From a virus (lineage: Duplodnaviria > Heunggongvirae > Uroviricota > Caudoviricetes): a stretch of 40,296 bases of DNA. Within the stretch, counting starts at the first letter, position 1. Each line of letters begins with the position of its first letter. This document shows positions 1 through 40,296 of this stretch, piece by piece. The notes below the pieces were generated by a model. That model made no database searches. It saw only the letters and a list, made by a program, of their open reading frames with translations, and had not been told where the DNA came from. Where the stretch lies: IMG/VR virus record IMGVR_UViG_2585427770_000004; one strand, written 5' to 3'. Both the position numbers and the translations under genes were made by a program.

Positions 1-1158
1 ATGCTCACCGTTAAGCAGATTGAAGCAGCAAAGCCGAAAGAAAAACCATACCGCCTACTCGATGGTAATGGCCTGTACCTTTATGTCCCTGTGTCAGGGA
101 AAAAGGTATGGCAGCTTCGCTACAAGATTGACGGTAAGGAGAAAATCCTGACCGTAGGAAAATATCCGCTTATGACTTTGCAGGAGGCAAGGGATAAGGC
201 ATGGACTGCGAGGAAAGAGATCTCGGCTGGCATCGATCCGGTAAAAGCGAAAAAGGCTTCGTCTAACAACAATTCCTTTAGTGCCATTTACAAGGAATGG
301 TACGAGCACAAGAAGCAAGTCTGGTCAGTAGGCTATGCAACTGAACTTGCCAAAATGTTTGATGACGACATTTTACCCATCATCGGCGGTCTTGAGATTC
401 AGGATATTGAGCCGATGCAACTGCTGGAAGTAATCCGCAGATTTGAAGATCGCGGTGCAATGGAGCGAGCCAACAAAGCCCGCAGAAGATGCGGCGAGGT
501 TTTCCGTTACGCTATTGTCACCGGAAGGGCTAAATATAACCCGGCACCTGACCTTGCTGACGCCATGAAGGGATACCGCAAGAAGAACTTCCCGTTTCTT
601 CCTGCAGACCAGATCCCGGCATTTAACAAAGCACTGGCAACATTTTCAGGAAGCATCGTATCGCTCATTGCGACCAAAGTTTTACGCTACACAGCCCTCA
701 GAACAAAAGAGCTTCGTTCCATCCTATGGAAGAACGTCGATTTTGAAAACAGGATTATCACCATCGACGCCAGTGTGATGAAGGGACGCAAAATTCATGT
801 GGTTCCTATGTCAGACCAGGTGGTTGAACTTCTCACTACGCTAAGCTCAATCACCAAACCAGTATCAGAGTTTGTTTTTTCCGGGCGCAACGATAAGAAG
901 AAGCCAATCTGCGAGAACGCGGTATTGCTTGTGATCAAACAAATTGGCTATGAGGGTCTGGAAAGCGGTCACGGATTCAGGCATGAATTCAGCACAATTA
1001 TGAACGAGCACGAATGGCCTGCTGACGCTATTGAAGTGCAACTGGCACATGCCAACGGCGGATCTGTGCGTGGGATTTACAACCATGCTCAGTATCTCGA
1101 TAAACGCAGAGAAATGATGCAATGGTGGGCGGACTGGATTGATGAAAAGGTGGAGTGA
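1..1158 (+). CDS. int: Tyrosine integrase (P4/IntS-like family)
   Basis: 385 aa; N-terminus MLTVKQIEAAKPKEKPYRLLDGNGLYLYV typical of P4-type integrases; C-terminal catalytic region with HGFRHEF (HxxR) and RGIYNHAQY (Tyr nucleophile). Confidence 0.9.
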   Translation: MLTVKQIEAAKPKEKPYRLLDGNGLYLYVPVSGKKVWQLRYKIDGKEKILTVGKYPLMTLQEARDKAWTARKEISAGIDPVKAKKASSNNNSFSAIYKEWYEHKKQVWSVGYATELAKMFDDDILPIIGGLEIQDIEPMQLLEVIRRFEDRGAMERANKARRRCGEVFRYAIVTGRAKYNPAPDLADAMKGYRKKNFPFLPADQIPAFNKALATFSGSIVSLIATKVLRYTALRTKELRSILWKNVDFENRIITIDASVMKGRKIHVVPMSDQVVELLTTLSSITKPVSEFVFSGRNDKKKPICENAVLLVIKQIGYEGLESGHGFRHEFSTIMNEHEWPADAIEVQLAHANGGSVRGIYNHAQYLDKRREMMQWWADWIDEKVE

Positions 1159-1375
1159 TCCACCTTAACCACTATCGAAGAGCACAAAGCCTTGCAATCC
1201 AGTACAAAACTTTGTTTGTCTCATCAACCATAGCAAGTCATCGATCGATTGAGGCCTGGATGATAGACTTCATGCCTTTGATTATTAGCTGATAGAAGAA
1301 ATGTTAAAGCTATTTGCAATAGTACACCTCGATTGGTGTTATCAACACGCTAAAATGTTCTGAGATTAAGTCAAG

Positions 1376-2803
1376 ATGGAGTTAATTATGTTCAGAAATC
1401 AATATGCTATATCAGACGCTTCACTAAGTGGTAACATCAGTCCTGACATGGAATGGCACAGGATGAGCATATACCTAGGAGAGGGGGCAGAGGTTTTCGC
1501 TAATGACAATTGCATTATCATAGGTAAAGTCGTCAATAGCTGCGACCCTAGCATGTCCCCTAATGATATAGCAGACGCTGTATCATCATGCGACAGCATT
1601 GAAAGTGTTTTTGAACTGACTGATGGGATGGCAGGAAGATACATAATCGCTTTCATCATAAACTCAGAGGTATATATGCTCACTGATGCTTGCGGATTCA
1701 AAAGAGCTCTATTTATGAGGTATAATGGTGCTAAAATAATAACATCATCTGAAAATTACGCCGCTCACATATTTGGGTTTAACATTGTCATTAATGAAGA
1801 TATAAAAGATATGATGCGGGATGAATCCTACAGAAGAAAAGAAAGCCCATGGTTTGGTTTGACTTCTCCAGATGAAAGATTCAGTTATTTAATACCAAAT
1901 CACTACCTGTATATAGGTGATTTTACGTTACATCGCATGCCCCCGCCAAAAATTGGTGGTGATGTAATTACCAGCGCATCATCAATGATAAAGAATACAA
2001 TTTTAGCACTTTCTGAAAGGTATAAGTTGATACAGCCTATAACGGCTGGCATTGACAGTAGGATTCTTCTTGCAGCATCTGAATCAGTTAAAGATAAAAT
2101 CGATTATTATGTATTTGGAGACGAAAACTCAAACCACGAAGATGTGTCCGTTCCTAAAGAGCTAGCAAAAATAGTTGGCGTAAATTTTAATGCAATCACC
2201 CCTCCGTCAGCACCAGATGAGTTCAAAAAGAAAATCGAAATGACAGTTCTTAGTGGTAGGGATTTGCCAAAAATAGATAATATATACTATCACTATAAAA
2301 ATTCTAACTTTGAAAAAGTAAACATCAATGGTAATGGCGCAGAGATATTCAGGTCGTATTATGGCGCGTCGATATTAGAGTTTAGCGCCAAGTCACTCTC
2401 TATACTTTCTGGAACTAAAAAATGGCCCATCATGGAAAGAAAGATTTATGATTGGCTAACATTAACTGAAGCCAAAAGATTTTCTCAAGAGAACAACATA
2501 TCAATTACCGACCTTTTCTATTGGGAGCAAAGAATGGCAATATGGGGGTCTATGTTCCCTTTAGAGCAAGATATCGCAATGGATGAGGTGTCGCCATTCA
2601 GCAATAGAAAGCTAATTTTCACAATGCTGAGCGAATCTTCAAGCAAACGTAGATCACCAGACTTTAAATCGGCAACTTTGTTAATTAATTTTATGGATGA
2701 CAGATTAAATAAAGTGCCTGTAAATCCAAAATCATCAAACCATATTATAAACTTTATAAAGGCCCATACAATAACTCAGTTAATTGTTAAGAAAATAATC
2801 TAA
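1376..2803 (+). CDS. Asparagine synthetase (AsnB)-like synthetase-domain protein without N-terminal glutaminase cysteine; cargo gene
   Basis: 475 aa, markedly AT-rich by eye; segment GRYIIAFIINSEVYMLTDACGFKRALFMRYNGAKIITSSE resembles the AsnB GATase-II fold, but the N-terminus is MELIMF with no Cys2; degenerate PP-loop ITAGIDSRILL in place of SGGxDS. Confidence 0.45.
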   Translation: MELIMFRNQYAISDASLSGNISPDMEWHRMSIYLGEGAEVFANDNCIIIGKVVNSCDPSMSPNDIADAVSSCDSIESVFELTDGMAGRYIIAFIINSEVYMLTDACGFKRALFMRYNGAKIITSSENYAAHIFGFNIVINEDIKDMMRDESYRRKESPWFGLTSPDERFSYLIPNHYLYIGDFTLHRMPPPKIGGDVITSASSMIKNTILALSERYKLIQPITAGIDSRILLAASESVKDKIDYYVFGDENSNHEDVSVPKELAKIVGVNFNAITPPSAPDEFKKKIEMTVLSGRDLPKIDNIYYHYKNSNFEKVNINGNGAEIFRSYYGASILEFSAKSLSILSGTKKWPIMERKIYDWLTLTEAKRFSQENNISITDLFYWEQRMAIWGSMFPLEQDIAMDEVSPFSNRKLIFTMLSESSSKRRSPDFKSATLLINFMDDRLNKVPVNPKSSNHIINFIKAHTITQLIVKKII

Positions 2804-2814
2804 ATTTTAAATTT

Positions 2815-2847
2815 ATCAATATCGGGGAATGCAACCCCGATATTGAT
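2815..2847. terminator. Bidirectional terminator: perfect 13-bp inverted repeat between convergent genes
   Basis: ATCAATATCGGGG-AATGCAA-CCCCGATATTGAT with AT-rich flanks, between the AsnB-like gene (+) and the beta-helix gene (-). Confidence 0.6.
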
Positions 2848-2871
2848 TTAGATTGCGTGATTGATATGCAT

Positions 2872-4518
2872 TTAAATTATTGATAGCGTTCTGATTTCAT
2901 TCCCGACCGGTGATGTCATAACTATCCGTGTTACGTTAGCGCCGGACACCGTATACGTCAGAATTATGTTACCAGCGGTTCCTATATTAAAGTTTTGTTT
3001 AGCCCCTGATGAACCTATAGCTTTGGCATTCGTTAAAGTATACGTATTACCTGAGGTAAATCCTGTAGAAATTACAAATTGTTGATCAACTTTAAAAGGA
3101 ACTGTCATTGTTACGGATGTTGACTCGACAGTAACAAATGGCAGGCTAGGCTGTTTAACCCCCGTCACATCCCAGAACTCACAGTCGCGCACCAATGCTC
3201 GACTAATTAAACCGCGAGTTACAGGGAAGGTTGTCTGGTCCTGCGATAAGAATGCCCCAACGATTTGCACGTTATCGAGCGTAATATCGTGTACCGTGGT
3301 CCCATCTATAGGACTTAACGTTGGTGATGCACTCCAGAGTTTACCCCCCTTCATTTTGATACTCACAGGGGCATTTGGGTCTCCACCATAATATGCACGG
3401 ATACGCTCAAATTTACAATCTGTGAGTTCATAGCTGCCGCGTTGATTGGTTTCGAACATTGTGTAAGCCTCGCCAGGCACGCCATGTCTAACATTGCTGG
3501 CAACAACACGGGGGTTATGTCGGAACGATGCCGACGTAACAGAGAAAACCGGCGCGCAGACATCATTGATTATAATGTCCGTGGTATAACGCCCTGTAAC
3601 AGCGTTCTCAGAGTTACTCATATCCGAATATAGCGCTTTAAAACGGGAGAAGTCTATGTTAAGCCCAACCCCTGCGCTTTTCGGGAGGGGGCCAAAATCA
3701 AGCCCGTCAATAACAATTTTCTTAGGGAAGTAAAGAGTATCATCACGGCCCACAGTTATTAAAGTTCCAGGGTAAGTAGACACACTTCCTGGATAAACTT
3801 TAATATCTTTCAGGGTGATATTATTAAATAACGTAGGACTTATAGGCGAACCGCTACTCGGCCCTTGCCCGGCAGTGACGGCAGCATTGATAATGCCGTT
3901 ACCTGGAACGCCGTTACGCAAACCAGTTAGCTTGATATTCTCCATGTATAAATCACCATCAAAGTAACCACCCGCATCTGAGCGAGTTGCAATGATGTTT
4001 CCAGGCATGTCTGGCGATGAATTGAATGTTGAGTTTGTGACGTACAGGTCGCCAATCCCTGTTACAAGAACCCCGCTGCGGCCGATGTTGCAGTCATTGA
4101 TTTTTAAGTAGTTCTGGAATGGCATATGGAAATCAATCCGGCTTAAGTCGCACCTTTCAAATCGCACATTTGCACAATTATTGCTGCCAGTTGCGCCCCA
4201 CCCTTCCCCGTTTGCGGTTGCGTTTTTGATAGTTACATTCATTGAGTTACCCAACCCGATGGTGTAGGAGTAGATATCTCCCGTTCCTGTGAACGAGTCG
4301 GCAACCGAGGGCGCGAATAACCCATCAACGATGACATCGTAGCTTTCGTTGATTTCAAGACGGCTATCGCTGAAGTTTTGTGTTAGCGGCCTATTAATAA
4401 ATGAAGTATTAATCAGGCGAACTCGTGACGCTTGATTAATGTAAATAATTCGATAATTCTTTGTAAGACTTTCATCTATGGTTAGACCTTTAATAGTTTG
4501 CACGATTACGCGAAACAC
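2872..4518 (-). CDS. Orphan right-handed beta-helix protein (tailspike receptor-binding / polysaccharide depolymerase-like) lacking a head-binding domain
   Basis: 548 aa rich in G/N/T/S/V runs typical of pectate-lyase-like beta-helices (e.g. NGVPGNGIINAAVTAGQG); GTG start at 4516-4518 with an in-frame stop 10 codons upstream; no P22-type N-terminal adaptor; lies 78 bp downstream of the UmuD'-like gene on the same strand. Confidence 0.5.
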   Translation of the reverse strand: MFRVIVQTIKGLTIDESLTKNYRIIYINQASRVRLINTSFINRPLTQNFSDSRLEINESYDVIVDGLFAPSVADSFTGTGDIYSYTIGLGNSMNVTIKNATANGEGWGATGSNNCANVRFERCDLSRIDFHMPFQNYLKINDCNIGRSGVLVTGIGDLYVTNSTFNSSPDMPGNIIATRSDAGGYFDGDLYMENIKLTGLRNGVPGNGIINAAVTAGQGPSSGSPISPTLFNNITLKDIKVYPGSVSTYPGTLITVGRDDTLYFPKKIVIDGLDFGPLPKSAGVGLNIDFSRFKALYSDMSNSENAVTGRYTTDIIINDVCAPVFSVTSASFRHNPRVVASNVRHGVPGEAYTMFETNQRGSYELTDCKFERIRAYYGGDPNAPVSIKMKGGKLWSASPTLSPIDGTTVHDITLDNVQIVGAFLSQDQTTFPVTRGLISRALVRDCEFWDVTGVKQPSLPFVTVESTSVTMTVPFKVDQQFVISTGFTSGNTYTLTNAKAIGSSGAKQNFNIGTAGNIILTYTVSGANVTRIVMTSPVGNEIRTLSII

Positions 4519-4596
4519 CCCTGAGAACCGCCATGAACAAGGGTTTCATGATTTGTGATTTTAGTTTGGTACGCAATTTGGTACACAGCACAATTT

Positions 4597-4983
4597 TCAC
4601 TTCAGCGGGTAGTCATCAAACTCACCATAACGAGCATCGTTAATGATGTATGTGATTACGCCAAATATCGCATCAGGGCTCGTTCCGTCATCGTGCAGAG
4701 GTATAGCTTCCCTTCTTCCTGTCTGCAAATCTTCCAGGTGAACCTTGGGTGATTTTCGGTATCGCTTAATCCTCAGCTCACCTTCCATTCTGCAAACAAG
4801 TAATGAGCCGTCGCATGGTGATAGCGAAGCATCCACAACCAGCAGCGCGCCATTCAGGATACCTTCCCGGTAGTGCGTCGCACCCGCTCGCATGAAGTAC
4901 GTTGCCGCTGGCCTGCTTATGATGCACTTGTCGAGCGATATGCGCTCTTCAACGTAGTCTTGTGCTGGACTCGGGAATCCCAT
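4597..4983 (-). CDS. UmuD'-like protein (S24 peptidase fold; HumD-like analogue of processed UmuD)
   Basis: 128 aa starting MGFPSPAQDYVEERI, matching the region immediately after the UmuD Cys24-Gly25 cleavage site (GFPSPAADYVEQRI); the ASGDSM serine motif appears replaced (AGATHY); RBS GGAGGTG upstream. Confidence 0.7.
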   Translation of the reverse strand: MGFPSPAQDYVEERISLDKCIISRPAATYFMRAGATHYREGILNGALLVVDASLSPCDGSLLVCRMEGELRIKRYRKSPKVHLEDLQTGRREAIPLHDDGTSPDAIFGVITYIINDARYGEFDDYPLK

Positions 4984-5000
4984 AACTCACCTCCGATGGA

Positions 5001-5020
5001 TACTGTATATTAATACAGCA
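5001..5020 (-). promoter_or_regulatory. LexA operator (SOS box) upstream of the UmuD'-like gene
   Basis: TACTGTATATTAATACAGCA has a perfect CTG-N10-CAG core with AT-rich spacer, 18 bp upstream of the start codon at 4983. Confidence 0.7.
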
Positions 5021-5118
5021 TTACTGATCGGCGGTGTCGATCAATAGCGTTTGTGGTGCTAAACTTCAGACCTTTCAGAAGCTACTGATACTTATCAAAA
5101 AACTATTATAGGTGTATT

Positions 5119-6216
5119 TTGGAAATCGATAACAGTCCACCAAGAAAGAATAACCTTCAGTATATACAGGCGCTTAGGGCTATTGCAGCTATGCTTGTCG
5201 TACTTTGCCATGCAAGGGATTTTTTGAAAGGAACAGAATATGAATGGCTGGCTCAGCGATTATTTTGGCCTGGTGCATTCGGAGTTGATTTATTTTTCAT
5301 CATTAGTGGTTTTATCATAATTTATACGTCTCATAGCTACCAAAGCAATGATTTGATAAAGTTTATTAAAAAACGTTTCTTAAGAGTTTGGCCTCTATAT
5401 TTCATCATGACTATTGCATATATAGTCATTGTTAAAAATGTTGATTTATCTTTAATGCATGGGTTTTCATATAACCAATCATCTAGCTCATTTGAATTAA
5501 CAAACATAATCAAAGGTTTGCTTTTCATTCCACTAAACACTGAGTCACCTATATACTTTGGGCCTCCATCATTGTTCGTTGGATGGACCCTCAATTATGA
5601 AATATATTTTTATTTAGTTTGCGCCATTGGAATAGCGCTGGGGAAGTTTAGGTATACATTTTATATATTATGGTTTTTCATTACACTGTTAGCTTTGCCA
5701 TCTATTGCGGGTGTATTCGACAGACCAAAAATTGAAGGTTTAGGATATATAAATTTAACCATGCAAAGCCTGATTTGGGAGTTTGTCTTCGGTGCGATTA
5801 TTGCTATCCTATACAAAAGTGGTAACTTTTCAATTAGAGACAAAAGGATTGCAATACCATTAATTTCGATTGGAATCATAATCCCTGTATGGGCTTACAT
5901 AACACAGTTTGATGCTGGGCATGGGATTTTTCATTCAGGGAAATATTTTTGCATAATGTTTGCATGCTTTACTGCATGCTCTGACTACATACAAGACAAC
6001 ATCAAAATACCACGTATTTTCATCATGATTGGTGATGCTTCATACTCTTTGTATTTAGTTCATCCAATTACGTTTATATTATGCTTTAAGATGATAGATT
6101 GGCTTGGGATGGCTGATTTATCAAAAAGCTTCTCGTTTATTTTTATTGTATTTATAACATCTGTAGCTTTTGCACTACTAAGCTATAAATATATCGAGAA
6201 AAATATTCCAAGATAA
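5119..6216 (+). CDS. Membrane acyltransferase family 3 (Oac/OafA-like O-antigen acetyltransferase); probable lysogenic-conversion gene
   Basis: 365 aa, polytopic and hydrophobic; N-terminal motif IQALRAIAAMLVVLCHA typical of Acyltransferase_3; TTG start at 5119 with no in-frame ATG before the motif; AT-rich. Confidence 0.75.
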   Translation: MEIDNSPPRKNNLQYIQALRAIAAMLVVLCHARDFLKGTEYEWLAQRLFWPGAFGVDLFFIISGFIIIYTSHSYQSNDLIKFIKKRFLRVWPLYFIMTIAYIVIVKNVDLSLMHGFSYNQSSSSFELTNIIKGLLFIPLNTESPIYFGPPSLFVGWTLNYEIYFYLVCAIGIALGKFRYTFYILWFFITLLALPSIAGVFDRPKIEGLGYINLTMQSLIWEFVFGAIIAILYKSGNFSIRDKRIAIPLISIGIIIPVWAYITQFDAGHGIFHSGKYFCIMFACFTACSDYIQDNIKIPRIFIMIGDASYSLYLVHPITFILCFKMIDWLGMADLSKSFSFIFIVFITSVAFALLSYKYIEKNIPR

Positions 6217-6223
6217 TTTTGAA

Positions 6224-6246
6224 GCGGCATGTTTGAAACATGCCGC
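6224..6246. terminator. Bidirectional terminator between convergent acyltransferase and tailspike genes
   Basis: Palindrome GCGGCATGTTT-G-AAACATGCCGC flanked by T/A runs in the 36-bp gap between 6216 and 6253. Confidence 0.6.
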
Positions 6247-6252
6247 TATTGG

Positions 6253-8175
6253 TTAGGCAGAAATATTCACAATCCCCCATGTACTTCCATTCCACACCCA
6301 TTGGACAGTAGGGTCGGAAGGATATGTTGCTGGAGATGTTCTGTAGGACACCAAGCCGATTGGGAAAGAACCTGTGTTCTCTGTCACAGTAGGCTTTACG
6401 CTAGATCTCATTTTTACTTTCTCCCATCCGCAGAATACTGGAAGAAAGGTTCCGTTATACGGGCTAAAATACGCTCCTCCAACATAAGCGCTCATTCCGG
6501 ATTCAACTGTAATCCTTAATCTGTATGCTTTACTTTTGTCGTTGGTTGGCGCTGAAACTTTGTATAACTTCCACCCTCCAACACCCATATCGTAGAACTT
6601 ATTAACTGACATATAGATGGAATTAGTACCATCTTGGGCTTCTATAGCTATCTCAAGTGGTGTGTCGCCTTTAAAGTAAAAAGCTCCACGAATGAAACCT
6701 GTCTGTGTTTTAGTTAAATTTAGGGTTATTCTGCAAAGTTGAGATGCGTTAGTGACTCCAAACCATCTACCGCAGCCAGATGGTTCATTAGGGTCAGAAC
6801 CAACCTTTCGTTCGTTCGGTATAATTAAAAGGGAATAGTCAATAGGTGCTCCGTAGACTCCATCAATAACCGACCAATCTCCAGAAGGGCAAAGATTAGA
6901 ACCGGAGACACTGAACGTATCTCCTCCCTGTGCGCCTGCTGTAGGGTCTGTCCCTAATATGGTATTCATGGGGCTCATGGTTGAGGCCCAGTTACCATAT
7001 TGCACACGCGCGCCAAGTATGGTCCACGGCCCACGTATTTTCCCATTGCCCGTAACCTCGCCATACAAACCTATCACAACATTATGCTGATTTGGGGTGC
7101 TATTGTTATAGAGCAAATAATCGCCGCTTCCCGATGTGTCAAGACCTATAAATGTGTTTGCGTTCCCCTCATACGGAGCACCGGTCTGGCGACTAAAACC
7201 CGATCCAGTTATGATCAGACCACCACCGCAAAGCTGCTCAAATGTATTTTGATTTATAGATCCATCAGAGATGTCAATTATGAATCTGCCACCACCTGAC
7301 GTAGTACCTGTTTTGATGCGTACAAATTGATTCCAAAAACTCCCGCCACCCCATTCAACCAACCCAGGCAGAGTGTATGCGTCTGATGATAAAAATCTTA
7401 TATCGCCGGTCGTATCAATGTTCGAGATAATAGAAAACTGTAGCCCTCTAATGTATAACGATTTACATGAAAGGCCAGTTACATTTATAGATTTACTATG
7501 AAGGATTAGGAAATCCCCGTTAGGGATTCGGCCAACACAATCAACGTTACAGCGGATCACAAAGCGACCAGCAGAAGCATGAATGCCAGTCAGCTTGGTC
7601 ATATCAACGACATAATCGCCTGGAGGGATATGCAATGATTTTCTGTTTTTCCCATACTCAACTAATTGTGAATAATCACCGTTAGCATAATCCAATGCCT
7701 CACACAGTTTAGCAGTAACATCTGTACCATCCGGGAATACTCCCCATCCACGCACGTCTAAATCATCACGCCAGCGATAAATCTGCAATGCGGGATATTT
7801 GGTTGCCCCATCAGGGTCTTCAATCTGCTGCCTTAACTGATCTGGATCATACTTCAACACGTTTGGATAGTTGAACTGCTGTGTACCATAAGCATCGTAC
7901 ACAGCCATAGAATGGCCTTGCACGGTAACGAATTTGGCAATCTGTCCGTTATATACAGGATAACCAGCAGCGTTAATGATGATTGGTTGCGAAACAGGAA
8001 CGTGAGAGCCGTCTTCGTTCTCCACATAAACCTGAATCTGGTTTTCAGGATTTACCGGGTCAGTGTCAATTTTACCGATATAAATTTTGCCATTGGCAAC
8101 CGCTTTAAAAGAACGCGCCATAGTGAAGAGTTGCGAAGGCATGCTTACTACAACATTGGCTGTAATGTCTGTCAT
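6253..8175 (-). CDS. Tailspike protein (P22 gp9 family) with conserved N-terminal head-binding domain and divergent receptor-binding domain
   Basis: 640 aa; N-terminus [97 protein letters not shown] matches the P22/HK620/Sf6 adaptor domain as recalled; the remainder is beta-helix-like but unrecognised. Confidence 0.9.
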
Positions 8176-8233
8176 TTAATTTGCTCCAGATACAAGGAAT
8201 CGCCGCAGCGTAGCTACGGTGAATTTTGGGCAT

Positions 8234-8256
8234 AAAAAAACCCAGCCGAAGCTGGG
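8234..8256 (-). terminator. Rho-independent terminator between ant and tailspike
   Basis: Minus strand reads CCCAGC-TTCG-GCTGGG followed by TTTTTTTATG. Confidence 0.6.
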
Positions 8257-8275
8257 TCGTTGCGTTGGTTATCTG

Positions 8276-9154
8276 TCAGTAGTTATGTACTGAAGGAGGC
8301 AATTCTTTATTCTTAAGTCTCATCCATGCGGAAAGATTCGTTGGTCCGTCTGGCTCATTAATATCAACATCTCGTGTGTGGTTTATTAAAACGTCTCTCG
8401 CCATTCCGATAACATACGAGAATTCATGACCGTAGTCGTAGCATCTGCCGGAATAGTTCGATTGAATTTGTTTTAGCGCCGGATACAGTTCGCGGAATAA
8501 TGCCTGTGAGCGGTTGGCATAATCCCATAACCATACAAGGCTGTTTGCTTCTTTTGCAGAAAGCTCGTTGGTTTTCTTCTCTTGTTTGCCAATGAACTCA
8601 CCTTCAAGCACTACCCTGTGGATGTACTCTACGGCCAGCGGGATTTGTTCAATTGAAAGTTCATCAATGCTGTCAATACCAAAACGCTGATGAACCATAT
8701 TGTATGCATCGTCATAGCGAAGTCCTTTCCTTCCTACCAGCATGTTTACTGCATCGCGTAGCGGTGTTCTTTCCTCAACAGTGGTTTTCTTTCCTTTTAC
8801 ATACTCGCCATGTTTGCGAATTGAAGGCAGAACTTCTGCTGTTACCCACTTGCGGAATTTGTGCGGGACTGAACCTTTATTGACTGCATCGCGGCAGCGC
8901 AGAACCAATGTATACATACCTGATTCGCTCACAATGCTTAGATTCTGCTCACCACCAAGGGTGTAACTTAAAGTTACTCCCTTTTCATCGTCATCAAGTG
9001 CAGTAAGCGCCTTGCGTGAGTTAGTCAAATCTAAAGCATCACAAACATCTTTAGCTACAAACCACGGCTCACCGCACTTGTTGATGACGCGGATTTCACT
9101 GTCGCCGAATTTGAAGATGGTGAAATCGTTTTGTGCCTTTGCTATACTTTTCAT
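8276..9154 (-). CDS. ant: Antirepressor Ant (KilA-N/Bro-N type)
   Basis: 292 aa directly downstream of arc on the same strand; N-terminus [30 protein letters not shown] matches the antirepressor N-terminal domain. Confidence 0.8.
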
Positions 9155-9222
9155 GTCAATATTTCCTAATCCGATTTGTTGATGCCGAAGCCCTGACTGT
9201 TACAGCAGTTGGGGCTTCAACT

Positions 9223-9384
9223 TTACGCACCAATGCGCCCTTCCTTCTTAAAGCTTTCCATTACTCGCTGATAAATCTCAGAATTAACAGACCGACCATT
9301 TTCTTCCGCCACCTTGCGTACCAAATCCAATACTTCTTTAGGCCACCGCAAATTGAACTGTGGCATTTTGCTCATTCCTTTCAT
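9223..9384 (-). CDS. arc: Arc repressor
   Basis: 53 aa MKGMSKMPQFNLRWPKEVLDLVRKVAEENGRSVNSEIYQRVMESFKKEGRIGA, essentially P22 Arc as recalled; the track ORF 9223..9447 extends upstream over the operator. Confidence 0.9.
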   Translation of the reverse strand: MKGMSKMPQFNLRWPKEVLDLVRKVAEENGRSVNSEIYQRVMESFKKEGRIGA

Positions 9385-9399
9385 GTTCACCTCACAATA

Positions 9400-9418
9400 T
9401 AGGTCCACGGTGGACCTA
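9400..9418. promoter_or_regulatory. Mnt operator (O-mnt)
   Basis: Perfect 19-bp palindrome TAGGTCCACGGTGGACCTA between arc and mnt. Confidence 0.75.
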
Positions 9419-9426
9419 TTGAGAAT

Positions 9427-9447
9427 ATAGTAGAGTGCTTCTATCAT
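9427..9447. promoter_or_regulatory. Arc operator (O-arc)
   Basis: ATAGTAGAGTGCTTCTATCAT is the reverse complement of the recalled P22 arc operator ATGATAGAAGCACTCTACTAT. Confidence 0.75.
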
Positions 9448-9474
9448 GTCAATACACTAACTTGGAGTGATGGC

Positions 9475-9729
9475 ATGGCTAGAGATGATCCGCACTTTAA
9501 CTTCCGTATGCCTTTGGAAGTAAGAGAAAAATTGAAATTAAGAGCCGAGGCTAACGGAAGGTCAATGAACTCTGAGTTATTACAAATCGTTCAGGATGCA
9601 CTATCAAAACCATCACCGATTACAGGATATCGCGACGAAGCTGAACGCTTGGCTGATCAGCAGGCTGAGCAGTTCAAGGCTATAGTGTTTGAGACACTTA
9701 AAAAGATTTATGAAAAGGATTTGAAATGA
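9475..9729 (+). CDS. mnt: Mnt repressor
   Basis: 84 aa MARDDPHFNFRMPLEVREKLKLRAEANGRSMNSELLQIVQDALSKPSPITGY, near-identical to P22 Mnt as recalled. Confidence 0.9.
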   Translation: MARDDPHFNFRMPLEVREKLKLRAEANGRSMNSELLQIVQDALSKPSPITGYRDEAERLADQQAEQFKAIVFETLKKIYEKDLK

Positions 9730-10061
9730 GATTTCTATCACTGTTCTTGTTAGCAGTTGTCTCTTCTTCCAGTGCTGAGCTGCGCGAGCTTCAAACGGGT
9801 AATGACCTTCTTTACAACATTCAACAAGGTAAAAAGGGTGATGATTTTTCATCGCTTTACATTACTGGATATTTGCGCGGAGTAACTGACTCATTGATAC
9901 TAATTGGTTCTCTATGTCCTCCTGATGGCGTTGACATGTATCAATACACCGATATCGTTGAGAAATATCTAAACAAAAACCCAGAATCAAGAAATGAGAG
10001 TGCAGTTATACTAACCGCCCTAGCAGTAGGAAAAACATTTCCGTGCAAAAAGAATCAATAA
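9726..10061 (+). CDS. Secreted/periplasmic protein of unknown function (signal peptide), translationally coupled to mnt
   Basis: 111 aa; N-terminus MRFLSLFLLAVVSSSSAEL is signal-peptide-like; two Cys; ATGA start/stop overlap with mnt. Confidence 0.5.
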   Translation: MRFLSLFLLAVVSSSSAELRELQTGNDLLYNIQQGKKGDDFSSLYITGYLRGVTDSLILIGSLCPPDGVDMYQYTDIVEKYLNKNPESRNESAVILTALAVGKTFPCKKNQ

Positions 10062-10076
10062 CAATAAGGGCTTAAA

Positions 10077-10466
10077 ATGAAATTGATTATAGCAATGGCT
10101 TTCCTTGTCTTCTCGTTTTCTGTCTCAGCAGAGTGCTGGGTCGTTGGAGATATGCACGGAATAAGCTATTCAGAACGAAATAATTTTCAACCGGAAGAAG
10201 ATGGTTTTAGTGGAACATTCATCATTAAGACAAACGGTGAAGATGCCAGTATCACATATTCTGGGACGGATGCGGGCGGCATGGCTTACAAAGCATTGTC
10301 TAAAAACTCCATCATTGGAATCGGCGCGAATGGCGAAACTCAACGAGTTATCGACTCATGGGTAATACATCCTAATGGAACAGTTTTAATGTCGAAAACC
10401 ATTTCTGGTTATGGGAATATGGATTCAACCAAAGCTTTTGTTGGAAAAGTAAAAAGAAAATGTTAA
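10077..10466 (+). CDS. Secreted/periplasmic protein of unknown function (signal peptide)
   Basis: 129 aa; N-terminus MKLIIAMAFLVFSFSVSAEC is signal-peptide-like; RBS AAGGG upstream; C-terminal KRKC. Confidence 0.5.
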   Translation: MKLIIAMAFLVFSFSVSAECWVVGDMHGISYSERNNFQPEEDGFSGTFIIKTNGEDASITYSGTDAGGMAYKALSKNSIIGIGANGETQRVIDSWVIHPNGTVLMSKTISGYGNMDSTKAFVGKVKRKC

Positions 10467-10490
10467 CGATTGAATCCAATTCCCCATACG

Positions 10491-12332
10491 TTACTGCTGT
10501 GTTGCCTCAGTAGCAAGCAGCGGCCTGATGGCATTTGCAGCGTTACTCAACGCTCTTTCATAGGCTGGCGTTCCAGCTTTAGTGTTTGCCAGACGTAAGA
10601 GAGCATTCCTTGCTGCTTTGGACTCATACAAACGCATCATTGCACCAAAGCCAGCCTCAAGCCCCATTGATACACCAAGAGTCGCAGTTGCGCCAATCGT
10701 CCTTATCCTGTTGGCTTGTGATTGCCCCGTCTGAGTTACTACATTTGCAGTGTCTGACCTTGCTGTTTGCTGTAGAACTTCATGAAGAGCATCAAGCTCT
10801 TTCATGTGCTTTCCAGAAAAAATAGTGTTGTAAATTTCACCGCCTGACTGAGATTTCAGCTTATTAACTTCAGTGATGAACTTGGCTGGAGAGTCACCGG
10901 CCTTTTCCGCTATTTTGCTGACGTAAGCTGCACGCATAGCATCTTTCCCTTTATCATCCAGGGCGCTCCATATTCGTTTCACGTCAGATGGTTTTCTGCT
11001 TAATACAACGGTATTTATAAGTTCAGGACTGGCTTCACTGCTTGCCTTGTTGAGCTTGTTAGCAATGTTTTTATTAAGCACCTTATTATAAACGTTTGCA
11101 TAATCGGAATTTGCTTTAAGGTATTTTGCTGCGTCTGATGCACCGAGGTTTTTAGCAACTGCGTTACGAAGGTCTTTTGACATTGCATTCTCTACCATAT
11201 TGGTAGCTGCTTTTGCCTGGTTGGGGAAGACCATAGCATCTCCCTGAACATTAGATCTAAATGCTGTTCTGTGCTGACGCAAGAGATCAAACGTAACATC
11301 CAAATCAGTTGCAGGGTTTGCTAATTCTTCACGTAGGTTACGCAAGGATGTAAGCAGGCTTTGATTGGCAGACGTCCCAAGCCGTTCCTGTCTTGCGATC
11401 GCTGTATTCAGAGCATTCATGGTATTTGTGGTATCAACTGCGGCATTACCCATTTTATTGGTGACGTCATTGATAACAGCGCCAGCGGCATCCTTCCGCC
11501 CCCTTAACGTGGTGGTAAGAGATTTCACCACATCATCAGGGTTGTACTCACCAAAACGGTCAAAATAATTACTTACCAGCTTACTACGCGTTGCATATTG
11601 CTCCGCTCGCTTTGAGCCTGTCCCTAGCAAAGCCCCCTCGGCATCCTGAGTTAGGCCGCGAGTGAAAGCATTTTTCGGCGGGATAACATCAGATGTCATT
11701 GGTGTCACGCCCATCGATTCTGATGTGGCAATTTTCTTCGCCACTTCTGGCGCAATATCACCTTTTATAGCCGTTATTCCACGCCCTATTCCCTTTGCTG
11801 CTGCGGAAAGAACACCCTGAGTGGCAAGGTTAACTCCGGCATTTTTAGCTGCATTTTGTGCGAAATCGCCTTTCTGATTTGCGGCCTCTGCCAGTGATCC
11901 AATAGCCATGCTTCCTGCCGTTCCAACTCCTGGAACTAAATACCCACCAATTGTTTCACCGGCTTGCGCGTAGGGGTCTGTCGGTCTGTCTACTGGACGA
12001 TAAACATCATCCAAAACCTTGGGTCCACCAAGCCCCTGACTGATTGCATTAATCAGACTTGCGCCGCCCTGCAATACGTCAAATGGTATGTTTACCAGAC
12101 CACGACCAGCCTGTTCTGCAATTTGCCCTGCACTTTGACCACCAGTGAGCCAATCGCCAGCTTGTTGCATCAATGATGGTTCTTCCCGTGTTGGTGCATT
12201 ATTGGCCTGATTAACTGTTTGTTGCTGAACAGCCTGACCAGCAAAATACTCATCAATGGCGGTGCCAATATCTTCGGTGCTCGTACCATCAGGAAAGGTA
12301 AATGTCTTACCGTTTGCAGTTACTTTCATCAT
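10491..12332 (-). CDS. DNA ejection/transfer protein gp16
   Basis: 613 aa; N-terminus [33 protein letters not shown] matches P22 gp16; true start may be the second ATG at 12329 (ATGATGA overlap with the gp20 stop). Confidence 0.85.
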
Positions 12333-13744
12333 TCCACCGTAAATTGAATGCCTGATTTTGAGGTATATGATCCAACCTGATTCCGTGGTTCTCCTGAAGG
12401 TGTCGAATCTTGTGCTGGCGCTGCGTCAGTATTCATTGACATATACCGCTTAACGGCACTCCCCAATGATTCACCTTTTTTAACATCCAACCCCAATATC
12501 TGACCGCCATTACGCGATTGTCCAGGGTTGCCATTCGCGCTCATCCACTCGGCTTTAAACTCATTAAACTGCGCGTTTCGTCGCTCAAGGTTTGCCATTG
12601 CATCAAGCCATCTTGCGACCGTCTCAGGGTTATCCATGTCAGTTGGCGCACCCTGTCGAACGATCTCAACGTCTTTATCCGTTGCTGGGCCGGGAGGTAG
12701 GAATTTAAGAACCTGACTGTTAACAAGGGCATTTTGGCGAATGCGCAAATCACGCAATGTTGTATCGCTTCCGGTAAGTTTTGCGAACATGTTCTGTGCG
12801 TTACCGAACAAACCTGTCGTTGGTTTTTCTGCTCTGAACTGTTGAGCAAGCGCACTCATAGAATTGGCTGAGTTTGATGATGCTGTAGCATTGTTTACAG
12901 CCGTCTCGATGCCTTTTTCCATGTTTACTGACAGCTTAGGTGCTTCGCTAATCAACTGCTGAGCCTTTTCCTGCGCTTGCTGCATCTTAAACCCGAACTC
13001 TTGCTGATCCAGAGCCAAGCGTTGTGCTGCGATATTGTGCCCAGTCATTGCTGACTGATAGGAAAGGTTTTGCCCTCTCGCCTGAAGTGCTTCACCAGCC
13101 TGATTGCTGCGGATTGTCTCTGCCAGCCTGCCTCGGTCAATCTCACGACCAGCCATCTTGTCCTGAACAGCAAACGCCTTTTCTGGTCCAAGCGCACCGA
13201 GAGACATAGTAGTCAGCATGTGTGATAGCTGCTCTGGATTCTGGATACCTGTCTGAATCATCCAGTCAGCATTAGCACCAACGCGATTTAACCTGTCCTT
13301 GTTGTCAGTAATGAATTTACTGTAGGCTTCCGGTCCCTGAGAAAGAGCGACGTTAGCCCTCATGGCTAAATCGCCCATATCGTTGCGTTGCTGATCATTA
13401 AGACCGGAAAACGCCTGTTGTGCCTGTGCAACAAACGCTGGATTTTCCTGGGCAAACTTAAATAGTCCCGATGGATCACCAGAAGCCCATGCATCAGCGT
13501 GAACCTTATTGAACGCACTAATAGCTTTCTGTTGCTTTTCCTGATTGTAAATATCAGCAACTCCAGCCAGACCACGTAACGCGGTCAGGCCAACGTTATT
13601 TGCACCTGAGCGAGCCAGTTCATTGTTTTCGCGGATCAGACCAAGCGTTGCGTTAATGTCGCTTGCCTTTGGCGCATTCTCATTTTGCGTACCGATGCCA
13701 GCCAGAAAACCACCAGAATTAATACCCTGTTGCCACGTAGCCAT
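12329..13744 (-). CDS. DNA ejection protein gp20
   Basis: 471 aa, the size of P22 gp20; Q/A/N-rich; position between gp7 and gp16. Confidence 0.8.
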
Positions 13745-13754
13745 TGATTACCCC

Positions 13755-14450
13755 TTAATAAAGCAGTGAACCAAGCAGACCGATACCAGCACCGATACCA
13801 GCCCCCCACGGAGTTGATGAACCAATTAATTTCGCAAGTCCAGCCCCAGCAATAGCACCAGACGCACCTCCGCCAATAGCAGATTGCATTGCTGATGGTC
13901 TGTTGGCATTTGCCGCTGCAAGAGCCGCACTTTGCTGCGAAATCTGACTCATGTTGTTGGCATATGTCTGCCCGGCGTTTGCCTGACCTTGCAGTGCGCC
14001 AAGACCAATATTTGCCAGATTCTGGTAGTTGTTCATCTGACCAGACAGCCACTGCTGACCAAGCGTTGGTGCGATTGTTGCTAACTGATTACCGGTTGCA
14101 GTGGAACCCAATCCACCTGTTGCTTCCGCTGCCGCCAGACTCTGATAGCGAGCCTGACCAGCAAGATCTTTGTACTGCTGAGAGTTGTAATACTGGTTAA
14201 GTGCCTGACCTTGCCCTTCCAGAGACGATAAGTTCTCGAGGCTGCCGACATACTTATCAGCCAGAGGAGTAAACGGCTTCAGGTTGTTCATGATGGTGTT
14301 GAACTGCTGATTTTGCAGGTCTGCGGCATACTTCTGAGCTTCTGCTGCATACTTTGCGCTTTTATCAGAGCTGCCACCTTTCCCGCCTTTTTCAGGGCAA
14401 TAAGGTTCCTCGCCGCGCAGTTTTCTGCCCAGCTTAAATGCATATAACAT
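13755..14450 (-). CDS. DNA ejection protein gp7
   Basis: 231 aa, Gly/Ala/Gln-rich with glycine-rich C-terminus; P22 gp7 size and position. Confidence 0.75.
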   Translation of the reverse strand: MLYAFKLGRKLRGEEPYCPEKGGKGGSSDKSAKYAAEAQKYAADLQNQQFNTIMNNLKPFTPLADKYVGSLENLSSLEGQGQALNQYYNSQQYKDLAGQARYQSLAAAEATGGLGSTATGNQLATIAPTLGQQWLSGQMNNYQNLANIGLGALQGQANAGQTYANNMSQISQQSAALAAANANRPSAMQSAIGGGASGAIAGAGLAKLIGSSTPWGAGIGAGIGLLGSLLY

Positions 14451-14452
14451 GG

Positions 14453-14908
14453 CTATCTCCCGTGATTCAGGAAGTCGATTAGTTCTTCGCGTGTGGCGCT
14501 GTAAAACGTCACGTCATCCACGCCTTTGAAGTATTTCTTGATGGTTCCTACACGATTAAGGCCAATCATTGCGCAGTACATCTGACCGTGGCGGAATTTG
14601 CGTGCAGCGAACGATGTGACGCACTGAACGGTGGTGTTAGTCAGAATGTATCGCCAGAACGCCAGCCCGATTTCCTTGCTGAATCCACGAACCTCTGGCA
14701 GGTACATGGCGTGGCAATCGAATGTAAGCGGCTGAATTTCCTGATAGTAAACAATGCCGCCAAACTGACCGTACACGTTAACCTCAAAGTAACGGCATTC
14801 AGGCTTGTAGTCGTATCCATCACCGTTGTTGCTTCCGGCAATAATGTCAGGGTGATTTCCGACTGCTTCTATCAGGTCGATGTTTCGCGTTGGTTTGAAC
14901 TGAATCAT
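14453..14908 (-). CDS. Head assembly protein gp14
   Basis: 151 aa; position between tail needle and gp7 in conserved P22 order. Confidence 0.65.
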   Translation of the reverse strand: MIQFKPTRNIDLIEAVGNHPDIIAGSNNGDGYDYKPECRYFEVNVYGQFGGIVYYQEIQPLTFDCHAMYLPEVRGFSKEIGLAFWRYILTNTTVQCVTSFAARKFRHGQMYCAMIGLNRVGTIKKYFKGVDDVTFYSATREELIDFLNHGR

Positions 14909-15756
14909 TACTGCTCCGCGATTATCTTGATGGTTGTGGCAGTAAACGCCGCACCATTTGACTGAATGGTTAACGTGCTGCCATTTGTGGCAAGAAAGCC
15001 GTCTTTATCCACGCTGAAGAACGTAGCTAACAGGATGTTATCGGTCGTTGTCGCCGAGTTGCGACTGCTTACCAGTGTGTCAGGAACAGAGCCGGAAAAT
15101 GTTAGTTGCATTGACCTGTTGTCGGTTCCGCTGGGCCACGTCCCGACGATCGACAGCTTAAAGAACAAGGTTTTGTTCTCGTTGAACACAACCATCTTGT
15201 TGTTAACGGTGTCGAAGAATGGTGCCAACGAGCCTGATGACGGCGTGAGCGTTTTCAGCAGGCTAACAAGGTTGGTCGGCGCTGTCGGGATGGTTACAGA
15301 TACGCCAGAGTAAACAACCTCTGACTTCTTGCGAGTAGTGGCATACTCCAGAGCATCAATGCGCGATTCATGGTCTGAAACCTGCGATTCCAGCGACTGA
15401 ACTCTGGTATCAAGCGACGCAATATCGCTTTCATTCTGAGCGATTCGCGTTTCATGTTCCTGAAGAGTTGATTCTGCCTGGCTGATTCGCTCCTCATGAT
15501 TAACAAGCGTTGCTTCCGCAGCAGAAATTCGCTGCTCATGGTCAGCGAGAATCACATCCTGCTCATCGTTCCTGACCTGTGCATCATAAGCGCCCTGTCC
15601 GGCCTCGTTGGCCTTGTTAGCCACGTTACCAACATCAGTGCCCTGTGCGATAACGTAAAGCAGATACGACTGCGAGAAGATATTGCGTGGAAGAACTGAT
15701 GTATCGAGCCGCGTAGCCTGGATGATTACCGGCACATTGAGATTCGAATCCGCCAT
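14908..15756 (-). CDS. Tail needle protein gp26 with extended C-terminal (knob-type) domain
   Basis: 282 aa; N-terminus [20 protein letters not shown] followed by heptad coiled-coil ([43 protein letters not shown]); longer than the 233-aa P22 needle. Confidence 0.8.
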
Positions 15757-17174
15757 TACTCAATCCTTATCTGAGCACCAGACAGAGTGACAGGTGACTT
15801 CGTGATAACGCGCAATTTGAAGCCAACATTTTTCCTGATGCGCCCTACTCGCTTCCACAAAACGCGTTTGTCGTAAACGAACGGTTCATTCTGCTCAATC
15901 ATCTGCTCACGCCCGTAATTGATGCCGTCAGTGGTTGCAGAGAGGAACAGGCGGTCAGCGTACTGCGCAACGCCAGTTGAAGATTCAACCTCAAGGTCGA
16001 ACACCCGGGCGTTATCCGCTTTGAACAACGGAGTAAACAGCAGGTGTTCCTGTTGCTTGTCGTACTGGCTGCTGATGTCGAATTGCAGTTTCCCGGTAAC
16101 AGATTCCAGCTTATCGCCGCACGTTATCTGATTGCCTTCGTAAATGAAGTCGATAGCGCGGTACACATCGTCATACAGGCCTGTTTTCAGCACACACCAT
16201 TGCGGACCATTAGCGCTTGAAGATGCGTCGTAAACAAGAACATGGCGCGGCAGGTGAATAATCAGCAACTCATGAGCATCAAACCGCAACGATTCCATCA
16301 CGCCATCAGCCAGTTCATCAGCAGTGTAGGAGCGTAGTATTTTCTCAATGCTCGCGCTGGCGATTGGTGACACCTGACCGGAGCCGATGATGTATACAGA
16401 CGGCGCACCTGTTGCCGGATTGCTGATAAACGCATAGGAATCAGCAAACGGCGTTTTGCAGTAAGTCCCGGCGATGCCTTTTTGCACCATCAGTGATGGC
16501 TGTGCGACATACAAAGCGGCACCAACGGTGGTTGCGCCAGTCAGGGAGAAATATTCAATCGTCGATGAACCAAAGCAGACGATGAAGTCTCGCCATGTTC
16601 CGATGCCGATGATGCCGTCCGGCTGCGATTCTGCGCGATATTGTGCACTGTATCGGTCAGGATGCGATTCGTCTTCAAGGTCAGTGATAAACCATGAATC
16701 AGTGCCGTCTTTTGACCACGCATAACGCCCACGTAAGCGCGTAATGTCGCGGACTGAGCCTAACTCATACTGCGTGAATCCGCTGTCTGTAGGCCAGTTT
16801 GAGACGGTTTTAATCGTGCCATCATAGCGATACTCGACCAGTTTCCCGTTAACCCCTACCGCCTGTGATATACGACCATGCGCCATTGATACGCGACCAC
16901 TTCCGGCAACGTCACCGACTTCACTTTCTCCTTTGTACAGCTTGCCACCACACACACGATAAACAGCATTCTGCGCCATGTTGTACTCGACGCCGCGAGA
17001 TACACCGTTCACATCAGAACGTTTTGCAATGCCCGGGAATGAGCGAAGATATCCACTGCTGTTGAGGATTTCTTTTGGTGTAGCCAGCATATTCACTGGC
17101 AGATAGTCGATATAGTCAGCGTTTCGGAAATCTTTGCCGACACCTTTCATAAGCGGAAGTTGCTGAATCGGCAT
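15756..17174 (-). CDS. Tail hub / head completion protein gp10
   Basis: 472 aa, same length as P22 gp10; conserved position. Confidence 0.75.
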
Positions 17175-17183
17175 TTATTCACC

Positions 17184-17645
17184 TCACGTACTCGGATCAT
17201 CTTTCTCGATGTAAAACCGATTCCACGTAAACGCGCTTTTGTTACCACTACCGCGAGGCATGTCATTTCGCCGCTCAAGTGGTGGTATTTTGGTTAAAGC
17301 GATACAGATTGTCTGATATGCACAGTCAGCAGCGGTAAGGAGAGCATCCGACGGCTGAATGACGTTATCCATGCACACTTGCACAGCGAGTTTCAAAGCG
17401 ACGCCATCATTTGCCCATGCAGGGATACCTGAATCATCGTCAGGTAACGGCATGATGCCGTTTTCTGTATCAGCAAACTGATACCCAAGCTCGATACCTT
17501 TCGCCTGCCATGCTGCCATCATGTCTTCGAGGTCATTAATGGCATCTTCAATTGCCTGAGGGTCAGCATCTGTCAACGTGGCATTGGAATACAGCCCGGC
17601 TTTTCGTAAAGCCTTTAGAACGAGATCACCCTTCGTTTTCGCCAT
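17184..17645 (-). CDS. Head completion / tail adaptor protein gp4
   Basis: 153 aa; position downstream of coat and upstream of gp10. Confidence 0.7.
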   Translation of the reverse strand: MAKTKGDLVLKALRKAGLYSNATLTDADPQAIEDAINDLEDMMAAWQAKGIELGYQFADTENGIMPLPDDDSGIPAWANDGVALKLAVQVCMDNVIQPSDALLTAADCAYQTICIALTKIPPLERRNDMPRGSGNKSAFTWNRFYIEKDDPST

Positions 17646-17814
17646 CTTCTTCCGCCTTAGCCACTTTTTGCTTCGTTGCGGTTTCTTCAGGAGTTTTTAC
17701 CCAACCTTTTTTCAGGTGAGATTTAACTTCTTCGTCATCAACAATGATGTAATCGACAGCAAACTGACCACAGGTGATCATGTTGCCAGGCTTATAGAGC
17801 ATTGTTCGTGCCAT
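17626..17814 (-). CDS. Small hypothetical protein between coat and gp4
   Basis: 62 aa from internal ATG at 17814 (MARTMLYKPGNMITCG...), RBS GGGAGAAGG just after the coat attenuator; acidic C-terminus. Confidence 0.4.
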   Translation of the reverse strand: MARTMLYKPGNMITCGQFAVDYIIVDDEEVKSHLKKGWVKTPEETATKQKVAKAEEDGENEG

Positions 17815-17825
17815 TGCCTTCTCCC

Positions 17826-17848
17826 AATAAAAATGGGGCCGAAGCCCC
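17826..17848 (-). terminator. Attenuator-type rho-independent terminator directly after the coat gene
   Basis: Minus strand GGGGCTTCGGCCCC followed by ATTTTTATT, immediately downstream of the coat stop at 17856. Confidence 0.6.
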
Positions 17849-17855
17849 ACCAAAA

Positions 17856-19109
17856 TTACTGCCCGGCAATAACGATGCCCGTATATTCAGGAACCAGTAC
17901 CGAGCAACCGTACAGAGTGGTGAAACGAGCTGTGGTTACACCTTTGATGTGGTCGAAGGCGTAAGACATGATCAGCGTAGCGCCCTGCTCGGTGGTTGCT
18001 GTCATTACCTGTGGACCCTGACCAGTCGGGAACGCCAGTTTGCCGTACATCAGTTCAACAGAACCATCAGCCCAGAACAGGTTAGCCGGTGCGGCATTTT
18101 TGTTGAGAATGGTAATTGCTGCACCATTTGCCGCGTTAGCATCAACGTTTGCATATGGTCGGCTGGCGACATCCGCGTTGTCAGGCGGCAGAATTTTCGG
18201 GGAGATAGTTACTGTCGTTCCGCTTACTGCCAGAACGCGGAATACCTGCGGCTGCCCGGTGGTATCTTTTGTGATCTGGTGTACAGAATTCACGCCAGCA
18301 ATGGTGAACGCATCGCCAACCTGCAACCCAGATGCAGATACCGTAATAGTCCCCTGTCGGTTATCCACTGGCATATCGTTGGCATCTTTCGCTTCAACCT
18401 TGTGCGCAGGTTCAGCCGCCAGCGTCAGGGAAGTTGCTGTACCCTTCGGAACACGACCAGAAATATCGGTCTTGTAGCTATCGAAGGACGCAACCGGAGG
18501 GATCTGCGCTTTTTCGTATGCTGTCAGGGTTGCGCCCTGAGCATAGGCACGGTGACCAAGCTCGCCAGCAAGGTCTTTGTAGTTGAAGGGGTTCCAGAAA
18601 GAGCGGCGGTTGATACCCTGAGGTACACCAATCGCCGTCATGGTGGCATCAATACCTGCCGCACAGTTCCACAAATCACGGCCCTGTGAACCAGTGGTTG
18701 AGTCAGCCATTGTGATCACGTTAGTAGCACGCTGCGTGACCATGGAAATCAGGTCAGAGTCAACCTGTGCAGCAAGGCGCATACCTGCGGCGCGACCAGC
18801 TTCAGTTTTATGTTCCGGGTCACGCATTTCACGCGCATCCAGAGTGTATAGAATGTTTTTCGGCTCCTTGAACACAGAAGGAACAAGGCGCTGAACCAGT
18901 GCTGTTGGCGTTTTGCTGCTGAGGTCGAGGCCTTCCTCAATGTTCATGTGGTAATGCTGCGGACGATACAGAACATCACCTGCTCGCTGCATTGCTGTAT
19001 CACCGGGACGGAATTTTTTAGCGTTACGGGAAACTACGCAGGCGGCCTCAAAGCCTTCAACGTAGTTTTCGAACATGATTTCAAGGTCTTTTGCTAATTG
19101 GTTAGCCAT
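17856..19109 (-). CDS. Major coat protein gp5
   Basis: 417 aa; C-terminal region PYANVDANAANGAAITILNKNAAPANLFWADGSVE resembles the P22 coat [20 protein letters not shown]...FWADD segment; flanked by scaffold and gp4. Confidence 0.85.
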   Translation of the reverse strand: MANQLAKDLEIMFENYVEGFEAACVVSRNAKKFRPGDTAMQRAGDVLYRPQHYHMNIEEGLDLSSKTPTALVQRLVPSVFKEPKNILYTLDAREMRDPEHKTEAGRAAGMRLAAQVDSDLISMVTQRATNVITMADSTTGSQGRDLWNCAAGIDATMTAIGVPQGINRRSFWNPFNYKDLAGELGHRAYAQGATLTAYEKAQIPPVASFDSYKTDISGRVPKGTATSLTLAAEPAHKVEAKDANDMPVDNRQGTITVSASGLQVGDAFTIAGVNSVHQITKDTTGQPQVFRVLAVSGTTVTISPKILPPDNADVASRPYANVDANAANGAAITILNKNAAPANLFWADGSVELMYGKLAFPTGQGPQVMTATTEQGATLIMSYAFDHIKGVTTARFTTLYGCSVLVPEYTGIVIAGQ

Positions 19110-19127
19110 GCTTAATGCTCCGATAGG

Positions 19128-20021
19128 TTATTTTTTTGCCTTTTTAGCGGCGAAATACGGCGTCCAGTCACCAGTTTCCAGCGCCTTGGCTTTCAGTTTG
19201 TCTAGGTTATTGATTACTGCGCCGTTGCTCCCCTTAACTGTCGGGGTTGTGGCTGCTGTGGTTTTTGCTTTTGGCATGATTCTGGCCTTCGATTCGATAC
19301 GTTCCAGCAGACGACCAATTGCTACGGGGTTGGTAGCTTCTGCCAGTTGCTTGCGCAGTTCAGCGTTGCGACCGAGCGCCAGAACAACGATTTCCGGCTT
19401 CTCTGACTCAAACAGGATCGCGTTTTGTGTCTCGATGGGGATTTCCTCGAGTACGGCCTGCTCAGCTTCCTGATAGCCAGGAACTTTGAGAGCCTTAACA
19501 CGTTGCTGATATTTGGATAATCGCTCTTGATAGGCAGCCTGAAGCTCCTGCTCCTTCTGCTTGCGAGCCATCTCCTGTTGCTGGTACTTGCCGTTATCCT
19601 CTGCCCACTTAGCCATGCGTTGCTGGTAGATTTCTTCATCGAAACCGATGTCCTCATCATCCAGTTTTGGCATTCGCGGTGGTTGAGTGATTACCGGCTG
19701 CTGCTCGACGGGTTTCTGATACTGACGCATCAGCTCTTTCAGCTCACGGTCTTTCTCTTTAATCGTCTTGCGCAGGTGTTTTACCAGTCCATGCTCTGCG
19801 CCATCTTCGCTGGTTGGCGAATCCAGCTTTTCGTCACCAAAGTAGAATTCCTGTTCTGATTCGTCGTCATCAGTTTCAGTAGCTTCCTCTGCATCATTGC
19901 CGGAGGACTCACTGCCATCTTCTGTTTCGACTTCTTCAGCCAGTTCGACATCATCAGGAATCTGCTCTGACGCGTCGGTTTCGATTTCAACTTCTGGTGT
20001 GTTTTCTGCCATCTGGTCCAT
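19128..20021 (-). CDS. Scaffolding protein gp8
   Basis: 297 aa, highly acidic, coiled-coil-rich; between portal and coat. Confidence 0.8.
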   Translation of the reverse strand: MDQMAENTPEVEIETDASEQIPDDVELAEEVETEDGSESSGNDAEEATETDDDESEQEFYFGDEKLDSPTSEDGAEHGLVKHLRKTIKEKDRELKELMRQYQKPVEQQPVITQPPRMPKLDDEDIGFDEEIYQQRMAKWAEDNGKYQQQEMARKQKEQELQAAYQERLSKYQQRVKALKVPGYQEAEQAVLEEIPIETQNAILFESEKPEIVVLALGRNAELRKQLAEATNPVAIGRLLERIESKARIMPKAKTTAATTPTVKGSNGAVINNLDKLKAKALETGDWTPYFAAKKAKK

Positions 20022-20111
20022 TTGTTACCCCTGTTTACTCGATGTTCAGCCCATCGGAAGGCAATAGGGTGCCAGGCCTCATAAAGACAGCCATTGCACG
20101 TTATGGGTTAA

Positions 20112-22310
20112 TTACTGCTGTGGTTGTTGCTGAGTTGATTTTTGCAGGATGCTGCTGATGTCCATGCGCTGCGCATGGACCTGTGCCTGACTTTTCAGGA
20201 CAAGCTCTGCATCAGCACGGGCATTGTCTCCTTGCTGTTGCTGGAACTGTCCGAGCAGTTTCAGAGCCTCGCGGATATCAGATTTCTGCTGGCTATCAGC
20301 AGATGCGAGGATTTTCACAACGTTTGCCGCTGCAACCTGAGCATCAGTCTGTGCCTGGAATGCTTTAACCTGAATGGCTGCCTGCTCGTTCTGCGCTTTC
20401 TGCAATTCAGCCTGACCAGCAAGAAGCTGACCTTGCGCAGCAACCATAGCCGGATCTGGCTGACTGGCCTGTTGTTGTTTCGCCTGCTCAACCATCTGCT
20501 GTTCTTCTGGCGTTCTCGGCTTGATAACTCCAGACAGAAGCAACTGATTGCGGTTGTATTCTTTAAGGTCGTCCATCCCTTCGCCGTCCATATTGTCGAG
20601 GATCATCGACGATACAAGGTCGTGTTTCGGCGTTCCTGGCGGGATAAGTGCCAGCATGGAAAGTAACGACTTAACCGTTGCGTCACGGCGAGTAGCGAAC
20701 GACTGACCGACATCGACAGTCACTTCATAGTTACCCTGAGAAAGGTCGTTAAGCGCGATAACCTGCCCTGTCTGACGGTCAACCACTTCACCAGTCATCA
20801 GCGCCACGTCATCGCTGCCGTCCTCATTAACGATACGCATCGGCGTATCACTACCATAGACCTCACGTGCCATAGAAAGCCACACGACGCCAGCGCGGCG
20901 CATGGATTTAGCCATGTTGTCCATGTAGATATAGGACTGCGTGTCCATCCGGTTAAAGATGCTATCAACGGTATCGGTAGCGACGTTGCTCGGCATGTTC
21001 TCAAGCTGCGACGCACCTGTAATTTGCTGAATAGCCGTTCCGGTGTACTGCAATAGCCCGGCAAGAGCAGGAGGCATTTGTGTCGGAGGTGTATAACTGC
21101 TGACCTGAGCCTGCGCAGTAATATCTCCGTTTTTGTTTTTCAGACTGACCATCGGCAGGAACGCCGGGCGCTTTTTGTTGCGCTCCGCCCAATGAGTGGC
21201 AAGAGGACCAGGAATCATGTCAACATCAACTACAGGAATGCCATCACCGCCAGCCTGAGTAGCGTTATCTGCAATCATGGAAACCATCAGGTTCTCAAGA
21301 CGCTGTGCATCCATCGCTTTTGCTGCGTGGCCTTCGATTCGCTCCTGATTATCAACAAATGAACGACGCCCATATACCGGGATGAGAGGAATATGTTCGC
21401 CCGGAATACGCTTAGGTTCTTCCAGCCATTCAGCGCCAGACAGAAGACCGCAATAAACTCGGCGTTTCTTCACCGTTCGCTCGCCAATCAGTTCGAATGC
21501 ACCATCGGTCAGCTCGTCGACAATATCTTTGATTTGCTCTTCATCATAGATTGCCGTTTCTCCGCTGACAGGGTTACGCCATGCTGTGAGCTTCACCTTC
21601 TCTATGCGGACTTCGTAGTAACGTCCAACATAGATAGCGTCAGGCGTTGACCAGTCATACTGAGTACCAGTGTCATCACGAGAAAGACTTGCCGCGATGG
21701 AATCAGGGTATTCAGCCTCGAACGCTTTAGGCGTCATGGAGAACATTTCCATAGCCCACATAGCATCAGAGCGGTCATATTGCTTGCTGTCCTGATCGAA
21801 GAATACGCATGTCGCTGGGTCGTAAACAGGAAGAAGGCTGATGCGGCGCTGCTCGTTACTCGGATCCATTTCATCTTCGTAATCGGCACACATGCGGAAA
21901 CAACCGAATCCGCCCGTTACAGCATCATCAAATGCGTTATCACACGCTTCGCCACCGGATGTTTCCTGATAGTCAGCGCGGAATTTGCCGTTCATCTTTT
22001 CGGCTAACGCTTCCGATGCCTTGTCATCCTTCGGCCTGAATTTAACGCTGATGCGATTCTGTCGATACTCGCCAATGATGCGATCACATTCACGGGCAAT
22101 CTTATTCAGTTCAAAACGCGGATAATGCTCAAACCTGCCTTCATCAAATGAGTAACCAGCGTTTGTGCTGCCTTCCCACTGTGCGCCGGATACCCGGACG
22201 AAACGTTGAGCCTCAATAATCTGCTCACGCATATCCTGCGTTGCTGACCAGGCATTATCAAAGTTGCATAGCACCTTGCGATGCCAGTCAGTCATCTTTT
22301 TTTCTGCCAT
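20112..22310 (-). CDS. Portal protein gp1
   Basis: 732 aa; motifs PGEHIPLIPVYG and PRTPEEQQ match P22 portal AGEHIPIVPVFG and PETPEEQQW; Q-rich C-terminal barrel region. Confidence 0.9.
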   Translation of the reverse strand: MAEKKMTDWHRKVLCNFDNAWSATQDMREQIIEAQRFVRVSGAQWEGSTNAGYSFDEGRFEHYPRFELNKIARECDRIIGEYRQNRISVKFRPKDDKASEALAEKMNGKFRADYQETSGGEACDNAFDDAVTGGFGCFRMCADYEDEMDPSNEQRRISLLPVYDPATCVFFDQDSKQYDRSDAMWAMEMFSMTPKAFEAEYPDSIAASLSRDDTGTQYDWSTPDAIYVGRYYEVRIEKVKLTAWRNPVSGETAIYDEEQIKDIVDELTDGAFELIGERTVKKRRVYCGLLSGAEWLEEPKRIPGEHIPLIPVYGRRSFVDNQERIEGHAAKAMDAQRLENLMVSMIADNATQAGGDGIPVVDVDMIPGPLATHWAERNKKRPAFLPMVSLKNKNGDITAQAQVSSYTPPTQMPPALAGLLQYTGTAIQQITGASQLENMPSNVATDTVDSIFNRMDTQSYIYMDNMAKSMRRAGVVWLSMAREVYGSDTPMRIVNEDGSDDVALMTGEVVDRQTGQVIALNDLSQGNYEVTVDVGQSFATRRDATVKSLLSMLALIPPGTPKHDLVSSMILDNMDGEGMDDLKEYNRNQLLLSGVIKPRTPEEQQMVEQAKQQQASQPDPAMVAAQGQLLAGQAELQKAQNEQAAIQVKAFQAQTDAQVAAANVVKILASADSQQKSDIREALKLLGQFQQQQGDNARADAELVLKSQAQVHAQRMDISSILQKSTQQQPQQ

Positions 22311-22311
22311 A

Positions 22312-23727
22312 TCAACCTACACCACAAGGAATTGAGTAACTGGAATAGTCGGGTTGCGCAGCCGACTCCGGGCAATGCATACACATCATCAGAGCATCAG
22401 CCAGGTTGGGAGATGGAATACCGAGCTTCTGTTTCATTTCGACCTTAGTCATTAGCTCCAGCTTCCCGTTGTTATTGAATTTGCGCTGAATCTGCGTCAG
22501 TTCTGCAAACAGCTTCTCCAGCATATTCTCGCCTATCGCTTCTTTATCGAAACTCAGCATGTCGTCGGGGTCTGCATACTCACCGTGAACAACCGCCCGA
22601 TATGTCAGATACAGCCTGTCAGCCAGCGCGTAATAGAATTGCGCTCGCTTATTGCGGAATACATCGCCAATAGTGCGAACATTGTCGCCCTGTACGACTT
22701 CATCAGCCCATGCTCCGGCCTGATATGGCGCATCTTCATCGAATGGCGATTCGCTGCCCTTGAACATCGTGGCGGTGATTTTCTTACCGGAGAACGCTTC
22801 CGTTGTCTGTCTGCGTAGCCCGGCACCAACACCATCACCATCCCATAGGTAATGGTCAGCGCCGTCTTTAATAGCCAGCGAAGTAGCCCAGTCAGCACCA
22901 TCGTTGATGTCCATCAGCAGACCTTCGGCAATGCGCTTAACCACCGAACCGTGACGCGATGCGTAACCTTTAGCATCTGGCCCTGTATCTGACGGGTCAT
23001 GTGCAGAAACAACCGCGCCTTTCGCTTTCCATCCGAGTTTCTTGTGCGCATCGGTTGCGGCTTCAAGCCATTCACGTTTGATGATTGCCATATCACTTGC
23101 GCTTACTGGCTCACCAAGCCAGATGTGACGATACAGTGTCGGATTTCTGCGTTTACACTCTTCCATCTCCAGACGGAGAACTTCAGGAAAATGCGGGTTG
23201 TCGGTGTAGTTCACCGTCAGCAGACAAATATCATCGGGAGGATTTACAACGAATCGCTGATAGGTATCGTCGAGGATGTTTTTCGGGTTGAAGCTCACCC
23301 ATATTTCGGAAAACGGCTTGCGAATGGTTGGTATCAGAATATCCCACGATTCCTTCGTTACCGCCTCCGCTTCTTCCACCCAGCAGATATCAATACCTTC
23401 GAGCGATTTAATCTTCGTAGGGTTGTTTTTGATGCCGTAGAACATGAATTCAGCATTCGTTCCGAGATGACGAATCATTGAACGCTGAATTTCAAACTCA
23501 GCCGAATACCCTTCACGCTCGATAGTGTCTTCAAGCAACCGGATTACCGAATCACTGATACTGTTTTGCAGTTCACGAGCACAGAGGATGCGCACCGGCT
23601 GCCGACGCGCCGCTTCAACAAGCAGCCTCGCAATTGCCCATGATTTACCGCTACCTCGACCGCCTTTGGCGACTTTGTAGCGATGCGCCTCAATGAACGG
23701 TTCAAAGATAGGATTAATCGAGGTCAT
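22312..23727 (-). CDS. Terminase large subunit gp2
   Basis: 471 aa; Walker A-like KGGRGSGKSWAIARLL near the N-terminus; size as Sf6 TerL. Confidence 0.9.
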   Translation of the reverse strand: MTSINPIFEPFIEAHRYKVAKGGRGSGKSWAIARLLVEAARRQPVRILCARELQNSISDSVIRLLEDTIEREGYSAEFEIQRSMIRHLGTNAEFMFYGIKNNPTKIKSLEGIDICWVEEAEAVTKESWDILIPTIRKPFSEIWVSFNPKNILDDTYQRFVVNPPDDICLLTVNYTDNPHFPEVLRLEMEECKRRNPTLYRHIWLGEPVSASDMAIIKREWLEAATDAHKKLGWKAKGAVVSAHDPSDTGPDAKGYASRHGSVVKRIAEGLLMDINDGADWATSLAIKDGADHYLWDGDGVGAGLRRQTTEAFSGKKITATMFKGSESPFDEDAPYQAGAWADEVVQGDNVRTIGDVFRNKRAQFYYALADRLYLTYRAVVHGEYADPDDMLSFDKEAIGENMLEKLFAELTQIQRKFNNNGKLELMTKVEMKQKLGIPSPNLADALMMCMHCPESAAQPDYSSYSIPCGVG

Positions 23728-24149
23728 TTTCCGAATAGAGTGCTCATCGGTGATGTTTCAATCTGGATTGCGCCGCCGTCTTTGCCGACAAGCTCATTAG
23801 TTACCTTGTCGCCATACTTACGTGGATTCATTCGGGCCAGCGCCCATTTGCGGGTATCAACGCGAAGTCTTGCCTTTGCCACCTCAGCAGCATCTGGAAT
23901 CGCATTGTCAGCAATTTCGAATATCTCTTCGAAAATAGAATCAGCTCGTGCCTCAGTTGCCTTCGCGTACTTGTCTCTAAATTCGTCATGCTCTGACAGC
24001 CAGCGAAATACAGTAGCCTTTGCTGGCATGCCGGGGCGCTTGCAAACCTTAACCAGACTTTCCCCGGAGGCAAGCAGCGCACAGATATCATCAGCCACCT
24101 CCGGCAGGTAATCCGAAGGGCGACCGACGTTCTTTTTCTCAGTCGCCAT
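23724..24149 (-). CDS. Terminase small subunit gp3
   Basis: 141 aa; MATEKKNVGRPSDYLPEVADDICALLASGESLVKVCKRPGMP... matches Sf6-type TerS as recalled; overlaps TerL start. Confidence 0.85.
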   Translation of the reverse strand: MATEKKNVGRPSDYLPEVADDICALLASGESLVKVCKRPGMPAKATVFRWLSEHDEFRDKYAKATEARADSIFEEIFEIADNAIPDAAEVAKARLRVDTRKWALARMNPRKYGDKVTNELVGKDGGAIQIETSPMSTLFGK

Positions 24150-24228
24150 ATTGATTATTTCCCTTCTGCTTGCTTATCCCATTCATCGCGGAATTTGGAT
24201 GGGTTGTCGAAACCTTGAGTTGCCATGT

Positions 24229-24471
24229 TTATGCTCCGGTAGTGAACAGGTCTAACGCTTCCTTCGATTTACGCACCGCTTCGATAGTGCGGGTCGTGAT
24301 ATCCGAATTAGCGCCGCCTGACTGGAAGTGAATTTTGAATAGCTCAAGCTTCAGCTCGTCAGTACCAATGAACTGAAATGCTTCCTCTGCTGCTGCGTTC
24401 TGGTTCATGACCAGTTTGTAAATCTCTAGCTGGAATTTCTGTTCTTCAGTCATGGGAATAATCTCTGCCAT
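24229..24471 (-). CDS. Hypothetical protein upstream of terminase
   Basis: 80 aa ORF with RBS, first gene of the packaging cluster. Confidence 0.5.
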   Translation of the reverse strand: MAEIIPMTEEQKFQLEIYKLVMNQNAAAEEAFQFIGTDELKLELFKIHFQSGGANSDITTRTIEAVRKSKEALDLFTTGA

Positions 24472-24824
24472 TGTTGGCTCCGTTTATCCGTTAAAAGGGA
24501 TATCAGTTAAGTTATCCCGTGCAGGGTATAAGCCATTGTCGAGACCACTCATTGAATGGCCTCTGCAATAACCGATGTCTTTCCATCAGTCCGCCACCAC
24601 AAAGAATCTTTTTTTGCCATAAGGCAGGAGGTTTATCTTTCAGTGGCTGCCAGTGTTATTTCCCCACTTTCTGGCTTGGGTTGTTTCGCTGTACTGCCGC
24701 AACTGGTGGTGCACAGATTTAGTTAAATCTGTTCTCGCCTGAACTATCTTTTACATACCCGGATTGTGGGGATGTAAATCACGGTTTCATTATCAAGCCC
24801 ACCCGTAGATGGGTTTTGGAATGG

Positions 24825-25343
24825 TCACTTTGGCAGTCCGGGGATCGATATTTGCGCCTGCTGCTCAAGCCTTTCGATTCTTGCTATGAGTTGCGGTTTT
24901 TTGATCCTGCCCCAGCGGTTCAGCAAGCGTCCTGACATACTGGCAACATCCTTTTCCTTCATGAACTCCAGCATTAACTCGTTGTGCTCTCTTTGGTATG
25001 AGTGAGCCATCTCCATCAGCCTGTCACGCATCCAATTAAATGCTTTGATAAACGCCTCTTTGATGGCGGCAGCTTTTTTGCCGGTAAACGACATGATGAT
25101 GTACATCGCGCCGTCTTTGGAAATTTCATATTCAACATACTGATTACCCTTGTGTTCATAGGTAACCCGCGAAAAGTTGCTGGTTAGAAATTCATCCGAA
25201 CAGTCTAGCTTTTCGATTTTCTGAATGATGTGGTGATGCTGCTTGTCGAAGTAAGCTGCTACCTTGCGGGAGGTTGTGATCACGCGATCACCAGAAACAA
25301 CCACCATGTCCCGGAAATCGAGATTAGCCAATTGATGATTCAT
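24825..25343 (-). CDS. Rha-family phage regulatory protein
   Basis: 172 aa from internal ATG at 25343 (RBS AAGG upstream); MNHQLANLDFRDMVVVSGDRVITTSRKVAAYFDKQHHHIIQKIEKL matches the Phage_pRha N-terminal domain. Confidence 0.7.
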   Translation of the reverse strand: MNHQLANLDFRDMVVVSGDRVITTSRKVAAYFDKQHHHIIQKIEKLDCSDEFLTSNFSRVTYEHKGNQYVEYEISKDGAMYIIMSFTGKKAAAIKEAFIKAFNWMRDRLMEMAHSYQREHNELMLEFMKEKDVASMSGRLLNRWGRIKKPQLIARIERLEQQAQISIPGLPK

Positions 25344-25542
25344 AGCGTCTTTACCTTTTAGAAAGTGAGCCTGTCTCACAGAAAAGCCGCCCGAGAGAGG
25401 TCGCCACCTATAACGGCATTTCTCAGGCTCGCTTACTGAAAGGCTCTCGTTAATATGCGCGTGAGATGCGCTGTGAAATTCAGATATAAAAAAGCCCAGC
25501 ACCGCGAGGCTCATTAAATGGACTTTGTGATTTGCAAAAAAA

Positions 25543-25980
25543 TTATTTCAGGCATTGCGTCCTGATGTACTCCTGCAGGTAGTTAACCTGCGCGGTTATC
25601 TTGTCGATTCCACTTCTGAGACGGTAATAATTGAGTTCAGCATCTGCTGTAAGTCTTGGGCTTTCTCCATCGCCCATGCTGCTGGCTCCGGTCGTTGACT
25701 TTGCACAGGTGGCAGCGACTTGCAGGCGCTTACGACCAGCAGAAACATCATCACGGAGACTTTCGATAGTCGCGTTAGCATCAGCAAGCTCCTTTGTATA
25801 TCTGGCGTCGAGTTCTGCTACGTCACGTTGACGCTTCTGCATGTCAGCGATGATGGATGTGGCTTTATCGCGCTGCTCCTTGTAGGCGATGGCGTTATCA
25901 CGGTAATGATTAACAGCTCATAACAGGCAGACGATGATGCAGATAATCAGAGCGGAGATAATCGCGGTGACTCTGCTCAT
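25543..25980 (-). pseudogene. Rz: Rz (i-spanin) reading frame interrupted by an in-frame TGA at codon 21
   Basis: ATG at 25978-25980 overlaps the endolysin stop (ATGA); translation [38 protein letters not shown]... where lambda Rz has [11 protein letters not shown]; the stop is at 25918-25920; frame continues to 25543. Confidence 0.6.
25596..25787 (-). CDS. Rz1: Rz1 (o-spanin lipoprotein) embedded in the +1 frame of Rz
   Basis: 63 aa; lipobox LLVVSAC and proline-rich mature region, as in lambda Rz1. Confidence 0.8.
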
Positions 25981-26453
25981 ACCTCAATCTCTCTGACCGT
26001 TCCGCCTGCTTCTTTGAATTTTGAAATCAGACTGTCAGCCTTATGCTCGAACTGACCATAACCAGCCCCGGGCAACGAAGCCCAGATATTGCTGCAACGG
26101 TCGATTGCCTGACGGATATCACCGCGATCAATCATCGGCAAAGCGCCACGCTCTTTAATCTGTTGCAATGCCACAGCGTCCTGGCTTTTCGGAGAGAAGT
26201 CTTTCAGGCCAAGCTGCTTACGGTATGCATCCCACCAACGTGAAAGAAGCTGGTAACGTCCGGCGGCTGTTGATTTGAGTTTGGGGTTTAGCGTGACAAG
26301 TTTGCGAGGGTGATCGGAGTAATCAGTGAATAGCTCTCCGCCAACAATGACGTCATAACCATGATTTCTGGTTTTCTGACGTCCGTTATCAGTTCCCTCT
26401 GACCACGCCAGCATATCGAGGAACGCCTTACGTTGATTATTGATTTCCACCAT
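25977..26453 (-). CDS. R: Endolysin R (lambda-type lytic transglycosylase)
   Basis: 158 aa, same length as lambda R; [39 protein letters not shown] matches lambda R as recalled. Confidence 0.9.
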
Positions 26454-26760
26454 CTTCTACTCCGGCTTTTTTAGCAGCGAAGCGTTTGATAAGCGAACCA
26501 ATCGAGTCAGTACCGATGTAGCCGATGAACACGCTCGTTATATAAGCGAGATTGCTACTTAGTCCGGCGAAGTCGAGAAGGTCACGAATGAACCAGGCGA
26601 TAATGGCGCACATCGTTGCGTCGATTACTGTTTTTGTAAACGCACCGCCATTATATCTGCCGCGAAGGTACGCCATTGCAAACGCAAGGATTGCCCCGAT
26701 GCCTTGTTCCTTTGCCGCGAGAATGGCGGCTAACAGGTCATGTTTTTCTGGCATCTTCAT
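26437..26760 (-). CDS. S: Holin S (lambda class I holin with dual-start motif)
   Basis: 107 aa [39 protein letters not shown]..., essentially lambda S as recalled; Met1-Lys2-Met3 dual start. Confidence 0.9.
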
Positions 26761-27269
26761 GTCTTACCCCCAATAAGGGGATTTGCTCTATTTAATTAGG
26801 AATAAGGTCGATTACTGATAGAACAAATCCAGGCTACTGTGTTTAGTAATCAGATTTGTTCGTGACCGATATGCACGGGCAAAACGGCATGAGGTTGTTA
26901 GCGCAACCCCTTGCCACCCGCTTTCACGAAGATCATGTGTAGAAGGCCGCAGCGTAACTATCACTGATGAATTCAGGATAGCCAGTGGCTACGGCTCAGT
27001 TTGGGTTGTGGCGGCCGGAATCGAACCGGCTTCCATCGGTGCGCTGCCGATTGCAGTACGCGCGGCGGTCAGCTACATGACTAGTATTTTCACTGTCGCC
27101 TATCTGCTAGCTCGCCATTGAGCTTCACCACAACGATAAGAGCACTGCGCGGCACCTTTCACCAATTCCGCGAGGTCTGCGGGTTCAATGCTCTTACCTG
27201 TTGTGCAAACAAAAAAAGCCACCGTTGCAACTTAAGAGTCACTAACGGCAGCTTACCTTCTAATTATGG
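26761..27269 (-). promoter_or_regulatory. Late-operon leader between Q-like gene and S: candidate pR', Q-utilisation site and tR'
   Basis: Minus strand is largely collinear with the recalled lambda region upstream of S (GCACAACAGGTAAGAGCATTGA ... CACAACCCAAACTGAGCCGTAGCC ... CCTGAATTCAT ... ATGAAGATGCC) and has GGTGGCTTTTTTTG about 50 nt after the Q-like stop. Confidence 0.6.
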
Positions 27270-27788
27270 CTAAATGGCTAATTGCATGTCAAGGCTTTTA
27301 ACAGCAACATGCTTAACTTTCTCAACACGTTTACGCATTTTGAAAGCATTTTGCATCGGCTGGTATAAAACAAATAATGACGCTTTCAGGATGTCGTCAA
27401 TTTCGTTTCTACAGGTTGCCAGTGAAGGTTTTCTCCATCCCTCGCCACCACGTCCACACATCTTGCGTGGCTTTGCAGTCGCGTGATAGTAGGATGCAAT
27501 TGCTCGCTTAGATGAACCATGAGCGTAGTAGCTGAGGAGGATGCCAAAGGCTTTTTTGTCAATGTACATGACGGAATCGACGACCTGAGAAATCAACATT
27601 CCATCATCATCATTGCACATTGGCCTTGTCATAACTCTTCCCGGCTCTACGCTCTCCATGAACTTCGCTATTACGCTGCTCATGCGCTTTTCCAGACGAC
27701 CTGAATAAACCCATGCGCCCCACAGTTCAAGCCAGCCATTCAGCCACTCGTGCTGCTCTTTGGTGAGGTTTAGTTCTCTTATGCCCAT
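27270..27788 (-). CDS. Late-gene antiterminator Q-like protein (positional assignment)
   Basis: 172 aa immediately upstream of the late leader and holin and downstream of ninH/ninI; Cys-containing, basic C-terminus; not the lambda Q sequence as recalled. Confidence 0.5.
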
Positions 27789-28450
27789 GCGCCTTCTCCC
27801 TGTACCTGAATCAATGTGAGGTTTCCGCAGAACACTGCGCCGGTATCGATATACATCTGGTTGGCAAACTTGAGTGGTTTCACTGCTGGCGTATGACCAA
27901 AGATGAACGTGTCCGCTCCTTTGATTTCTTTCACGATCCCGTCTTGTGAGTTGCTGATTCGTTCGCGGTTCCAGATTACCTGCTGATGATCAACTGGCTT
28001 TCCAAACTCGTATTCGTCACAAGGATAATCGGCGTGGCAGATGACATATTTTTTACCTTTACTCACCAGTTCGATGATTAACGGAAGTTCATCTGCTTTA
28101 TGGGCAAGAGCTTTAGCCAGAATTTCTTTGTCGTAATCGATATTAAAGAACCAGCCACCGCCATTAAGCAGCCAGTGATTGACGTTTCCACGCTCTGATA
28201 AGCCATCAATCATCATTTGCTCATGGTTTCCACGTACAGCTCTGAACCAGGGGAATGTGATTAATTCCAGGCATTCGACGTTCTCTGTACCGCGGTCAAC
28301 CAAATCGCCAACCGAGATAAGCAGGTCTTTTTTGGTGTCGAATCCTATCGTCTCCAGTTTTTTCATCAGGTTCGTGTAGCATCCGTGCAGATCGCCAACT
28401 ACCCAAATATTTCGGTATTTGCTGCCATCAATTCTTTCGTAATAGCGCAT
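27779..28450 (-). CDS. ninI: Ser/Thr protein phosphatase NinI (lambda phosphatase family)
   Basis: From internal ATG at 28450: [59 protein letters not shown]... with GDLHG, GDLVDRG and GNHE metallophosphatase motifs; near-identical to lambda phosphatase as recalled. Confidence 0.9.
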
Positions 28451-28634
28451 CTCTTTCACTCCATCCGCGATGAACCATGAGAACGTCGTTGACGATGGCG
28501 TGCATTTTCCCGTCTTTATCATCAACGTATTTTCTGACCGTACCGCGACTACATTTCAGTCTGCGTGCTACTTCTGTCTGGTTTCCGTATGCTTCAACGA
28601 GCATGTCTGGAATGGTTTTTACTGAGAACGTCAT
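28428..28634 (-). CDS. ninH: NinH
   Basis: 68 aa [43 protein letters not shown]..., matches lambda NinH as recalled. Confidence 0.85.
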
Positions 28635-29242
28635 GCGGCCTCACTTCTGCTGTTTCGCAGTTTTTTAAGTTTCTGTTGATACTCCGCCTTGATGGCCCTG
28701 CACTCTTCGACAGTCCAGCGATGGCGGTTATGGTTTGATTCGATTTCGTCTACTGCTTCCTGCCCGATGCGGTTAATCAGTTCGACGCGATACGGAACGA
28801 GATTTCCGCTTTTGTGCTGGTTGCACACCACGCATTGCTTGTGAATATTGCGTTCATCAAATCGGAGTTGAGGCGCCGCAGCAGTTGTCCGGTAATGCCC
28901 GGCATCCCACTGAGCAGACGTGAGCGTTCCGCACGAGATACATGGTAAGTCGCGGTCTCTTTCTCTGATGAAGGCGTTTACGGCTTGTTGGGCTTGTTTA
29001 ATCCAGTAACTGCGGGGCTTTAAGGCGAGTTTTCGAATCTTAAGTTTATCTTTCTGTTTCTGCTCCTCTCGTCGCCGTTTCTTCTCTGCTGCTTTTTCCG
29101 CTTTTTCGCGTTCTTTGCTTCGTCGTTCGAGTGCTATCTTTGTTCCACACTCTGGAGAGCACCACCACTGATTAGCGAATGCAGGGTGAAACCATTCCCG
29201 ACATTCTTCGTTTTTACATCGTCTTCGCGCTGGTTTAGCCAT
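28631..29242 (-). CDS. ninG: NinG (Rap-family recombination protein)
   Basis: 203 aa [35 protein letters not shown]..., matches lambda NinG as recalled. Confidence 0.85.
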
Positions 29243-29411
29243 CGTATTCTTCCTCGTACATTGAGCTATTCGGATCGCTCATCAGTTCTGCGCAACAGTG
29301 CTCACACACGTGAACTTCCAGCACATGCAGCTTCTGACCGCAGTTAGCGCACGTTAAAGCTCGCTCGACGCTTTCTTTCTGGTATTGAAGAGATTGGGAT
29401 GGATTAAGCAT
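29235..29411 (-). CDS. ninF: NinF
   Basis: 58 aa [58 protein letters not shown], absent from the ORF track (under 60 aa); matches lambda NinF. Confidence 0.8.
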
Positions 29412-29769
29412 TATTGGCGTCCTGCATCATGAGAAAGACAATCATGGCAGCGCGGAGTGGGTTTTCATCTTGAGTCATATGATATGGGGTACTATCACTG
29501 CCAACTTTTCTATGCACTGCCTTCCATAATCCATTTTCTGGCGCTGGAATAATGCCAATTCTGTTCTCTACGATAATCGGCTCTGCGTCTGATTGGCTTT
29601 TACAGTAATCAACCGTTTTTATTGCATAACCAGTTTCGTCATCCCACTCAACACCAACGATTGATGTTCCCAACTTTGCGATTTCGCAATCTTCGGGAGC
29701 AAATCCACAGCAAATTGCCACTCGCTTGTTAATTTCAAAATCACTTAACTGTGAATAATCCATTGTCAT
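29404..29769 (-). CDS. nin-region protein of unknown function (NinX position)
   Basis: 121 aa from ATG overlapping the ninE stop (ATGA); [33 protein letters not shown]... Confidence 0.5.
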
Positions 29770-29942
29770 TTCCTCGCACGATGTCTTAGCCACCGGATAT
29801 CCCACAGGTGAGCCGTGTAGTTGAAGGTTTTTACGTCAGATTCTTTTGGGATTGGCTTGCGTTTATTTCTGGAGCGTTTCGTTGGAAGGTATTTGCAGTT
29901 TTCGCAGATGATGTCGGTGAAACTTCGTCGCTGTCGTCTCAT
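29766..29942 (-). CDS. ninE: NinE
   Basis: 58 aa [58 protein letters not shown], absent from the ORF track; matches lambda NinE; ATGA overlap with the ninB stop. Confidence 0.8.
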
Positions 29943-30349
29943 TCGTACCTCCTGTCGGTAAATCTGACACCCTGACCAATAGCCCAGGCTGTTGTGTACT
30001 CGATCAGACTTGCCATACGCTTCACGCTCATCTGCGCGCTGCTTTCGCGAATGTTGACGAATTCGCCTTCAAGGCCGCGCAAAACATCAGCTTCCTGTTT
30101 TGTTGCCACTGCATGACCGCTAATCAACAAAACCTTCCACTGTTCCGGTTTTAACCATTTGCCGCACCATTGAACCTGACGAGCGATATCCGCCAGCATC
30201 GCGTGAAATTTTGCGTTCTGGTCAAGATTGCGCTTGTAGTCAGTAATGCGGATGGTGACTGGCTTGTCTTTATCGAGTGGTGTTGCGAGGATGGCATTTA
30301 TTGCGGCTTGCTGTTGTTGCTTACTTCGGAGGAAGATTGTTTGCTTCAT
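29939..30349 (-). CDS. ninB: NinB (recombination mediator)
   Basis: 136 aa; NinB-family pattern [33 protein letters not shown]; first gene of the nin block. Confidence 0.75.
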
Positions 30350-30351
30350 CG

Positions 30352-30672
30352 TTACTCCTTCAATTTGACTCCAGCAGCGCGGATGTTTTCCTCATAAGCA
30401 TCCATTGCATCACCGAAGCCATTGGAATAATCAACAGTAAACCCTTTGGCTAATGCTTCTCTGCTGTCGATAAACTTTGGCGCGGTTATTTCAATAGCTG
30501 ATCGCGATGCCTGCCACGTTTGCCAGTGGCCTTGAACATCGACCATCACGTATTGACCACCAATATCACCACTGCCAATTTCATGGTGATTTTCAGGGTA
30601 ACGGATAAGGTCTGAGGATTCGCCTCCACGTCGCAACCAACTTTCTTCAAACTGCTTTCTTGATTCGTCCAT
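30352..30672 (-). CDS. Hypothetical protein (ren/ninA position)
   Basis: 106 aa ORF tightly packed between the membrane ORF and ninB; no family recognised. Confidence 0.45.
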   Translation of the reverse strand: MDESRKQFEESWLRRGGESSDLIRYPENHHEIGSGDIGGQYVMVDVQGHWQTWQASRSAIEITAPKFIDSREALAKGFTVDYSNGFGDAMDAYEENIRAAGVKLKE

Positions 30673-30689
30673 CGATACTTACCCTCAGT

Positions 30690-30896
30690 TCAACTCACAA
30701 AACGCCACGCCATTTTTGCTACAGCGACAGGCATAACACCGATAATCACCCACAGGAAAATGCTACCGAAAAGCACACCCACCAGGTCTTTACCTTCGCC
30801 TACCAACCGGACAAAACAGCCAGCAACCACAATGAACGTCGCCACCATCCACAGAGCACCGAGAAGCCTCAATGCAGAGAAAATCAACTCAACCAC
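30690..30896 (-). CDS. Small hydrophobic membrane protein
   Basis: 68 aa, two predicted transmembrane helices (LLGALWMVATFIVVAGCFV and LFGSIFLWVIIGVMPVAVA). Confidence 0.45.
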   Translation of the reverse strand: MVELIFSALRLLGALWMVATFIVVAGCFVRLVGEGKDLVGVLFGSIFLWVIIGVMPVAVAKMAWRFVS

Positions 30897-30971
30897 GATT
30901 TACTCTCCCCCAAATAAAAAGGCCTGCGATTACCAGCAGGCCTGTTATTAGCTCAGTGATGTAGATGGTCA

Positions 30972-32423
30972 TCAGAATCCTCCTTTCTTCTTGGACTGCG
31001 GTTCCTCGCGTTCACGGCGGCGCATTTCAGCAGACTGTTGGTCTGTGTCATAAATAGCGCCATTTGCCTGAATGCAATACACCGTGCCGGTATTGCCATG
31101 ACGATTGAGACGAAGGATTAGTTCAGTTTCACCAGGTGGAACACTGTCATCAAAAGCGCCTTCACGATGGATCCCGACCCAATAATCGCAATCCTGTTCA
31201 ATCTGCCCTGTATCTCGTGAGTCACTTGGTAATGGGCGTTTATTGGTTCGGCTTTCCAGTGCGCGGTTAAGCTGTGTCAGAAGCACAACAACGCAATCAA
31301 GCTCTTTGGCAAGGTTCTTCAGTCCTTTGGTGATCATGCCGTAAGCAAGGTCGTTGCGATCGGCCTTCTCAGCGGTCATTAGTGTCAGGTAATCGACCAG
31401 AATCATGCCAACACATCCTTTTTCTCGCTTGATTCGACGGCTTTCGCTGACGATTTGAGCCAGAGATAATCCCGGCGTGTCGTCGATGTAAAGCATGTCG
31501 ATTTCACTCAAGCGATTTGCTGTTTCTATCGCCCTGTTGAAGTCACCATCGTAATCACCCTGATAGCCGTCATCAGCGTCATTTGTCGCCGGAAGGTAAA
31601 AAATATTCGGGTTAACACCTGACTTCTGTCCTACCAGCTTTTCCAGTATCTGGTCGCCTGGCATTTCAAGACTGAACATCAGAGCGGGCTTTTTCTCATG
31701 CACTGCGCAGTTGATTGCCATCTGGCTGTATAGCGTCGTTTTCCCCATCTTAGGGCGAGCGCCAATGACGAACAGAGAGCCTTTCACCAGACCTTTCGGT
31801 GACAGCATCCTGTCCAGCGATGGGATCCCTGTGCTCATTCCTCGTTGTTCGCCTGACGGGTCAAATCGCTTCTCAAGGTCGCTAACCCAGTCTTCCATGA
31901 CCTCACCAAATGAGCGAAGGCCGCGACGCGATCCGGTTTTTGCATGGTCTGTCAGTTGCGTGAAAATCGCCTGAATAGCTTCGTACTTCTGCGTTGCAGT
32001 CATTCCGTTGCGGGAATAGAGCAATTCCGTCGCTTCAGTCATGCGGTTGATGGCGTAGCGTTCCATTGCGGTTTCACGAACCTGCATTGCATAGGCAACG
32101 ATGTTTGCGGCGCTCGGCGTGTTCTTTGCGATCTCAGCGATATAAGCAAAACCGCCAACAGACGCCGTTAACGATTTACGCTCCAGTTCATCGAAAAGCG
32201 TCAGGCCATCTACTGGCTTTTGCTCCCGGTGCATTCTGGTTATTTCTTCGAAAAGGATTTTGTGTGGTCGGCTGTAAAATGAATCAGGCTTCAGCATCGC
32301 CAGAACTTTCCGGACGCGCTCACTGCTGTCATCATCCAGAAGCAATCCACCAATCACCGCCTGCTCTGCCTCGATGCTATGGGGCGGCGCATAAAAATTA
32401 TCGGTCATCGTGTTCACCCTCAC
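30972..32423 (-). CDS. Replicative DNA helicase (DnaB family; P22 gene 12 analogue)
   Basis: 483 aa; Walker A GARPKMGKTT; DnaB-like motifs IDDTPGLSLAQI and LKNLAKELDCVVVLLTQLNR. Confidence 0.85.
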   Translation of the reverse strand: MRVNTMTDNFYAPPHSIEAEQAVIGGLLLDDDSSERVRKVLAMLKPDSFYSRPHKILFEEITRMHREQKPVDGLTLFDELERKSLTASVGGFAYIAEIAKNTPSAANIVAYAMQVRETAMERYAINRMTEATELLYSRNGMTATQKYEAIQAIFTQLTDHAKTGSRRGLRSFGEVMEDWVSDLEKRFDPSGEQRGMSTGIPSLDRMLSPKGLVKGSLFVIGARPKMGKTTLYSQMAINCAVHEKKPALMFSLEMPGDQILEKLVGQKSGVNPNIFYLPATNDADDGYQGDYDGDFNRAIETANRLSEIDMLYIDDTPGLSLAQIVSESRRIKREKGCVGMILVDYLTLMTAEKADRNDLAYGMITKGLKNLAKELDCVVVLLTQLNRALESRTNKRPLPSDSRDTGQIEQDCDYWVGIHREGAFDDSVPPGETELILRLNRHGNTGTVYCIQANGAIYDTDQQSAEMRRREREEPQSKKKGGF

Positions 32424-33297
32424 GAACTTTCAGGTAGGTATTATCGTTAAGCAGGAAATCAAATCCCTTTTTGTGCCAGACGGTTCCGCGTTGATGGTTT
32501 GGGCGCTCTTCGAACATCCATCGGCAATTTTCACCAACGTAGCTCAAATAATTTCTCCAGTCCTGCATCGTGAACCCATGCCCGTCAAGCTGGCGGGTTA
32601 TCACTCCGGCTTTGCGCCAGAACGTTCGGATCTGGTTTTTACGCTTGTCATTCAGTGCGCGGATTCTTGGAGCTTCAGGAAGGATTTCGTGGTAAGCATC
32701 GACAACATCCTGACAGCTGACGGAAGGTTTTTTCTTGTCAGACTTTTTGTCTGCTGTGGCACTCTCTAATACGTCAGTATTAGAGATAATATTATTATAT
32801 TCTTTATCTGTGGTAATTTGCTGGTAATCTGCTGGTACAGCATTGCTTACAGGCATTGGTATTGCTGGCTTTGAGGTGGTAATTTGCTGGTAATCTGCTG
32901 GTACAAAATTTGACTGATAATCGTCATATTTCTCTACCGAGAAAACTGAGAATTTACCATGTGAAACCCAGTCAATCATGCCGAGTTTTTTGAACTTTCT
33001 AAGCAGGTACTGAACGCGATCTGGTTTGAGTCCTGTTTCAAACGCCAGAGAGTTTCTACCGCCAAGTAGCTTCCCTCTGCCTACCAGAATTTCTCCTGCG
33101 TCAGTCATTACATACTCAGGCGTATGCTTTGCTTTGAGGATTAAGTGAACCCACAGATGCGCTGCTTCTGCATCCTTGTAAAACGGCACATCCATAATTT
33201 TACGGTGCAGCAAGGCATACCCCTTACCGCTGCTTTGATGCGGTTGCTGGAGCCTTCTGGCCTCTCTGGCTTCGGCTAGATTAGATATGTTACTCAT
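32398..33297 (-). CDS. Replication initiation protein (lambda O / P22 gene 18 analogue) containing the origin
   Basis: 299 aa; origin iterons lie inside the gene and duplicate the peptide [10 protein letters not shown]. Confidence 0.75.
32810..32905. repeat. Origin of replication: iterons inside the initiator gene
   Basis: GTGGTAATTTGCTGGTAATCTGCTGGTACA occurs twice (32810-32839, 32876-32905), each made of about 11-bp TGGTAATNTGC units, flanked by AT-rich DNA. Confidence 0.7.
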
Positions 33298-33436
33298 GAC
33301 CTTTCTCCTTCTGCATCAGCTTCACTTTTTCCAACTCAGCCCGGAATCGACCAGGCTGCTTGAAGCTGGACAGGAAGCGATCACGTAGTATGTGTTTGTG
33401 AATTTTGTCCTGGTAAGGACTGAGTTGTTTTGTCAT
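33290..33436 (-). CDS. Small hypothetical protein between cII-like gene and initiator
   Basis: 48 aa [25 protein letters not shown]...; stop overlaps the initiator ATG; under the track size cut-off. Confidence 0.3.
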
Positions 33437-33468
33437 AATTACTCCTGTGGATTGATCCAGTAATTCCC

Positions 33469-33765
33469 TCAGAATTGCATATCAATTTGCTTAAAATCCT
33501 CGGTGGCGGCCGGGGATTTTTTCTTTGTGATTTCATCAAGCGCATACTTAAAAGCCCTGCTAATCGGACTGATGTCTGATGCCATTCCGAAAGCACACAA
33601 GACCGAAGCAATAAATCTCCAGTCCGTTCTGCTTATCTTCGATTCATGACAGCCAATCATCTTTGCCAGACCGCGCTGGGTAAGCGTTGACAGGTTGATG
33701 AGTAAATCAGTTTCAGCGCGATCAATTTCTCGCTGTGTTGGCTTGCTGTAGCTTGCTTGTGCCAT
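33469..33765 (-). CDS. CII-like transcriptional activator (P22 c1 analogue)
   Basis: 98 aa; C-terminus [18 protein letters not shown] parallels lambda CII KKRPAATERSEQIQMEF; HTH region [15 protein letters not shown]. Confidence 0.75.
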
Positions 33766-33834
33766 TTGTTAATTTTCCTATATTGATATTGAGTTATAGC
33801 GGCACACCCAATGGATTTGCCGCTGATGTTTGCT

Positions 33835-33874
33835 CACCCGGTTAGAGGTGAAAGGCCAGAACTGTTAAAGAGCA
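33835..33874 (-). promoter_or_regulatory. nutR-like site (boxA plus boxB hairpin)
   Basis: Minus strand: boxA-like TGCTCTTTAACAG, then hairpin CACCU-CUAACC-GGGUG with the same loop as the nutL hairpin. Confidence 0.55.
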
Positions 33875-33880
33875 ATTTGC

Positions 33881-34066
33881 TTATGCCGCTTGGCGGTAAG
33901 CACTTTCTTGATACTTCAGGGCGCCAGCTGTAACGATTTCCAATCGATAGGCGTCTTTCTCTGGGATAACTTCTTTCCACTGAGAGACTGCTGCATCGCT
34001 AATGCCTAGTGCTTTAGCAACAGCACGCTGGGTTCCGAAGTGGTCAATAACATCTTTTTTGTACAT
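33881..34066 (-). CDS. cro: Cro repressor
   Basis: 61 aa MYKKDVIDHFGTQRAVAKALGISDAAVSQWKEVIPEKDAYRLEIVTAGALKYQESAYRQAA, near-identical to P22 Cro as recalled. Confidence 0.9.
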   Translation of the reverse strand: MYKKDVIDHFGTQRAVAKALGISDAAVSQWKEVIPEKDAYRLEIVTAGALKYQESAYRQAA

Positions 34067-34080
34067 AGACTCGCTCCGAA

Positions 34081-34145
34081 ATTAAAGAACACTTAAATTA
34101 TCCACCAAAGGAATCTTAAGTCAAGTTTATTTAAGATGTCTTAAC
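34081..34145. promoter_or_regulatory. OR operator region (three c2/cro operators with pR and pRM)
   Basis: Three ~18-bp sites with TTAAG half-sites: ATTAAAGAACACTTAAAT, ACCAAAGGAATCTTAAGT, ATTTAAGATGTCTTAACT between divergent cro and c2. Confidence 0.65.
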
Positions 34146-34146
34146 T

Positions 34147-34797
34147 ATGAATACACAACTGATGGGTGAGCGTATTCGCGCTCGCAGAAAAGAACTCAAG
34201 ATTAGGCAGGCTGCCCTTGGCAAGATGGTTGGCGTGTCTAATGTTGCTATTTCCCAATGGGAGCGATCTGAAACTGAGCCCAATGGCGAAAACCTATTGG
34301 CCTTAGCCAAGGCTTTGCAGTGCTCCCCTGATTACCTGTTGAAAGGAGAGGATAGTCTTTCAAACATTGCCTATCACAGCAGGCATGATCCAAGAGGTTC
34401 GTATCCTCTAATTAGTTGGGTAAGCGCAGGATGTTGGATGGAAGCTGTAGAGCCATATCATAGGCGTGCAATAGATAACTGGTACGACACAACGGTAGAT
34501 TGTTCTGAAGACTCTTTTTGGCTCGACGTTAAAGGCGATTCAATGACTGCCCCGGCAGGACTGAGTATTCCTGAGGGGATGATTATTCTCGTCGACCCAG
34601 AAGTCGAACCACGTAATGGAAAGTTGGTAGTCGCCAAACTTGAAGGAGAAAACGAGGCGACATTCAAAAAGTTAGTTATTGATGCCGGTAGAAAATTCCT
34701 GAAACCACTCAATCCACAATACCCAATGATTGAAATCAATGGGAACTGTAAAATCATTGGCGTTGTCGTTGATGCCAAGCTAGCAAACCTTCCTTAA
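34147..34797 (+). CDS. c2: C2 repressor (HTH plus S24 autopeptidase domain)
   Basis: 216 aa MNTQLMGERIRARRKELKIRQAALGKMVGVSNVAISQWERSETEPNGENLLALAKALQCSPDYLL..., near-identical to P22 C2 as recalled. Confidence 0.9.
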   Translation: MNTQLMGERIRARRKELKIRQAALGKMVGVSNVAISQWERSETEPNGENLLALAKALQCSPDYLLKGEDSLSNIAYHSRHDPRGSYPLISWVSAGCWMEAVEPYHRRAIDNWYDTTVDCSEDSFWLDVKGDSMTAPAGLSIPEGMIILVDPEVEPRNGKLVVAKLEGENEATFKKLVIDAGRKFLKPLNPQYPMIEINGNCKIIGVVVDAKLANLP

Positions 34798-34820
34798 GGG
34801 GCTTTCGCCCCTTTTTTATT
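34796..34820 (+). terminator. Rho-independent terminator after c2
   Basis: AAGGGGCTTTCGCCCCTT followed by TTTTTATTT. Confidence 0.65.
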
Positions 34821-34859
34821 TCCCGTTAAAAATCAAAGACAAACTAAATTCACGCCCAT

Positions 34860-34920
34860 ATAATTAAGTTTTCTTCAAAAATGCACTTGACCAATAAATT
34901 AAGAAGTCTTAAATTTAAGC
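34860..34920 (+). promoter_or_regulatory. OL operators and pL promoter
   Basis: Operator-like AATTAAGAAGTCTTAAAT and AATTAAGTTTTCTTCAAA; -35 TTGACC at 34887-34892 with a TAAATT -10 candidate. Confidence 0.55.
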
Positions 34921-34961
34921 CATCAGCAGGACGCTGGAAGCCAAACGGAACAGATTGGCAG

Positions 34962-35001
34962 GCTCTTTAACATCGACGGACTCTCAACCTAACCGTTGAG
35001 A
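34962..35001 (+). promoter_or_regulatory. nutL-like site (boxA plus boxB hairpin)
   Basis: boxA-like GCTCTTTAA (34962-34970); 11 nt later hairpin TCTCAAC-CTAACC-GTTGAGA (34982-35001). Confidence 0.6.
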
Positions 35002-35111
35002 CCAGAACTTGAGTGGTTTTGGGGATGGTGCGAATTGCAGCTGCAAGACAGCGATCGAGAAGATAAGCACCTCGACGCGTCATGCGCCAAAGCCACTTAA
35101 AGGAGACCATC

Positions 35112-35384
35112 ATGGTAACCATTGTCTGGAAAGAATCCAAAGGTACGGCAAAAAGCCGCTACAAAGCTCGCAGAGCAGAACTTATTGCCGAGAGACGCAG
35201 TAATGAAGCACTGGCGCGAAAAATTGCGCTAAAGCTCTCTGGTTGCGTCAGAGCAGACAAAGCAGCATCACTTGGCAGCCTTCTCAGCAAGAAGGCAGAT
35301 GAATGCAGTGGAAGTATTTGCCTGCCAAACGTAGCCATTTACTCGGCAGGCTACCGGAAATCAAAACAACTGACGGCGAGGTAA
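35112..35384 (+). CDS. N-like early antiterminator (P22 gene 24 analogue)
   Basis: 90 aa from ATG at 35112 with AGGAG RBS; arginine-rich N-terminus; C-terminus LPNVAIYSAGYRKSKQLTAR parallels P22 gp24 LPGVALYAAGHRKSKQITAR as recalled. Confidence 0.75.
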   Translation: MVTIVWKESKGTAKSRYKARRAELIAERRSNEALARKIALKLSGCVRADKAASLGSLLSKKADECSGSICLPNVAIYSAGYRKSKQLTAR

Positions 35385-35387
35385 GTG

Positions 35388-35612
35388 ATGAATCAGACAT
35401 ACATTCCATCATGCTTGAGAAATCTGCCAAAGCAGAAAGCAAAGCCCCGCAAGCAAGCCATAAAGGGCGCTAAGGCAGAGGTTATTGAACAAGCAATACA
35501 ATTGCTCAGGGAGGAGTTAAGAAGTGGCAAGCTCGAAGGAATGATGATGCCCTATCAGCGCGGATATCTATCGGCGATTAGTAAGTTGGAAGTATTGAAG
35601 AGTGAATTATGA
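35388..35612 (+). CDS. Hypothetical early-left protein
   Basis: 74 aa (GTG at 35385 or ATG at 35388), lysine-rich N-terminus, directly after gene 24. Confidence 0.45.
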   Translation: MNQTYIPSCLRNLPKQKAKPRKQAIKGAKAEVIEQAIQLLREELRSGKLEGMMMPYQRGYLSAISKLEVLKSEL

Positions 35613-35674
35613 ACTATCTGGAATTTCCGGATGGTTCATTGTTTTGGCAGCAAACCACTTATTTGAGGTGAGAT

Positions 35675-36145
35675 ATGACAATATCATGGAGCGTACCTTT
35701 TCCTGAATCAGAAACTGAACATGATGGAATGCCTGTTTTCTGGAGATTCCAGGCGACAGTTGAAGAAGATGGAATCAAAATATTCGCACTTCAATATATA
35801 GCCTTTCATCAGACAGAGCATTATGCATGGTTGGTTCCTGCGCATTGGATTGTTAATTTTAAACCAGCACCAAATCAGTGGTTACAGGAATGGAAACAAA
35901 AGAGAAATAGATATGCAATTAAGAAAGTAGCAAAAAATGCAGAAAGATCTTTTGCATTCCCAACGAAGAAACTTGCCATTGAAAGTTTATTGCGCCGGAA
36001 GAAATACCATTTAATGAGAATCAAACAAGATTTGGCTGTTGTATCAACTCTTGTTGATGGGATGAAGAATATTGATACATCAACACCAGATATTGAATAT
36101 AACTTTGGACACAACCAAGAAACAGAAAATTGGGTATTTTATTAG
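35675..36145 (+). CDS. Hypothetical early-left protein (AT-rich cargo)
   Basis: 156 aa; no family recognised; followed by a hairpin and a terminator. Confidence 0.5.
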   Translation: MTISWSVPFPESETEHDGMPVFWRFQATVEEDGIKIFALQYIAFHQTEHYAWLVPAHWIVNFKPAPNQWLQEWKQKRNRYAIKKVAKNAERSFAFPTKKLAIESLLRRKKYHLMRIKQDLAVVSTLVDGMKNIDTSTPDIEYNFGHNQETENWVFY

Positions 36146-36249
36146 TACAAATAAGCACTGTGTATTCATTCCAACGAGTGAATACACGGAGCAATGTCGC
36201 TCGTAACGAAACAGGAGCCGACTTGTTCTGATTATTGGAAATCTTCTTT

Positions 36250-36277
36250 GCCCTCCTATGTGAGGGCGATTTTTTAT
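36250..36277 (+). terminator. Rho-independent terminator inside the early-left operon
   Basis: GCCCTC-CTATGT-GAGGGC followed by GATTTTTTAT. Confidence 0.6.
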
Positions 36278-36295
36278 CTGTGAGGATATGAACAG

Positions 36296-36664
36296 ATGTC
36301 AAACATCAAAAAATACATCATTGATTACGACTGGAAAGCATCAATAGAAATTGAAATCGACCATGACGTAATGACAGAGGAAAAACTTCACCAGATTAAT
36401 AATTTCTGGTCAGACTCTGAATACCGACTCAATAAACACGGCTCTGTATTAAATGCTGTATTAATCATGCTGGCGCAACATGCTCTGCTTATAGCAATTT
36501 CAAGCGACTTAAATGCATATGGTGTTGTGTGTGAGTTCGACTGGAATGATGGAAATGGTCAGGAAGGATGGCCTCCAATGGATGGTAGCGAAGGAATAAG
36601 AATTACCGATATCGATACATCAGGAATATTTGATTCAGATGATATGACTATCAAAGCCGCCTGA
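36296..36664 (+). CDS. Acidic hypothetical protein (candidate anti-restriction / anti-defence)
   Basis: 122 aa with many D/E (EIEIDHDVMTEE, DWNDGNGQEGWPPMDGSEGIRITDIDTSGIFDSDDM); located in the early-left slot where lambda carries ral. Confidence 0.5.
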   Translation: MSNIKKYIIDYDWKASIEIEIDHDVMTEEKLHQINNFWSDSEYRLNKHGSVLNAVLIMLAQHALLIAISSDLNAYGVVCEFDWNDGNGQEGWPPMDGSEGIRITDIDTSGIFDSDDMTIKAA

Positions 36665-36739
36665 GCGCGGCGTTACCGCATACCAATAACGCTTCACTCG
36701 AGGCGTTTTCGTTATGCAATCAAACAGAAGGAGCATCCT

Positions 36740-36910
36740 ATGCAACAGTTCGCTATTGCAGGGGCGGCATCGGTTCGCCCTTTCAACCCGATTTTATCGG
36801 TACAGCATTCACGAAAGAATATTTTAACCGGAGCAGACTTTAAACAACCAAGAATGAAAAGTTTGCTCGAAAAGCTTTGGGATATTTTGAAACAACAAGG
36901 CCGCCCATGA
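36740..36910 (+). CDS. CIII-like protein
   Basis: 56 aa MQQFAIAGAAS...SLLEKLWDILKQQGRP parallels lambda CIII MQYAIAG...LLERITRKLRDGWKRLIDILNQPG; AAGGAG RBS; under the track size cut-off. Confidence 0.6.
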   Translation: MQQFAIAGAASVRPFNPILSVQHSRKNILTGADFKQPRMKSLLEKLWDILKQQGRP

Positions 36911-37065
36911 GTTTTACAGATAACTGGTCAGACGAAGAATTCATTCGTCAGATGAAAGAATTAATCGGTAACGAAGGAGATATTCATGTCACTTGCAACC
37001 ACAGTGAAGGAGAGCAAGTTACAGAGACGCATGTACACGCAGAAAGCTCTCTGGTATCGCCATAA
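36907..37065 (+). CDS. Kil-position small protein
   Basis: 52 aa MSFTDNWSDEEFIRQMKEL...; ATGA overlap with the cIII-like stop; assignment by position only. Confidence 0.35.
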   Translation: MSFTDNWSDEEFIRQMKELIGNEGDIHVTCNHSEGEQVTETHVHAESSLVSP

Positions 37066-37166
37066 TGGCGACCGCGAAGGAATGCGGGTATGCCTTAATT
37101 TGTCCCGAGTCGAAGTATTAAATCAGCGTTATTTCCTTGGGCCATGTCCATTCTGAGAACAAACAT

Positions 37167-37772
37167 ATGAGCAAAGAATTTTACGCAAGACTGGCAGCTA
37201 TTCAGGAGAATCTGAACGCGCCAAAGAATCAGTACAACTCATTCGGTAAATATAAATACAGAAGCTGCGAAGACATTCTTGAAGGCGTTAAGCCGTTACT
37301 GAATGGCCTGTTTTTATCAATCAGCGATGAAGTTGTGTTGATTGGTGATCGGTATTACGTGAAAGCCACGGCAACTATTACCGATGGCGAAAACAGTCAT
37401 ACGGCAACTGCTCTTGCACGAGAGGAAGAAAGCAAGAAAGGAATGGATTCTGCACAAGTTACTGGAGCTACAAGCTCTTATGCGCGCAAGTATTGCCTCA
37501 ATGGTTTGTTCGGCATTGATGATGCGAAAGATGCAGATACCGACGAACATAAACATCAGCAGAACGCAGCAGCAAAGCAATCAAAACCATCACCTACACC
37601 TGAACAGGTTCTAAAAGCATTCACTGACGCAGCAATGCAAAAAAACACCGTGGAAGAGCTTAAACAGGCGTTCGCCAAAGCGTGGAAGATGCTCGAAGGA
37701 ACACCGGAGCAGCACAAAGCGCAGGACGTTTACAACATCAGACGAGACGAATTAGAAGGAGCGGCTGCTTAA
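37167..37772 (+). CDS. erf: Erf single-strand annealing recombinase
   Basis: From internal ATG at 37167: MSKEFYARLAAIQENLNAPKNQYNSFGKYKYRSCEDILEGVKPLLNGLFLSISDEVVLIGDRYYVKATATITDGENSH..., near-identical to P22 Erf as recalled. Confidence 0.85.
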   Translation: MSKEFYARLAAIQENLNAPKNQYNSFGKYKYRSCEDILEGVKPLLNGLFLSISDEVVLIGDRYYVKATATITDGENSHTATALAREEESKKGMDSAQVTGATSSYARKYCLNGLFGIDDAKDADTDEHKHQQNAAAKQSKPSPTPEQVLKAFTDAAMQKNTVEELKQAFAKAWKMLEGTPEQHKAQDVYNIRRDELEGAAA

Positions 37773-38152
37773 TGGCACATTCGATTACTGTAAGACTAAA
37801 CAAGCCAGCAAGAGAGTTTCAGGCCGGGGAAAATATCGGATTCAACATCCGTGCTGGCGTTCAGTATTACGATCGCCAGACAAAAAAGAAAGAATGGACA
37901 AACTACAGCGCCGTTGTATTTGCCAAGCCGGGAGCGCAAGCGGATTACTACCGTAGTGTTCTTGTTGAAGGTGGCATTGTGGAAATTACCGGAGAAAACA
38001 TCAGGGTTGATGTTTATCAGGGGCAAAATGGTCAATCAATCACTCTTGAATTACTGAATGCAAAGATTGGATTTGCAGCTTCAGGAAATGGCCAGCAGCA
38101 AAGTAGTAACCAGCAGAACACTCCTGAATACGACGATTCCATCCCCTTCTGA
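37772..38152 (+). CDS. Single-stranded DNA-binding protein-like (short OB-fold SSB with canonical acidic tail)
   Basis: 126 aa MAHSITVRLNKPAREFQAGENIGFNIRAGVQYYDRQTKKKEWTNYSAVVFAKPGAQADYYRSVLVEGGIVEITGE... ending NTPEYDDSIPF (compare E. coli SSB DFDDDIPF); TAATG overlap with erf. Confidence 0.6.
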   Translation: MAHSITVRLNKPAREFQAGENIGFNIRAGVQYYDRQTKKKEWTNYSAVVFAKPGAQADYYRSVLVEGGIVEITGENIRVDVYQGQNGQSITLELLNAKIGFAASGNGQQQSSNQQNTPEYDDSIPF

Positions 38153-38175
38153 TTTAGAAAAATAAGGATTTAATT

Positions 38176-38472
38176 ATGCCAGCGCCTCTGTATGGTGCGG
38201 ATAACCCGCGCCGCTGTTCCGGCAAATCCGTATCGGAGGTGCTGGATAAATTCAGAAAAAACTACGACCTGATAATGTCGCTACCGCAGGAAACGAAAGA
38301 GGAAAAGGAATTTCGCCACTGTATATGGCTTGCAGAGAAAGAAGAACGCGAGCGAATTTACCAGACATCAATCCGACCATTCCGCAAAGCCACATATACC
38401 CACTTCCCTGAATATATCGACCCGCGCCTGCGTAATTACCGCTCACGCTATGGCGCTATCAGTAATGACTGA
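38176..38472 (+). CDS. Abc2-like anti-RecBCD protein (assignment by size and position)
   Basis: 98 aa directly downstream of erf/SSB, where P22 encodes abc; sequence identity to P22 Abc2 not verified. Confidence 0.4.
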
Positions 38473-38482
38473 GGAATTTACC

Positions 38483-38650
38483 ATGAGAGGACTTGCATAC
38501 AATCCCGGCATTCTTCCGGCAGAAATGATTATTCGCCAACGCGTAAAGCCAATGCCATCGAGAGAGGAATTGCTTAAAAGAAAGAGTTTCGGTTCTGTTA
38601 ATGACAACAAATATCTGAATGCGATGTGGCGCAAAGGAGGCAAACAGTGA
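38483..38650 (+). CDS. Small hypothetical protein
   Basis: 55 aa from ATG at 38483 with GAGGAA RBS. Confidence 0.4.
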
Positions 38651-38934
38651 GCGAAATTAATTACCAGGCACTGCGTGAAGCGGCAGAAAAAGCAACGTGT
38701 GGTGAGTGGTCGCTCGAATATGGAGAGAGCCGATTTGATTGTGATGATGCGCTAATTCATCGCGAGGCTGCTGGATATATTCCCATTTGCAGAATTGAAG
38801 GAGCGCATCCTGAAAGCGGTTTCGATGAAGATTTCCAAATGGAACAGCAGGCCAATGCTGAATTCATCGCCGCAGCCAATCCGGCTACCGTCTTGGCGCT
38901 GCTTGGCGAGCTGGAAGCAGCAAAAAGCGCATAG
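38647..38934 (+). CDS. Ead/Ea22-like N-terminal domain protein
   Basis: GTG start overlapping the previous stop; [17 protein letters not shown] and [27 protein letters not shown] resemble the Ead/Ea22-like family. Confidence 0.45.
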
Positions 38935-38972
38935 CAGAACTGGAAGCCGAACCTGTAAGCCAAACTTACAAC

Positions 38973-39353
38973 TTGCCAGAATTAATCGAGGGCATGGAAG
39001 TTTCCATTGATGTAAGCACTTGTGATGCTGATTTAGGCAATCGCTATTTCGGCACCGTCACCGAGGCGTTAGAACTTGATACAGCCAAGAATGGTTACAT
39101 CCTCCTGGTTCAGGACGCAGAGACAAACTTCGATGTAAATGGCAACTCTCCGGGAACTCCGGATAGTTGGATTCCGGTAAGCGAAAGGATGCCGGAACCT
39201 TATGAATACGTTCTTGTAACTGATGGTTTTGATGGCTGTGAGGTTATGCGTGTTAATACAGATGGCTACTGGGGGCCAGCAAAGAGTTTATATCCAGGTA
39301 GTATTACCCACTGGATGCCACTGCCAGCAGCACCGCAGCAGGATGGTGAATGA
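38973..39353 (+). CDS. DUF551-like protein
   Basis: 126 aa; C-terminal YVLVTDGFDGCEVMRVNTDGYWGP...ITHWMPLPAAP resembles the DUF551 domain common in lambdoid early regions. Confidence 0.45.
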   Translation: MPELIEGMEVSIDVSTCDADLGNRYFGTVTEALELDTAKNGYILLVQDAETNFDVNGNSPGTPDSWIPVSERMPEPYEYVLVTDGFDGCEVMRVNTDGYWGPAKSLYPGSITHWMPLPAAPQQDGE

Positions 39354-39471
39354 TGCCGCCAGTTAAAGTTGTGATTATCACTTTGGTGATGATAGTGATT
39401 GCGAGAATCATGTCTGGTGAAGTTTGGTGGATATAGTAATGGCTAAGGCAGCAGCAGAGCGCAACTAACAA

Positions 39472-39528
39472 TCCTCGCATTCGCGGGGATTTCTTTTATC
39501 TGAACTCGCTACGGCGAGTTTTGTTTTA
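39472..39528 (+). terminator. Tandem rho-independent terminators
   Basis: TCCTCGC-ATTC-GCGGGGA then TTTCTTTTAT (39472-39499); CTCGC-TACG-GCGAG then TTTTGTTTTA (39505-39528). Confidence 0.55.
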
Positions 39529-39540
39529 TGGAGATGATAA

Positions 39541-39708
39541 ATGTACTTCCGAGTCACAGGTGAATGGAATGGAGAACCATTCAACAGAGTTATCGAAGCC
39601 GAGGACATCAACGACTGCTATAACCACTGGATGATATGGGCGCAGATAGCGCATGCAGACGTAACCAATATTCGATTTGAAGAACTGAAAGAACACCAAG
39701 CCGCCTGA
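39541..39708 (+). CDS. Small hypothetical protein
   Basis: 55 aa MYFRVTGEWNGEPFNRVIEAEDINDCYNHWMIWAQIAHADV..., bracketed by terminators; under the track size cut-off. Confidence 0.35.
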   Translation: MYFRVTGEWNGEPFNRVIEAEDINDCYNHWMIWAQIAHADVTNIRFEELKEHQAA

Positions 39709-39724
39709 TGGCGGTTTTTTTTAT
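39701..39724 (+). terminator. Rho-independent terminator
   Basis: CCGCC-TGAT-GGCGG followed by TTTTTTTTAT. Confidence 0.6.
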
Positions 39725-39736
39725 TTGGGGTAGTAG

Positions 39737-39952
39737 ATGGCTGCAATTCACATTGTATCAATAACATGCAATGCAATTCAGATAGTTGCTTGCATTATCT
39801 TTGTTTTCTCAATCCTTCGCTCCCGACGATATTCTCCAGCAATTAACCGACATCCTGCACAAGTTGAAGCCGTCAGGATGGCTATAGAGTTACGAAATGA
39901 GATGAATAAGGCATTAATTGAGATGGAGAAACCATTCACTGACAAACATTAA
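39737..39952 (+). CDS. Small membrane protein (moron-like)
   Basis: 71 aa; hydrophobic N-terminal helix IVACIIFVFSIL; AT-rich; terminators on both sides. Confidence 0.4.
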   Translation: MAAIHIVSITCNAIQIVACIIFVFSILRSRRYSPAINRHPAQVEAVRMAIELRNEMNKALIEMEKPFTDKH

Positions 39953-40029
39953 GAGTGGAAATAAAGAAATCACACCACCTCACTCTCAATGAGGCATTTT
40001 CATTTATCAAGATATCCAGACCTACCATC

Positions 40030-40053
40030 ACCGCATCAATGCGGTTTTTTATT
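40030..40053 (+). terminator. Rho-independent terminator upstream of xis
   Basis: ACCGCAT-CA-ATGCGGT followed by TTTTTTATT. Confidence 0.55.
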
Positions 40054-40095
40054 GCCTGATTTGCAGGTTCGATTCCCTATTCGGAGATAGCACTC

Positions 40096-40296
40096 ATGCA
40101 ACACGAACTACAGCCTGATTCCCTGGTTGATTTGAAATTCATCATGGCCGATACTGGCTTCGGTAAAACCTTCATCTATGACCGGATTAAGTCCGGCGAC
40201 CTGCCAAAAGCCAAAGTTATCCACGGTCGAGCAAGATGGTTATATCGTGACCATTGTGAATTCAAAAATAAGCTCTTAAGCCGCGCCAATGGGTAA
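40096..40296 (+). CDS. xis: Excisionase / AlpA-family DNA-binding protein
   Basis: 66 aa; LVDLKFIMADTGFGKTFIYDRIKSGDLPKAKVIHGRARWLYRDHCEF fits the AlpA/Xis winged-helix family; immediately upstream of int in the circular map. Confidence 0.65.
   Translation: MQHELQPDSLVDLKFIMADTGFGKTFIYDRIKSGDLPKAKVIHGRARWLYRDHCEFKNKLLSRANG

Follow-up and report, generated by a model that had tools for sequence, protein, structure and literature searches.

The accessory region between the integrase and tailspike genes of this 40,296-nucleotide phage sequence (hereafter the window) is very likely a composite, produced by exchange of a tailspike and an integration module between two P22-like prophage lineages. 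Sequence comparison indicates that its four-gene block is a recombination scar of two surface-sugar-modifying modules and not one system. Four ORFs in the orientation +, −, −, + fill positions 1159–6252 (Table 1), and their coordinates and Pfam calls agree with the initial annotation in placing four genes of mixed orientation between int and the tailspike. That annotation had treated them as a single cargo island; the halves instead correspond to two separate prophage types, at 100% and 99.4% identity, joined in an att core.

Table 1 Features of the region between int and tailspike B (window coordinates).
Feature	Position	Strand	Remarks
int, IntS-type (P4-like) integrase	1..1158	+	Pfam Phage_integrase, Phage_int_M, Arm-DNA-bind_3; left flank, parent-A segment
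Hairpin over int stop codon	1147..1166		8-bp arms, 4-nt loop; about −14.8 kcal/mol (61-nt stretch), z −2.6
Spacer 5' of ORF A	1159..1375	+	conserved; GC 38.7%
ORF A, 471-aa AsnB-fold enzyme (predicted)	1388..2803	+	475 aa if the ATG further upstream, at 1376, is used
Hairpin between convergent ORF A and tailspike-A 3' ends	2815..2847		perfect 13-bp stem; sequence and folding
Tailspike-A relic (putative)	2872..4504	−	codons 301–843 of an 843-aa P22-type tailspike; PHROG 16586
Hybrid att site, TTTGCACG joined to ATTACG	4497..4510		parent-A/parent-B junction; sequence comparison, mEp234 attP annotation
Right arm of phage-B att site, now humD-to-relic spacer	4505..4596	−	99.4–99.6% identity to attL flank of NCTC9038 and ANT
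humD, 128 aa	4597..4983	−	NCBIfam HumD equivalog
LexA (SOS) box TACTGTATATTAATACAG	5001..5018		18 nt upstream of humD ATG; divergent humD/acyltransferase spacer
AT3-family integral-membrane acyltransferase, 365 aa	5119..6216	+	Pfam Acyl_transf_3 (PF01757), E 1e-28
Hairpin between convergent acyltransferase and tailspike-B 3' ends	6223..6247		perfect 12-nt arms; inverted-repeat listing and folding
Tailspike B, 640 aa	6253..8175	−	Head_binding at residues 1–113; right flank

Two prophage types and their junction

The left part of the region matches prophage L088, integrated at argW, which carries int, the 471-aa ORF and an intact 843-aa Head_binding tailspike. L088 is 100.0% identical to window positions 1–4504, and divergence starts exactly there; its int is likewise 100% identical, while the int genes of Sf6 and HK620 share ~95% nucleotide identity. 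The right part matches a prophage at the dacD/sbcB site of NCTC9038, which contains attL, humD, the acyltransferase and a second tailspike; this dacD-locus remnant is 99.4% identical to window positions 4486–6789. Parent A was an argW-integrated phage with an IntS-type integrase that carried int, the spacer, ORF A and the 843-aa tailspike A, and parent B an sbcB/dacD-integrating phage with a phage 2851-type integrase that carried attP, humD, the AT3 acyltransferase and tailspike B. In the head-binding region, tailspike B and L088 share only 91% identity. The composite is not an assembly artefact, since two E. coli assemblies, made independently, contain the identical sequence over 13.5 kb, where it adjoins yfdC/argW. 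Among the matches listed from 541 genomes, the contiguous junction occurs in no complete E. coli genome.

The breakpoint lies inside the CACG of parent B's 13-bp att core (sbcB-type, phage 2851-type integrase), which is annotated in mEp234 as a 13-bp attP core of the phage 2851 type at the bases equivalent to the hybrid site. On the tailspike-A side, core-like sequence GTTTGCACG is found at codon 300/301. The core reads TTTCACGATTACG in attP and attL, TTTGCACGTCCTTGCG in intact tailspike A and TTTGCACGATTACG in the window. For each match listed from the 541 E. coli genomes, homology begins at window position 4486, the dacD-side prophage edge.

Secondary att sites are known for temperate-phage integration in λ, and we propose that the parent-B integrase inserted phage B at a secondary site within resident prophage A, after which the pair would have been resolved into one 40-kb genome by homologous recombination in the early region, immediately to the left of xis (around window position 39722). 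Integrase involvement we infer from the position of the breakpoint only. Integrase-independent illegitimate (microhomology) recombination or an IS-mediated rearrangement could also have produced the junction, since the shared stretch at the junction, GTTT(G)CACG, comes to only about 8 of 9 bases, the secondary site bears little resemblance to the rest of the core, and IS-mediated rearrangements abound in this neighbourhood of other strains. We consider such an origin unlikely, as the breakpoint falls within a 13-bp core out of ~40 kb of possible positions, the outcome that a tyrosine recombinase would give, and both IS sequence and target duplication are absent at 4486–4520. Secondary-site integration by the parent-B phage would resemble known cases in having its breakpoint in the att core and a partly core-like site. 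As in the receptor-domain exchanges of Sf6, HK620 and CUS-3 ('boundary sequences', CP000711), specificity was switched while the head-binding domain type was kept. The locus differs from both precedents in that the target was a gene inside another prophage, and from a clean receptor exchange in that the old receptor domain and conversion gene remain as a scar.

The proposal of one coherent, undescribed accessory system, selected and acting together in O-antigen change, exclusion or mutagenesis, is highly improbable. The genes are contiguous and bracketed by hairpins, and the exact four-gene block occurs in no deposited phage genome, in line with the earlier remark that the combination was not recognised as a described system. 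All four sequences are also found together, at ~99% identity, at dacD/sbcB in ANT and DAM; there, however, the order differs and IS1 copies lie in between. The separate occurrence of intact halves already contradicts a single system: L088 has only ORF A and tailspike A, and NCTC9038 only humD and the acyltransferase. Further, the halves join at an att core, one member is a truncated gene, and humD is found beside many unrelated cargoes. PADLOC returned no significant match of the four products to defence-system models, the sole hit, ORF A to PD-T4-6 (E 0.032), being at chance level.

Against a phage background GC of 47.8 ± 3.0% (1.4-kb windows), the GC content is 36.8% for ORF A, 33.6% for the acyltransferase, 44.8% for the β-helix ORF and 51.2% for humD, so that the reported AT-rich block holds for ORF A and the acyltransferase but not for the two genes between them. 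The flanking terminators suggested earlier are stable hairpins; none of the three carries a canonical T-run, and a terminator scan called none of them. The hairpin between ORF A and the relic folds at −23.5 kcal/mol on one strand and −21.5 kcal/mol on the other (z −4.6 and −5.9) and is predicted to be parent A's own stop structure, acting in both directions. The one between the acyltransferase and tailspike B folds at −17.6 and −17.1 kcal/mol (z −6.0 and −6.8), and Sf6 has an annotated terminator at the matching position. The spacer 5' of ORF A probably holds its promoter; positions 1159–1351 share 84–86% identity with the int–gtrA interval of HF4s and GS04, and positions 1160–1223 are also found after humD in mEp234 and Sf101.

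The int–tailspike slot was correctly recognised as a conversion locus: it holds oac in Sf6 and gtrABC in HF4s and GS04. The Sf6 int-oac-tailspike and P22/HF4s int-gtrABC-tailspike arrangements share with the window the position between int and a convergent tailspike, a low-GC modifier gene beside the receptor protein and a hairpin between the convergent genes. Here, by contrast, two modifier modules are stacked with an apparently dead tailspike between them. The locus would record a host-range switch in a temperate phage, made through an att core at a secondary site in another prophage's tailspike; the former receptor domain and the conversion gene that went with it stayed beside the new pair. 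Such scars help to date and reconstruct tailspike exchange.

The tailspike remnant and the parent-B genes

The second ORF had been called an orphan β-helix protein. It does match a tail-fibre family (PHROG 16586, positions 424–961 of 963), but it is no orphan: it represents a tailspike gene that has lost its 5' part, and its product is 100% identical to the C-terminal end of the intact 843-aa Head_binding tailspikes P0126 and P0127. As listed, the ORF (2872–4518, 548 aa) extends to a fortuitous GTG at 4518 in phage-B sequence; the possible starts are GTGs that occur by chance, and one of these lies within att-arm DNA. A Pfam search of the ORF gave no match, and the head-binding domain PF09008 is absent. 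In P0127 that domain spans residues 1–113, and the PF12708 signature at 124–170 marks the β-helix start; the fold of the intact homologue is well modelled from about residue 123. The relic begins at residue 301 and the receptor-binding/depolymerase domain at ~124, so a complete β-helix domain is absent. Because the head-binding domain and the β-helix start are missing, the ORF is best read as a non-functional tailspike relic. In GS04 the tailspike-A receptor domain is paired with gtrABC and not with ORF A. Public genomes list the relic as a 543-aa 'hypothetical protein', and scars of this kind call for caution in annotation.

The 548-aa ORF might instead encode a functional free (virion-independent) depolymerase or decoy, expressed in the SOS response from the LexA-controlled humD promoter. 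The frame is open across 543–548 codons, the ORF follows humD directly and is co-oriented with it, no hairpin separating the two (the intervening att arm has no stable hairpin, given its fold z-score of +1.4), and P22 tailspike without its N-terminal domain still folds and still cleaves O-antigen. The relic could indeed be transcribed by read-through from humD. It also lacks, however, ~175 β-helix residues, including the N-terminal pectate-lyase-like start at 124–170; there is no ATG and no Shine-Dalgarno sequence, and the first five codons are att-arm DNA. The open frame is no sign of selection, because 100% identity to the intact gene means that the event is too recent, and the other truncations in databases, which vary widely in length (446–741 aa), are those expected from decay or partial contigs. 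A free depolymerase is therefore improbable.

The humD product matches NF051876 (207.3 bits, cutoff 120) and Pfam Peptidase_S24 (35.3 bits, cutoff 23.3), and is predicted to be a UmuD' homologue made directly in the already-shortened form. In alignment, the Gly at position 2 falls on the first residue of UmuD' (1UMU), corresponding to Gly25 of full-length UmuD (8GMT), so that there is no N-terminal arm to cleave and the start matches the UmuD cleavage product. Ser60 is replaced by Thr, and Lys97 is retained. The LexA box is a perfect CTG-N10-CAG and the only match to TACTGTATATNNANNCAG in the window, with 0 mismatches (0.14 expected at ≤2 mismatches); humD is thus predicted to be under LexA control.

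HumD of bacteriophage P1 partners host UmuC in SOS mutagenesis, and by analogy the UmuD' mimic encoded here would do the same. The two share direct synthesis in the shortened UmuD' form, the HumD equivalog model with a LexA box upstream of the gene here, and the lack of a umuC partner gene (within window positions 1–9500). They differ in the Ser60-to-Thr replacement, known here from sequence, and in location: humD here is att-adjacent in lambdoid and P22-like prophages and not on P1. Similar genes adjoin att sites or gtrA in many phages, and among sbcB-type and other lambdoid and P22-like phages humD is commonly found beside att. For P1 HumD, PMC4713147 cites McLenigan et al. (1999, J Bacteriol 181:7005).

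In the acyltransferase, the AT3 domain extends over the whole protein (PF01757, residues 14–356, 100.7 bits, cutoff 31), and the protein matches PHROG 3333 'O-acetyltransferase' (E 1e-59). It belongs to the same enzyme class as Sf6 Oac, and its alignment with that protein contains equivalents of 'VLCHA' (TM1 His) and 'LFFIISGF' (the FFxISG motif), although identity to Sf6 Oac and Sf101 OacB is only 23–24%. Like Oac-type genes, it lies between the int/att region and a convergent tailspike. In NCTC9038 it occurs together with humD and with the 3'-terminal 537 nt of tailspike B, which are 99.4% identical to the window. Complete genomes that carry this module were O38 in the cases checked, an assignment made for NCTC9038 by strain number only and for ANT and DAM by wzx/wzy annotation. 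We regard the gene as a candidate Oac-type O-antigen O-acetylase of parent B. Its substrate, judging from Sf6 Oac, is probably the O-antigen that tailspike B recognises. Tailspike B appears to be the phage's working tailspike; its receptor-binding part is rare, being matched in 3 of 5,426 complete E. coli genomes.

ORF A and surface polysaccharide loci

The four gene identities first proposed (AsnB-like, β-helix, UmuD'-like, acyltransferase) were all borne out, that of ORF A by structure only. The region had also been named the most likely site for new biology in the window, a view that survives for one gene and not for the combination: only ORF A, of the four, looks like new biology. Its predicted structure has the two-domain AsnB fold, with an N-terminal Ntn-type domain and a C-terminal PP-loop ATP pyrophosphatase domain. 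Pfam gave no match to PF00733 (Asn_synthase), and a profile search against PDB sequences gave no significant match. Family members start with MFRNQY, and across 46 family sequences cysteine is not conserved at or near position 2; the enzyme is predicted to lack a glutaminase nucleophile and to be unable to hydrolyse glutamine. At the expected strand-helix junction lies an invariant T223-A-G225-x-D227-S-R229 (TAGxDSR, in place of the SGGxDS of the AsnB superfamily), and residues 214–290 give a weak match to the NAD-synthase PP-loop. The AsnB family relies on a catalytic lysine; the ORF A family alignment contains no invariant lysine.

β-Lactam synthetase and CarA have no N-terminal catalytic cysteine. 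ORF A resembles these enzymes (1JGT and 1Q15) and TsnB9 (7YLZ) in this respect and in carrying a PP-loop-like motif at the expected place, but shares only 10–15% sequence identity with them and is found in polysaccharide loci and beside phage receptor genes, not in antibiotic clusters. We propose that this enzyme of the AsnB/β-lactam synthetase fold uses ATP to adenylate carboxylates and form amides. Its action would most likely be cytoplasmic, on a carboxyl-bearing sugar or pyruvate ketal of the host's surface polysaccharide, and depolymerase-type receptor proteins such as tailspike A would then fail to recognise the altered glycan. A soluble product sets ORF A apart from Gtr and Oac, the phage O-antigen modifiers, which work at the inner membrane or beyond it; the product is neither a Gtr nor an AT3 membrane protein.

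Genomic context points in the same direction. The family (~480 aa, conserved, with no Pfam model) is found in polysaccharide loci of many phyla. Each of the five contexts examined outside phages was such a locus, with Wzx, Wzy, glycosyltransferases, pyruvyl transferases or sugar dehydrogenases. Among 81 immediate neighbours of homologues in 42 genomes, glycosyltransferases and Wzy had the top family counts. In E. coli, Enterobacter and five Bacillus-type prophages, ORF A adjoins a β-helix/tail-fibre-type receptor-binding gene, with a Wzy-like gene next in two of these contexts. No homologue was found in 50,697 deposited phage genomes.

ORF A could alternatively be unrelated to surface polysaccharide, for example as a moron with a metabolic or defence role, or as a factor that matures the receptor-binding protein encoded next to it; we judge this somewhat unlikely. 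Its product is a cytoplasmic protein, genes adjoining receptor-binding genes are often assembly chaperones, and distant homologues in Brevibacillus neighbour GlutR-like and DMFA2_C proteins and not sugar genes. Weighing against this are the polysaccharide loci around the closer homologues and the placement in P22-like phages, convergent to the tailspike in the oac/gtr slot. The gene has also been kept in the hybrid, although its partner tailspike appears dead, and in decayed prophages, and a defence role finds only the non-significant PADLOC hit. A role in polysaccharide modification would make ORF A a candidate surface-polysaccharide-modifying (lysogenic-conversion) enzyme of parent A. More broadly, and tentatively, the family may comprise widespread AsnB-fold, glutaminase-less, ATP-dependent amide-forming polysaccharide-tailoring enzymes, carried by temperate phages of Gram-negative and Gram-positive hosts as a single-gene lysogenic-conversion factor in physical linkage with β-helix depolymerase receptors.

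If this is true, ORF A would be a candidate new class of lysogenic-conversion enzyme and a third enzymatic seroconversion route, a cytoplasmic one, besides Gtr glucosylation and AT3 acetylation. Modification of surface glycans by ORF A would affect serotyping and host-range prediction for phage therapy, and would bear on finding enzymes for amide-modified sugars in O-antigens and capsules. The gene has a dN/dS of 0.17 and is intact within otherwise IS-ridden prophage remnants. O38 and O91 strains are among the carriers of ORF A, and the O38 cluster holds no obvious dedicated uronic-acid gene, which counts against the proposed reading.

Gene content and composition of the int-tailspike interval

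The window is an excerpt of a P22-like (Lederbergvirus-type) prophage. Both of its ends coincide with gene boundaries (the int ATG and the xis stop codon), so that the HK620-type attP core lies outside it. Between int and the Head_binding tailspike (tailspike B), we found the same four ORFs as the initial annotation, with the coordinates given there and in the orientation +, -, -, +. The slot had also been correctly equated with that of known phages, since the same place is taken by oac in Sf6 and by gtrABC in HF4s and E. coli GS04. The spacer at 1159-1375 was ruled out as the attP of this phage: the attP core of Sf6 and HK620 is upstream of int, which here is outside the window.

Features of the window with coordinates and base composition
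Feature	Position	Strand	Length (aa)	GC	Remark
IntS/P4-type integrase (int)	1-1158				Window begins at its ATG
Hairpin	1147-1166				Weaker; over int stop codon
ORF A (AsnB-fold)	1376/1388-2803	+	475/471	36.8%
Hairpin	2815-2847				Perfect; between convergent ORF A and ORF B ends
ORF B (β-helix)	2872-4518	-	548	44.8%
humD	4597-4983	-	128	51.2%
LexA box	5001-5018				Perfect, TACTGTATATTAATACAG; 18 nt upstream of humD; sole such site in window
AT3 acyltransferase	5119-6216	+	365	33.6%
Hairpin	6223-6247				Perfect; between convergent acyltransferase and tailspike B ends
Head_binding tailspike (tailspike B)	6253-8175	-
ant	8276-9154	-
sar antisense RNA	9156-9222	+			Rfam RF00262, 65.6 bits
Rap1a-domain ORF	9726-10061	+	111		PF18602, E 1e-14
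ORF without family	10077-10466	+	129
Low-GC patch, early region	35500-36700			36-40%
ORF without Pfam family	35675-36145		156
DUF2528 ORF	36296-36664
Excisionase (xis), HK620 hkaC-like	to 40296				Window ends at its stop codon
Remaining phage				47.8 ± 3.0%	1.4-kb windows

The interval had been described as an AT-rich block insulated by palindromic terminators. The GC profile bears this out for ORF A and for the acyltransferase, but not for ORF B or humD; the former two are the only compositionally foreign genes, and both are candidate conversion genes. The hairpins are real, but none of the three contains a T-run, and a terminator scan called no canonical terminators at the gene ends.

Two sources of the block and their junction

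The initial annotation is confirmed in part. The possibility that it had raised, of a single, undescribed four-gene combination, is not supported; the DNA was found to come from two separate sources. Window 1-4504 is 100.0% identical to a public E. coli prophage at the argW site (L088, representing the parent A type), which carries int, the 471-aa ORF A and an intact 843-aa Head_binding tailspike (tailspike A), with divergence setting in exactly at 4504. A second phage of this type in IMG/VR has the same arrangement at 94% identity. Window 4486-6789 is 99.4% identical to a decayed sbcB-type prophage (parent B type) of NCTC9038, at its end on the dacD side; the matching stretch comprises humD, the acyltransferase gene and the tailspike B 3′ end. 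In every match listed for a junction probe, out of 541 complete E. coli genomes, homology starts at window 4486, which corresponds to the boundary of prophages inserted between dacD and sbcB. The block is well explained as a recombination scar stacking two ordinary lysogenic-conversion modules; among its genes are a dead tailspike and a common, SOS-regulated humD.

Two draft E. coli assemblies, GCA_000713605.1 and GCA_016678315.1 (loci L086 and L087), share the arrangement of the window beside yfdC/argW, with 100% identity across 13.5 kb, and the junction is therefore not an assembly artefact. Carriers were located only among draft assemblies, via a protein search with the relic, and the exact junction is absent from IMG/VR, deposited phages and 5,426 complete E. 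coli genomes. Strains ANT and DAM contain all four sequences at ~99% identity, but their order differs and IS1 intervenes.

In these two seawater strains, a pair of IS1B copies flanks ORF A together with a tailspike A truncated to 658 aa. The flanked pair is within a decayed sbcB-type prophage with humD and the acyltransferase (in ANT, locus L001, NZ_CM127463.1 4029042-4046894), and has the appearance of a module copy that is bracketed by IS1 and possibly mobile.

The junction between the parental sequences reads TTTGCACG/ATTACG. The annotated attP core of phage mEp234 (phage 2851 type), TTTCACGATTACG, aligns with window 4498-4510; at the equivalent position, intact tailspike A reads GTTTGCACG TCCTTGCG and the window reads GTTTGCACG ATTACGCG. 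Comparison of the three places the crossover in the shared CACG, and the sequences thus show that the breakpoint falls within the att core. Facing it across the crossover is a partially core-like site, at tailspike A codon 300/301. The enzyme behind the junction would be an sbcB-type integrase. In the pathway we infer, this integrase would have inserted phage B at a secondary site, tailspike A, of a resident prophage A, and a homologous crossover would afterwards have resolved the pair. The 99.6% match with the sbcB-type prophage of ANT stops at window 39722, just before xis.

The tailspike relic, humD and the acyltransferase

ORF B, previously taken for an orphan β-helix protein, is a tailspike remnant. 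It corresponds, at 100% identity, to the last 543 residues of the 843-aa tailspikes, and matches PHROG 16586 ('tail fiber protein') over positions 424-961 of 963. The intact proteins have a Head_binding domain at residues 1-113 and a pectate-lyase-like β-helix start at 124-170, and an AlphaFold model is confident from ~residue 123; the relic starts at residue 301, within the β-helix domain. Its candidate starts are GTGs without a Shine-Dalgarno sequence, and its first five codons are att-arm DNA. The open frame is a sign of a recent event rather than of selection.

The assignments of the two remaining genes as UmuD′-like and family-3 acyltransferase were confirmed. The humD product scores 207 bits against the NCBIfam HumD equivalog (cutoff 120); its residue 2 aligns with residue 1 of UmuD′, Thr takes the place of Ser60, and Lys97 is retained. 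Folding of the humD-ORF B spacer gave no structure between the two genes. In many phages of the lambdoid and P22-like groups, genes like humD adjoin the att site or gtrA. P1 HumD can reportedly substitute for UmuD′, in work that PMC4713147 cites. The acyltransferase has an AT3 domain over its full length and matches PHROG 3333 ('O-acetyltransferase'), although it shares only 23-24% identity with Sf6 Oac and Sf101 OacB. It travels with humD and tailspike B, and among complete genomes this module occurs in NCTC9038 and in two O38 strains, ANT and DAM.

The ORF A family and other features of the window

The proposal that the block is a site of new biology narrows to ORF A. Searches of Pfam, NCBIfam, PHROGs and PADLOC and with phmmer returned nothing significant for ORF A, and the lack of significant PADLOC matches led us to reject a defence-system reading. 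A 46-sequence family profile had no significant match among PDB sequences, and the identity of ORF A was resolved by predicted structure alone. The 50,697 deposited phage genomes yielded no homologue, whereas many phyla together supply at least 150, of ~480 aa. The family N-terminus is MFRNQY, without an N-terminal cysteine, so glutamine hydrolysis is not possible, and an invariant PP-loop-like motif, TAGxDSR, is retained.

All five non-phage contexts examined are polysaccharide loci, holding Wzx, Wzy, glycosyltransferases, pyruvyl transferases or sugar dehydrogenases, and glycosyltransferases and Wzy top the counts of immediate neighbours in 42 further genomes. In all phage contexts seen, the gene abuts a receptor-binding gene. 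In E. coli its partner in a convergent pair is tailspike A, and in Enterobacter a tailspike of different N-terminal anchor; in five Bacillus-type prophages it is the next gene downstream of a receptor gene of tail-fibre type. The latter receptor genes have BppU_N and Beta_helix domains (n = 2), a β-helix without a BppU_N match (n = 2) or, in the B. cereus locus, BppU_N and YomR_C; in two of the five prophages (L093 and L095), a Wzy-like gene comes after the ORF A homologue. GS04 pairs the tailspike-A receptor domain with gtrABC in place of ORF A. The dN/dS against the Enterobacter copy is 0.17, and ORF A is still intact in IS-ridden prophage remnants. These observations lead us to propose that ORF A is an ATP-dependent enzyme of the cytoplasm that would form amides, tailoring a carboxyl group of the host surface polysaccharide as its putative substrate, and that it acts as a conversion factor matched to tailspike A. 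What remains novel in the block is ORF A, as a candidate for a new enzymatic class among phage conversion factors, from a widespread uncharacterised family.

The Wzy-like genes are 414-aa ORFs ahead of the lysis genes in two IMG/VR prophage contigs: that of L093 (6438-7679) has a Wzy_C domain (O-antigen polymerase/ligase-like), and that of L095 (6438-7682) is assigned from matching position and length. The ORF pair suggests a multi-gene glycan-conversion cassette beside a β-helix receptor protein. Of the 42 genomes scanned, some have distant ORF A homologues whose neighbours are not sugar genes but GlutR-like (glutamyl-tRNA-reductase-like) genes, in 5 genomes, or DMFA2_C-domain genes, in 6. 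Judging by the list of loci, these contexts appear to be Brevibacillus loci (such as L039, L041, L043, L060 and L061, among L020-L084), and this sub-family may have a different substrate.

ORF A is carried by five of 5,426 complete E. coli genomes (two O38, three O91), and the wzy allele common to the three O91 carriers differs by ~0.7% from the other 24 O91 genomes. The O91 O-antigen contains GlcA amidated with glycine, and no ligase was seen on inspection of the O91 gene cluster; a literature search found no open paper confirming the O91 structure. Only 3 of 27 O91 genomes have ORF A, and the two O38 genomes have it as well, so that a role as the glycine-amide ligase is not supported as a general explanation. 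The int-tailspike genes of phage Kapi1, which gave no LPS phenotype (Kapi1 paper), are unrelated to those of the window.

Elsewhere, the sar RNA, the sole Rfam match in the window, lies in the immI region and adjoins ant and small Arc/Mnt-like genes. An immI patch of lower GC (~40%) contains the Rap1a-domain ORF (type VI secretion immunity family), followed by the 129-aa ORF, and may be another moron. A second low-GC patch, in the early region, holds a 156-aa ORF and a DUF2528 ORF.

Follow-up and report, generated by a model that had tools for sequence, protein, structure and literature searches.

Phage serotype-conversion cassettes include gtrABC of P22, oac of Sf6 and iap/wzy-beta of D3. To our knowledge, seroconversion by enterobacterial phages proceeds through glucosylation, O-acetylation or the switching of polymerase linkages, in every case by membrane proteins, and the glucosyl-, acetyl- or polymerase-type proteins of the conversion cassettes known to us act without ATP. 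The enzymes related to asparagine synthetase B (AsnB) share a two-domain fold in which an Ntn-type domain is joined to a PP-loop ATP pyrophosphatase domain. In E. coli AsnB (1CT9) and human ASNS these domains display Cys1, Asn74 and an SGGxDS loop. Beta-lactam synthetase (beta-LS; 1JGT, 1M1Z) and carbapenam synthetase (CarA; 1Q15) rely on Tyr-Glu-Lys catalytic residues and are encoded in beta-lactam gene clusters, and lasso cyclases belong among the AsnB homologues that lack a glutaminase. Surface-polysaccharide loci also encode AsnB homologues, namely the WbpS/WbtH-type uronamide amidotransferases, which convert the carboxylate of a uronic acid to an amide (PMC7468200). These are canonical, glutamine-dependent PF00733 proteins which begin with MCG.

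We analysed a 40,296-nucleotide window of tailed phage DNA (IMG/VR record IMGVR_UViG_2585427770_000004) which contains, beside its integrase gene, a distant relative of these enzymes that we call X. The open reading frame spans 1376..2803 on the plus strand and encodes 475 residues beginning MELIMF, exactly as an earlier sequence-only reading had described it. The likely start of the protein lies four codons further in, at ATG 1388, giving a coding sequence at 1388..2803 (+; 471 residues plus stop) whose product begins MFRNQY. This start is favoured because a Shine-Dalgarno-like GGAG (1378..1381, +) is positioned 6 nt 5' of it, because the database copies of X are 471 residues long, and because the N-terminus M-[FY]-[RK]-N-Q-Y is conserved across the family (Q5 in 60 of 61 sequences). 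Initiation at 1376, which would add MELI, is probably not used. An in-frame TAA at 1367-1369 excludes a longer form of X with a glutaminase start further upstream. The gene has a GC content of 36%, against about 45% in its flanks, and comparison with an 84%-identical Enterobacter orthologue gives a dN/dS of 0.17, so X is under purifying selection.

The resemblance of X to AsnB is barely detectable by sequence, yet it is real at the level of fold and profile. Single-sequence searches of Pfam, NCBIfam, PHROGs and the PDB returned no significant match, and the family profile matched PDB sequences only at E>0.1, to PurF-type Ntn domains. None of 61 family members matches PF00733 (Asn_synthase), a weak match to GATase_7 (PF13537) is present in 11 of the 61 (best E 1.3e-4), and X itself matches neither model, scoring below all Pfam thresholds for both. 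When the X family alignment was compared with AsnB by hhalign, residues 1-471 aligned with a probability of 89.5% (E 2.3e-7), a result obtained only against a four-sequence AsnB alignment in global mode; against a single AsnB sequence, only the PP-loop aligned. The AlphaFold model (pLDDT 95.6, pTM 0.94) has the two-domain AsnB/beta-LS/CarA fold, with an Ntn-type (class II glutamine amidotransferase) domain at residues of about 1-190 (1388..1957, +) followed by a C-terminal PP-loop ATP-pyrophosphatase (synthetase) domain at residues of about 191-471 (1958..2800, +). The likeness to AsnB therefore stands, although it extends over the whole protein and is not limited to the central segment first noticed. 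The top structural matches are CarA and beta-LS, to which X is only 10-15% identical and neither of which is retrieved by the family profile; QueC, TilS and Cap9 are among the structural relatives of the PP-loop domain. In the BFVD, only remote AsnB-like viral proteins matched. Since its maximum hydropathy is 1.36, X contains no transmembrane segment. On balance we think it probable, jointly with the function proposed below, that X works in the cytoplasm as a soluble member, built of two domains, of the asparagine synthetase B/beta-lactam synthetase superfamily of enzymes.

The N-terminal domain is not missing but present without its catalytic residues. In the hhalign alignment, Met1 of X faces Val7 of AsnB and I45-G46 faces N75-G76, such that the nucleophilic cysteine is absent and an isoleucine takes the place of the oxyanion-hole asparagine. 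A cysteine occurs within the first ten residues of only 3 of the 61 family members. As judged from these residues, the domain is catalytically dead as a glutaminase and, with the nucleophile lost, ammonia would not be obtainable from glutamine. Together with the upstream stop codon, the lack of Cys1 and of the oxyanion asparagine bears out the earlier view that X cannot be a glutamine-hydrolysing asparagine synthetase.

The C-terminal domain holds the degenerate PP-loop noticed in the earlier reading, TAGIDS, at residues 223-228 of the 475-residue product (nucleotides 2042-2059), and this aligns with S235-GGLDS of AsnB. With the arginine that follows it (2060-2062), it forms the variant T219-A-G-I-D-S-R225 in 471-residue numbering (2042..2062, +). 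All 61 sequences share the T, G, D and R without exception and 58 keep the A, and this variant (T-A-G-x-D-S-R) of the SGGxDS-type pyrophosphate-binding loop is predicted to bind ATP. Acidic residues typical of ATP pyrophosphatases are also kept in this domain, and D252, E319, E380, E393, D395 and E400 are among the conserved positions of a family which has about 45 invariant or near-invariant residues in all. The catalytic residues of the characterised relatives are less evident, as far as an alignment-dependent mapping can be read. N316 of X aligns with E348 of AsnB, at the position which we take to be Tyr348 of beta-LS, and no conserved Lys/Arg column of the family was found in hhalign alignment with K449 of AsnB. 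The Tyr-Glu-Lys set of beta-LS and CarA is thus not found in X on this mapping, and any catalytic mechanism for X is extrapolated from relatives whose residues it appears not to conserve.

An IntS-type tyrosine integrase (1..1158, +; Pfam Phage_integrase, Phage_int_M and Arm-DNA-bind_3), annotated as intS in related E. coli prophages, is separated from X by a 229-bp spacer (1159-1387) which presumably holds attP and in which a simple scan found no sigma-70-like promoter. Downstream, a perfect 13-bp hairpin (2815..2847) begins 12 nt past the stop codon of X; it folds as RNA with -24.3 kcal/mol (z -5.0) and is a probable terminator. Beyond it, and convergent with X, lies a headless tailspike remnant of 548 residues (2872..4518, -) which has no head-binding domain. 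Its identity is 98% with the C-terminal part of the tailspike from strain ANT, 89% with an 843-residue tailspike at locus L068 and 87% with an E. hormaechei tailspike. The L068 protein is full length, with a P22/Sf6 head-binding N-terminus, and the order there is integrase, X and then this complete tailspike. In the window, the remnant is followed, still within this accessory region, by a HumD/UmuD-like S24 peptidase gene (4597..4983, -; Peptidase_S24, E 1e-8; annotated as HumD family in strain ANT), an Oac-like Acyl_transf_3 membrane acyltransferase (5119..6216, +; PF01757, E 1e-28; GC about 33%) and a complete tailspike with a P22-type head-binding domain (6253..8175, -; PF09008, E 8e-66). 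X had been placed next to the O-antigen acyltransferase, which in fact lies 2.3 kb away with the tailspike remnant and the humD-like gene between them.

X thus occupies the position of a conversion gene: low in GC, outside the late operon and convergent to the tailspike across a hairpin. It shares with P22 gtrABC and Sf6 oac the slot between tailspike and attP/int, the low GC and the retention in decayed prophages, and differs from such cassettes in that they encode membrane proteins whereas X is predicted to be a soluble ATP-pyrophosphatase-type enzyme. One receptor-binding domain, that of the remnant (82-98% identity), is found together with X both in P22-like prophages of E. coli and in a differently tailed prophage of Enterobacter, and the two keep company on three Enterobacterales phage backbones. 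In Bacillus-type prophages a tail spike (phrog_7458) is followed by an X homologue, next by a Wzy_C protein at two of four loci (L070 and L072), and then by an endolysin; the pairing with a Wzy-like gene is reminiscent of the D3 iap/wzy-beta type. A tblastn search of 50,697 phage records gave no match to X.

Most of the family is found elsewhere. It comprises 5,970 representatives at 50% identity from many phyla, with one homologue in a giant-virus MAG; Pfam, NCBIfam and PHROG offer no model for it, and a literature search found no paper on it. The family is without a characterised member and all functions proposed for it, including ours, are predicted. Homologues are located inside Wzx/Wzy-type clusters in Symbiobacter, in Thioalkalivibrio and in the two closest non-phage relatives of X (47-50% identical). 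Around 42 genomic homologues, the 236 ORFs lying up to three genes away, called crudely as the longest non-overlapping ORFs, most often matched the Pfam families GT2 (24), epimerase/dehydratase (12), GT1 (7), Wzy_C (7), Wzx (5), UDP-sugar dehydrogenase (5) and WecG (4). At most loci examined, the non-phage homologues are therefore in a surface-polysaccharide locus, as the WbpS-type enzymes are, while some contexts have no polysaccharide genes. Canonical AsnB-type (PF00733) proteins adjoin X homologues as separate genes at three loci (L038, L040 and L060), which argues that the two families are distinct.

Taken together with the serotype-conversion slot beside a phage tailspike, these glycosyltransferase, Wzy, Wzx and sugar-nucleotide neighbours support surface-polysaccharide tailoring, one of the roles first suggested for X, as the reading best supported by context. 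We propose, as somewhat more than an even prospect and by analogy with better-known enzymes, that X is a lysogenic-conversion gene whose product tailors a surface polysaccharide by glutamine-independent, ATP-dependent amide formation. X would bind ATP-Mg at the PP-loop and adenylate a carboxylate carried by a sugar, or by a substituent, of the repeat unit of a cell-surface polysaccharide, presented as a nucleotide-sugar or an undecaprenyl-linked unit. An amine with a source other than glutamine, whether free ammonia, an amino acid or the glycan's own amino group, would then capture the acyl-adenylate, and the resulting amide would neutralise or decorate the acidic group. In the phage, X would serve as a lysogenic-conversion (serotype-conversion) gene, placed where the tailspike gives way to attP/int and read in convergent orientation to the late operon. 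It would be passed on as one cassette together with the tailspike receptor-binding domain, which presumably recognises the same polysaccharide; modification of this receptor may shield the lysogen against superinfection and alter its antigen. The WbpS/WbtH-type enzymes suggest, by analogy, that the function is amidation of a uronic acid, although X differs from them in lacking a glutaminase site and in belonging to a distinct family. A uronic acid substrate remains a guess, because a Ugd-like dehydrogenase was found within 8-10 kb at only 10 of 57 homologue loci. A pyruvyl transferase is encoded near homologues at a few loci, and no single partner gene that defines the carboxylate was found at the homologue loci.

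A more specific form of this proposal, and one we consider unlikely, is that X joins glycine to glucuronic acid (GlcA6NGly) in the O91 O-antigen of E. coli, or catalyses some similar ligation of an amino acid. Among E. coli O-antigens, O91 is the one that bears amide-linked glycine (PMC7685785). Of the five complete E. coli genomes with X, three have this serotype, the O91 gene cluster lacks a ligase gene in strains with and without X alike, and in the three O91 strains a decayed prophage has kept no intact gene but X, roughly 10 kb away from the his-wzz-ugd-gnd-O-antigen region. The idea was largely set aside, as X is present in only 3 of 27 genomes with the O91 wzy and absent from the other 24, the search turned up no further family member in E. 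coli, and the three carriers share one prophage remnant, pointing to a single acquisition. The distribution of X also counts against it: carriers include E. coli O38 (strains ANT and DAM; a literature search found no O38 structure) and Enterobacter, in which X is commoner; the sequence cluster of X has about 100 members.

The conserved neighbourhood could instead mean that the substrate of X is the tailspike or a different virion protein, in which it would form an isopeptide or lactam cross-link or amidate a side chain, in the manner of a lasso cyclase. A tailspike gene adjoins X in prophages of Gram-negative and of Gram-positive hosts alike, X travels with one receptor-binding domain, and its closest structural relatives, CarA and beta-LS, are cyclases. 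We nevertheless give this little weight: X lies past the end of the late operon in P22-like phages and faces it convergently, it stays intact where the tailspike is deleted (the O91 remnants) or decapitated (this window), and the family resides mostly in non-phage polysaccharide clusters without a tailspike.

There is a slightly smaller chance that X serves in anti-phage defence or modifies nucleic acids, as a PP-loop enzyme resembling QueC, TilS or Cap9, or else that it is an inactive pseudoenzyme moron. The slot between integrase and tailspike also houses defence genes in prophages, and on the mapping above the AsnB catalytic residues are not conserved. Against defence, PADLOC gave no significant match (the best was PD-T4-6, E 0.032 over 35 residues) and the genomic context of the homologues is glycan biosynthesis, while the many invariant residues and the low dN/dS favour an active enzyme over a pseudoenzyme.

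Amidation of peptidoglycan, at mDAP or iso-Glu, of the kind that AsnB/LtsA-type enzymes carry out in Bacillus, Listeria and Corynebacterium, seems very improbable. AsnB homologues reportedly amidate mDAP in Listeria and Bacillus (PMC8554201, PMC5485061), and X has their fold. The mDAP-amidating enzymes, however, depend on glutamine and are canonical members of PF00733 whose N-terminus bears a cysteine, whereas X has neither the PF00733 match nor the cysteine, and its family is surrounded by polysaccharide clusters rather than murein genes.

The least credible alternative, in line with the top structural matches and with the lasso-peptide maturation once suggested for X, is a cyclase for a lasso peptide or other RiPP, or a small-molecule beta-lactam-type synthetase; neither the window nor roughly 60 homologue loci, which lie in glycan clusters and prophages, hold an adjacent precursor peptide, B protein (protease)/RRE, transporter or beta-lactam pathway gene, the RiPP or polyketide context of McjC-type lasso cyclases and of the hydroxyamidotransferase TsnB9 (7YLZ) is likewise absent from them, TsnB9 begins Met-Cys like AsnB and unlike X in alignment, and the asparagine facing AsnB E348 argues against beta-LS-type chemistry.

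If surface-polysaccharide tailoring by X is correct, ATP-driven amidation by one soluble phage protein would be a new prophage route to rewriting an antigen and blocking superinfection, a kind of polysaccharide alteration not known to have been described for phages, and one with relevance for serotyping, for the host range of phage therapy and for glycoconjugate vaccines. More speculatively, X may found a new receptor-masking class in phages, in which a cytoplasmic ATP-dependent, glutamine-independent amidoligase acts on the carboxyl of an acidic polysaccharide and forms a two-gene cassette with a depolymerase tailspike, its family lying behind many amide and amino-acid substituents of glycans; this we hold to be possible but doubtful. 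The candidate glycans for such masking are O-antigen, ECA, colanic acid and capsule, with glycine on the GlcA of E. coli O91 as one candidate substituent, and the cassette of X and its cognate tailspike would move among phages that are unrelated to one another and infect Gram-negative or Gram-positive hosts. X is in any case an entry point to a large family in polysaccharide loci, which the confident structural model and the list of invariant residues make directly testable. As far as we know, the genes for amide-linked polysaccharide substituents are often without assignment, and if receptor masking of this kind is borne out, this family of roughly 6,000 clusters would supply the enzyme for many of the amino-acid and amide substituents of glycans.

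X, the gene for the AsnB-superfamily protein (AsnB, asparagine synthetase B), lies within the plus-strand ORF 1376–2803 singled out by the sequence-only reading, which does encode 475 aa beginning MELIMF. An in-frame TAA (1367–1369) makes an upstream extension impossible, and with it a hidden glutaminase start. The first ATG (1376) is followed by a GGAG (1378–1381) that precedes the second ATG (1388) by 6 nt; because of this spacing, the 471-aa length of the copies in databases and the family N-terminus (M-[FY]-[RK]-N-Q-Y, with Q5 in 60/61 sequences), we take 1388 rather than 1376 as the start, giving a product of 471 aa. X is under purifying selection (dN/dS = 0.17 against an 84%-identical Enterobacter hormaechei ortholog).

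Single-sequence searches of X against Pfam, NCBIfam and PHROGs gave no significant match, the best signal being a weak NAD synthase match over the PP-loop (E 0.079); PDB sequences gave no match and PADLOC no significant one. A homology search found 152 relatives at E ≤ 0.001, and among the best 120 none has a precomputed Pfam domain and two are automatically named 'Asparagine synthetase domain-containing protein' in UniRef. Scanned one by one, 11 of the 61 members of the family alignment matched GATase_7 weakly and a few matched QueC or other PP-loop models. The AlphaFold model computed from this alignment is very confident (pLDDT 95.6, pTM 0.94), and Foldseek ranked carbapenam synthetase (CarA) and beta-lactam synthetase as its top structural neighbours. 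Global hhalign of the family against E. coli AsnB, aligned with just three canonical AsnB-like proteins encoded at the retrieved loci, paired X 1–471 with AsnB 7–487 (probability 89.5%, E 2.3e-7). Prediction and profile alignment thus uphold the AsnB-like PP-loop fold proposed earlier, which we regard as established at that level.

The residue correspondence, drawn from this low-identity profile alignment, places the catalytic Cys of AsnB before the first residue of X, in agreement with the glutaminase cysteine previously noted as missing, and replaces the oxyanion N-G with I45-G46. S235-GGLDS of AsnB is matched by T219-AGIDS, the TAGIDS motif reported before (residues 219–224, nt 2042–2059). 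Approximately 45 alignment positions are invariant or near-invariant, including T219, G221, D223 and R225 of a T-A-G-x-D-S-R loop, G83-R84, D100, W379-E380 and N446. G-E348-G of AsnB falls opposite G315-N316-G317 and E352 opposite E319, whereas no conserved Lys/Arg column in the family stands opposite K449. X has no transmembrane segment (maximum hydropathy 1.36). We conclude from sequence and model that X is predicted to be a soluble AsnB-superfamily enzyme which keeps a dead Ntn domain and an intact-looking PP-loop, and whose putative acceptor site is unlike those of characterised relatives; the lost glutaminase apparatus, the conserved loop and solubility we count as settled on these predictive grounds.

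Searched exhaustively with the family profile, 1.84 billion representatives yielded 5,970 family proteins at E ≤ 1e-3, 3,646 at ≤ 1e-10 and 1,737 at ≤ 1e-30. Fifty loci from species-representative genomes span many lineages, among them Thiotrichales, Methylococcales, Marinobacter, Halomonas, cyanobacteria, Planctomycetes, Fibrobacteres, Nitrospira, Brocadia, Deferribacteres, Acidimicrobiia and Bacillales (e.g. Brevibacillus, Paenibacillus). Only E. coli and the Enterobacter cloacae complex have copies of at least 84% identity; databases label these close copies 'hypothetical protein' and in occasional cases 'Glutamine amidotransferase type-2 domain-containing protein'. Some Enterobacter copies are split into two ORFs (~244–248 aa and 219 aa; locus L069 578–2002, and E. 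hormaechei DPF84, AWX00806 and AWX00807) and so are pseudogenes in those strains. A giant-virus MAG (L074, IMGVR GVMAG-M-3300001589-9, GC 23%) has a member with TGGTDSR at 22–1470, EQDIAIEEFSPFNN, adjoining genes of eukaryotic type that encode tubulin-tyrosine-ligase and MIF4G domains.

Outside phages, the family sits mostly in polysaccharide loci. The two nearest non-phage relatives (47–50% identity) lie within clusters of glycosyltransferase, Wzy, Wzx, aminotransferase and acetyltransferase genes. Individual settings were read from precomputed Pfam annotation: the Symbiobacter homolog has GT2 genes on one side and a Wzy/Wzx/EpsH/Wzz block on the other, the Thioalkalivibrio order is Wzx, pyruvyl transferase, X homolog, UDP-sugar dehydrogenase, GT2, EpsG, and another homolog adjoins PIG-L, formyltransferase and Bac_transf genes; three more annotated neighbourhoods had no clear setting. 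Among 236 crudely called ORFs, the three nearest on each side at 42 genome loci, there were 24 Glycos_transf_2, 12 Epimerase/GDP_Man_Dehyd, 7 Glycos_transf_1, 7 Wzy_C, 5 Polysacc_synt (Wzx), 5 UDPG_MGDP_dh and 4 WecG, with 2 each of PS_pyruv_trans, Polysacc_deac_1, Polysacc_lyase_14 and Asn_synthase. These observations establish the glycan-cluster context. In three unrelated MAG loci, canonical AsnB-like genes with an MCG start (L038 3069–4943, L060 9585–11432, L040 11392–13263) lie no more than a few kb from an X homolog, directly adjacent in the first two, which marks X out as a family of its own rather than a decayed version of them; the glutamine-dependent and glutaminase-dead enzymes may serve the same pathway. 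A Ugd-like gene flanks X homologs in only 10/57 loci, and a uronic acid substrate is plausible, not established.

The window is a P22-like genome with a backbone similar to phiv205-1, Kapi1, CUS-3 and HK620, beginning with an IntS integrase (1–1158). X (GC 36%, against ~45% in its flanks) is convergent with a headless, 548-aa tailspike remnant comprising only the receptor-binding part (2872–4518, minus strand). Between them, 12 nt past the end of X, a perfect 13-bp inverted repeat (2815–2847, ATCAATATCGGGG / CCCCGATATTGAT, 7-nt loop) folds as RNA at -24.3 kcal/mol (z -5); a simple scan for terminators made no call there. There follow a 128-aa HumD/UmuD-like S24 peptidase gene (4597–4983, minus), an Acyl_transf_3 membrane acyltransferase gene (5119–6216, plus; GC ~33%), a complete tailspike with a P22 head-binding domain (6253–8175, minus) and, beyond it, the antirepressor. 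The O-antigen acyltransferase earlier placed next to X is therefore present, and probably an Oac-type O-antigen acetyltransferase, but the remnant and the humD-like gene intervene. E. coli NCTC9038 shares its region at 99.8% identity. Together with X, the acyltransferase gene gives the window two candidate glycan-modifying morons (accessory prophage genes). The same type of S24 gene also flanks X in E. coli strain ANT and an Enterobacter prophage.

The linkage of X to tailspikes recurs. An IMG/VR contig (L068) has simply int, X and a full 843-aa tailspike with a P22/Sf6 head-binding N-terminus, X occupying the slot in which P22 carries gtrABC and Sf6 oac. An E. hormaechei prophage of different tail type has int, S24, X and an 847-aa Tail_spike_N protein. 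The receptor-binding part is 82–98% identical among these two, the window remnant and strain ANT (O38; 658 aa), and its presence beside X in four settings indicates that the two move as a cassette. The protein reduced to a remnant in the window is full length in L068, strain ANT and the E. hormaechei prophage, and the window's two tailspike genes look like the fossil trace of a recombination event that replaced one tailspike module with another. The remnant shares 59% identity with the tailspike of Shigella phage MK-13 and 49% with rtp50 of phage Rtp; that the target is a polysaccharide which both E. coli and Enterobacter make, ECA or colanic acid for instance, is speculation. In strain ANT (L001), IS1 copies (9841–10538 and 14321–15018) bracket X and the tailspike, one standing between X and the acyltransferase; this prophage has been shortened by IS1-mediated deletion. 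Four low-GC prophages (L070–L073, IMG/VR; GC 35–38%; ~5300–12100) have X homologs (499–500 aa, 27–32% identical, all family motifs) directly after a tail protein, minor tail and tail spike (phrog_7458). Their PlyG-type endolysin cell-wall-binding domains, confirmed for L071 and L072, mark them as Bacillus type. Only L070 and L072 have a 414-aa Wzy_C membrane protein between the homolog and the endolysin, a possible surface-polysaccharide conversion module of Gram-positive phages. None of 50,697 deposited phage records encodes the X protein.

We propose that X would use ATP to adenylate a carboxylate borne by a polysaccharide unit or a precursor, that a non-glutamine amine would capture it to form an amide, and that expression from the prophage would thereby alter the receptor recognised by the linked tailspike. 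One specific product, the amide-linked glycine of the E. coli O91 O-antigen (PMC7685785), is an improbable lead. The O91 cluster encodes no ligase for it, and three of the only five complete E. coli genomes with X (among 5,426) are O91: 2017.06.05CC and IZSBS22 (9001–10416 in L013 and L014) and GPEC1292. In these, the prophage between dacD and sbcB has decayed to leave X as its sole intact ORF, surrounded by a group II intron and debris of IS3, IS150, IS30 and IS621, ~10 kb from the his-wzz-ugd-gnd-O91 cluster. However, X is absent from 24 of 27 O91-wzy genomes, and all three carriers share a single prophage remnant. That X modifies the tailspike itself is weakened by its convergence with the late operon, its persistence without a tailspike and its occurrence mostly in non-phage glycan clusters. 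Peptidoglycan amidation, defence, and RiPP or beta-lactam synthesis lack contextual support.

The superfamily and its general chemistry are known. What is new is a large glutaminase-dead family, with neither a domain model nor a characterised member, that is linked to polysaccharide loci and repeatedly paired with tailspikes in unrelated prophages, and with it the prospect of lysogenic conversion by ATP-dependent amidation.

Follow-up and report, generated by a model that had tools for sequence, protein, structure and literature searches.

The window, a stretch of 40,296 nucleotides, represents a P22-like (CUS-3/Kapi1-type) prophage integrated at argW. The features discussed here lie towards its integrase end and are listed by coordinates, strand and identity.

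1..1158, + strand, intS-type tyrosine integrase (argW site), with Pfam domains Arm-DNA-bind_3, Phage_int_M and Phage_integrase
1376..2803, + strand, ORF475, partner gene of the old tailspike, asparagine-synthetase-like family
2816..2846, no strand, strong hairpin with a 12-13 bp stem (MFE -24.7 kcal/mol, z = -5.6; 0/200 shuffles fold as well)
2872..4518, - strand, decapitated tailspike remnant ("beta-helix ORF") of 548 codons, by homology to an 843-aa parental tailspike
4501..4510, - strand, truncated att core CGTAATCGTG, the first 10 bases of the 13-bp core CGTAATCGTGAAA, with the recombination joint next to it
4511..4596, - strand, P arm of a phage-2851-type attP, the sequence normally found between humD and the att core
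4597..4983, - strand, humD, encoding a pre-processed analogue of UmuD' (128 aa, S24-like fold), by the NCBIfam HumD equivalog NF051876
5001..5020, - strand, LexA (SOS) box, TACTGTATATTAATACAGCA on the + strand and TGCTGTATTAATATACAGTA on the gene strand
5022..5046, - strand, conserved palindrome TATTGATCG-N7-CGATCAGTA, by inverted-repeat search
5119..6216, + strand, O-antigen acetyltransferase (Acyl_transf_3, Pfam PF01757, 100.7 bits; PHROG O-acetyltransferase)
6223..6247, no strand, perfect 12-bp inverted repeat between the convergent acyltransferase and tailspike genes
6253..8175, - strand, functional tailspike of 640 aa with an N-terminal P22-type head-binding domain (Head_binding PF09008, 219.9 bits)

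In relatives the integrase is annotated intS and adjoins tRNA-Arg and yfdC. ORF475 gave zero matches in Pfam, NCBIfam and PHROGs; some of its homologues carry the name 'asparagine synthetase domain-containing', it always adjoins the old-tailspike type in the loci compared, and it may have a role in O-antigen modification. The hairpin at 2816..2846 is the original terminator of the old tailspike gene, convergent with ORF475. The palindrome that had been pointed out behind the functional tailspike is the perfect inverted repeat at 6223..6247, which is likely a bidirectional terminator. The prophage also encodes a RecA-cleavable repressor of the CI type (34147-34797). A umuC gene is absent from the window, as was originally stated, since each ORF of at least UmuC-like size has another assignment: integrase, ORF475, tailspike remnant, acyltransferase, tailspike, Ant, gp16, gp20, gp10, coat, portal, terminase and DnaB. 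Among these gp16, for which Pfam gave zero matches, was assigned via synteny with the identical locus L089.

The gene behind the LexA box is an ordinary full-length member of the known phage HumD family of pre-cleaved UmuD' proteins. Its product scores 207.3 bits against NF051876 (cutoff 120), with residues 1-127 corresponding to profile positions 1-128 of 129, and 84.7 bits against UmuD subfamily PRK10276, below the cutoff of 110. Residue 2 (G) aligns with residue 1 of crystallised UmuD' (1UMU), which is Gly25 of UmuD, as well as with residue 25 of UmuD in 8GMT; the start at the post-cleavage UmuD' N-terminus had thus been read correctly. Compared to E. coli UmuD/UmuD', the accessory subunit of Pol V, the protein has the S24 fold, 36% identity and the equivalent of Lys97. 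Unlike UmuD it comes without the 24-residue N-terminal pro-segment, so that RecA-dependent cleavage is unneeded, and unlike umuDC its gene lies outside any umuC operon. LexA-controlled HumD genes are already known as a curated accessory family, widespread among phages, and NCBI has annotated the identical protein.

The proposed analogy with phage P1 HumD is borne out by membership in the same curated family. Both proteins have 128-129 aa, start at the UmuD' N-terminus and are 71% identical; both genes have a 20-bp LexA box 17-19 nt before the ATG, annotated in P1 as shared with lxr, and no linked umuC. In P1, however, the upstream conserved GATC palindrome is absent, and humD precedes phd-doc on a plasmid prophage, whereas here it belongs to a P22-like prophage, at the end with the integration module. 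Further counterparts are N15 gp26 (83% identity), HK140 gp28, the 'DNA polymerase V subunit' of APC_JM3.2 and the HumD of sbcB/dacD prophages (WP_024207724.1), which belong to the same family with 75-100% identity. In all of these the accessory genes behind the tail fibre or tailspike region end with humD, and it is usually the last gene before attP-int or attR (HK140, APC_JM3.2, NCTC9038, DAM). HK140, APC_JM3.2 and the sbcB/dacD prophages also have the att arm in common with the window. The acyltransferase-humD pair is 99.7-99.8% identical to the pair at the sbcB/dacD prophage end; the acetyltransferase gene, humD and the new tailspike body arrived jointly.

The LexA box starts 37 nt and ends 17 nt ahead of the humD ATG (4983-4981), with a Shine-Dalgarno GGAGG at 4994-4990 in between. 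The core pattern CTGT-N8-ACAG occurs once in the 40 kb window, at this box, which by itself is not significant (0.48 expected; at least one copy in 35 of 100 shuffles). At up to three mismatches from the 20-nt LexA consensus the box is the sole site in the window, a score reached in 0/100 shuffles. The SOS box of the original prediction is a strong one. It is kept in 79 of 80 related IMG/VR humD loci, at the same position in 47 and about 275-305 nt upstream in 32; in the latter it precedes a small extra ORF that matched no family above threshold. The P1 record annotates an equivalent LexA binding site 19 nt before humD, and humD has been stated to be LexA-regulated (PMC9603915). By analogy, host LexA would bind the predicted box at 5001-5020 and repress humD.

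A sigma-70 consensus scan returned no canonical -10/-35 pair for humD and, given this null result, the promoter region was placed from the conserved boundary of the cassette. Within the palindrome at 5022..5046 are two GATC sites and a -35-like TTGATC (5044-5039). The palindrome delimits the humD cassette on its upstream side: loci that are otherwise unrelated become homologous exactly at TTGATC. It may have a promoter function. With the order TTGATC-containing palindrome, LexA box, Shine-Dalgarno and humD, the cassette is a self-contained accessory placed between intS and the tailspike.

Downstream of humD, on the same strand, lies the ORF that had been described as an orphan beta-helix protein. 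Its beta-helix nature holds: the body is 49-59% identical to Rtp rtp50, annotated 'beta-helix fold', and to MK-13 gp199 (tblastn), it covers positions 424-961 of 963 of a PHROG tail-fibre profile, and it matches the PDB tail spike 8x8m with E 4.6e-20. Pfam and NCBIfam had zero matches for this ORF, and its homology came from PHROGs and tblastn. It is no orphan, being the 3' 65% of the gene for an 843-aa P22-type head-binding tailspike. According to the protein alignment with the GS04 homologue, codons 1-5 derive from the att site, and codons 6-548 cover the C-terminal part of the parent (543 residues, ~301-843). At the nucleotide level the remnant is 98.7-99.1% identical to E. coli DAM and 89% to a GS04 'phage head-binding domain-containing protein'. 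The Head_binding domain (PF09008) is found in the tailspike at 6253-8175 and in the 843-aa parent, not in ORF 2872-4518. Homologues in Rtp and MK-13 define residues 122-843 of the parent as a conserved receptor-binding module; the cut falls inside this module, and ~178 of its residues are missing. The parent is of the same type as P22/Sf6-type tailspikes, which combine a head-binding domain with a beta-helix receptor-destroying body, whereas in the remnant the head-binding domain is gone, along with the first quarter of the body.

The remnant has no credible translation start or properly spaced ribosome-binding site. There is no ATG at its start; the GTG at 4518 has an AGGG directly abutting, and the first Met is residue 93. 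The frame of 548 codons is open and identical across 12 contigs, which is expected after a recent event and is no proof of decay. Tailspikes of other phages that are shortened at the N-terminus can fold, a point that weighs against reading the remnant as dead. Its dN/dS is ~0.13 versus DAM and ~0.10 versus GS04, values that are uninformative here since the truncation is younger than most of the divergence. The remnant has seven amino-acid changes specific to its lineage, which cluster at residues 453-498.

The intact ancestor of the locus is found in several assemblies, with the order yfdC-intS-ORF471-843-aa Head_binding tailspike at argW. The window is collinear with these relatives over 1-4503 and again from 7836. 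On balance the old tailspike gene has lost 560 bp (codons ~114-298), and in their place are 3.3 kb consisting of a new tailspike body, the O-acetyltransferase, humD and an attP arm. In the functional tailspike the body downstream of ~7835 is imported, and homology to the ancestral argW prophage is back only at 7836-8190. An origin by intramolecular excision from the arrangement seen in DAM was considered and rejected: the DAM tailspike fragment is IS1-flanked cargo that extends further 5' and represents an independent arrangement.

The P arm that follows humD is identical to the attR side of the sbcB/dacD prophages in NCTC9038, DAM and GPEC1292; it also resembles attP in HK140 and APC_JM3.2 and the right ends of the Stx phages 2851 and 1717. 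The window carries the identical 13-bp core, in truncated form, and P arm of the integration module of phage 2851, Stx2c-phage 1717 and Sf101, which has its attB at the sbcB 5' end and in which a 336-bp humD 3' fragment serves as P arm. A duplication of the 13-bp core is annotated in FJ188381, attL, attR and attP have exactly these 13 bp (CGTAATCGTGAAA) in common, and the reconstructed attB is contiguous, as an empty site, in 4,841 of 5,426 E. coli genomes. That the 336-bp humD fragment forms part of attB was also considered and rejected, since the empty site holds the 13-bp core alone. Unlike in phages 2851, 1717 and Sf101, the core in the window is away from its own integrase and from sbcB/dacD, inside an argW prophage with intS. 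Also, where humD is followed by attP-int, attR-dacD or a terminator in the N15, HK140, APC_JM3.2 and sbcB/dacD elements, in the window a tailspike fragment is joined to the att core.

The window tracks the P arm of attR and attP through CGTAATCGTG and changes to tailspike sequence after CGTG, such that the joint between humD and the remnant reads CGTAATCGTG|CAAAC. In the intact 843-aa tailspike allele the corresponding site is AAGGACGTGCAAAC. This resident site is weakly similar to the att core (CGC-N5-CGTG-C-AAAC), with ~11 nt in common between the secondary site in the tailspike and the att core region. The imported segment ends at the exact point where every attP, attR and attL diverges. 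Because the right joint falls within the 13-bp core of a phage-2851-type attachment site, it points to a scar made by an integrase.

We therefore favour the reading, with a probability of roughly 0.82, that a HumD cassette sits beside a dead tailspike, joined to it by a recombination scar in an att core, and that there is no designed SOS operon; the figure applies to the explanation as a whole, which includes that the remnant is a promoterless and start-less pseudogene outside the humD device. The proposed history would have involved a second P22-like phage with the order tailspike-acyltransferase-humD-attP-int and a 2851-type integrase, whose usual target is the sbcB 5' end. Its attP core may have recombined with the weakly similar site in the tailspike gene of the resident prophage. 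A later homologous exchange, in the head-binding or late region common to both, would have removed the rest of the incoming phage, leaving a prophage with a new receptor specificity, the matching O-acetyltransferase and humD, plus a C-terminal tailspike fragment. As in modular exchange of the P22/Sf6 type, one boundary is at the customary place, where the head-binding domain ends; unlike in such exchange, the other boundary is an att core and not a homologous linker.

The same anatomy could have arisen by random microhomology-mediated illegitimate recombination at CGTG/AAAC, with the integrase uninvolved and the att-core position coincidental. The crossover shares just four contiguous bases (CGTG) plus an AAAC offset by one base, and the region is rich in mosaic joints, such as a humD-intS joint of another kind in CH4804 and one between an intS remnant and a humD fragment in GPEC1292. 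Against this, a breakpoint within a specific 13-bp target amounts, by simple arithmetic, to ~3e-4 of a 40-kb phage and to less than 1% of the 1.9-kb module, and chance would also have to place the end of the import precisely at the att divergence point. We consider this origin of the joint unlikely but worth keeping in mind.

With regard to HumD itself, the gene would, by analogy with P1 HumD, allow DNA damage to yield HumD without RecA-mediated cleavage, and the protein would pair with host UmuC to give Pol V-like translesion synthesis. Such a HumD-UmuC function is probable here. P1 HumD reportedly complements UmuD', going by the title of McLenigan et al. 1999 and a note in the P1 record. HumD might instead be a UmuD-like regulator without a role in translesion synthesis, for example a brake on replication or RecA during prophage induction. 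In its favour, Thr replaces Ser at the position of UmuD Ser60 here and in the proteins of N15 (gp26) and HK140, but not in P1; a phage umuC is absent; and a RecA-cleavable CI-type repressor is encoded by the prophage itself, so that humD derepression coincides with induction. The catalytic Ser is, however, irrelevant to an already processed UmuD' form, the reported complementation concerns a 71%-identical protein, and the NCBIfam match is at equivalog level, which together make a regulatory role improbable.

The original prediction went further in reading humD and the beta-helix ORF as one SOS-controlled unit with a damage-induced function outside the virion, in effect a two-gene operon releasing a free, virion-independent beta-helix enzyme such as a soluble O-antigen depolymerase or a receptor decoy. 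The arrangement invites this. Both ORFs are on the same strand with a gap of 78 nt (the humD stop ends at 4597, the next ORF has its GTG at 4518), a strong terminator follows the beta-helix ORF, and that ORF is intact and identical on 12 contigs. A terminator between the genes, which would have spoken against a common transcript, was not recognised among the predictions for that interval, and an SOS-induced read-through RNA from humD into the remnant is plausible. What stands of the unit is a UmuD'-type gene under a LexA box with no terminator before the next ORF; a deliberate coupling does not. The joint is a recombination scar in an att core, the ORF has lost its head-binding domain and ~178 residues of the conserved enzymatic module, and its sole start is the GTG with its abutting AGGG, 92 residues ahead of the first Met.

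The pairing is also not conserved. A beta-helix homologue was found in 0 of 80 related IMG/VR humD loci within the fetched flanks, 41 of which had at least 800 bp downstream. The humD-tailspike joint occurs in no complete E. coli genome, scans for the exact joint gave zero matches in GTDB representative genomes and IMG/VR, and the arrangement, located only by exact-protein look-up, is limited to one near-identical prophage lineage (99.96-100% identity). A genuine two-gene unit with such a product is thus very improbable, and the remnant is probably not expressed. Still less credible is that derepressed PhumD reads through and the shortened fragment is translated from the GTG or an internal start as a free O-antigen-binding or -cleaving factor; if true, it might aid release or block re-adsorption during induction, and an accidental humD-remnant fusion would have been exapted into a damage-induced function.

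With a known cassette beside a pseudogene, the functional claim matters little, and the tempting SOS-controlled orphan beta-helix is explained away. The locus is rather a clean natural record of a receptor-specificity swap in a temperate phage: of the two crossovers that brought in the block, one lies in the head-binding region, the other within a foreign att core. The latter suggests that an integrase, when it acts on a secondary site, is able to make mosaic joints between phages with different integration modules.

The window is a P22-like prophage (Lederbergvirus; related to CUS-3, Kapi1 and Sf6) that reads inward from intS. Its bases 1-10518 are 100% identical to contig JOQH01000001.1 of NCBI assembly GCA_000713985.1, in which yfdC adjoins the integrase, placing the prophage at the argW site. 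Four genes form an accessory zone between intS and the tailspike gene.

Features of the window
1-1158: intS integrase gene
1376-2803, + strand: ORF475
2872-4518, - strand: beta-helix ORF, 548 codons
4597-4983, - strand: UmuD'-like gene, 128 codons
5119-6216, + strand: O-acetyltransferase gene (Acyl_transf_3)
6253-8175, - strand: real tailspike gene (Head_binding domain, 219.9 bits)
34147-34797: S24-type CI repressor gene of the prophage

The original prediction took the ORF at 2872-4518 for an orphan beta-helix protein, put under SOS control for a function of its own; it is a decapitated tailspike. Its DNA shows 98.7-99.1% identity to a gene fragment of E. coli DAM and ANT, and 89% identity to the 3' two-thirds of the gene for an 843-aa 'phage head-binding domain-containing protein' (GS04, BL12, BHD6), hereafter the old tailspike. 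In the protein alignment codons 1-5 are unmatched and homology sets in at ...VQTIKGL, around residue 301 of the 843-aa protein. Comparison of the latter with Rtp rtp50 (960 aa) and MK-13 gp199 (926 aa) places the start of the receptor-binding module at residue 122-125 (VTLKEFGAIGDG...), so the ORF has no head-binding domain and begins only about 178 residues into the module. The match to the PHROG tail-fibre profile begins at position 424 of 963. The sole start is a GTG with AGGG directly abutting, the first Met being residue 93.

Seven amino-acid differences separate the remnant (2872-4503) from the DAM allele, all of them in a 46-residue stretch (453-498) near the C-terminus, and GS04 too differs from the window at these positions; either a patch of recombination or drift specific to the lineage could explain the cluster. 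DAM itself (locus L002, 7836-13013) has a longer fragment of the old tailspike (659 codons) with ORF471, the gene beside it in relatives, between two IS1 copies, inserted 28 bp from the end of the tailspike gene adjoining acyltransferase-humD. This piece looks like an IS1 composite with a tailspike module.

On its gene strand the window follows base for base the sequence downstream of humD in sbcB/dacD prophages (NCTC9038, DAM, GPEC1292) up to ...GGGGTGTTTCGCGTAATCGTG, after which it changes to tailspike sequence CAAACTATTAAAGG...; thus the P arm and 10 of 13 core bases are joined to an internal site of the old tailspike. The core is the 13-bp integration duplication CGTAATCGTGAAA annotated in the record of Stx2c phage 1717. 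It is exactly common to attL (sbcB side), attR (dacD side) and attP (HK140, APC_JM3.2), both flanks diverging as expected, and the reconstructed empty site is contiguous at the sbcB 5' end in 4,841 of 5,426 complete E. coli genomes. The usual place of humD is as the last gene ahead of attP and the integrase of the 2851 type (that of phages 2851 and 1717); in several Stx and lambdoid phages the gene is reduced to a 336-bp piece of its 3' end, which serves as P arm. The internal tailspike site reads ...ACGCAAGGACGTGCAAAC in the closest allele and has CGC-N5-CGTG and an offset AAAC in common with the att region.

Several assemblies, found by exact look-up of the ORF475 homologue, have the order mlaA-yfdC-intS-ORF471-843/844-aa Head_binding tailspike-Arc/Mnt-gp16. 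The window is collinear with such intact argW prophages in two stretches: over 1-4503, at 96-97% identity, and from 7836 onward, within the head-binding region, at 90-92%. Since collinearity ends at 4503 and resumes at 7836, the old tailspike lost 560 bp (codons ~114-298) and received 3,332 bp in their place. Along with the new tailspike body and its terminator, the imported block contains the acyltransferase and humD as well as the P arm and the partial core; it shows 99.7-99.8% identity to sbcB/dacD prophages at their right end. The terminator is likely the perfect 12-bp palindrome AGCGGCATGTTT/AAACATGCCGCT at 6223-6247, where the tailspike and acyltransferase genes converge, which would act bidirectionally; its presence after the real tailspike had been predicted correctly. 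The last 28 bp of the tailspike gene still belong to the stretch homologous to DAM, so the terminator moves together with the acyltransferase-humD block.

A 2851-type P22-like phage would have inserted itself, by means of its integrase, into the resident tailspike at a secondary site; homologous recombination within shared sequence, in either the head-binding or the late region, would then have deleted the remainder. A joint arising by chance, through microhomology-mediated illegitimate recombination at that spot, is possible, as other mosaic joints are abundant in the region (CH4804, GPEC1292); against it, the joint lies within a 13-bp target that amounts to about 3e-4 of a phage genome, and because of this position we infer the integrase step, integration followed by homologous recombination being the most economical history. 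The remaining interest of the locus is this att-core mosaic joint, a putative record of integrase-assisted exchange of tailspike and serotype module.

The argW prophage of CH4804 (locus L003, 2738-3121) has the order intS-humD-acyltransferase-tailspike and no old-tailspike remnant, and its humD is annotated as a pseudogene without C-terminus; the module is the same, but it was imported independently and its joint is a different one. In a prophage remnant at the sbcB/dacD site of GPEC1292 (locus L004, 8335-8341; window 1098 and 4833), the 3'-terminal 60 bp of an intS-type integrase gene, with the DNA that follows it, directly abut a humD 3' fragment, which makes a hybrid of the reverse type between both integration modules. 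This intS-tail homology recurs in Sf101, EC.P3, E212 and Huey, where it begins at about 1075-1101.

The UmuD'-like gene is of an already known kind. Its product gives a full-length match of 207 bits (cutoff 120) to the NCBIfam equivalog 'HumD family translesion DNA polymerase' and does not reach the cutoff set for the UmuD subfamily model; identity is 71% to P1 HumD, 75% to the homologue in HK140 and 83% to N15 gp26. Identical proteins in E. coli RefSeq genomes are labelled HumD family or S24 family peptidase. As had been proposed, the gene begins at the UmuD' N-terminus, residue 2 pairing with residue 1 of crystallised UmuD' (Gly25 of UmuD), and no umuC-like gene is present, every large ORF in the window falling in another family. 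The Lys97 equivalent is retained, whereas the Ser60 position is Thr in the window, N15 and HK140 and Ser in P1; this is of no consequence, because this form needs no self-cleavage.

The predicted LexA-type box (TACTGTATATTAATACAGCA, 5001-5020) also held. It is the sole CTGT-N8-ACAG in the window, a motif by itself not significant (0.48 expected; present in 35 of 100 shuffles), and the sole site with at most 3 mismatches to the 20-nt LexA consensus, which no shuffle reached. Its end lies 17 nt from the humD ATG, with GGAGG inside that interval; a consensus scan called no canonical humD promoter. In the GenBank entry for P1, a LexA binding site (TACTGTATAAATGAACAGTA) is marked 19 nt 5' of humD, and a survey of P1-plasmids places humD under LexA regulation (PMC9603915). 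Among 80 related humD loci from IMG/VR, such a box stood within 120 nt of the start in 47 (mostly at -37) and in 32 it stood farther upstream, at about 275-305 nt, with an inserted ~80-codon ORF between box and humD; a single locus had half a box. Because homology across otherwise unrelated loci starts exactly at TTGATC and spans the GATC palindrome, LexA box and Shine-Dalgarno, the cassette is a portable, self-contained SOS unit that LexA would bind.

The palindrome, TTGATCG-N7-CGATCA (window 5022-5046; loci L011-L048), has two GATC (Dam) sites, lies directly 5' of the box at the exact upstream edge of the mobile cassette and is missing in P1; possible roles are those of a -35 element, a methylation-sensitive element or a site for a second regulator. 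The inserted ~80-codon ORF (32 of 80 loci, among L009-L088; HK140 locus L006, 2238-2477; L057, 2588-2998) matches no known family. In the two loci inspected, HK140 and L057, dinI lies divergently across the box region, giving a small SOS-controlled gene cluster.

In a lysogen humD would be repressed by LexA. DNA damage would inactivate LexA, likewise the CI repressor, and HumD, produced already active, would pair with host UmuC, a partnership we infer from P1 HumD, for which complementation has reportedly been seen.

The SOS-regulated gene thus stands as a known HumD cassette, but its purposeful coupling to a beta-helix protein does not: the coupling is a recombination accident. A selected, damage-induced beta-helix function is very improbable. 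The two genes share a strand, the 78-nt gap between them is as predicted and free of terminator-like structure (z = -0.28), a strong hairpin (z = -5.6) lies 3' of the remnant, and 12 contigs carry the remnant with an identical, open frame; against this stand the att-core scar, the truncation inside the module, the missing start signal, a beta-helix homologue in the fetched flanks of 0 of 80 related humD loci, and a humD-tailspike joint not found in 5,426 complete E. coli genomes, GTDB representatives or IMG/VR. The carriers form one recent lineage, since they differ by just 0-3 bases over 9-10 kb. Read-through RNA from humD into the remnant is possible.

ORF475 matched no family in Pfam, NCBIfam or PHROG. 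Its homologues occur in many bacteria, a few under the name 'asparagine synthetase domain-containing', and it always lies beside this tailspike type (DAM, GPEC1292, argW prophages). Because O-antigen-modifying genes usually occupy this position, ORF475 may encode an uncharacterised enzyme that modifies the O-antigen. An immI-like region adjoining ant (window 9726-10466; 53-1296 of L089, the locus identical to the window) carries, by precomputed Pfam marks, Arc/Mnt-type repressors and an ORF with a Rap1a domain (PF18602). Rap1a domains are immunity proteins against type VI secretion amidase effectors, an unusual cargo in a P22-like phage.

Follow-up and report, generated by a model that had tools for sequence, protein, structure and literature searches.

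The open reading frame (ORF) at 2872..4518, here called delta-tspX, is very probably a recent 5′-truncated relic of the former tailspike gene of an E. coli prophage, cut when a second P22-like phage recombined with this gene through its attP core, and the event would have been a very recent one. The window, that is, the whole stretch of 40,296 nucleotides that was analysed, holds the features below, given with their coordinates and strands. The ORF at its far end was read by eye as resembling TorI, and we take it to be a TorI-like excisionase; if this is correct, the window is a whole hybrid prophage.

1..1158, plus strand: IntS-type integrase of the resident argW prophage
1376..2803, plus strand: orf475, AsnB/beta-lactam-synthetase fold, convergent with tspX
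2817..2846, no strand: hairpin (13-bp stem) separating the convergent stops of orf475 and delta-tspX (-21.5 kcal/mol, z -5.4)
2872..4518, minus strand: delta-tspX, an intact ORF of 548 codons with a GTG start, tailspike homologue
2872..4504, minus strand: tspX-derived segment, the 3′ 1,633 bp of the resident prophage's former tailspike gene
4597..4983, minus strand: humD, full-length UmuD′-like, 128 aa, directly upstream of delta-tspX (NCBIfam HumD, E 6.1e-62, 1-128 of 129; Pfam Peptidase_S24)
5003..5018, no strand: LexA-box-like palindrome CTGTATATTAATACAG, 20 bp upstream of the humD start
5119..6216, plus strand: oac-type O-antigen acyltransferase (Pfam Acyl_transf_3, E 1.1e-28; PHROG O-acetyltransferase)
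6253..8175, minus strand: current tailspike, 640 aa, complete (Pfam Head_binding at residues 1-113, E 7.7e-66), with an unrelated body
40096..40296, plus strand: TorI-like excisionase ORF (presumed)

delta-tspX is a fragment of an intact tailspike gene

Read on the minus strand, delta-tspX begins at a GTG (4518-4516) that is preceded, nine codons upstream, by an in-frame TGA (4548-4546). In the NCBI annotation the protein is 543 aa long and begins at a second GTG (4503-4501), and in public records it goes by 'putative tail fiber domain protein' or 'hypothetical protein'. Scans against Pfam (E<=0.1) and NCBIfam returned no match to delta-tspX, be it Head_binding, an adaptor or a docking domain, in contrast to the strong Head_binding match of the 640-aa tailspike. 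Only PHROGs recognised delta-tspX, through PHROG 16586 'tail fiber protein' (E 2.6e-118), of which it covers profile positions 424-961 of 963 only. Since it is set between int and the working tailspike, with oac (plus strand) and humD (minus strand) intervening, it lies outside the late operon. An earlier, sequence-only reading of this DNA had described the GTG start behind an in-frame stop, the missing head-binding domain, the position outside the late operon and the complete second tailspike at 6253-8175, and it was right on these points.

Window positions 1-12503 recur in two independent E. coli assemblies, with 100% identity in GCA_000713605.1 and 99.976% in GCA_016678315.1, and with zero differences at the delta-tspX junction; because the assemblies agree there, the junction is not an assembly artefact. 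Only a handful of isolates, nearly identical to one another, carry delta-tspX. Neither the IMG/VR viral contigs nor the JGI metagenome contigs contain the exact junction 29-mer, none of the complete E. coli genomes has the collinear arrangement of the window, and the two complete genomes that match the window with high coverage (ANT and DAM) are rearranged and carry IS1.

An intact gene for a P22-type tailspike of 843 aa, tspX, is found in a sister prophage that occupies the same argW site (locus L007, gene order int-orf471-tspX). Window positions 1-4504, which comprise int, orf475 and the 3′ part of tspX, are 99.956% identical to this prophage, with both differences in orf475, and the homology stops abruptly at 4504. 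Over the common 1,633 bp, there are no nucleotide differences between delta-tspX and the intact gene. At the protein level, two 843-aa proteins (P0006 and P0007) are 100% identical across delta-tspX, and the head-binding tailspike of E. coli GS04 (843 aa) aligns over its residues 298-843 with residues 3-548 of delta-tspX at 92% identity. Residues 6-548 of delta-tspX are residues 301-843 of tspX, and its codons 1-5 (GTG TTT CGC GTA AT-) are foreign, their source being the spacer downstream of humD. Other, independent truncations of tspX are a 658-aa remnant cut by IS1 (ANT), a frameshifted pair (32F4) and a cluster of 446-aa remnants (60 sequences).

The parent protein (P0007) has a Pfam Head_binding domain (PF09008) at residues 1-113 (E 8.7e-67), followed by the beta-helix body. 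The body conserved with Shigella phage MK-13 (residues 125-843, 60% identity), the Pfam pectate-lyase-like N-terminal match in the full-length protein (residues 124-170) and the confident part of its AlphaFold model (residues 121-843) all begin at about 121-125, and delta-tspX, which holds residues 301-843 only, therefore begins inside the fold. The head-binding domain, the linker and some 177 residues of the beta-helix body are gone, among them the N-terminal start, so that a complete body from this start to the C-terminal domain is not encoded. That delta-tspX could be a complete exchangeable module was considered (phage matches covered 97-100%) and rejected, as the full-length parent aligns to MK-13 from residue 125.

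The best structural match of the parent model is K64-ORF41 (8x8m_A; Foldseek E 8.6e-39, TM 0.75/0.82), and the model also matches 7w1c, 4y9v, 4ru4 and 4ru5. Hence, a right-handed beta-helix superposable on a solved lyase is found by way of the parent model, of which the delta-tspX sequence is residues 301-843. Among PDB sequences, the only significant match of delta-tspX itself is again K64-ORF41 (8X8M, E 4.6e-20). Its residues Y85, H131 and R179 align to Y548, H594 and R648 of the 8X8M chain, which corresponds to native Y528, H574 and R628, given the 20-residue tag (chain length of 1037 versus 1017 for the native protein); the catalytic residues of K64-ORF41 are Tyr528/His574/Arg628 (PMC11652154). 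The equivalent residues of the parent (Y380, H426 and R474) are invariant in the family alignment (A1), and by alignment delta-tspX keeps the catalytic Tyr/His/Arg of the K64-ORF41 / K1-ORF34 / AP22 gp54-type lyases. The comparison with depolymerase beta-helices that had been proposed from the letters thus bore out the fold, with a lyase as the closest solved structure; the description as a beta-helix protein needs one refinement, in that the helix is incomplete and starts about 177 residues inside the body.

The break lies within the attP core of a second phage

Two further features lie at the 5′ end of delta-tspX:

4497..4510, no strand: what is left of the 13-bp attP core used by Sf101/2851/HK544-type integrases (window TTTgCACGATTACG, core TTTCACGATTACG)
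4505..4596, minus strand: donor-phage spacer (P′ arm) from the attP core to the humD stop

The attP core of Sf101 and phage 2851 is 5′-CGTAATCGTGAAA-3′ (PMC4159516), and TTTCACGATTACG, reported for these two phages (PMC4159516), is the attP core in the annotation of HK544. The crossover took place in CACG (4501-4504), which is common to tspX and the attP core: the window reads ...AATAGTTTGCACG/ATTACGCGAAACACC (the slash marks the junction), tspX reads ...TTTGCACGTCCTTGCG, and HK544, Sf101 and the attR of ANT/NCTC9038 all read TTTCACGATTACGCG. The exact breakpoint is readable because both parental arrangements are still found. It falls within the attP core, of which the window keeps 10 of the 13 bases, and the adjacent phage arm on the humD side is retained entirely. 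This arm contains two direct GTACCAAA repeats (4565-4572 and 4577-4584), which may be integrase arm sites, and it provides the GTG start of delta-tspX as well as whatever ribosome-binding site exists.

Beyond the junction, window positions 4486-6789 are 99.4% identical to the attR-proximal end, with humD, oac and the 3′ part of the tailspike gene, of a prophage remnant next to dacD/sbcB in NCTC9038 (99.4% for oac itself), and the ANT remnant matches this part of the window likewise. The oac gene was acquired along with humD and the current tailspike, whose body (residues 114-630) is 51% identical to a phage CBA6 gene. On the resident side, orf475 is a putative polysaccharide-modifying conversion gene and the original partner of tspX, and the hairpin at 2817..2846 is probably a bidirectional terminator at which the tailspike transcript once ended. 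No second integrase lies in the window. The reverse arrangement, with an Sf101-like phage as the resident and orf475 and delta-tspX inserted near its attP, was rejected: the left block has the 99.956% identity to an intact argW prophage, versus 86-94% for the right side.

Proposed origin of the hybrid prophage

The starting point would be a P22-like prophage at argW with the intact tspX (843 aa) as its tailspike gene, and the incomer an Sf101/2851-type P22-like phage with the order tailspike-oac-humD-attP-int. The attP core of the incomer would have recombined with a site inside tspX, its own integrase most likely catalysing or initiating the exchange at this secondary (non-att) site, which would have set humD, oac and the 640-aa tailspike gene (tsp640), together with the remaining incoming genome, beside the 3′ part of tspX. 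This tandem may then have collapsed to one hybrid prophage by homologous recombination of the co-oriented phage genomes, leaving IntS, orf475 and the 3′ two-thirds of tspX on the left, humD, oac and the tailspike of the incomer in the middle and the TorI-like excisionase ORF on the right. The in-frame GTG would be an accidental gain from the attP-adjacent spacer, and the frame of delta-tspX would be open only through the recency of the event.

Like a gene remnant, delta-tspX is shorter than its intact orthologues and has lost the native start and upstream signals. Its remaining frame has no disabling mutations (0 differences/1,633 bp), which fits a very recent event and is neutral on function; since there are no substitutions relative to the intact gene, the intactness of the frame is uninformative on selection. 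The predicted reciprocal junction CCTTCCTCTTT(G)CACGTCCTTGCGTATTTTAAGG did not turn up anywhere in 5,426 complete E. coli genomes, a loss that would be expected if the tandem collapsed, and the tandem intermediate was likewise not found there. In a scan for att-likeness by edit distance, the target in tspX did no better than chance, with 138-666 other sites in the 26.8 kb of parental sequence equal or better (138 for the attB left arm plus half-core; the count varies by pattern). It is therefore only the breakpoint on the donor side that points to an integrase.

Alternative explanations

The same relic could have been produced without an integrase, by microhomology-mediated illegitimate recombination at the 4-bp CACG, the position in the attP core then being coincidental. 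Exact identity at the crossover is indeed just 4 bp, the target in tspX is not a better att mimic than chance provides, and in IZSBS22 a 3′ fragment of humD abuts the 3′ end of intS, which is another illegitimate-looking junction between these phage types. However, the donor broke inside a 13-bp core where at least about 2 kb of DNA downstream of its tailspike is dispensable, for which we estimate a chance of about 1% or less, and the P′ arm was retained whole right up to the core. We regard a coincidental position as rather unlikely and favour recombination at the attP core by the integrase of the incoming phage. As to the fragment that was left, no terminator was predicted and no promoter-like site was found between humD and delta-tspX. 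Some expression as a crippled fragment may occur, because Shine-Dalgarno pairing at both candidate GTGs (-5.5 and -6.0 kcal/mol) is within the range of the window's real genes, although these energies are non-discriminating and the spacing is poor, being 0 nt at the first GTG and about 12 nt at the other. One could then imagine that delta-tspX works as a soluble polysaccharide lyase, made at induction by read-through from an SOS-controlled humD promoter, started at either GTG and released at lysis to strip polysaccharide; the open frame, the alignment of Tyr85, His131 and Arg179 with the catalytic residues of K64-ORF41, the activity of an N-terminally shortened P22 tailspike, the lack of a predicted terminator after humD and the LexA-box-like site upstream of it would all agree with this. 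The latter site (CTGT-N8-ACAG) is the sole match in the window, with 0.48 expected by chance, and the argument is its position, not its count. Yet the cut does not respect the domain boundary (~120) but falls 177 residues inside the conserved body, so that the pectate-lyase-type start and the first rungs are gone, and the 5′ region with the start codon is unchanged attP flank, in which nothing was adapted, because it is identical in HK544 and ANT. The zero substitutions leave selection unreadable from the intact frame, the Shine-Dalgarno spacing is unfavourable, the N-terminus shows no signal peptide by eye, which would keep the polysaccharide out of reach before lysis, and the gene is restricted to its few near-identical isolates. 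Lacking both expression signals of its own and a complete catalytic domain, which a free phage depolymerase would have, delta-tspX is improbable as a working lyase, and it would probably not fold to an active trimer.

That delta-tspX could act as a second receptor-binding protein, incorporated into the virion by means other than the head-binding domain, is exceedingly improbable. Branched tailspike systems occur in other phage groups; for delta-tspX, the point in favour is the open reading frame only. There is no adaptor or docking domain in it by Pfam or NCBIfam, its first five residues are att spacer, the parent attaches via exactly the domain that was deleted, and in the current tailspike, for which Pfam shows Head_binding only and PHROGs the head-binding region only, no branching or docking domain was seen. 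The fragment is not expected in virions. Little credence is also given to a broader view, by which integrase-driven insertion of a temperate phage into the tailspike gene of another would recurrently swap whole tailspike and serotype-conversion cassettes in P22-like prophages, and humD with delta-tspX either an SOS-expressed soluble uronate lyase fragment at lysis or a silent recombination cassette. In summary, of the three roles suggested by the sequence-only reading, that of a relic of a displaced receptor-binding module has strong support from the identical 843-aa parent gene, the break inside the conserved body and the foreign start codon. The soluble depolymerase gained no positive evidence (the native start and ribosome-binding site are lost, as are the N-terminal cap and the first rungs), nor did the receptor-binding protein docking otherwise (no adaptor domain), and neither gains from sequence change, of which there has been none in delta-tspX since the truncation.

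Implications and comparison with known systems

For annotation, delta-tspX should be labelled a truncated tailspike remnant, and in host-range prediction it should not be counted as a second receptor-binding protein. For phage evolution, it very likely represents a rare tailspike replacement caught almost immediately after the event, and the breakpoint points to an attachment-site core and not to the homologous exchange that is usual at the head-binding boundary. With orf475 and oac, the hybrid carries two putative genes for surface-polysaccharide conversion but only one working tailspike, which bears on lysogens accumulating O-antigen modifications.

The tailspikes of the P22 family (P22 gp9, Sf6, HK620 and CUS-3) consist of a conserved N-terminal head-binding domain and an exchangeable beta-helix body. 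The parent tspX is built exactly so, and the working tailspike of the window has the same head-binding domain, whereas delta-tspX is without this domain and the first ~177 body residues, and the swap broke inside the body at an att core instead of by the usual homologous crossover at the boundary between head-binding domain and body. An N-terminally shortened P22 tailspike (residues 109-666) is a soluble, active enzyme. Like delta-tspX, it is without the head-binding domain, but it keeps the entire beta-helix, whereas delta-tspX starts 177 residues inside it. K64-ORF41 of Klebsiella phage SH-KP152410 (PDB 8X8M), which belongs to the same lyase group as K1-ORF34 and AP22 gp54, is the best structural match of the parent, and its Tyr/His/Arg are retained in delta-tspX; sequence identity is ~21%, and delta-tspX is a fragment of such a putative lyase.

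The module of Sf101, phage 2851 and HK544 comprises Int, the 13-bp attP core CGTAATCGTGAAA and an attB in the 5′ end of sbcB. The oac-tailspike layout beside the attP core in Sf101 is that of the window, in which, however, the partner is the middle of another phage's tailspike gene and not sbcB, and neither the cognate integrase nor the other arm is present. Among lambdoid phages, lambda integrates at non-attB secondary sites with partial core homology. Here, too, the crossover lies inside the core and the identity of the target is partial; the difference is that the target was a resident prophage and that the product would later have been resolved to a hybrid phage, with an integrase probably involved. 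In a prophage remnant of E. coli O104:H4, the genes for a tailspike and an O-antigen acetylase persist while the remainder decays (PMC3303846). The independent tspX remnants in ANT and 32F4 resemble remnants of this type, whereas delta-tspX sits in an apparently complete hybrid prophage, next to its replacement.

The ORF and its intact parent gene

The window is a whole P22-like prophage, which ends with an ORF (40096-40296) that we recognised by eye and take to be a TorI-like excisionase gene. The features considered here are as follows:

1-1158: IntS-type integrase gene, the window's first gene
1376-2803 (+): orf475, convergent partner of the tailspike gene tspX
2872-4518 (-): the ORF under study, 548 codons, GTG start
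4597-4983 (-): full-length humD (UmuD'-like; NCBIfam)
6253-8175 (-): complete 640-aa tailspike gene

An E. coli contig is 100% identical over 12.5 kb, and its integrase gene adjoins the yfdC/mlaA chromosomal flank; in E. coli GS04, yfdC and intS are separated by a tRNA-Arg gene (argW), which identifies argW as the site of this prophage. Over these 12.5 kb, another, independent assembly is 99.976% identical and does not differ at the junction within the ORF, so the arrangement is not an assembly artefact.

The sequence-only reading had described an ORF with a GTG start, an upstream in-frame stop and, compared with the complete tailspike, no head-binding domain. All of this held: an in-frame TGA (4548-4546) lies nine codons 5′ of the GTG, and the Pfam scan of the ORF gave no domain, whereas the 640-aa neighbour has a complete Head_binding domain (E 7.7e-66). 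PHROG 16586 ('tail fiber protein') matched the ORF (E 2.6e-118) only at profile positions 424-961 of 963, the first sign that it is the C-terminal part of a longer protein.

Sequence comparison shows that the ORF stems from a tailspike gene that survives intact elsewhere. The P22-like prophage at argW in GS04 encodes an 843-aa tailspike ('phage head-binding domain-containing protein'), of which residues 298-843 align gap-free with ORF residues 3-548 (92% identity), and two 843-aa database proteins with the Head_binding domain, P0006 and P0007, are 100% identical along the ORF's length. The truncated form is also in the protein database, with an annotated length of 543 or 548 aa, and occurs on about 16 contigs belonging to a few series of E. 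coli isolates. In L007, the prophage locus of P0007, int and orf471 (the counterpart of orf475) are followed by the convergent 843-aa tailspike gene, tspX, at the argW site as in the window. Window 1-4504 is 99.956% identical to L007 and both differences lie within orf475, which leaves the 1,633 bp of tailspike sequence without a single nucleotide difference. Homology breaks off abruptly at 4504, to the right of which identity to L007 is just 86-94% (91% in the head-binding region). As the chromosomal flanks of the window-type and L007 hosts are 98.1% identical, compared with the identical block, the block moved as phage DNA.

The junction lies within an attP core

Window 4486-6789 holds a spacer, humD and oac, and then the 3′ part of the gene for the 640-aa tailspike. 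This segment matches, at 99.4% identity, the dacD-proximal end of a decayed prophage in E. coli NCTC9038 that occupies the dacD/sbcB locus; the same end is present in E. coli strain ANT. The sequence right of 4504 thus originates from a different kind of phage end. A base-level comparison gave the following (slash, junction):

Window: ...AATAGTTTGCACG / ATTACGCGAAACACC
Intact tspX: ...AATAGTTTGCACGTCCTTGCG
HK544, Sf101 and ANT/NCTC9038 attR: ...TTTCACGATTACGCG

HK544 is annotated with TTTCACGATTACG as its attP core ('type 2851'), and for Sf101 and phage 2851, whose integration site is the 5′ end of sbcB, the identical 13 bp (5′-CGTAATCGTGAAA-3′) are given as attP (PMC4159516). This match places the crossover within CACG (4501-4504), inside the 13-bp core. 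The GTG and first five codons of the ORF (M F R V I) come from the attP flank, which is unchanged relative to HK544 and ANT, and a second GTG, inside the core itself, is the start used by the NCBI annotation.

Between the core and humD, two direct GTACCAAA repeats (4565-4572 and 4577-4584) lie 12 bp apart, with inverted copies (TTGGTAC) near int in the ANT attL region; the repeats may serve integrase as arm-type binding sites. Stx phage records (FJ188381, LC645408 and others) carry a feature of ~336 bp, 'duplication due to insertion of stx2c phage', homologous to window 4496-4833 (the att core and the 3′ two-thirds of humD), so the repeat at those prophage ends includes a humD fragment.

Fold and missing part

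The AlphaFold model of the full-length parent (mean pLDDT 80; residues 121-843 confident) matched K64-ORF41, the Klebsiella K64 capsule depolymerase solved by cryo-EM (8x8m; Foldseek E 8.6e-39, TM 0.75/0.82), and more weakly K1 lyase, AP22 gp54, LKA1 gp49 and phi297 gp61. Structure prediction and comparison therefore uphold the earlier beta-helix call, and the closest relatives of the modelled fold are lyases. The catalytic residues of K64-ORF41 are Tyr528, His574 and Arg628 (review, PMC11652154); once the 20-residue tag of the deposited chain is subtracted, Tyr85, His131 and Arg179 of the ORF align with them, and the matching parent residues are invariant in the family alignment.

The ORF begins at tspX residue 301, and hence the cap and first helix rungs are missing. 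The cut does not coincide with a domain boundary, because three features begin before this point: the region shared with the fibre of Shigella phage MK-13 (tspX 125-843, 60% identity), a pectate-lyase-type N-terminal motif (residues 124-170) and the modelled capping helix with short beta-strands (residues 135-208). Folding and trimerisation would be expected to suffer from this loss.

Expression and selection

The ORF lies 78 nt downstream of humD (NCBIfam E 6.1e-62), which is preceded by a perfect, LexA-box-like CTGT-N8-ACAG palindrome (5003-5018), the sole such match in the window, and neither a terminator nor a promoter was predicted in the humD-to-ORF interval. Hence, SOS-induced read-through from humD into the ORF is possible. 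The translation signals are poor: AGGG directly adjoins the first GTG, and the second has AGGGGU at a distance of ~12 nt. Even so, the calculated pairing energies are within the range of the window's genuine genes. No signal peptide was seen by eye in the ORF. Its intact frame is no evidence of selection, because there are zero substitutions relative to the working gene.

No umuC/polV partner was noticed near humD, and humD-like genes recur beside int/att in several unrelated prophages (HK140, mEp234 and Enterobacter locus L013). A strong hairpin with a 13-bp stem (2817-2846; -21.5 kcal/mol, z -5.4) separates the convergent stop codons of orf475 and the ORF and is probably a bidirectional terminator.

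Origin of the ORF

The ORF is very probably a relic of a former tailspike gene. A displaced receptor-binding module had been among the explanations offered by the sequence-only reading, and it is borne out by the intact 843-aa parent, nucleotide-identical over the 1,633 bp, and by the GTG contributed by the attP flank. We propose that the incomer was a P22-like phage of the Sf101/2851 type, arranged as tailspike-oac-humD-attP-int, and that it recombined via its attP core into the middle of the resident prophage's tspX; Sf101 has the same layout, but with a short hypothetical ORF at the humD-homologous position. The two genomes share one orientation, and a later homologous crossover between them would delete the incomer's integrase end and the 5′ part of the resident tailspike, and its product would be exactly the hybrid of the window, with the second integrase absent and the TorI-like excisionase ORF at the far end. 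No second integrase was found in the window.

If the ORF is such a relic, we lean towards integrase as the agent of the first step, since the donor-side break lies in the 13-bp core, though at least ~2 kb of dispensable DNA was available, and the arm beside the core is intact, including both GTACCAAA repeats. Against this, hundreds of other positions mimic att as well as the tspX site does, and no reciprocal junction was found in the complete E. coli genomes.

Neighbouring genes

orf475 had no match in Pfam, PHROG or PDB-sequence searches, nor by tblastn in 50,697 phage records, and falls within a broad family of uncharacterised ~490-aa proteins. In its model (pLDDT 94.6), the protein adopts the two-domain fold shared by asparagine synthetase B, beta-lactam synthetase and carbapenam synthetase (Foldseek match 1m1z, E 3.7e-12), and it lacks the N-terminal Cys. 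Clusters for polysaccharide biosynthesis contain distant homologues, one of which adjoins a UDP-sugar dehydrogenase. An 84%-identical copy in Enterobacter hormaechei likewise has a tspX-type tailspike as its partner; this tailspike differs in its N-terminal adaptor and lies in a siphovirus-type prophage. The two genes form a travelling convergent pair in podovirus-type and siphovirus-type prophages (the window, L007, L011, L012 and L013). orf475 is a candidate new lysogenic-conversion enzyme; speculatively, it might be an ATP-dependent enzyme amidating a uronate carboxyl group, and if so, this would shield the polysaccharide of the lysogen against the lyase tailspike.

A possible moron is a 111-aa ORF (9726-10061, +) located between gp16 and the tailspike in the mnt/arc-ant region; it has an apparent signal peptide and a precomputed Pfam match to Rap1a, a family of type VI secretion immunity proteins.

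Comparison with other remnants and junctions

The junction was not found in 5,426 complete E. coli genomes, IMG/VR or JGI metagenomes, and its known carriers are a few near-identical isolates only. In E. coli IZSBS22 (L002, 5001-7681, dacD/sbcB), a humD 3′ fragment (window 4486-4833) abuts an IntS-type int end, namely the last 60 bp of int with orf471 or gtrA (window 1098 onward), and a similar junction occurs in many E. coli genomes. Here sbcB-type and argW-type P22-like phages are joined at a second, different hybrid junction, which suggests repeated exchange of the conversion region.

Independent remnants of the tspX tailspike are common. Strain ANT has a 658-aa tspX fragment bounded by IS1; there (L004, 7841-13018), two IS1 copies flank orf471 and the fragment in a composite-transposon-like block, which adjoins humD-oac in the decayed sbcB-site prophage and is an independent truncation. 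Strain 32F4 carries a frameshifted tspX pair beside an IS481 element, and a cluster of 446-aa remnants has 60 member sequences. The ORF is thus ordinary in kind, the remnant of a tailspike gene after modular exchange, and what is unusual is how well its origin is resolved.

Follow-up and report, generated by a model that had tools for sequence, protein, structure and literature searches.

The gene at positions 5119 to 6216 of the window (the whole stretch of viral DNA analysed, 40,296 nucleotides) probably encodes an AT3-only inner-membrane O-acyltransferase. It would be a lysogenic-conversion accessory gene of a P22-like prophage at argW, whose product would modify the glycan receptor of the adjoining tailspike; we give this reading a probability of about 0.7. 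The gene is intact and carries the catalytic motifs, its product has the AT3 fold, its place in the prophage is that of an accessory gene, it is inherited in a block with its neighbours, and its hosts appear to be associated with an O38-type O-antigen.

The acyltransferase gene and its start codon

5119..6216, plus strand: gene of an AT3-only (Acyl_transf_3) integral-membrane O-acyltransferase; intact reading frame of 365 amino acids, TTG start, stop included
5110..5114, plus strand: Shine-Dalgarno-like AGGTG, 4 nt 5' of the TTG, read from the sequence

An in-frame TGA lies upstream of the TTG, at 5086-5088. The next ATG or GTG inside the frame corresponds to M25, and a protein starting there would lose the essential R20, so that TTG 5119 is the sole start which gives a complete first transmembrane helix (TM1), with the possible exception of ATT 5116. 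PGAP (NCBI) calls the identical TTG start in RefSeq genomes, and in alignments the N-terminus has the same length as those of the homologues.

The GC content of the gene is 33.6% (GC3 31%), compared to 46.5% for the whole window, which places it 13 points under the GC of the phage. The sequence-only reading took the TTG start and the low GC together as signs of a recent acquisition. The six homologues that were checked (from Erwinia, Citrobacter, Escherichia sp. and gut metagenomes) all start with ATG and all have a GC content of 33-38%, and this argument does not hold: low GC appears to be a stable trait of the family, since every homologue checked shares it, while the TTG is specific to this allele and probably lowers translation. 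A recent spread of the gene is real, on other grounds: 0 of 1098 nucleotides differ between the copies of E. coli and E. marmotae, although their flanks have diverged.

An AT3-only membrane protein

The protein matches the Pfam family PF01757 (Acyl_transf_3) with a score of 100.7 bits (E = 1.1e-28; the curated cut-off is 31 bits), residues 14-356 covering positions 2-325 of the 326 of the profile. Its best profile match is PHROG 3333, "O-acetyltransferase" (E = 1.2e-59). Searches of NCBIfam and PADLOC returned no match, and thus neither a curated name nor a catalogued defence system; the database names of its relatives are generic ("ExoZ", "OafA/YrhL").

The motifs R20-X10-H31, V56DLFFIISGF65, R86xxR89 (R86-F-L-R89) and W156TLxxE161, together with G225 and E360, are present, and these residues are invariant in alignments of 12 and of 43 homologues. 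The motifs R/K-X10-H, FFXISG and RXXR have been defined in OafA and Oac and probed there by mutation, and in OafA both residues of the TM1 motif R/K-X10-H (R14 and H25) are essential (PMC7448272). The signature V-x-x-F-F-x-(I/V/L)-S-G-(F/W/Y) in TM2 and an RXXR before or in TM3 have been described for AT3 proteins (PMC7448272, PMC9558356).

An AF2 model of the protein (pLDDT 90.8, pTM 0.89) contains ten long helices, with which the hydropathy profile agrees:

residues 14-36, 56-71, 76-107, 153-173, 175-197, 209-233, 242-262, 273-294, 299-328 and 338-360: modelled helices TM1 to TM10

The chain ends five residues past TM10, which leaves no 11th helix and no SGNH domain in the model, and Pfam detects no second domain. 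The full-length PF01757 match, the ten modelled helices and the complete set of AT3 catalytic motifs bear out the earlier description of a polytopic Acyltransferase_3 protein. The top solved structure in a fold search with the model is the acetyl-CoA-dependent HGSNAT (E = 0.04, TM 0.38), a weak match which is consistent with the published TmAT superfamily but does not prove membership. Sequence and profile searches of the solved structures returned no AT3 entry matching the protein.

Prophage setting and block inheritance

4597..4983, minus strand: humD (UmuD'-like S24 peptidase; NCBIfam HumD equivalog, E = 6e-62), divergent from the acyltransferase gene, left flank of the putative cassette
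6253..8175, minus strand: tailspike reading frame, 640 amino acids; residues 1-113 match Pfam Head_binding (E = 8e-66)
7837..8175, minus strand: N-terminal P22 head-binding domain of the tailspike (amino acids 1-113), conserved flank where the cassette would be exchanged
6253..7836, minus strand: receptor-binding part of the tailspike (amino acids 114-640), co-inherited with the acyltransferase gene

The window is a P22-like prophage at argW. The acyltransferase gene, of deviant GC and predicted to form its own transcription unit, occupies an accessory region between integrase/att and the tailspike. It faces the P22-type tailspike gene across a spacer of 36 bp, and the order int, acyltransferase, convergent tailspike is that of Sf6, with three extra genes after int here; both the convergence and the Sf6 oac position had been recognised in the sequence-only reading.

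The gene and its neighbours are inherited together. Indeed, humD adjoins the acyltransferase gene in all four genomic contexts seen, and the identical acyltransferase adjoins the same tailspike in E. coli prophages at argW and at dacD/sbcB, as well as in E. marmotae. Positions 4686-7685 show only four differences from locus L007, a P22-like prophage at dacD/sbcB whose type is the most frequent context of the gene. The nucleotide differences from L007 and from L008 (E. marmotae HT073016) cluster from about 7690 onward. Across the assembly collection, 214 blocks contain the exact protein. A DNA search of 50,697 phage records found the acyltransferase gene in none, the matches being to the humD/att flank only; the isolated phage closest to the receptor-binding part of the tailspike is CBA6, at 51% identity.

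In NCTC9038, IS elements have destroyed the adjoining tailspike along with the remainder of the prophage, while the acyltransferase gene is intact, which appears to be the pattern expected from selection on the host. A pseudogene was also considered; it is ruled out by the intact reading frame, the invariant motifs and the retention of the gene where its neighbours decayed.

More distant relatives, at 28-64% identity, adjoin genes of tailspikes or tail fibres in phages of P22-like, P2-like and Mu-like type and in Morganella phages:

Salmonella Lederbergvirus SI8, 31% identity: converges on the tailspike
Yersinia YeP2, 28%: directly after the tail fibre
Citrobacter P0012, 43%: directly after a P22-type tailspike
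P0010, 55%: converges on P2-type tail-fibre and assembly genes
P0008, 59%: converges on a tail-fibre C-terminal protein
Morganella P0011, 64%: convergent with a tailspike that shares 79% identity with the window's in the receptor-binding part

The Morganella P0011 tailspike has a different N-terminal anchor domain (Tail_spike_N) from that of the window. The subfamily of the window protein (relatives at 55-67%) is found in metagenome contigs, Morganella and Erwinia.

Expression signals

6223..6247, both strands: perfect hairpin between the convergent stop codons, 11-bp stem and 3-nt loop
5057..5065, plus strand: weak candidate extended -10, TGcTAAACT, from a relaxed scan
5001..5020, both strands: LexA-box-like palindrome TACTGTATATTAATACAGCA (CTG-N10-CAG), upstream of both genes at a distance of 18 nt from humD and 98 nt from the acyltransferase start, read from the sequence

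The hairpin has a minimum free energy of -18.6/-18.0 kcal/mol (z = -3.3 on the plus strand and -4.6 on the minus strand, compared to shuffled sequences) and is likely a bidirectional terminator which would separate the acyltransferase gene from the late operon. The annotated oac terminator of Sf6 is at the equivalent position.

A scan of the 135-bp spacer upstream of the gene (4984-5118) for the sigma-70 consensus found nothing, and a relaxed promoter scan returned weak candidates only, none of them convincing. Together with the TTG codon, where all six homologues checked have ATG, the lack of a consensus promoter in this spacer would fit a silent or barely expressed hitch-hiking remnant, AT-rich and possibly silenced by H-NS, that gives the lysogen no phenotype. 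We consider this very unlikely. A TTG preceded by a good Shine-Dalgarno sequence is a legitimate start, which PGAP uses as well; no catalytic residue has been lost from the intact reading frame, and neither the occurrence of the identical protein in 214 assembly blocks nor its survival in NCTC9038 is what silent cargo would lead one to expect.

The palindrome between the divergent humD and acyltransferase genes agrees at 17 of 20 positions with the SOS-box consensus. If this box controlled both genes, the enzyme would act mainly after induction, and would mask the receptor on dying cells and cell debris, which could otherwise trap progeny virions, rather than seroconvert the lysogen. The conservation of the humD-spacer-acyltransferase unit in every context seen is in keeping with such a role. 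The box is, however, much closer to humD than to the acyltransferase start and fits the regulation of humD alone, and the acyltransferase gene persists alone in decayed prophages. Moreover, surface O-antigen presumably turns over slowly, so that late acetylation would change little, and Sf101, whose neighbourhood with a humD remnant is similar, acetylates the O-antigen in its lysogens (PMC4159516). SOS control of this kind thus deserves very little credence, and we favour expression of the acyltransferase in the lysogen.

The acceptor glycan and the O38 hosts

The modification of the tailspike's receptor glycan by the acyltransferase is likely; it is strengthened by the recurrent adjacency to receptor-binding genes, by the co-transfer with the receptor-binding part of the tailspike, and by the apparent association with hosts of O38 type. 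Three complete E. coli genomes carry the gene, and all of them have O38 wzx/wzy (as annotated in RefSeq, "O38 family"), while O38 accounts for 13 of 5426 complete E. coli genomes. By our own arithmetic, the probability of three out of three by chance is about 1e-8, or about 5e-6 if strains DAM and ANT are one clone. The gene is about 24-30 kb from rfb in NCTC9038 and in DAM/ANT, where the link to O38 is confounded by this physical linkage, and 10 of the 13 O38 genomes do not have the gene. Another carrier, E. marmotae HT073016 (CP025979, the L008 locus), has an O38/S. dysenteriae 8 O-antigen cluster (PMC6650469). The O38 cluster contains no acyltransferase gene of its own. On balance, we put the odds that the modified glycan is an O38-type O-antigen at about even. 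The related Morganella cassette suggests that the target need not be O38 only.

The acceptor specificity of an AT3 protein cannot be read from its sequence. A functional enzyme could act on another polymer, whether or not this is the target of the tailspike: a capsule or K-antigen, the enterobacterial common antigen (WecH), colanic acid, osmoregulated periplasmic glucans (OpgC) or peptidoglycan. The P22-like phage CUS-3, which matches the window, targets and modifies a capsule rather than an O-antigen (NeuO). Many relatives of the window protein are labelled ExoZ, an exopolysaccharide acetylase, and searches with the tailspike gave no receptor identity. AT3 proteins act on all the polymers listed above (PMC9558356). 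Such an acceptor is nevertheless unlikely: ExoZ is a generic label given automatically, it is an O-antigen type with which the hosts appear to be associated, and the layout is that of the proven O-antigen acetylases of Sf6 and Sf101. Were the capsule the receptor of the tailspike, the mechanism would be unchanged and the polymer alone would differ.

Proposed mechanism

If the enzyme works like Oac, OafA and OafB, its AT3 pore would accept an acyl group from its presumed donor, cytoplasmic acyl-CoA, via R20 and H31 in TM1 and R86 and R89 in TM3. The group, most probably an acetyl, would be transferred on the periplasmic side to a hydroxyl group of the undecaprenyl-linked polysaccharide, prior to ligation to the lipid A-core. 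The modified polysaccharide would be the one which the receptor-binding part of the adjoining tailspike recognises and cleaves, and the host associations point to the O-antigen of the E. coli O38/S. dysenteriae 8 type. The expected outcome is a change of serotype, and an exclusion phenotype in which the phage itself and other phages with the same tailspike adsorb less well.

A proposed portable cassette

4486..4504: junction between the humD-acyltransferase-tailspike cassette and an older cassette made of orf475 and a headless tailspike; the BLAST matches of L001 and L007 begin at 4486, that of L002 ends at 4504

We tentatively propose, at somewhat less than even odds, that the acyltransferase and the receptor-binding part of the tailspike form a single portable cassette which both recognises and masks the receptor. 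Recombination between homologous, conserved flanks, with the head-binding or adaptor domain at one end and humD/att at the other, would have moved it between unrelated types of phage (P22-like at argW, P22-like at sbcB, and a Morganella phage with a Tail_spike_N anchor) and across genera. The gene would then be the non-cluster O-acyltransferase of the O-antigen of E. coli O38, S. dysenteriae 8 and E. marmotae. On the same proposal, the window would hold a tandem of two cassettes of this kind. In the older one the AsnB-like orf475 would be paired with a receptor-binding gene that has lost its head part, and this would suggest the ATP-dependent amidation of an O-antigen carboxylate as a second, undescribed seroconversion chemistry.

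The AsnB-like orf475 (1376..2803) is in itself a candidate glycan modifier near the acyltransferase, and a more unusual one; its PP-loop is T223-A-G-I-D227-S-R229. The 548-aa reading frame was considered as a second functional P22-type tailspike and rejected, as it has no head-binding domain in the window or in strain DAM.

Significance

If the enzyme acetylates the O38/S. dysenteriae 8 O-antigen, a gene would be assigned to a modification which, in E. coli, Shigella and E. marmotae (an emerging species), affects serotyping, the design of vaccine antigens and the host range of phages. A modifier which travels with the receptor-binding part of a tailspike also suggests that the modifier gene of a prophage could help to predict the tailspikes that its lysogen resists. 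The strategy of modifying the receptor is well known and the established picture of lysogenic conversion is unchanged; what is new is a member of the family that travels with the tailspike as one cassette.

Comparison with known systems

The protein had been called Oac-like, which stands at the level of the AT3 superfamily but not beyond, as it is 23% identical to Sf6 Oac and 24% to Sf101 OacB (pairwise E = 1e-6). A tblastn search of the 50,697 phage records with the window protein (E <= 1e-5) recovered neither Oac nor OacB. Orthology to Sf6 Oac (OacA) or Sf101 OacB, which would imply the same acceptor sugar and position, is not sustained at 23-24% identity.

The nearest architectural analogue of the locus appears to be Sf101 rather than Sf6. 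The Sf101 order is tailspike, convergent oacB, humD-like remnant and int at sbcB; OacB (390 amino acids, compared to 365 here) and the window protein are both AT3-only and both convergent with a P22-type tailspike, with humD-like sequence on the opposite side. Sf101 integrates at sbcB, the same dacD/sbcB site as L007, whereas the window's own cassette is in a phage integrating at argW. Both genes survive in IS-riddled remnants. The receptor-binding parts of the two tailspikes differ, and OacB 3/4-O-acetylates rhamnose III of the S. flexneri backbone, while the typed carriers of the window gene are O38-type.

In Sf6 as in the window, int is followed by the acyltransferase, a terminator and the convergent tailspike, and the argW IntS-type integrase genes share about 96% DNA identity. 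Sf6 Oac (OacA) 2-O-acetylates rhamnose I and thereby blocks the Sf6 tailspike. Like the window protein it is AT3-only, and both have the RXXR and FFxISG motifs, which were shown to be critical in Oac. The Sf6 gene starts with ATG rather than TTG and lacks the three additional genes which in the window separate int from the acyltransferase, and outside the head-binding domain the Sf6 tailspike is unrelated to that of the window.

The AT3 proteins (PHROG 3333, labelled ExoZ) of Lederbergvirus SI8-type Salmonella phages and of Yersinia YeP1-3 are putative O-acetyltransferases, 28-31% identical to the window protein over 84% of the length. Their genes adjoin a tailspike or tail-fibre gene, as in the window.

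OafA and OafB (GtrC family II, from the Salmonella prophage BTP1) are AT3 O-antigen acetyltransferases, OafB being prophage-borne, and their modification shields against the phage's own tailspike (PMC9558356). Both share the TM1 R/K-X10-H and the RXXR motifs with the window protein. In both, the AT3 part is fused to a periplasmic SGNH domain (AT3-SGNH) and there is an 11th helix, whereas the window protein is AT3-only.

The prophage and its left end

Positions 1-16216 of the window are 100% identical to a stretch of the E. coli assembly GCA_000713985.1, in which the integrase gene comes after yfdC and tRNA-Arg(CCT) (argW). This identifies the window as a P22-like (Lederbergvirus) prophage inserted at argW. 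At the DNA level, the integrase shares about 96% identity with its Sf6 counterpart, and the same region is matched at about 95-97% by CUS-3, Kapi1 and IME10. The features between the integrase gene and the tailspike gene are the following:

1376..2803, + strand: orf475, the first of three extra genes between int and the acyltransferase gene
2872..4518, - strand: orf548, the second extra gene
4597..4983, - strand: humD, the third extra gene, UmuD'-like (NCBIfam HumD equivalog, E=6e-62)
5001-5020: LexA-box-like palindrome TACTGTATATTAATACAGCA, 18 nt upstream of humD in the divergent humD/acyltransferase spacer
5110-5114, + strand: AGGTG, preceding the acyltransferase start
5119..6216, + strand: acyltransferase-3 (AT3) gene, 365 uninterrupted codons, TTG start
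6223-6247: perfect 11-bp hairpin in the 36-bp spacer between acyltransferase and tailspike
6253..8175, - strand: tailspike gene, convergent with the acyltransferase gene; residues 1-113 match Pfam Head_binding

The segment with humD and the palindrome (4597..5020) diverges from the acyltransferase gene and is always co-inherited with it. Phages of the 2851/mEp234/Sf101 type have, at attP/sbcB, sequence homologous to the humD region. Between the mnt/arc immunity region and the genes for the ejection proteins there are two small accessory genes: 9726..10061 (+) encodes a protein of 111 aa that carries a Rap1a domain (PF18602), whose members are known as type VI secretion immunity proteins, and 10077..10466 (+) a 129-aa protein whose N-terminus resembles a signal peptide. 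PADLOC gave no match for either protein.

An intact AT3 acyltransferase

The acyltransferase gene is real and intact. An in-frame TGA stands upstream of the TTG, at 5086-5088, and the next in-frame methionine, M25, falls past the essential R20, so the TTG at 5119 is the sole start that gives a complete protein. PGAP (NCBI) annotates the identical start in RefSeq genomes, and the N-termini of the homologues are equal in length to that of the window protein.

The sequence-only reading had proposed an Oac-like Acyltransferase_3 protein, and the family assignment is borne out. Residues 14-356 match positions 2-325 of the 326 of Pfam Acyl_transf_3 (E=1.1e-28), and PHROG 3333, "O-acetyltransferase", matches with E=1.2e-59. 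The AlphaFold2 model, built from an alignment of 43 homologues (pLDDT 90.8, pTM 0.89), shows ten long helices, with nothing beyond the tenth. The motifs that define AT3 proteins, R/K-X10-H in TM1, V-x-x-FFxISG-F in TM2 and RXXR (PMC7448272, PMC9558356), are all present, as R20/H31, V56-F65 and R86/R89, and are invariant across the alignments, as are W156TLxxE161, G225 and E360. A search of the PDB by sequence found no AT3 structure. The top match in a fold search was human HGSNAT with CoA; this match is weak (E=0.04, TM 0.38), and agrees with the unification of AT3 and HGSNAT put forward in a published study (PMC12423673).

The "Oac-like" label holds at the level of the superfamily and fails as a statement of orthology. 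Identity is 23% to Sf6 Oac and 24% to Sf101 OacB, which rules out an orthologue of a characterised O-antigen acetylase, and the O-acetylase of phage 611R6 has only a short N-terminal similarity. A DNA search of phage records found none that contains the gene; the top tblastn matches there are "ExoZ"-labelled genes of Salmonella Lederbergviruses (31%) and Yersinia phages (28%). In a collection of 5.8 billion proteins, the cluster at 99-100% identity is E. coli only; relatives at 55-67% include Morganella and Erwinia, those at 40-43% Citrobacter and Escherichia sp., and a large cloud of further relatives lies at 30-37%. On these comparisons the protein is assigned to the AT3 superfamily and, within it, to a phage-borne subfamily.

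A probable modifier that travels with a receptor-binding part

Distant relatives mostly stand beside receptor-binding genes.

Relatives of the acyltransferase (identity to the window protein) and the adjacent receptor-binding gene
Morganella P0011, 64%: convergent Tail_spike_N tailspike
P0008, 59%: convergent tail-fibre C-terminal protein
P0010, 55%: convergent P2-type tail fibre and assembly genes
Citrobacter P0012, 43%: directly after a P22-type tailspike
Salmonella phage SI8, 31%: convergent tailspike
Yersinia YeP2, 28%: directly after a tail fibre

There are two exceptions: an Erwinia copy, which adjoins a second AT3 gene near phage remnants, and lone copies (40-42%) between dacD and sbcB. 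In Erwinia sp. Eh17-17 (6440..9110 of the compared locus), two divergent AT3 genes, one of them 55% identical to the window's, lie back to back between the phage remnants and the fliE-fliF flagellar cluster.

Of these comparisons, the one with Morganella is the most telling. The receptor-binding part of the window tailspike (aa 114-639) is 79% identical to that of the Morganella tailspike, whereas the N-terminal anchors are unrelated. It follows that acyltransferase and receptor-binding part have travelled as a pair from one phage type and genus to another.

Within Escherichia, the acyltransferase ORF differs at 0/1098 nt between the window and four compared loci (two E. coli prophage types, the NCTC9038 remnant and E. 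marmotae), and only 4 positions of 4686-7685 differ from the dacD/sbcB prophage type. The head-binding region of the tailspike and the sequence beyond diverge by several percent. E. marmotae departs from the window at 13 nt in humD and at 25 aa in the tailspike. When about 4800..6600 is compared with the dacD/sbcB type and E. marmotae, a sharply bounded identical block stands out within mosaic flanks. This pattern suggests a very recent exchange or sweep, and the humD-acyltransferase-tailspike cassette, which in the window begins on the left at 4486-4504, seems to be swapped through recombination in its conserved flanks.

Recent acquisition had also been read from the low GC content and the TTG start. 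The gene has 33.6% GC (46.5% for the window), but 33-38% is common to all homologues checked, whatever the host, and low GC is common in O-antigen genes and in Ile/Phe-rich membrane proteins. It is thus a family trait and not a clock. The TTG is specific to the window's allele, six homologues starting with ATG. What stands is recent horizontal spread, which is supported by copies identical in nucleotide sequence in different species.

In the assembly collection, 214 blocks contain the exact protein, and its surroundings fall into four arrangements (>< marks convergence):

(a) argW, int - orf471 - orf548 - humD - acyltransferase >< tailspike: the window's
(b) argW, int - humD - acyltransferase >< tailspike: E. 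marmotae HT073016 (CP025979)
(c) dacD, humD - acyltransferase >< tailspike - P22-like prophage - sbcB: the commonest
(d) dacD, humD - acyltransferase, IS debris, sbcB: NCTC9038, DAM and ANT

In arrangement (d), the tailspike is reduced to at most 573 bp while the acyltransferase is intact. The decayed dacD-sbcB prophages of NCTC9038 (the O38 reference) and DAM are riddled with IS30, IS1, IS3 and IS110; intact humD and acyltransferase genes persist beside the tailspike stump, about 24-30 kb from the O38 cluster. These remnants look like domestication of the modifier. In Escherichia sp. ESNIH1 and other Enterobacteriaceae (three loci), a lone 377-aa AT3 gene, 40-42% identical, lies exactly between dacD and sbcB, the integration site of Sf101/2851-type phages, with no prophage around it. 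These copies look like domesticated prophage ends.

A possible second cassette

The convergent pair orf475 and orf548 looks like an older cassette built on the same plan, modifier plus receptor-binding protein. Judged from its matches, orf548 corresponds to the C-terminal, receptor-binding portion of a tail fibre or tailspike, the anchor being absent: it matches positions 424-961 of the 963 of PHROG 16586, is 59% identical to a protein of Shigella phage MK-13 and 49% to Rtp50, and also matches the solved tailspike 8x8m.

No match to orf475 was found in Pfam, NCBIfam, PHROG or PADLOC. Its confident model (pLDDT 93.5) has a predicted two-domain asparagine-synthetase-B-like fold, and the best Foldseek matches are carbapenam synthetase, beta-lactam synthetase, TsnB9 and AsnB (E down to 1e-12). 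A PP-loop-like T223-A-G-x-D227-x-R229 is conserved, and the N-terminal Cys is absent. In an Enterobacter prophage, an 84% relative (X) is flanked as int - S24 peptidase - X >< tailspike, the slot that the acyltransferase occupies in the window (humD-X-tailspike), and a 50% relative lies within a polysaccharide biosynthesis cluster. This suggests a surface-glycan modifier that would amidate carboxylates in an ATP-dependent manner. A new type of glycan-modifying gene in phages may be represented by orf475; amidation of a surface glycan would be an unusual seroconversion chemistry.

Proposed function and target

The acyltransferase is best read as a predicted prophage O-acyltransferase of the O-antigen, the receptor glycan. 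By analogy with Oac, OafA and OafB, it would draw acetyl groups through the AT3 pore from acetyl-CoA in the cytoplasm and, on the periplasmic side, esterify them to a hydroxyl of the lipid-linked O-unit or polymer. The cognate tailspike would then bind or cleave the modified glycan less readily, which would result in seroconversion and would exclude homologous phages. The weakest point of this reading is expression. A search for sigma-70 promoters upstream of the gene gave no good candidate, and the start is TTG where six homologues have ATG. The position of the putative LexA box fits humD better than the acyltransferase.

The O-antigen cluster of NCTC9038 has "O38 family" wzx and wzy, and contains no acyltransferase gene. 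O38 wzx/wzy occur in 13 of 5426 complete E. coli genomes, including all three acyltransferase carriers; ten of the 13 lack the gene. In all three carriers its distance from rfb is about 24-30 kb, so the association could be due to hitch-hiking, and DAM and ANT appear clonal. SD8 antiserum agglutinates E. marmotae HT073016, which has an O38/S. dysenteriae 8 cluster (PMC6650469). The cassette of this strain is located at argW, which is far from rfb on the E. coli map. Given the linkage, the clonality and the ten O38 genomes without the gene, O38 specificity is about an even bet. The link to O38/SD8 is testable, which, with the joint travel of modifier and receptor-binding part, slightly raises the interest of the gene.

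Comparison with Sf6 and Sf101

The order in Sf6 is attP, int, oac, terminator and convergent tailspike; placing the acyltransferase in the oac position was therefore correct, the window differing by the three additional genes after int. Sf101 is a P22-like serotype-converting phage that integrates at sbcB (PMC4159516). Arrangement (c) mirrors it, both being P22-like prophages at sbcB with an acyltransferase convergent with the tailspike; in Sf101, oacB adjoins a humD-like remnant. The acyltransferase is a new member of a kind already known.

Follow-up and report, generated by a model that had tools for sequence, protein, structure and literature searches.

A P22-like prophage of Escherichia coli carries, directly after the repressor gene mnt of its immI region, two small genes for proteins that are predicted to be exported: ORF1, whose profile and fold place it in the Rap1a/Tai4a type VI secretion system (T6SS) immunity family, and ORF2, which by homology is a full-length member of the phage 434 Hex/Sf6 gp38 family. 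Both families have been named before; for the phage context no earlier report was found. The prophage lies in the window, the whole 40,296-nucleotide stretch analysed here (IMG/VR record IMGVR_UViG_2585427770_000004), and the analysis below establishes the anatomy of the gene pair, the families and folds of the two proteins, their genomic context and the purifying selection on both genes. On balance, we lean towards a lysogen-expressed operon that exports an anti-T6SS amidase inhibitor (ORF1) together with a periplasmic superinfection-exclusion factor (ORF2), and the prophage thereby probably shields the host envelope from both bacteria and phages. The fuller version, in which the lysogeny operon arms its host against two envelope attacks with ORF1 as an orphan immunity protein and ORF2 as a Hex-type replacement for SieA, is put forward tentatively, as a possibility with rather less than an even chance of being right.

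The proposed mnt operon and its slot

The mnt, ORF1 and ORF2 genes form a single co-directional block bounded by the Pmnt promoter and the convergent ejection gene 16. Upstream, the Mnt operator (9401..9423, no strand assigned) contains an exact 17-bp palindrome, AGGTCCACGGTGGACCT, at 9401-9417 and aligns as the positional homologue of the annotated P22 mnt operator. The promoter scan placed Pmnt (TTGAGA-17-TATCAT; 9419..9447, plus strand) at the position annotated in P22, overlapping an Arc operator located by sequence (9427-9447) and lying face to face with Pant (TTGACA-17-TATATT; 9424..9452, minus strand), the counterpart of the annotated P22 arc/ant promoter; the layout of Omnt, Oarc, Pmnt and Pant is identical here and in P22. 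The first gene of the operon, mnt (9475..9729, plus strand), encodes an 84-aa ribbon-helix-helix repressor (Pfam Arc, E 3.7e-28; Repressor_Mnt, E 1.3e-11), and its DNA is 86% identical to that of P22 mnt. It is followed by ORF1 (9726..10061, plus strand; 111 aa) and ORF2 (10077..10466, plus strand; 129 aa), and gene 16 (10491..12332, minus strand; phrog_770 ‘DNA transfer protein’, E 7e-280, with the same name in RefSeq) converges on ORF2 across a gap of 24 nt and closes the slot. In P22 this slot is occupied by orf59a, a terminator, PsieA and sieA, in agreement with the earlier note, which had assigned the two ORFs to the place where P22 has SieA.

Translational coupling of both ORFs to mnt through an ATGA overlap had also been claimed. 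This stands for ORF1, the ATG of which overlaps the mnt TGA as ATGA, but not for ORF2, which starts 15 nt after the ORF1 stop with no overlap; a Shine-Dalgarno sequence (AAGGA/AAGGG) lies 6 nt upstream of each ORF, and ORF2 has its own ribosome-binding site. Sequence scanning found no terminator-like site from mnt to the end of ORF2. A promoter-like site inside ORF1 (TTGACA-16-TATCGT; 9931..9958, plus strand), detected by the consensus scan alone, is a candidate for a possible separate start for ORF2; the scan returned 6 sites as against 3.3 expected in shuffled sequence. In the proposed mechanism, the three genes would constitute a lysogen-expressed operon transcribed from Pmnt, which remains active while Mnt silences the antirepressor promoter, with ORF1 translated in coupling to mnt and ORF2 next in line.

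The gene positions, N-terminal signal peptides and paired cysteines described in the earlier note were all confirmed. In both N-termini a basic n-region is followed by a hydrophobic core, and the residues at -1 and -3 are small: MR-FLSLFLLAVV-SSSSA/EL (MRFLSLFLLAVVSSSSA/EL) in ORF1, judged by eye from the sequence and covering codons 1-17 (9726-9776), and MK-LIIAMAFLVFSF-SVSA/EC in ORF2, read from the sequence with the help of a heuristic and covering codons 1-18 (10077-10130). The cysteine pairs are C64/C107 in ORF1 and C20/C129 in ORF2. Both products would be exported by the Sec pathway, cleaved after Ala17 and Ala18, respectively, and stabilised by one disulfide apiece. A place among the lipoprotein-type exclusion factors (Cor, Llp, Ltp) was considered for each and rejected: ORF1 has no cysteine near its cleavage site, the cysteine of ORF2 is at +2 (VSA/EC) and not at +1, and neither protein has a lipobox. 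NCBIfam and PADLOC scans gave no match for either ORF.

ORF1 and the Rap1a/Tai4a immunity family

ORF1 matches Pfam PF18602 over the full model (positions 1-90 of 90) with 55.3 bits, against a gathering cut-off of 27.7 (E 9.7e-15), has a PHROG match at E 1e-44, and is entered in RefSeq as WP_001211768.1, ‘Rap1a/Tai family immunity protein’. Structure prediction, which the earlier note had suggested, gave a Rap1a/AtTai4 fold for the ORF1 model and a nine-strand small β-barrel for that of ORF2. The AF2 model of ORF1 (pLDDT 80.8, built on a 7-sequence alignment) has as its top seven PDB matches exclusively Rap1a (3ZFI, 4BI8) or AtTai4 (6IJE, 6IJF), with TM scores of 0.65-0.78 and a probability of 1.00; beyond these the matches drop sharply, to a TM of 0.3, and include no other specific fold. 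The mature model has four long helices, as against five in the Rap1a and AtTai4 crystal structures, and a sequence search against solved structures returned a weak Tai4 match alone (E 0.08). C64 and C107 are invariant across all homologues and align with the disulfide cysteines of AtTai4, their spacing being 43 residues compared with 44 in Rap1a (C78-C122) and AtTai4 (C80-C124), where the pair forms a disulfide needed for folding. On profile and model evidence, then, ORF1 is a member of the Rap1a/Tai4a T6SS immunity family and is predicted to be periplasmic.

The likeness to Rap1a (SMA2260) of Serratia marcescens and AtTai4 of Agrobacterium tumefaciens, both of PF18602, extends to the helical fold, the Sec signal peptide and the cysteine spacing; however, identity to the solved proteins is only about 24-26%, and ORF1 does not keep the residues through which Rap1a contacts Ssp1. 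Unlike Rap1a and AtTai4, ORF1 has no effector or T6SS cluster adjoining it and sits in the lysogeny operon of a temperate phage, overlapping the mnt stop codon. Around it lie mnt, ORF2 and gene 16; no cognate Tae4/Ssp1 effector gene is among them, and ORF1 is therefore called an orphan, a status that does not remove it from the protein family. Membership of this family suggests that ORF1 defends against competing bacteria and not against phages. In the proposed mechanism, ORF1 would act as a periplasmic helical dimer that binds Tae4/Ssp1-type peptidoglycan amidases and blocks their active site; the amidases concerned would be those injected through the T6SS of rival bacteria, and the lysogen would thus become resistant to them.

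Orphan T6SS immunity genes are known from the acquired interbacterial defence islands of Bacteroidales and from arrays in Vibrio and Salmonella Typhi. Like these, ORF1 is effector-less, is borne on a horizontally moving element and would guard the recipient from T6SS attack; it differs from them in travelling on a P22-like temperate phage and in having its expression tied to the repressor of prophage maintenance. PMC10470768 and PMC7400221 bear on the same concept. A literature search found no report of a phage-borne Rap1a/Tai4 immunity gene, nor of a P22-like phage with an orphan immunity gene, the known carriers being conjugative elements and chromosomal arrays. If ORF1 does guard lysogens from T6SS amidases, the phage would spread resistance to contact killing among gut Enterobacteria, and this lysogenic conversion, its expression tied to the prophage repressor, would be of a new kind.

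All the close homologues of ORF1 that were found are phage-borne and lie immediately behind mnt in P22-like prophages, the hosts being E. coli, Serratia and Silvania, and no effector was found beside ORF1 or any of them. ORF1 itself is carried by 26 of 5,426 complete E. coli genomes, and none of 50,697 sequenced phage records contains it; a scan of genome contigs for its relatives returned one locus, in Silvania. In a P22-like prophage of Serratia fonticola, two diverged Rap1a paralogues follow mnt in tandem, an arrangement that by analogy resembles an immunity array. Rap1a-family genes with no annotated effector alongside also occur on conjugative plasmids of P. syringae and on a Rhizobium plasmid, and one lies among the early genes of phage DSL-LC04.

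Because the close homologues are all phage-borne and none is linked to an effector, this lineage could have been recruited to a phage-related task. ORF1 would then be a periplasmic inhibitor of the cell-wall hydrolase of a superinfecting virion, on the model of T4 Sp, which inhibits the gp5 lysozyme, and both ORFs would be exclusion proteins. This phage-versus-phage role, which we regard as quite unlikely, is favoured by the confinement of the close homologues to the mnt-to-gene-16 slot of P22-like prophages, which is otherwise filled by envelope proteins allelic to sieA, by the presence of a lytic transglycosylase domain in some gene-16-slot proteins, by the assignment of the N-terminal half of the window’s gp16 to a transglycosylase-labelled PHROG, and by the early-gene position in DSL-LC04. 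However, the known targets of the Rap1a family are CHAP/NlpC-P60-type amidases, and SLT domains are a different enzyme class. No Tae4/CHAP-type amidase domain was detected with Pfam in gp4, the DUF2824 protein at the gp26 position, gp7, gp20, gp16 or the tailspike, and no amidase domain in the proteins that fill the gene-16 slot in two related prophages; the plasmid-borne genes without an annotated effector fit interbacterial defence better.

ORF2, the Hex family and the sieA site

ORF2 matches phrog_2651 at E 2.3e-60 and shows, from end to end, 29-31% identity with phage 434 Hex and Sf6 gp38; tblastn against 434, Sf6 and HK633 gave 29% identity over residues 1-129 (E 3e-7), and a profile search retrieved a 134-aa cluster that is 29% identical (E 4e-43), with the length and identity of 434 Hex. 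These comparisons argue that ORF2 is a full-length homologue of the 434 Hex/Sf6 gp38 family, and its signal peptide and both cysteines align with those of the two named proteins. Of 76 family members, 75 carry a signal peptide together with two cysteines, one close to each terminus of the mature protein. The AF2 model (pLDDT 90.3) is a small β-barrel of nine strands, with a single N-terminal hydrophobic stretch and an all-β mature part; its fold matches are generic, and a sequence search against solved structures gave matches at chance level only. RefSeq starts ORF2 at M26 (window position 10152), and the signal peptide is then lost. The long form is the better call because the M26 start drops C20 and W21, which are invariant in the 76 family members, and because the GGAG before it is only 2 nt from the ATG; the annotation should be corrected, as the RefSeq start codon hides the export signal.

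The earlier note had proposed a superinfection-exclusion or envelope-modifying function for both proteins. Exclusion remains apt for ORF2, as a homologue of 434 Hex with family members behind the PsieA leader, but not for ORF1, which belongs to a T6SS amidase-immunity family; for an enzymatic, envelope-modifying role no evidence was found with either ORF. In Salmonella, a lambda imm434 lysogen excludes P22, and this is abolished when 434 hex is lost (Susskind & Botstein 1980, cited by PMC3564112). In the literature consulted, this exclusion is the only phenotype reported for the Hex family apart from a proposed cytoplasmic role, and it is reported for 434 hex in Salmonella only.

The Hex gene lies directly after a cI-type repressor gene at 54 of 80 family loci and is convergent with it at 21 of 80 (greedy non-overlapping ORFs). 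Phage 434 hex, like ORF2, is placed directly behind a lysogeny repressor gene and reads in the same direction, and in a Klebsiella aerogenes prophage the gene of a Hex relative and the cI stop codon overlap by 4 nt, a coupling of the kind seen between ORF1 and mnt. ORF2 differs in being coupled, via ORF1, to the immI repressor Mnt, whereas 434 Hex is coupled to a LexA-like cI repressor. No second Hex-like gene was found beside the window’s own c2/cI-type repressor gene (34147-34797).

The sole biochemical paper on Hex (PMC3564112) proposes that the protein acts in the cytoplasm: deletion of hex raises spontaneous induction in a recA-dependent manner, the 434 and P22 repressors escape cleavage in vitro when a Hex fragment is present, and 434 Hex is labelled ‘repressor protection protein’ in GenBank. 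By extension, ORF2 would guard a prophage repressor against RecA-stimulated self-cleavage. We consider such a role highly improbable for ORF2. The repressor to which it is coupled is built of Arc and Mnt domains alone and lacks a Peptidase_S24 self-cleavage domain, and the published function, protection of cI from RecA, cannot apply to Mnt; many relatives follow the sieA leader and not a repressor gene; and the signal peptide and terminal cysteine pair, found in 75/76 members, fit an oxidising periplasm. In addition, the active ‘sHex’ fragment begins at E43 (in the 158-aa reading), which is the first residue past the predicted signal-peptidase site, and comprises only half of the barrel. As a corollary of dual protection by ORF1 and ORF2, phage 434 Hex would itself be a secreted envelope protein and not a cytoplasmic repressor guardian, and our results call the published cytoplasmic model into question.

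SieA, by comparison, is an inner-membrane protein with three transmembrane segments that lacks a signal peptide and acts against the gp16/gp20 conduit through periplasm and membrane (PMC10883804). It occupies the same slot as ORF2, between mnt and gene 16 and convergent with the latter; it is expressed from the prophage, as is predicted for ORF2; and its target conduit lies in the compartment that ORF2 would occupy. Homology of ORF1 or ORF2 to SieA (types A-C) was rejected, since there is no sequence similarity and the three transmembrane segments of SieA stand against the secreted β-barrel of ORF2; a tblastn search with SieA gave no match in loci with the ORF1/ORF2 cassette, P22 itself being the sole match. 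In the IMG/VR loci where the 134-nt P22 PsieA leader is retained at 94-100% identity, 49 in number, the first ORF encodes a single-transmembrane coiled-coil protein in 16, the commonest class, a Hex-like protein in 14, the second commonest, and SieA in 3. This conserved promoter-leader precedes at least eight unrelated small envelope proteins, a pattern which shows, in terms of gene content, that the sieA site of P22-like phages serves as a swap-in site, and it suggests what P22-like phages without sieA may use for exclusion. The leader is absent from the window, and ORF2 is thus leaderless, whereas its relatives stand in for sieA behind it. In the proposed mechanism, ORF2, as a periplasmic barrel, would take over from SieA and stop P22-like phages at the envelope, the delivery of DNA across the periplasm being the likeliest stage. 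As a separate observation, sieA is present in 22 of 66 sequenced P22-like phages only.

The gene pair across prophage lineages

Differences between ORF1 homologues amount to 0.14-0.19 at non-synonymous sites as against 0.78-0.86 at synonymous sites, and dN/dS for ORF2 is 0.27-0.32; ORF1 and ORF2 are real genes under purifying selection and not chance ORFs. A second prophage lineage holds diverged forms of ORF1 (about 67% identity) and ORF2 (49%) as a pair, with a partly diverged Mnt (33-79% identical) and a different protein in the gene-16 slot.

This pairing bears on the possibility that ORF2, too, is a periplasmic anti-toxin, which might for instance inhibit a lysozyme-like or other T6SS or bacteriocin effector, and the cassette a two-gene islet of interbacterial immunity. 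In two lineages ORF2 is paired, and has co-diverged, with a gene of a T6SS immunity family, and in S. fonticola the second position is taken by another Rap1a paralogue. However, most Hex-family members have no Rap1a gene with them and lie beside cI or behind the PsieA leader, none of the copies inspected (in Aeromonas, Cedecea and Klebsiella) is beside an effector or T6SS gene, the phenotype reported for the family in the sources consulted is phage exclusion, and the fold matches of ORF2 are generic. An anti-toxin role for ORF2 is accordingly judged unlikely, and a periplasmic exclusion factor is preferred.

It is still less probable, to the point of being a very slim chance, that both genes are passengers which at present serve neither phage nor host. 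The rarity of ORF1 among complete E. coli genomes and its absence from the phage records would suit passengers, but strong purifying selection has acted over a saturated synonymous divergence, E. coli, Serratia and Silvania all retain the arrangement, and both genes are intact in the decayed prophage of E. coli C. The GC content of ORF1 and ORF2 is 39-40%, compared with 46.5% window-wide, a low value that is typical of phage cargo genes.

Gene layout and export features in the immI region

The window derives from Escherichia coli and is a P22-like prophage; chromosomal sequence matching the 1.2 kb around ORF1 (9726-10061, +) and ORF2 (10077-10466, +) at 100% identity is present in several complete genomes of this species. 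The integrase gene (1-1158) is separated by cargo genes from the tailspike gene (6253-8175, -), beyond which lie ant (8276-9154, -), arc (9223-9384, -), mnt (9475-9729, +), ORF1, ORF2 and the ejection genes 16, 20 and 7 (from 10491, -). The immI control region is intact and includes the Mnt operator, a 17-bp palindrome (9401-9417), the 21-bp Arc operator (9427-9447) and, by promoter scan, Pmnt (9419-9447, +) and Pant (9452-9424, -), face-to-face at exactly their P22 positions. Scanning revealed no terminator-like site from mnt through the end of ORF2, which is 24 nt from the convergent gene 16.

The earlier note described both ORFs as translationally coupled to mnt; this holds for ORF1, whose ATG shares ATGA with the mnt TGA, whereas ORF2 starts 15 nt past the ORF1 stop. 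AAGGA is found 6 nt 5' of the ORF1 ATG and AAGGG at equal spacing 5' of ORF2. Both ORFs have homologues and family matches, and comparison with relatives at saturated synonymous divergence gave non-synonymous differences of 0.14-0.19 against synonymous differences of 0.78-0.86 for ORF1 and a dN/dS of 0.27-0.32 for ORF2. That the two genes are functionless passengers is unlikely because of this purifying selection. Their GC contents (39.0% and 39.7%, against 46.5% for the window) are low, as is usually the case for phage cargo genes.

The signal peptides and paired cysteines reported in the earlier note were borne out. By sequence, both N-termini open with a basic stretch, continue into a hydrophobic core (10-12 residues) and carry small residues at positions -1 and -3, with cleavage predicted between SSA and EL in ORF1 and between VSA and EC in ORF2, and each protein contains exactly two cysteines (64 and 107 in ORF1; 20 and 129 in ORF2). 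RefSeq WP_002432306.1 begins ORF2 at Met26 (window position 10152), so that the signal peptide is lost. This start was rejected in favour of the long form because it would drop Cys20 and Trp21, both invariant in the 76-member family alignment, and because its GGAG is just 2 nt from the ATG; the database record conceals the export signal of ORF2.

ORF1 and the Rap1a/Tai4a immunity family

ORF1 is a Rap1a/Tai4a-family immunity protein, and its RefSeq label ('Rap1a/Tai family immunity protein') is correct. It matched Pfam PF18602 ('Rap1a immunity proteins') over the whole model with 55.3 bits (cut-off 27.7). The sole specific PDB matches of its AlphaFold2 model (pLDDT 80.8, shallow alignment) were Rap1a (3ZFI, 4BI8) and Agrobacterium Tai4 (6IJE, 6IJF), with TM 0.65-0.78 and probability 1.00, beyond which TM fell to about 0.3. 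Rap1a is a periplasmic, disulfide-dependent five-helix dimer which inhibits the Tae4-family peptidoglycan amidase Ssp1 by steric occlusion of its active site (PMC3852654), and AtTai4 shows the Rap1a fold together with a Cys80-Cys124 disulfide (PMC6277958). The two ORF1 cysteines align with the AtTai4 pair, at a spacing of 43 residues as compared with 44 in the solved Rap1a and AtTai4 structures. Sequence identity to these proteins is low (24-26%), and ORF1 does not retain the residues through which Rap1a makes contact.

Close homologues of ORF1 were placed in E. coli, Serratia fonticola, Serratia sp. JSRIV002, Silvania confinis and 16 IMG/VR contigs. Every placeable one lies directly 3' of mnt in a P22-like prophage. 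The next gene is Hex-like or, in S. fonticola, a second and diverged Rap1a paralogue; in the remaining cases the gene-16 slot follows immediately. None of those placed adjoins an effector or type VI secretion system (T6SS) gene. ORF1 is an orphan within a phage-borne clade. Among 5,426 complete E. coli genomes 26 carry it, each time with mnt adjoining, and none of 50,697 deposited phage genomes does. The tandem Rap1a-family paralogues 3' of mnt in the S. fonticola prophage (L005, 8001-8715) share 32% identity with each other and resemble an immunity-gene array. More distant Rap1a-family genes without an annotated effector alongside are carried as cargo on a Rhizobium plasmid and on 46-kb conjugative Pseudomonas syringae plasmids, where a HicAB module and an IS element adjoin the gene; phage DSL-LC04 has another family member among its early genes. 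The carriage of orphan members by mobile elements is therefore a recurring pattern.

ORF1 may alternatively have been co-opted as an inhibitor of a wall hydrolase carried in virions, as the wholly phage-borne clade and the SLT domains of some gene-16-slot proteins would allow, but the virion proteins scanned included no amidase of the class inhibited by the Rap1a/Tai4a family. In Serratia sp. JSRIV002 (L007, 8536-11337) the gene-16-slot protein carries an SLT lytic transglycosylase domain at its N-terminus. In the window (10491-12332) the N-terminal half of gp16 matches a PHROG labelled 'transglycosylase', and Pfam detected no hydrolase domain in it.

ORF2, the Hex family and the sieA site

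ORF2 matched phrog_2651, the family of the phage 434 exclusion gene, with an E-value of 2.3e-60. Its identity is 87% to orf129 of Salmonella phage Emek and 29-31%, over its full length, to Sf6 gene 38 and to the gene 3' of cI in phages 434, HK633 and HK446, which in 434 is hex. PMC3564112 attributes to Susskind and Botstein (1980) the finding that P22 is excluded from Salmonella lysogenic for lambda imm434, an exclusion that is lost in a hex mutant. ORF2 is a member of the Hex family, predicted to be secreted and, on structural modelling, to form a beta-barrel. A signal-peptide-like N-terminus was found in 75 of 76 Hex-family members, and in the same 75 the mature part contains just two cysteines, the first 2 residues past the predicted cleavage site and the second at most a few residues from the C-terminus; this pair would staple the first and last strands together. 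A soluble periplasmic barrel is tentatively favoured over an outer-membrane protein by the short strands, the terminal cysteine replacing an aromatic beta-signal and the cysteine pair. A mosaic joint is located at about 10126, inside the signal-peptide codons of ORF2: from 10126 to the 3' end of gene 16 the window shares 95.6% DNA identity with Emek, upstream the two are unrelated, and their ORF2 proteins are nearly identical in the mature part and different in the signal peptide.

The published role of Hex is to shield cI from RecA-stimulated cleavage, and the active fragment described, 'sHex', spans Glu43-Asn103 of a 158-aa reading (PMC3564112). This role cannot apply to Mnt because Mnt has no S24 domain, and the family-wide export signal fits it poorly. 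Glu43 is exactly the first residue past the predicted signal-peptidase site (134-aa reading; phage 434 locus L002, 2429-2905), and sHex would cover only the first half of the predicted barrel.

In 54 of 80 IMG/VR loci the Hex-family gene directly follows a LexA-like cI repressor gene on the same strand, and in 21 the two genes converge. The copy in a Klebsiella aerogenes prophage has a 4-nt overlap with the cI stop, the type of coupling seen for ORF1 and mnt. Aeromonas and Cedecea copies occur in small islands with recombinase remnants, in which no T6SS genes were found. ORF2 may be a second anti-toxin and not an exclusion factor, but most Hex-family members have no accompanying Rap1a gene and are far from any effector.

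The slot between mnt and gene 16, where P22 carries sieA, was surveyed in 80 Mnt-anchored P22-like loci (IMG/VR, L117-L196); it is bounded by an ejection gene in 66 and its contents are a mosaic of small envelope proteins. The P22 sieA promoter-leader (134 nt; L107, 3381-3514) is present at 94-100% identity in 49/80 loci, and the first ORF behind it is Hex-like in 14 of these 49, SieA in 3, a single-transmembrane coiled-coil protein of ~107-109 aa in 16, a 62-aa protein in 7, a lipoprotein in 4 and others in the remainder, so that the leader is followed by at least eight mutually unrelated ORFs, each encoding a small protein of envelope type. Since this constant leader precedes Hex-like genes in some loci and SieA in others, the Hex family is allelic to sieA at a shared expression site. 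SieA prevents DNA injection through interference with the gp20/gp16 conduit; of 66 sequenced P22-like phages, only 22 have it (PMC10883804). The window has no sieA leader, ORF2 being joined behind ORF1 instead. An opposite-strand gene for a 150-aa lipoprotein also often occupies the slot (20 loci).

The ORF1-ORF2 pair and neighbouring cargo

A second prophage lineage (L008, L010, L025, L026) repeats the order mnt, ORF1-type, ORF2-type, with identities of ~67% for ORF1, ~49% for ORF2 and 33% to 79% for Mnt, and a different protein in the gene-16 slot. Retention of gene order in this diverged lineage indicates that ORF1 and ORF2 have long travelled together, which could reflect shared function or mere tight linkage. 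In E. coli C (L004, NZ_CP029371.1, 12911-23235) the cassette is intact in a decayed prophage at the argW tRNA which has lost most phage genes and retains only integrase, glycosyltransferase, tailspike, ant, arc, mnt, ORF1, ORF2 and gene 16; the cassette has outlasted most of this prophage.

In a P22 lysogen, Pant is repressed by Mnt and Pmnt is still active. With the promoter layout confirmed in the window, Pmnt would give a lysogenic transcript of mnt, ORF1 and ORF2, the products of which would leave the cytoplasm via Sec, lose their signal peptides to signal peptidase I and become oxidized in the periplasm. There, under the likeliest mechanism, ORF1 would be a ready inhibitor of incoming Tae4/Ssp1-type amidases, and ORF2 would act at the envelope against incoming P22-like phages, in the compartment of ejection-protein assembly. 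The anatomy, family membership, fold, context and selection of both genes are shown by the analysis; transcription, export, disulfide formation and both activities with their targets are inferred. Both families are already named; literature searches found no report of a T6SS immunity-family gene within a P22-like lysogeny operon, nor any recognition of Hex-family proteins as secreted and allelic to sieA.

Other cargo lies nearer the integrase. The adjoining 475-aa ORF (1376-2803, +; GC 36.7%) had no match in Pfam, PHROGs or PADLOC. A 548-aa ORF (2872-4518, -) matches the C-terminal ~540 residues of the 963-aa tail-fibre/tailspike phrog_16586 (E 3e-118) and lacks a head-binding domain; it looks like the leftover receptor-binding module of a tailspike swap, beside the working tailspike gene. 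It adjoins a 128-aa UmuD-like Peptidase_S24 ORF (4597-4983, -). Between integrase and tailspike, a 365-aa Acyl_transf_3 protein (5119-6216, +; GC 33.6%) is probably encoded by an O-antigen acetyltransferase-type lysogenic conversion gene.

Follow-up and report, generated by a model that had tools for sequence, protein, structure and literature searches.

An in-frame opal codon in the Rz i-spanin gene of a P22-like prophage of Escherichia coli ST5518

Gene content of the prophage

The stretch of DNA analysed here (hereafter the window; 40,296 nucleotides, or 40.3 kb) is a whole prophage of E. coli ST5518 O38:H26, inserted at the yfdC-dsdC site beside intS. The genes encoding the integrase and a TorI-type excisionase lie at opposite ends (Table 1), which we take to be the arrangement of the KplE1/HK620/Sf6 group at argW. 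The structural backbone is P22-like and comprises an Sf6-type small terminase, a large terminase, the P22 portal, a scaffold, the P22 coat, gp4, gp10, a needle and ejection proteins including gp16. Other P22-like backbone genes encode a tailspike with its head-binding domain, Ant with the sar RNA, a C2-type repressor, Cro, CII, a DnaB-type helicase, the nin proteins and Q. Rz apart, the replication, lysis, head and tail genes that were examined are full length, and the structural genes have the lengths of their P22/Sf6 counterparts and match the corresponding Pfam families. The other degraded items in the prophage are a truncated tailspike remnant and a tRNA-Thr relic.

The tailspike remnant is a 548-aa ORF (2872-4518, minus strand), 5'-truncated from an 843-aa tailspike and without the head-binding domain; it shares 99% identity with the tailspike encoded at L007:8872-11403, over that protein's residues 298-843. 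It is situated between intS and the live tailspike gene (6253-8175), and adjoins an S24-peptidase fragment (4597-4983) and an O-acyltransferase gene (5119-6216). This region looks like the scar of a replacement of the tailspike and O-antigen module. Directly after intS, a 475-aa ORF (1376-2803, plus strand) gave no Pfam or PADLOC matches; a relative (L008) has gtrA-gtrB-gtrC in this slot. PADLOC returned no significant matches for the cargo ORFs near int.

The sar antisense RNA (9156-9222, plus strand; RF00262, 65.6 bits) adjoins the gene for a P22 Ant-type antirepressor (8276-9154, minus strand), and together they form a P22-style immI region. Between immI and the gp16 ejection-protein gene, the segment 9726-10466 (plus strand) holds a gene for a Rap1a-like protein, from a type VI immunity family (PF18602), together with an unknown 129-aa ORF; the two probably constitute a moron. 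The tRNA relic (about 27003-27061, minus strand), which gives a sub-threshold Rfam tRNA/tmRNA-like match, lies between Q and S, where the relative ET151 has an intact tRNA-Thr gene of which only the 3' part of about 26 nt aligns to the window. A suppressor tRNA encoded by the prophage was considered and rejected: ARAGORN found no tRNA in the window, and the 3' relic of tRNA-Thr is the only trace between Q and S.

The Rz gene and the lysis cassette

The lysis genes follow the order S-R-Rz on the minus strand (Table 1). The ATG of Rz (25980..25978, minus strand) overlaps the stop codon of R as ATGA (GAGGT-ATGA), as the original prediction had proposed, and is preceded by GAGG at 5 nt; the start of Rz is thus coupled to the R stop. 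Direct translation gives TGA as codon 21 of Rz (25920..25918, minus strand). Here too the original prediction was exact in its coordinates, to which we add the strand that it had left unstated. Past the TGA the same frame continues as AVNHYRDN...TQCLK to the normal stop codon at 25545..25543, so that the full frame has 145 codons, the same number as in intact relatives, of which 124 are open after the TGA. When Trp is restored, the 145-residue product matches the Rz lysis protein family (PF03245; 126.8 bits, E 7e-37), which assigns the periplasmic domain to this family; the same match is recorded for the 99-aa Rz product. Identity of Rz to thousands of 'lysis protein' entries is 94-100%. Hence, the gene is recognisable as Rz by homology and by its position in the cassette, but its ORF is interrupted: the TGA parts a 20-residue anchor fragment from the remainder.

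Table 1. Features at the prophage ends and in the lysis region
Feature	Coordinates	Strand	Evidence or remarks
intS	1..1158	+	Abuts host fadL, mlaA, yfdC
TorI-type excisionase, 66 aa	40096..40296	+	Abuts dsdC, dsdX, dsdA
Q antiterminator, 172 aa, drives late (lysis) transcription	27270..27788	-	PF06530
Late-promoter-like site, TTGACA-18-CATAAT (11/12), at the end of Q, the place of lambdoid PR'	27263..27292	-	Match to consensus; putative function
S holin, 107 aa, lambda family, MKM dual-start motif, intact	26437..26760	-	PF05106 and TIGR01594
R endolysin, 158 aa, intact	25977..26453	-	ORF call, protein comparison
Rz (i-spanin) frame, 145 codons plus stop, broken at codon 21	25543..25980	-	Translation, PF03245, intact 438-nt 'lysis protein' in relatives
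20-codon N-terminal ORF, most of the Rz transmembrane anchor	25918..25980	-	Start overlaps R stop (ATGA)
Opal TGA at Rz codon 21, ancestral TGG (Trp)	25918..25920	-	Sequence and comparison with relatives
99-codon ORF from Met47	25543..25842	-	Called 'bacteriophage lysis family protein' (KEL04990.1 and others); without Shine-Dalgarno, without membrane anchor
Rz1 o-spanin lipoprotein, 61 codons, embedded in the +1 frame of Rz, intact	25596..25781	-	PF06085, HK75 Rz1
Terminator-like hairpin with T-run downstream of Rz	25486..25512	-	Homologous to annotated HK75 terminator

Damage to the lysis cassette is confined to Rz. The embedded Rz1, which the original prediction had also described as intact, starts 140 nt downstream of the TGA and has its own Shine-Dalgarno sequence (AAGGAG). 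It encodes 61 aa with the lipobox VSAC (...LLVVSAC20, with Cys20 as the lipobox cysteine), scores 71.4 bits against PF06085, and shares 97% identity with the Rz1 annotated in phage HK75; it is therefore an intact lipoprotein ORF in the +1 frame inside Rz, the embedded architecture of the family. The S protein is identical at 48 fetched loci, a count that includes the ST5518 clone. The R protein is identical at six fetched loci, namely the ST5518 clone and five others, three of which are from unrelated genomes. The Rz/Rz1 pair resembles that of lambda in its protein families (PF03245/PF06085), its embedded +1 architecture, its place after S and R, its transmembrane domain (TMD) at the N terminus and the Trp at position 21.

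At -9.0 kcal/mol, the hairpin downstream of Rz falls short of the annotated HK75 hairpin (-16.1 kcal/mol), owing to changes in its stem.

Origin and distribution of the opal codon

The Rz gene of IMGVR_UViG_2541047757_000009 is identical to the window Rz at 437 of 438 nt, and the sole difference is TGG at codon 21. Among complete E. coli genomes, the closest ones (MB06231 at 99.7%, ET151 and S10) have TGG as well, with an annotated 438-nt 'lysis protein'. The residue at codon 21 is Trp in 124, Leu in four and Cys in one of 129 aligned close homologues, and Trp in all 80 of 80 IMG/VR loci; these counts agree with the original prediction, which had pointed to Trp (TGG) at this position in lambda. 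Judged from these alleles, the TGA evidently results from one recent G-to-A transition that changed Trp21 to opal. We call it recent because no other change has accumulated relative to the IMG/VR Rz allele. In the ancestral Rz, a stop codon is created by 53 of the 1,305 possible single-base changes (4.1%), which are spread over 43 codons, and by nine of the 435 transitions. A Dcm hot spot as the cause was rejected, as the TGA site, read from the sequence, is outside a CCWGG context.

The TGA allele was sought in several collections. The GTDB species representatives contained no exact copy of a 38-mer with the TGA. A query of 71 nt, with the TGA at its centre, matched 4,249 of 5,426 complete E. 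coli genomes at 7,268 places; not one of these matches was identical, and the best ones differed by that one base. No full-length exact match occurred in 50,697 phage records, and only two IMG/VR contigs had TGA at Rz codon 21. As an unbiased baseline, we used 80 IMG/VR loci picked by the endolysin alone; the Rz ORF was complete (145-155 codons) in 79 of 79 loci among the endolysin matches listed. It was likewise complete in 10 of 10 loci picked by the downstream Rha-family gene. In 120 loci picked by the TGG context, we found one internal deletion and one possible mosaic variant in Rz. The in-frame stop in the window is not a chance feature: it interrupts a strongly conserved gene that nearly every comparator has intact (79/79 and 10/10).

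Some further Rz copies were inspected. When the Met47-start products of ten abundant alleles were looked up, one other N-terminally disrupted Rz appeared, in a Salmonella-type cassette (Logan SRR10015179_223; L307:1363-1368). Its start codon is lost (…CGTAAGTCAT… versus …CGTATGAGTCAT…), its Trp21 is intact rather than opal, and only one assembly contains it, where an assembly error may lie behind it. The one metagenome match to the TGA plus the downstream 17-mer (L306) was rejected as an unrelated chance match that is not Rz. Lambda-type Rz with 58% identity to the query was found in non-enteric assemblies, among them Kitasatospora, Oceanobacillus, Shewanella and Pedobacter (L116-L141 and others), mostly on contigs that were short or of about 48 kb; these copies are most likely contamination with lambda control DNA. 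Some lambda-type copies (L155, L159-L161) had frameshifts of the sort that long-read errors produce.

Over the 20.3 kb that were fetched, contig JOQH01000001.1 of assembly GCA_000713985.1 matches the window with 100% identity. This assembly is that of E. coli 4_203_08_S3_C2 (phylogroup A, ST5518, O38:H26), from a study of Tanzanian children (Richter et al. 2018, PMC6222053). The 99-aa truncated Rz product is called on seven NCBI contigs with the same neighbours, under four protein accessions and in at least four separately deposited assemblies; isolate names among these contigs include 4-203-08_S3_C2 and _S3_C3. Exactly seven ST5518 O38:H26 isolates, from three children and two dates, are listed in the study: two colonies from child 4-203-08 (18 Apr 2009), three from child 6-175-07 (7 Jul 2009) and two from child 6-537-08 (7 Jul 2009; PMC6222053 Table S1). 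Their names are 4_203_08_S3_C2/C3, 6_175_07_S4_C1-3 and 6_537_08_S4_C1-2. From the match of these numbers and the two isolate names seen, we infer that the seven contigs represent the seven ST5518 isolates. The TGA is also present in IMGVR UViG_2585427762_000004, whose identity to the window is 99.97% across 7.4 kb. In the collections searched, the TGA allele occurred in the ST5518 isolates and in their IMG copy alone.

The window and UViG_2585427762_000004 differ over these 7.4 kb at two positions only, 28987 and 29000, which are 13 nt apart in ninG (28631-29242, minus strand). One change is synonymous (Ile81) and the other is Gln86Lys. The pair could reflect either a small patch of recombination or variation among isolates of the clone.

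Effect on the i-spanin and alternative readings

We consider it likely that the window holds a genuine recent Trp21-to-opal mutation in the Rz gene of a complete P22-like prophage, that the i-spanin is lost or strongly reduced, and that the allele drifted under lysogeny. Lambda Rz is a type II inner-membrane protein with its TMD at residues 1-24; its periplasmic coiled coils bind Rz1, and nonsense alleles across that domain are lysis-defective (PMC5295617). The protein needs a membrane anchor, but the TMD is an anchor only, and an artificial TMD works (PMC5295617). In the window, translation of Rz would start normally, coupled to the R stop, and would end after 20 residues; the product would be a membrane-anchor fragment with no periplasmic coiled-coil domain to bind Rz1. 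Killing of the cell and degradation of its wall should still follow induction, since the prophage has wild-type holin, endolysin and Rz1. What should be abolished or much weakened is the final step, in which the Rz-Rz1 complex disrupts the outer membrane. Cells that lack either spanin subunit end as fragile spheres enclosed by the outer membrane, and need shear, or the absence of millimolar divalent cations, in order to lyse (PMC6139136). Spherical, unlysed cells are therefore predicted for this prophage when divalent cations stabilise the outer membrane and there is no shear, and virions would be released poorly into a still medium rich in cations. The most probable history is that the mutation arose, and then drifted, during vertical carriage as a prophage, when the lysis genes would not be under selection. 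A small fraction of ribosomes should read the UGA with Trp-tRNA(Trp), which would yield exactly the wild-type Rz, so that some leakiness is possible in place of a true null. The original prediction had offered inactivation of the i-spanin as one of its options; this is the best reading, with possible leakiness added. A single G-to-A change disables the gene in one host lineage, ST5518, relative to intact orthologues, and Rz is here best called a pseudogene or a leaky nonsense allele.

Another option of the original prediction was a sequencing or assembly error, in which case the true base would be G and Rz would be intact. We regard this as very unlikely, even though the assemblies are drafts of the Illumina era and the allele is unique to isolates of one project. 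The truncated ORF occurs on seven contigs, which match seven separately sequenced colonies from three children, and the TGA recurs in an IMG/VR contig with two differences elsewhere. Furthermore, the TGA site is not a homopolymer, and UViGs 2585427727, ...730, ...746 and ...779 have TGG in an identical 20-nt context. If these UViGs belong to the same batch as the window, which we assume from their IMG number range without proof, their TGG argues against a motif-specific artefact. Programmed recoding, in which the TGA would be decoded by design as a regulatory feature (selenocysteine, programmed readthrough or a frameshift), is extremely improbable. Its sole support would be that the frame stays open for 124 codons past the stop, but the frame is open because the change is a single recent substitution, which already explains it. 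The 91 nt starting 10 nt before the UGA fold no better than shuffled sequences (MFE -16.2 versus a shuffle mean of -17.6 kcal/mol, z = +0.47), and hence show no stimulatory structure. Rfam gave no match to a SECIS or readthrough element at or near the codon, even at E <= 1, no tRNA is present in the window, and the TGA is conserved in none of the relatives, where TGG or Trp prevails (124/129, 80/80 and the nearest relatives). Equally little speaks for reinitiation at Met47 (25842) that would supply a useful anchor-less Rz fragment. The original prediction had noted that a product from the downstream Met would be without its anchor, which is borne out, but its relevance is hardly credible. No in-frame start codon lies between the TGA and Met47, and no Shine-Dalgarno sequence is present within 20 nt upstream of Met47 (CCACATCCATCATCGCTGAC). 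The 99-codon ORF does exist and is annotated by gene callers; its product, however, would have neither signal nor TMD and so could not reach the periplasm, and lambda Rz needs a membrane anchor (PMC5295617).

More weight is due to leakiness, which the original prediction had also listed as readthrough of the TGA at a low level. UGA is the leakiest stop codon in E. coli, where Trp-tRNA(Trp) reads it in competition with RF2; in a K-12 reporter, readthrough amounted to about 2% at 37 C and to about 4% at 25 C (PMC10570021). The residue inserted would be the ancestral one, and 'null' may be too strong a word because readthrough would restore the native Trp. The readthrough product should work, since the Rz TMD tolerates artificial replacement (PMC5295617) and Leu and Cys occur naturally at position 21. 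The allele might thus be functional: misreading by Trp-tRNA(Trp) would give enough wild-type Rz to disrupt the outer membrane, perhaps with delay, and the spanin would be down-tuned but working. We think this unlikely. The rates come from K-12 reporters, that is, from another host and from a context other than CUG UUA UGA G, and the dose of Rz thus made might be too small. No stimulatory structure lies downstream (z = +0.47), and the allele is confined to one clone, while Rz is intact in the unbiased comparators (79/79 among the matches listed, and 10/10). When TGA plus the conserved 17 nt behind it was scanned for, a second Trp21-to-TGA change did emerge in a different Rz allele, that of UViG_2579779034_000011 (L185:1617-1619). 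This Rz differs from that of the window at 11 of 223 compared bases, some before and some after the stop, and the S and R proteins differ as well. Because of these differences, the change appears to have arisen at least twice, which looks like independent recurrence. The exact second allele was in no complete E. coli genome searched. The matched transition, Trp21 to TAG, had no occurrence in IMG/VR; two versus zero is not a significant difference and proves nothing, but hints at what would be expected if the opal were milder than a true null. Trp21-to-opal could even be a recurrent, tolerated, 'self-correcting' nonsense allele, with a few per cent of wild-type i-spanin and reduced or delayed disruption of the outer membrane. 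Such an allele could explain the same change in two unrelated Rz alleles without a matched amber, yet we hold this idea to be quite improbable.

The preferred reading, loss or strong reduction of the i-spanin by a recent nonsense mutation, was set against known systems. The window prophage resembles P22 in its backbone (portal, coat, gp4, gp10, gp16, sar RNA, ant) and in the order of its lysis genes, but gene 15 of P22, the Rz homologue, is intact, unlike the window Rz. Casjens et al. are said to have found, in 1989, that gene 15 is needed for lysis only with divalent cations. Lambda Rz nonsense mutants (e.g. Rz Q100am) are lysis-defective and give spherical cells in Mg2+ (Cahill et al. 2017, PMC5295617). 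The 34 nonsense positions of that study are in the periplasmic domain (PMC5295617); in contrast, the window allele is natural, is carried by a P22-like prophage, and has its stop inside the TMD, at codon 21, as an opal derived from Trp. The Rac prophage of K-12 (NC_000913.3 1423345-1423644) combines the pseudogene rzpR with an embedded rzoR that is an intact CDS, and thus also has a broken Rz together with an intact Rz1-type gene in a resident prophage. Rac is a heavily deleted cryptic prophage in which rzpR is a 300-nt remnant, whereas the window prophage is full length and its Rz is one base from an intact allele. Leaky UGA termination (PMC10570021) shares with the window the stop codon and the near-cognate tRNA, and readthrough inserts Trp; it is, however, a general property of translation, and nothing in the window sequence enhances readthrough (fold z = +0.47).

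A broken Rz with an intact embedded Rz1 is therefore an already known state, as in Rac of K-12, and the window presents ordinary prophage gene decay of a known kind, with no new mechanism. It opens no long-standing question; a mild thread is whether the recovery of the native residue by readthrough makes Trp-to-opal changes unusually well tolerated. The 99-aa 'bacteriophage lysis family protein' calls are the tail of an Rz gene cut by one nonsense codon. The base change is also a handy lineage marker for a clone that moved between three children. By gene content the prophage looks intact, yet its last lysis step is probably defective, and if ST5518 O38:H26 isolates are induced, spherical, unlysed cells would be expected in Mg2+.
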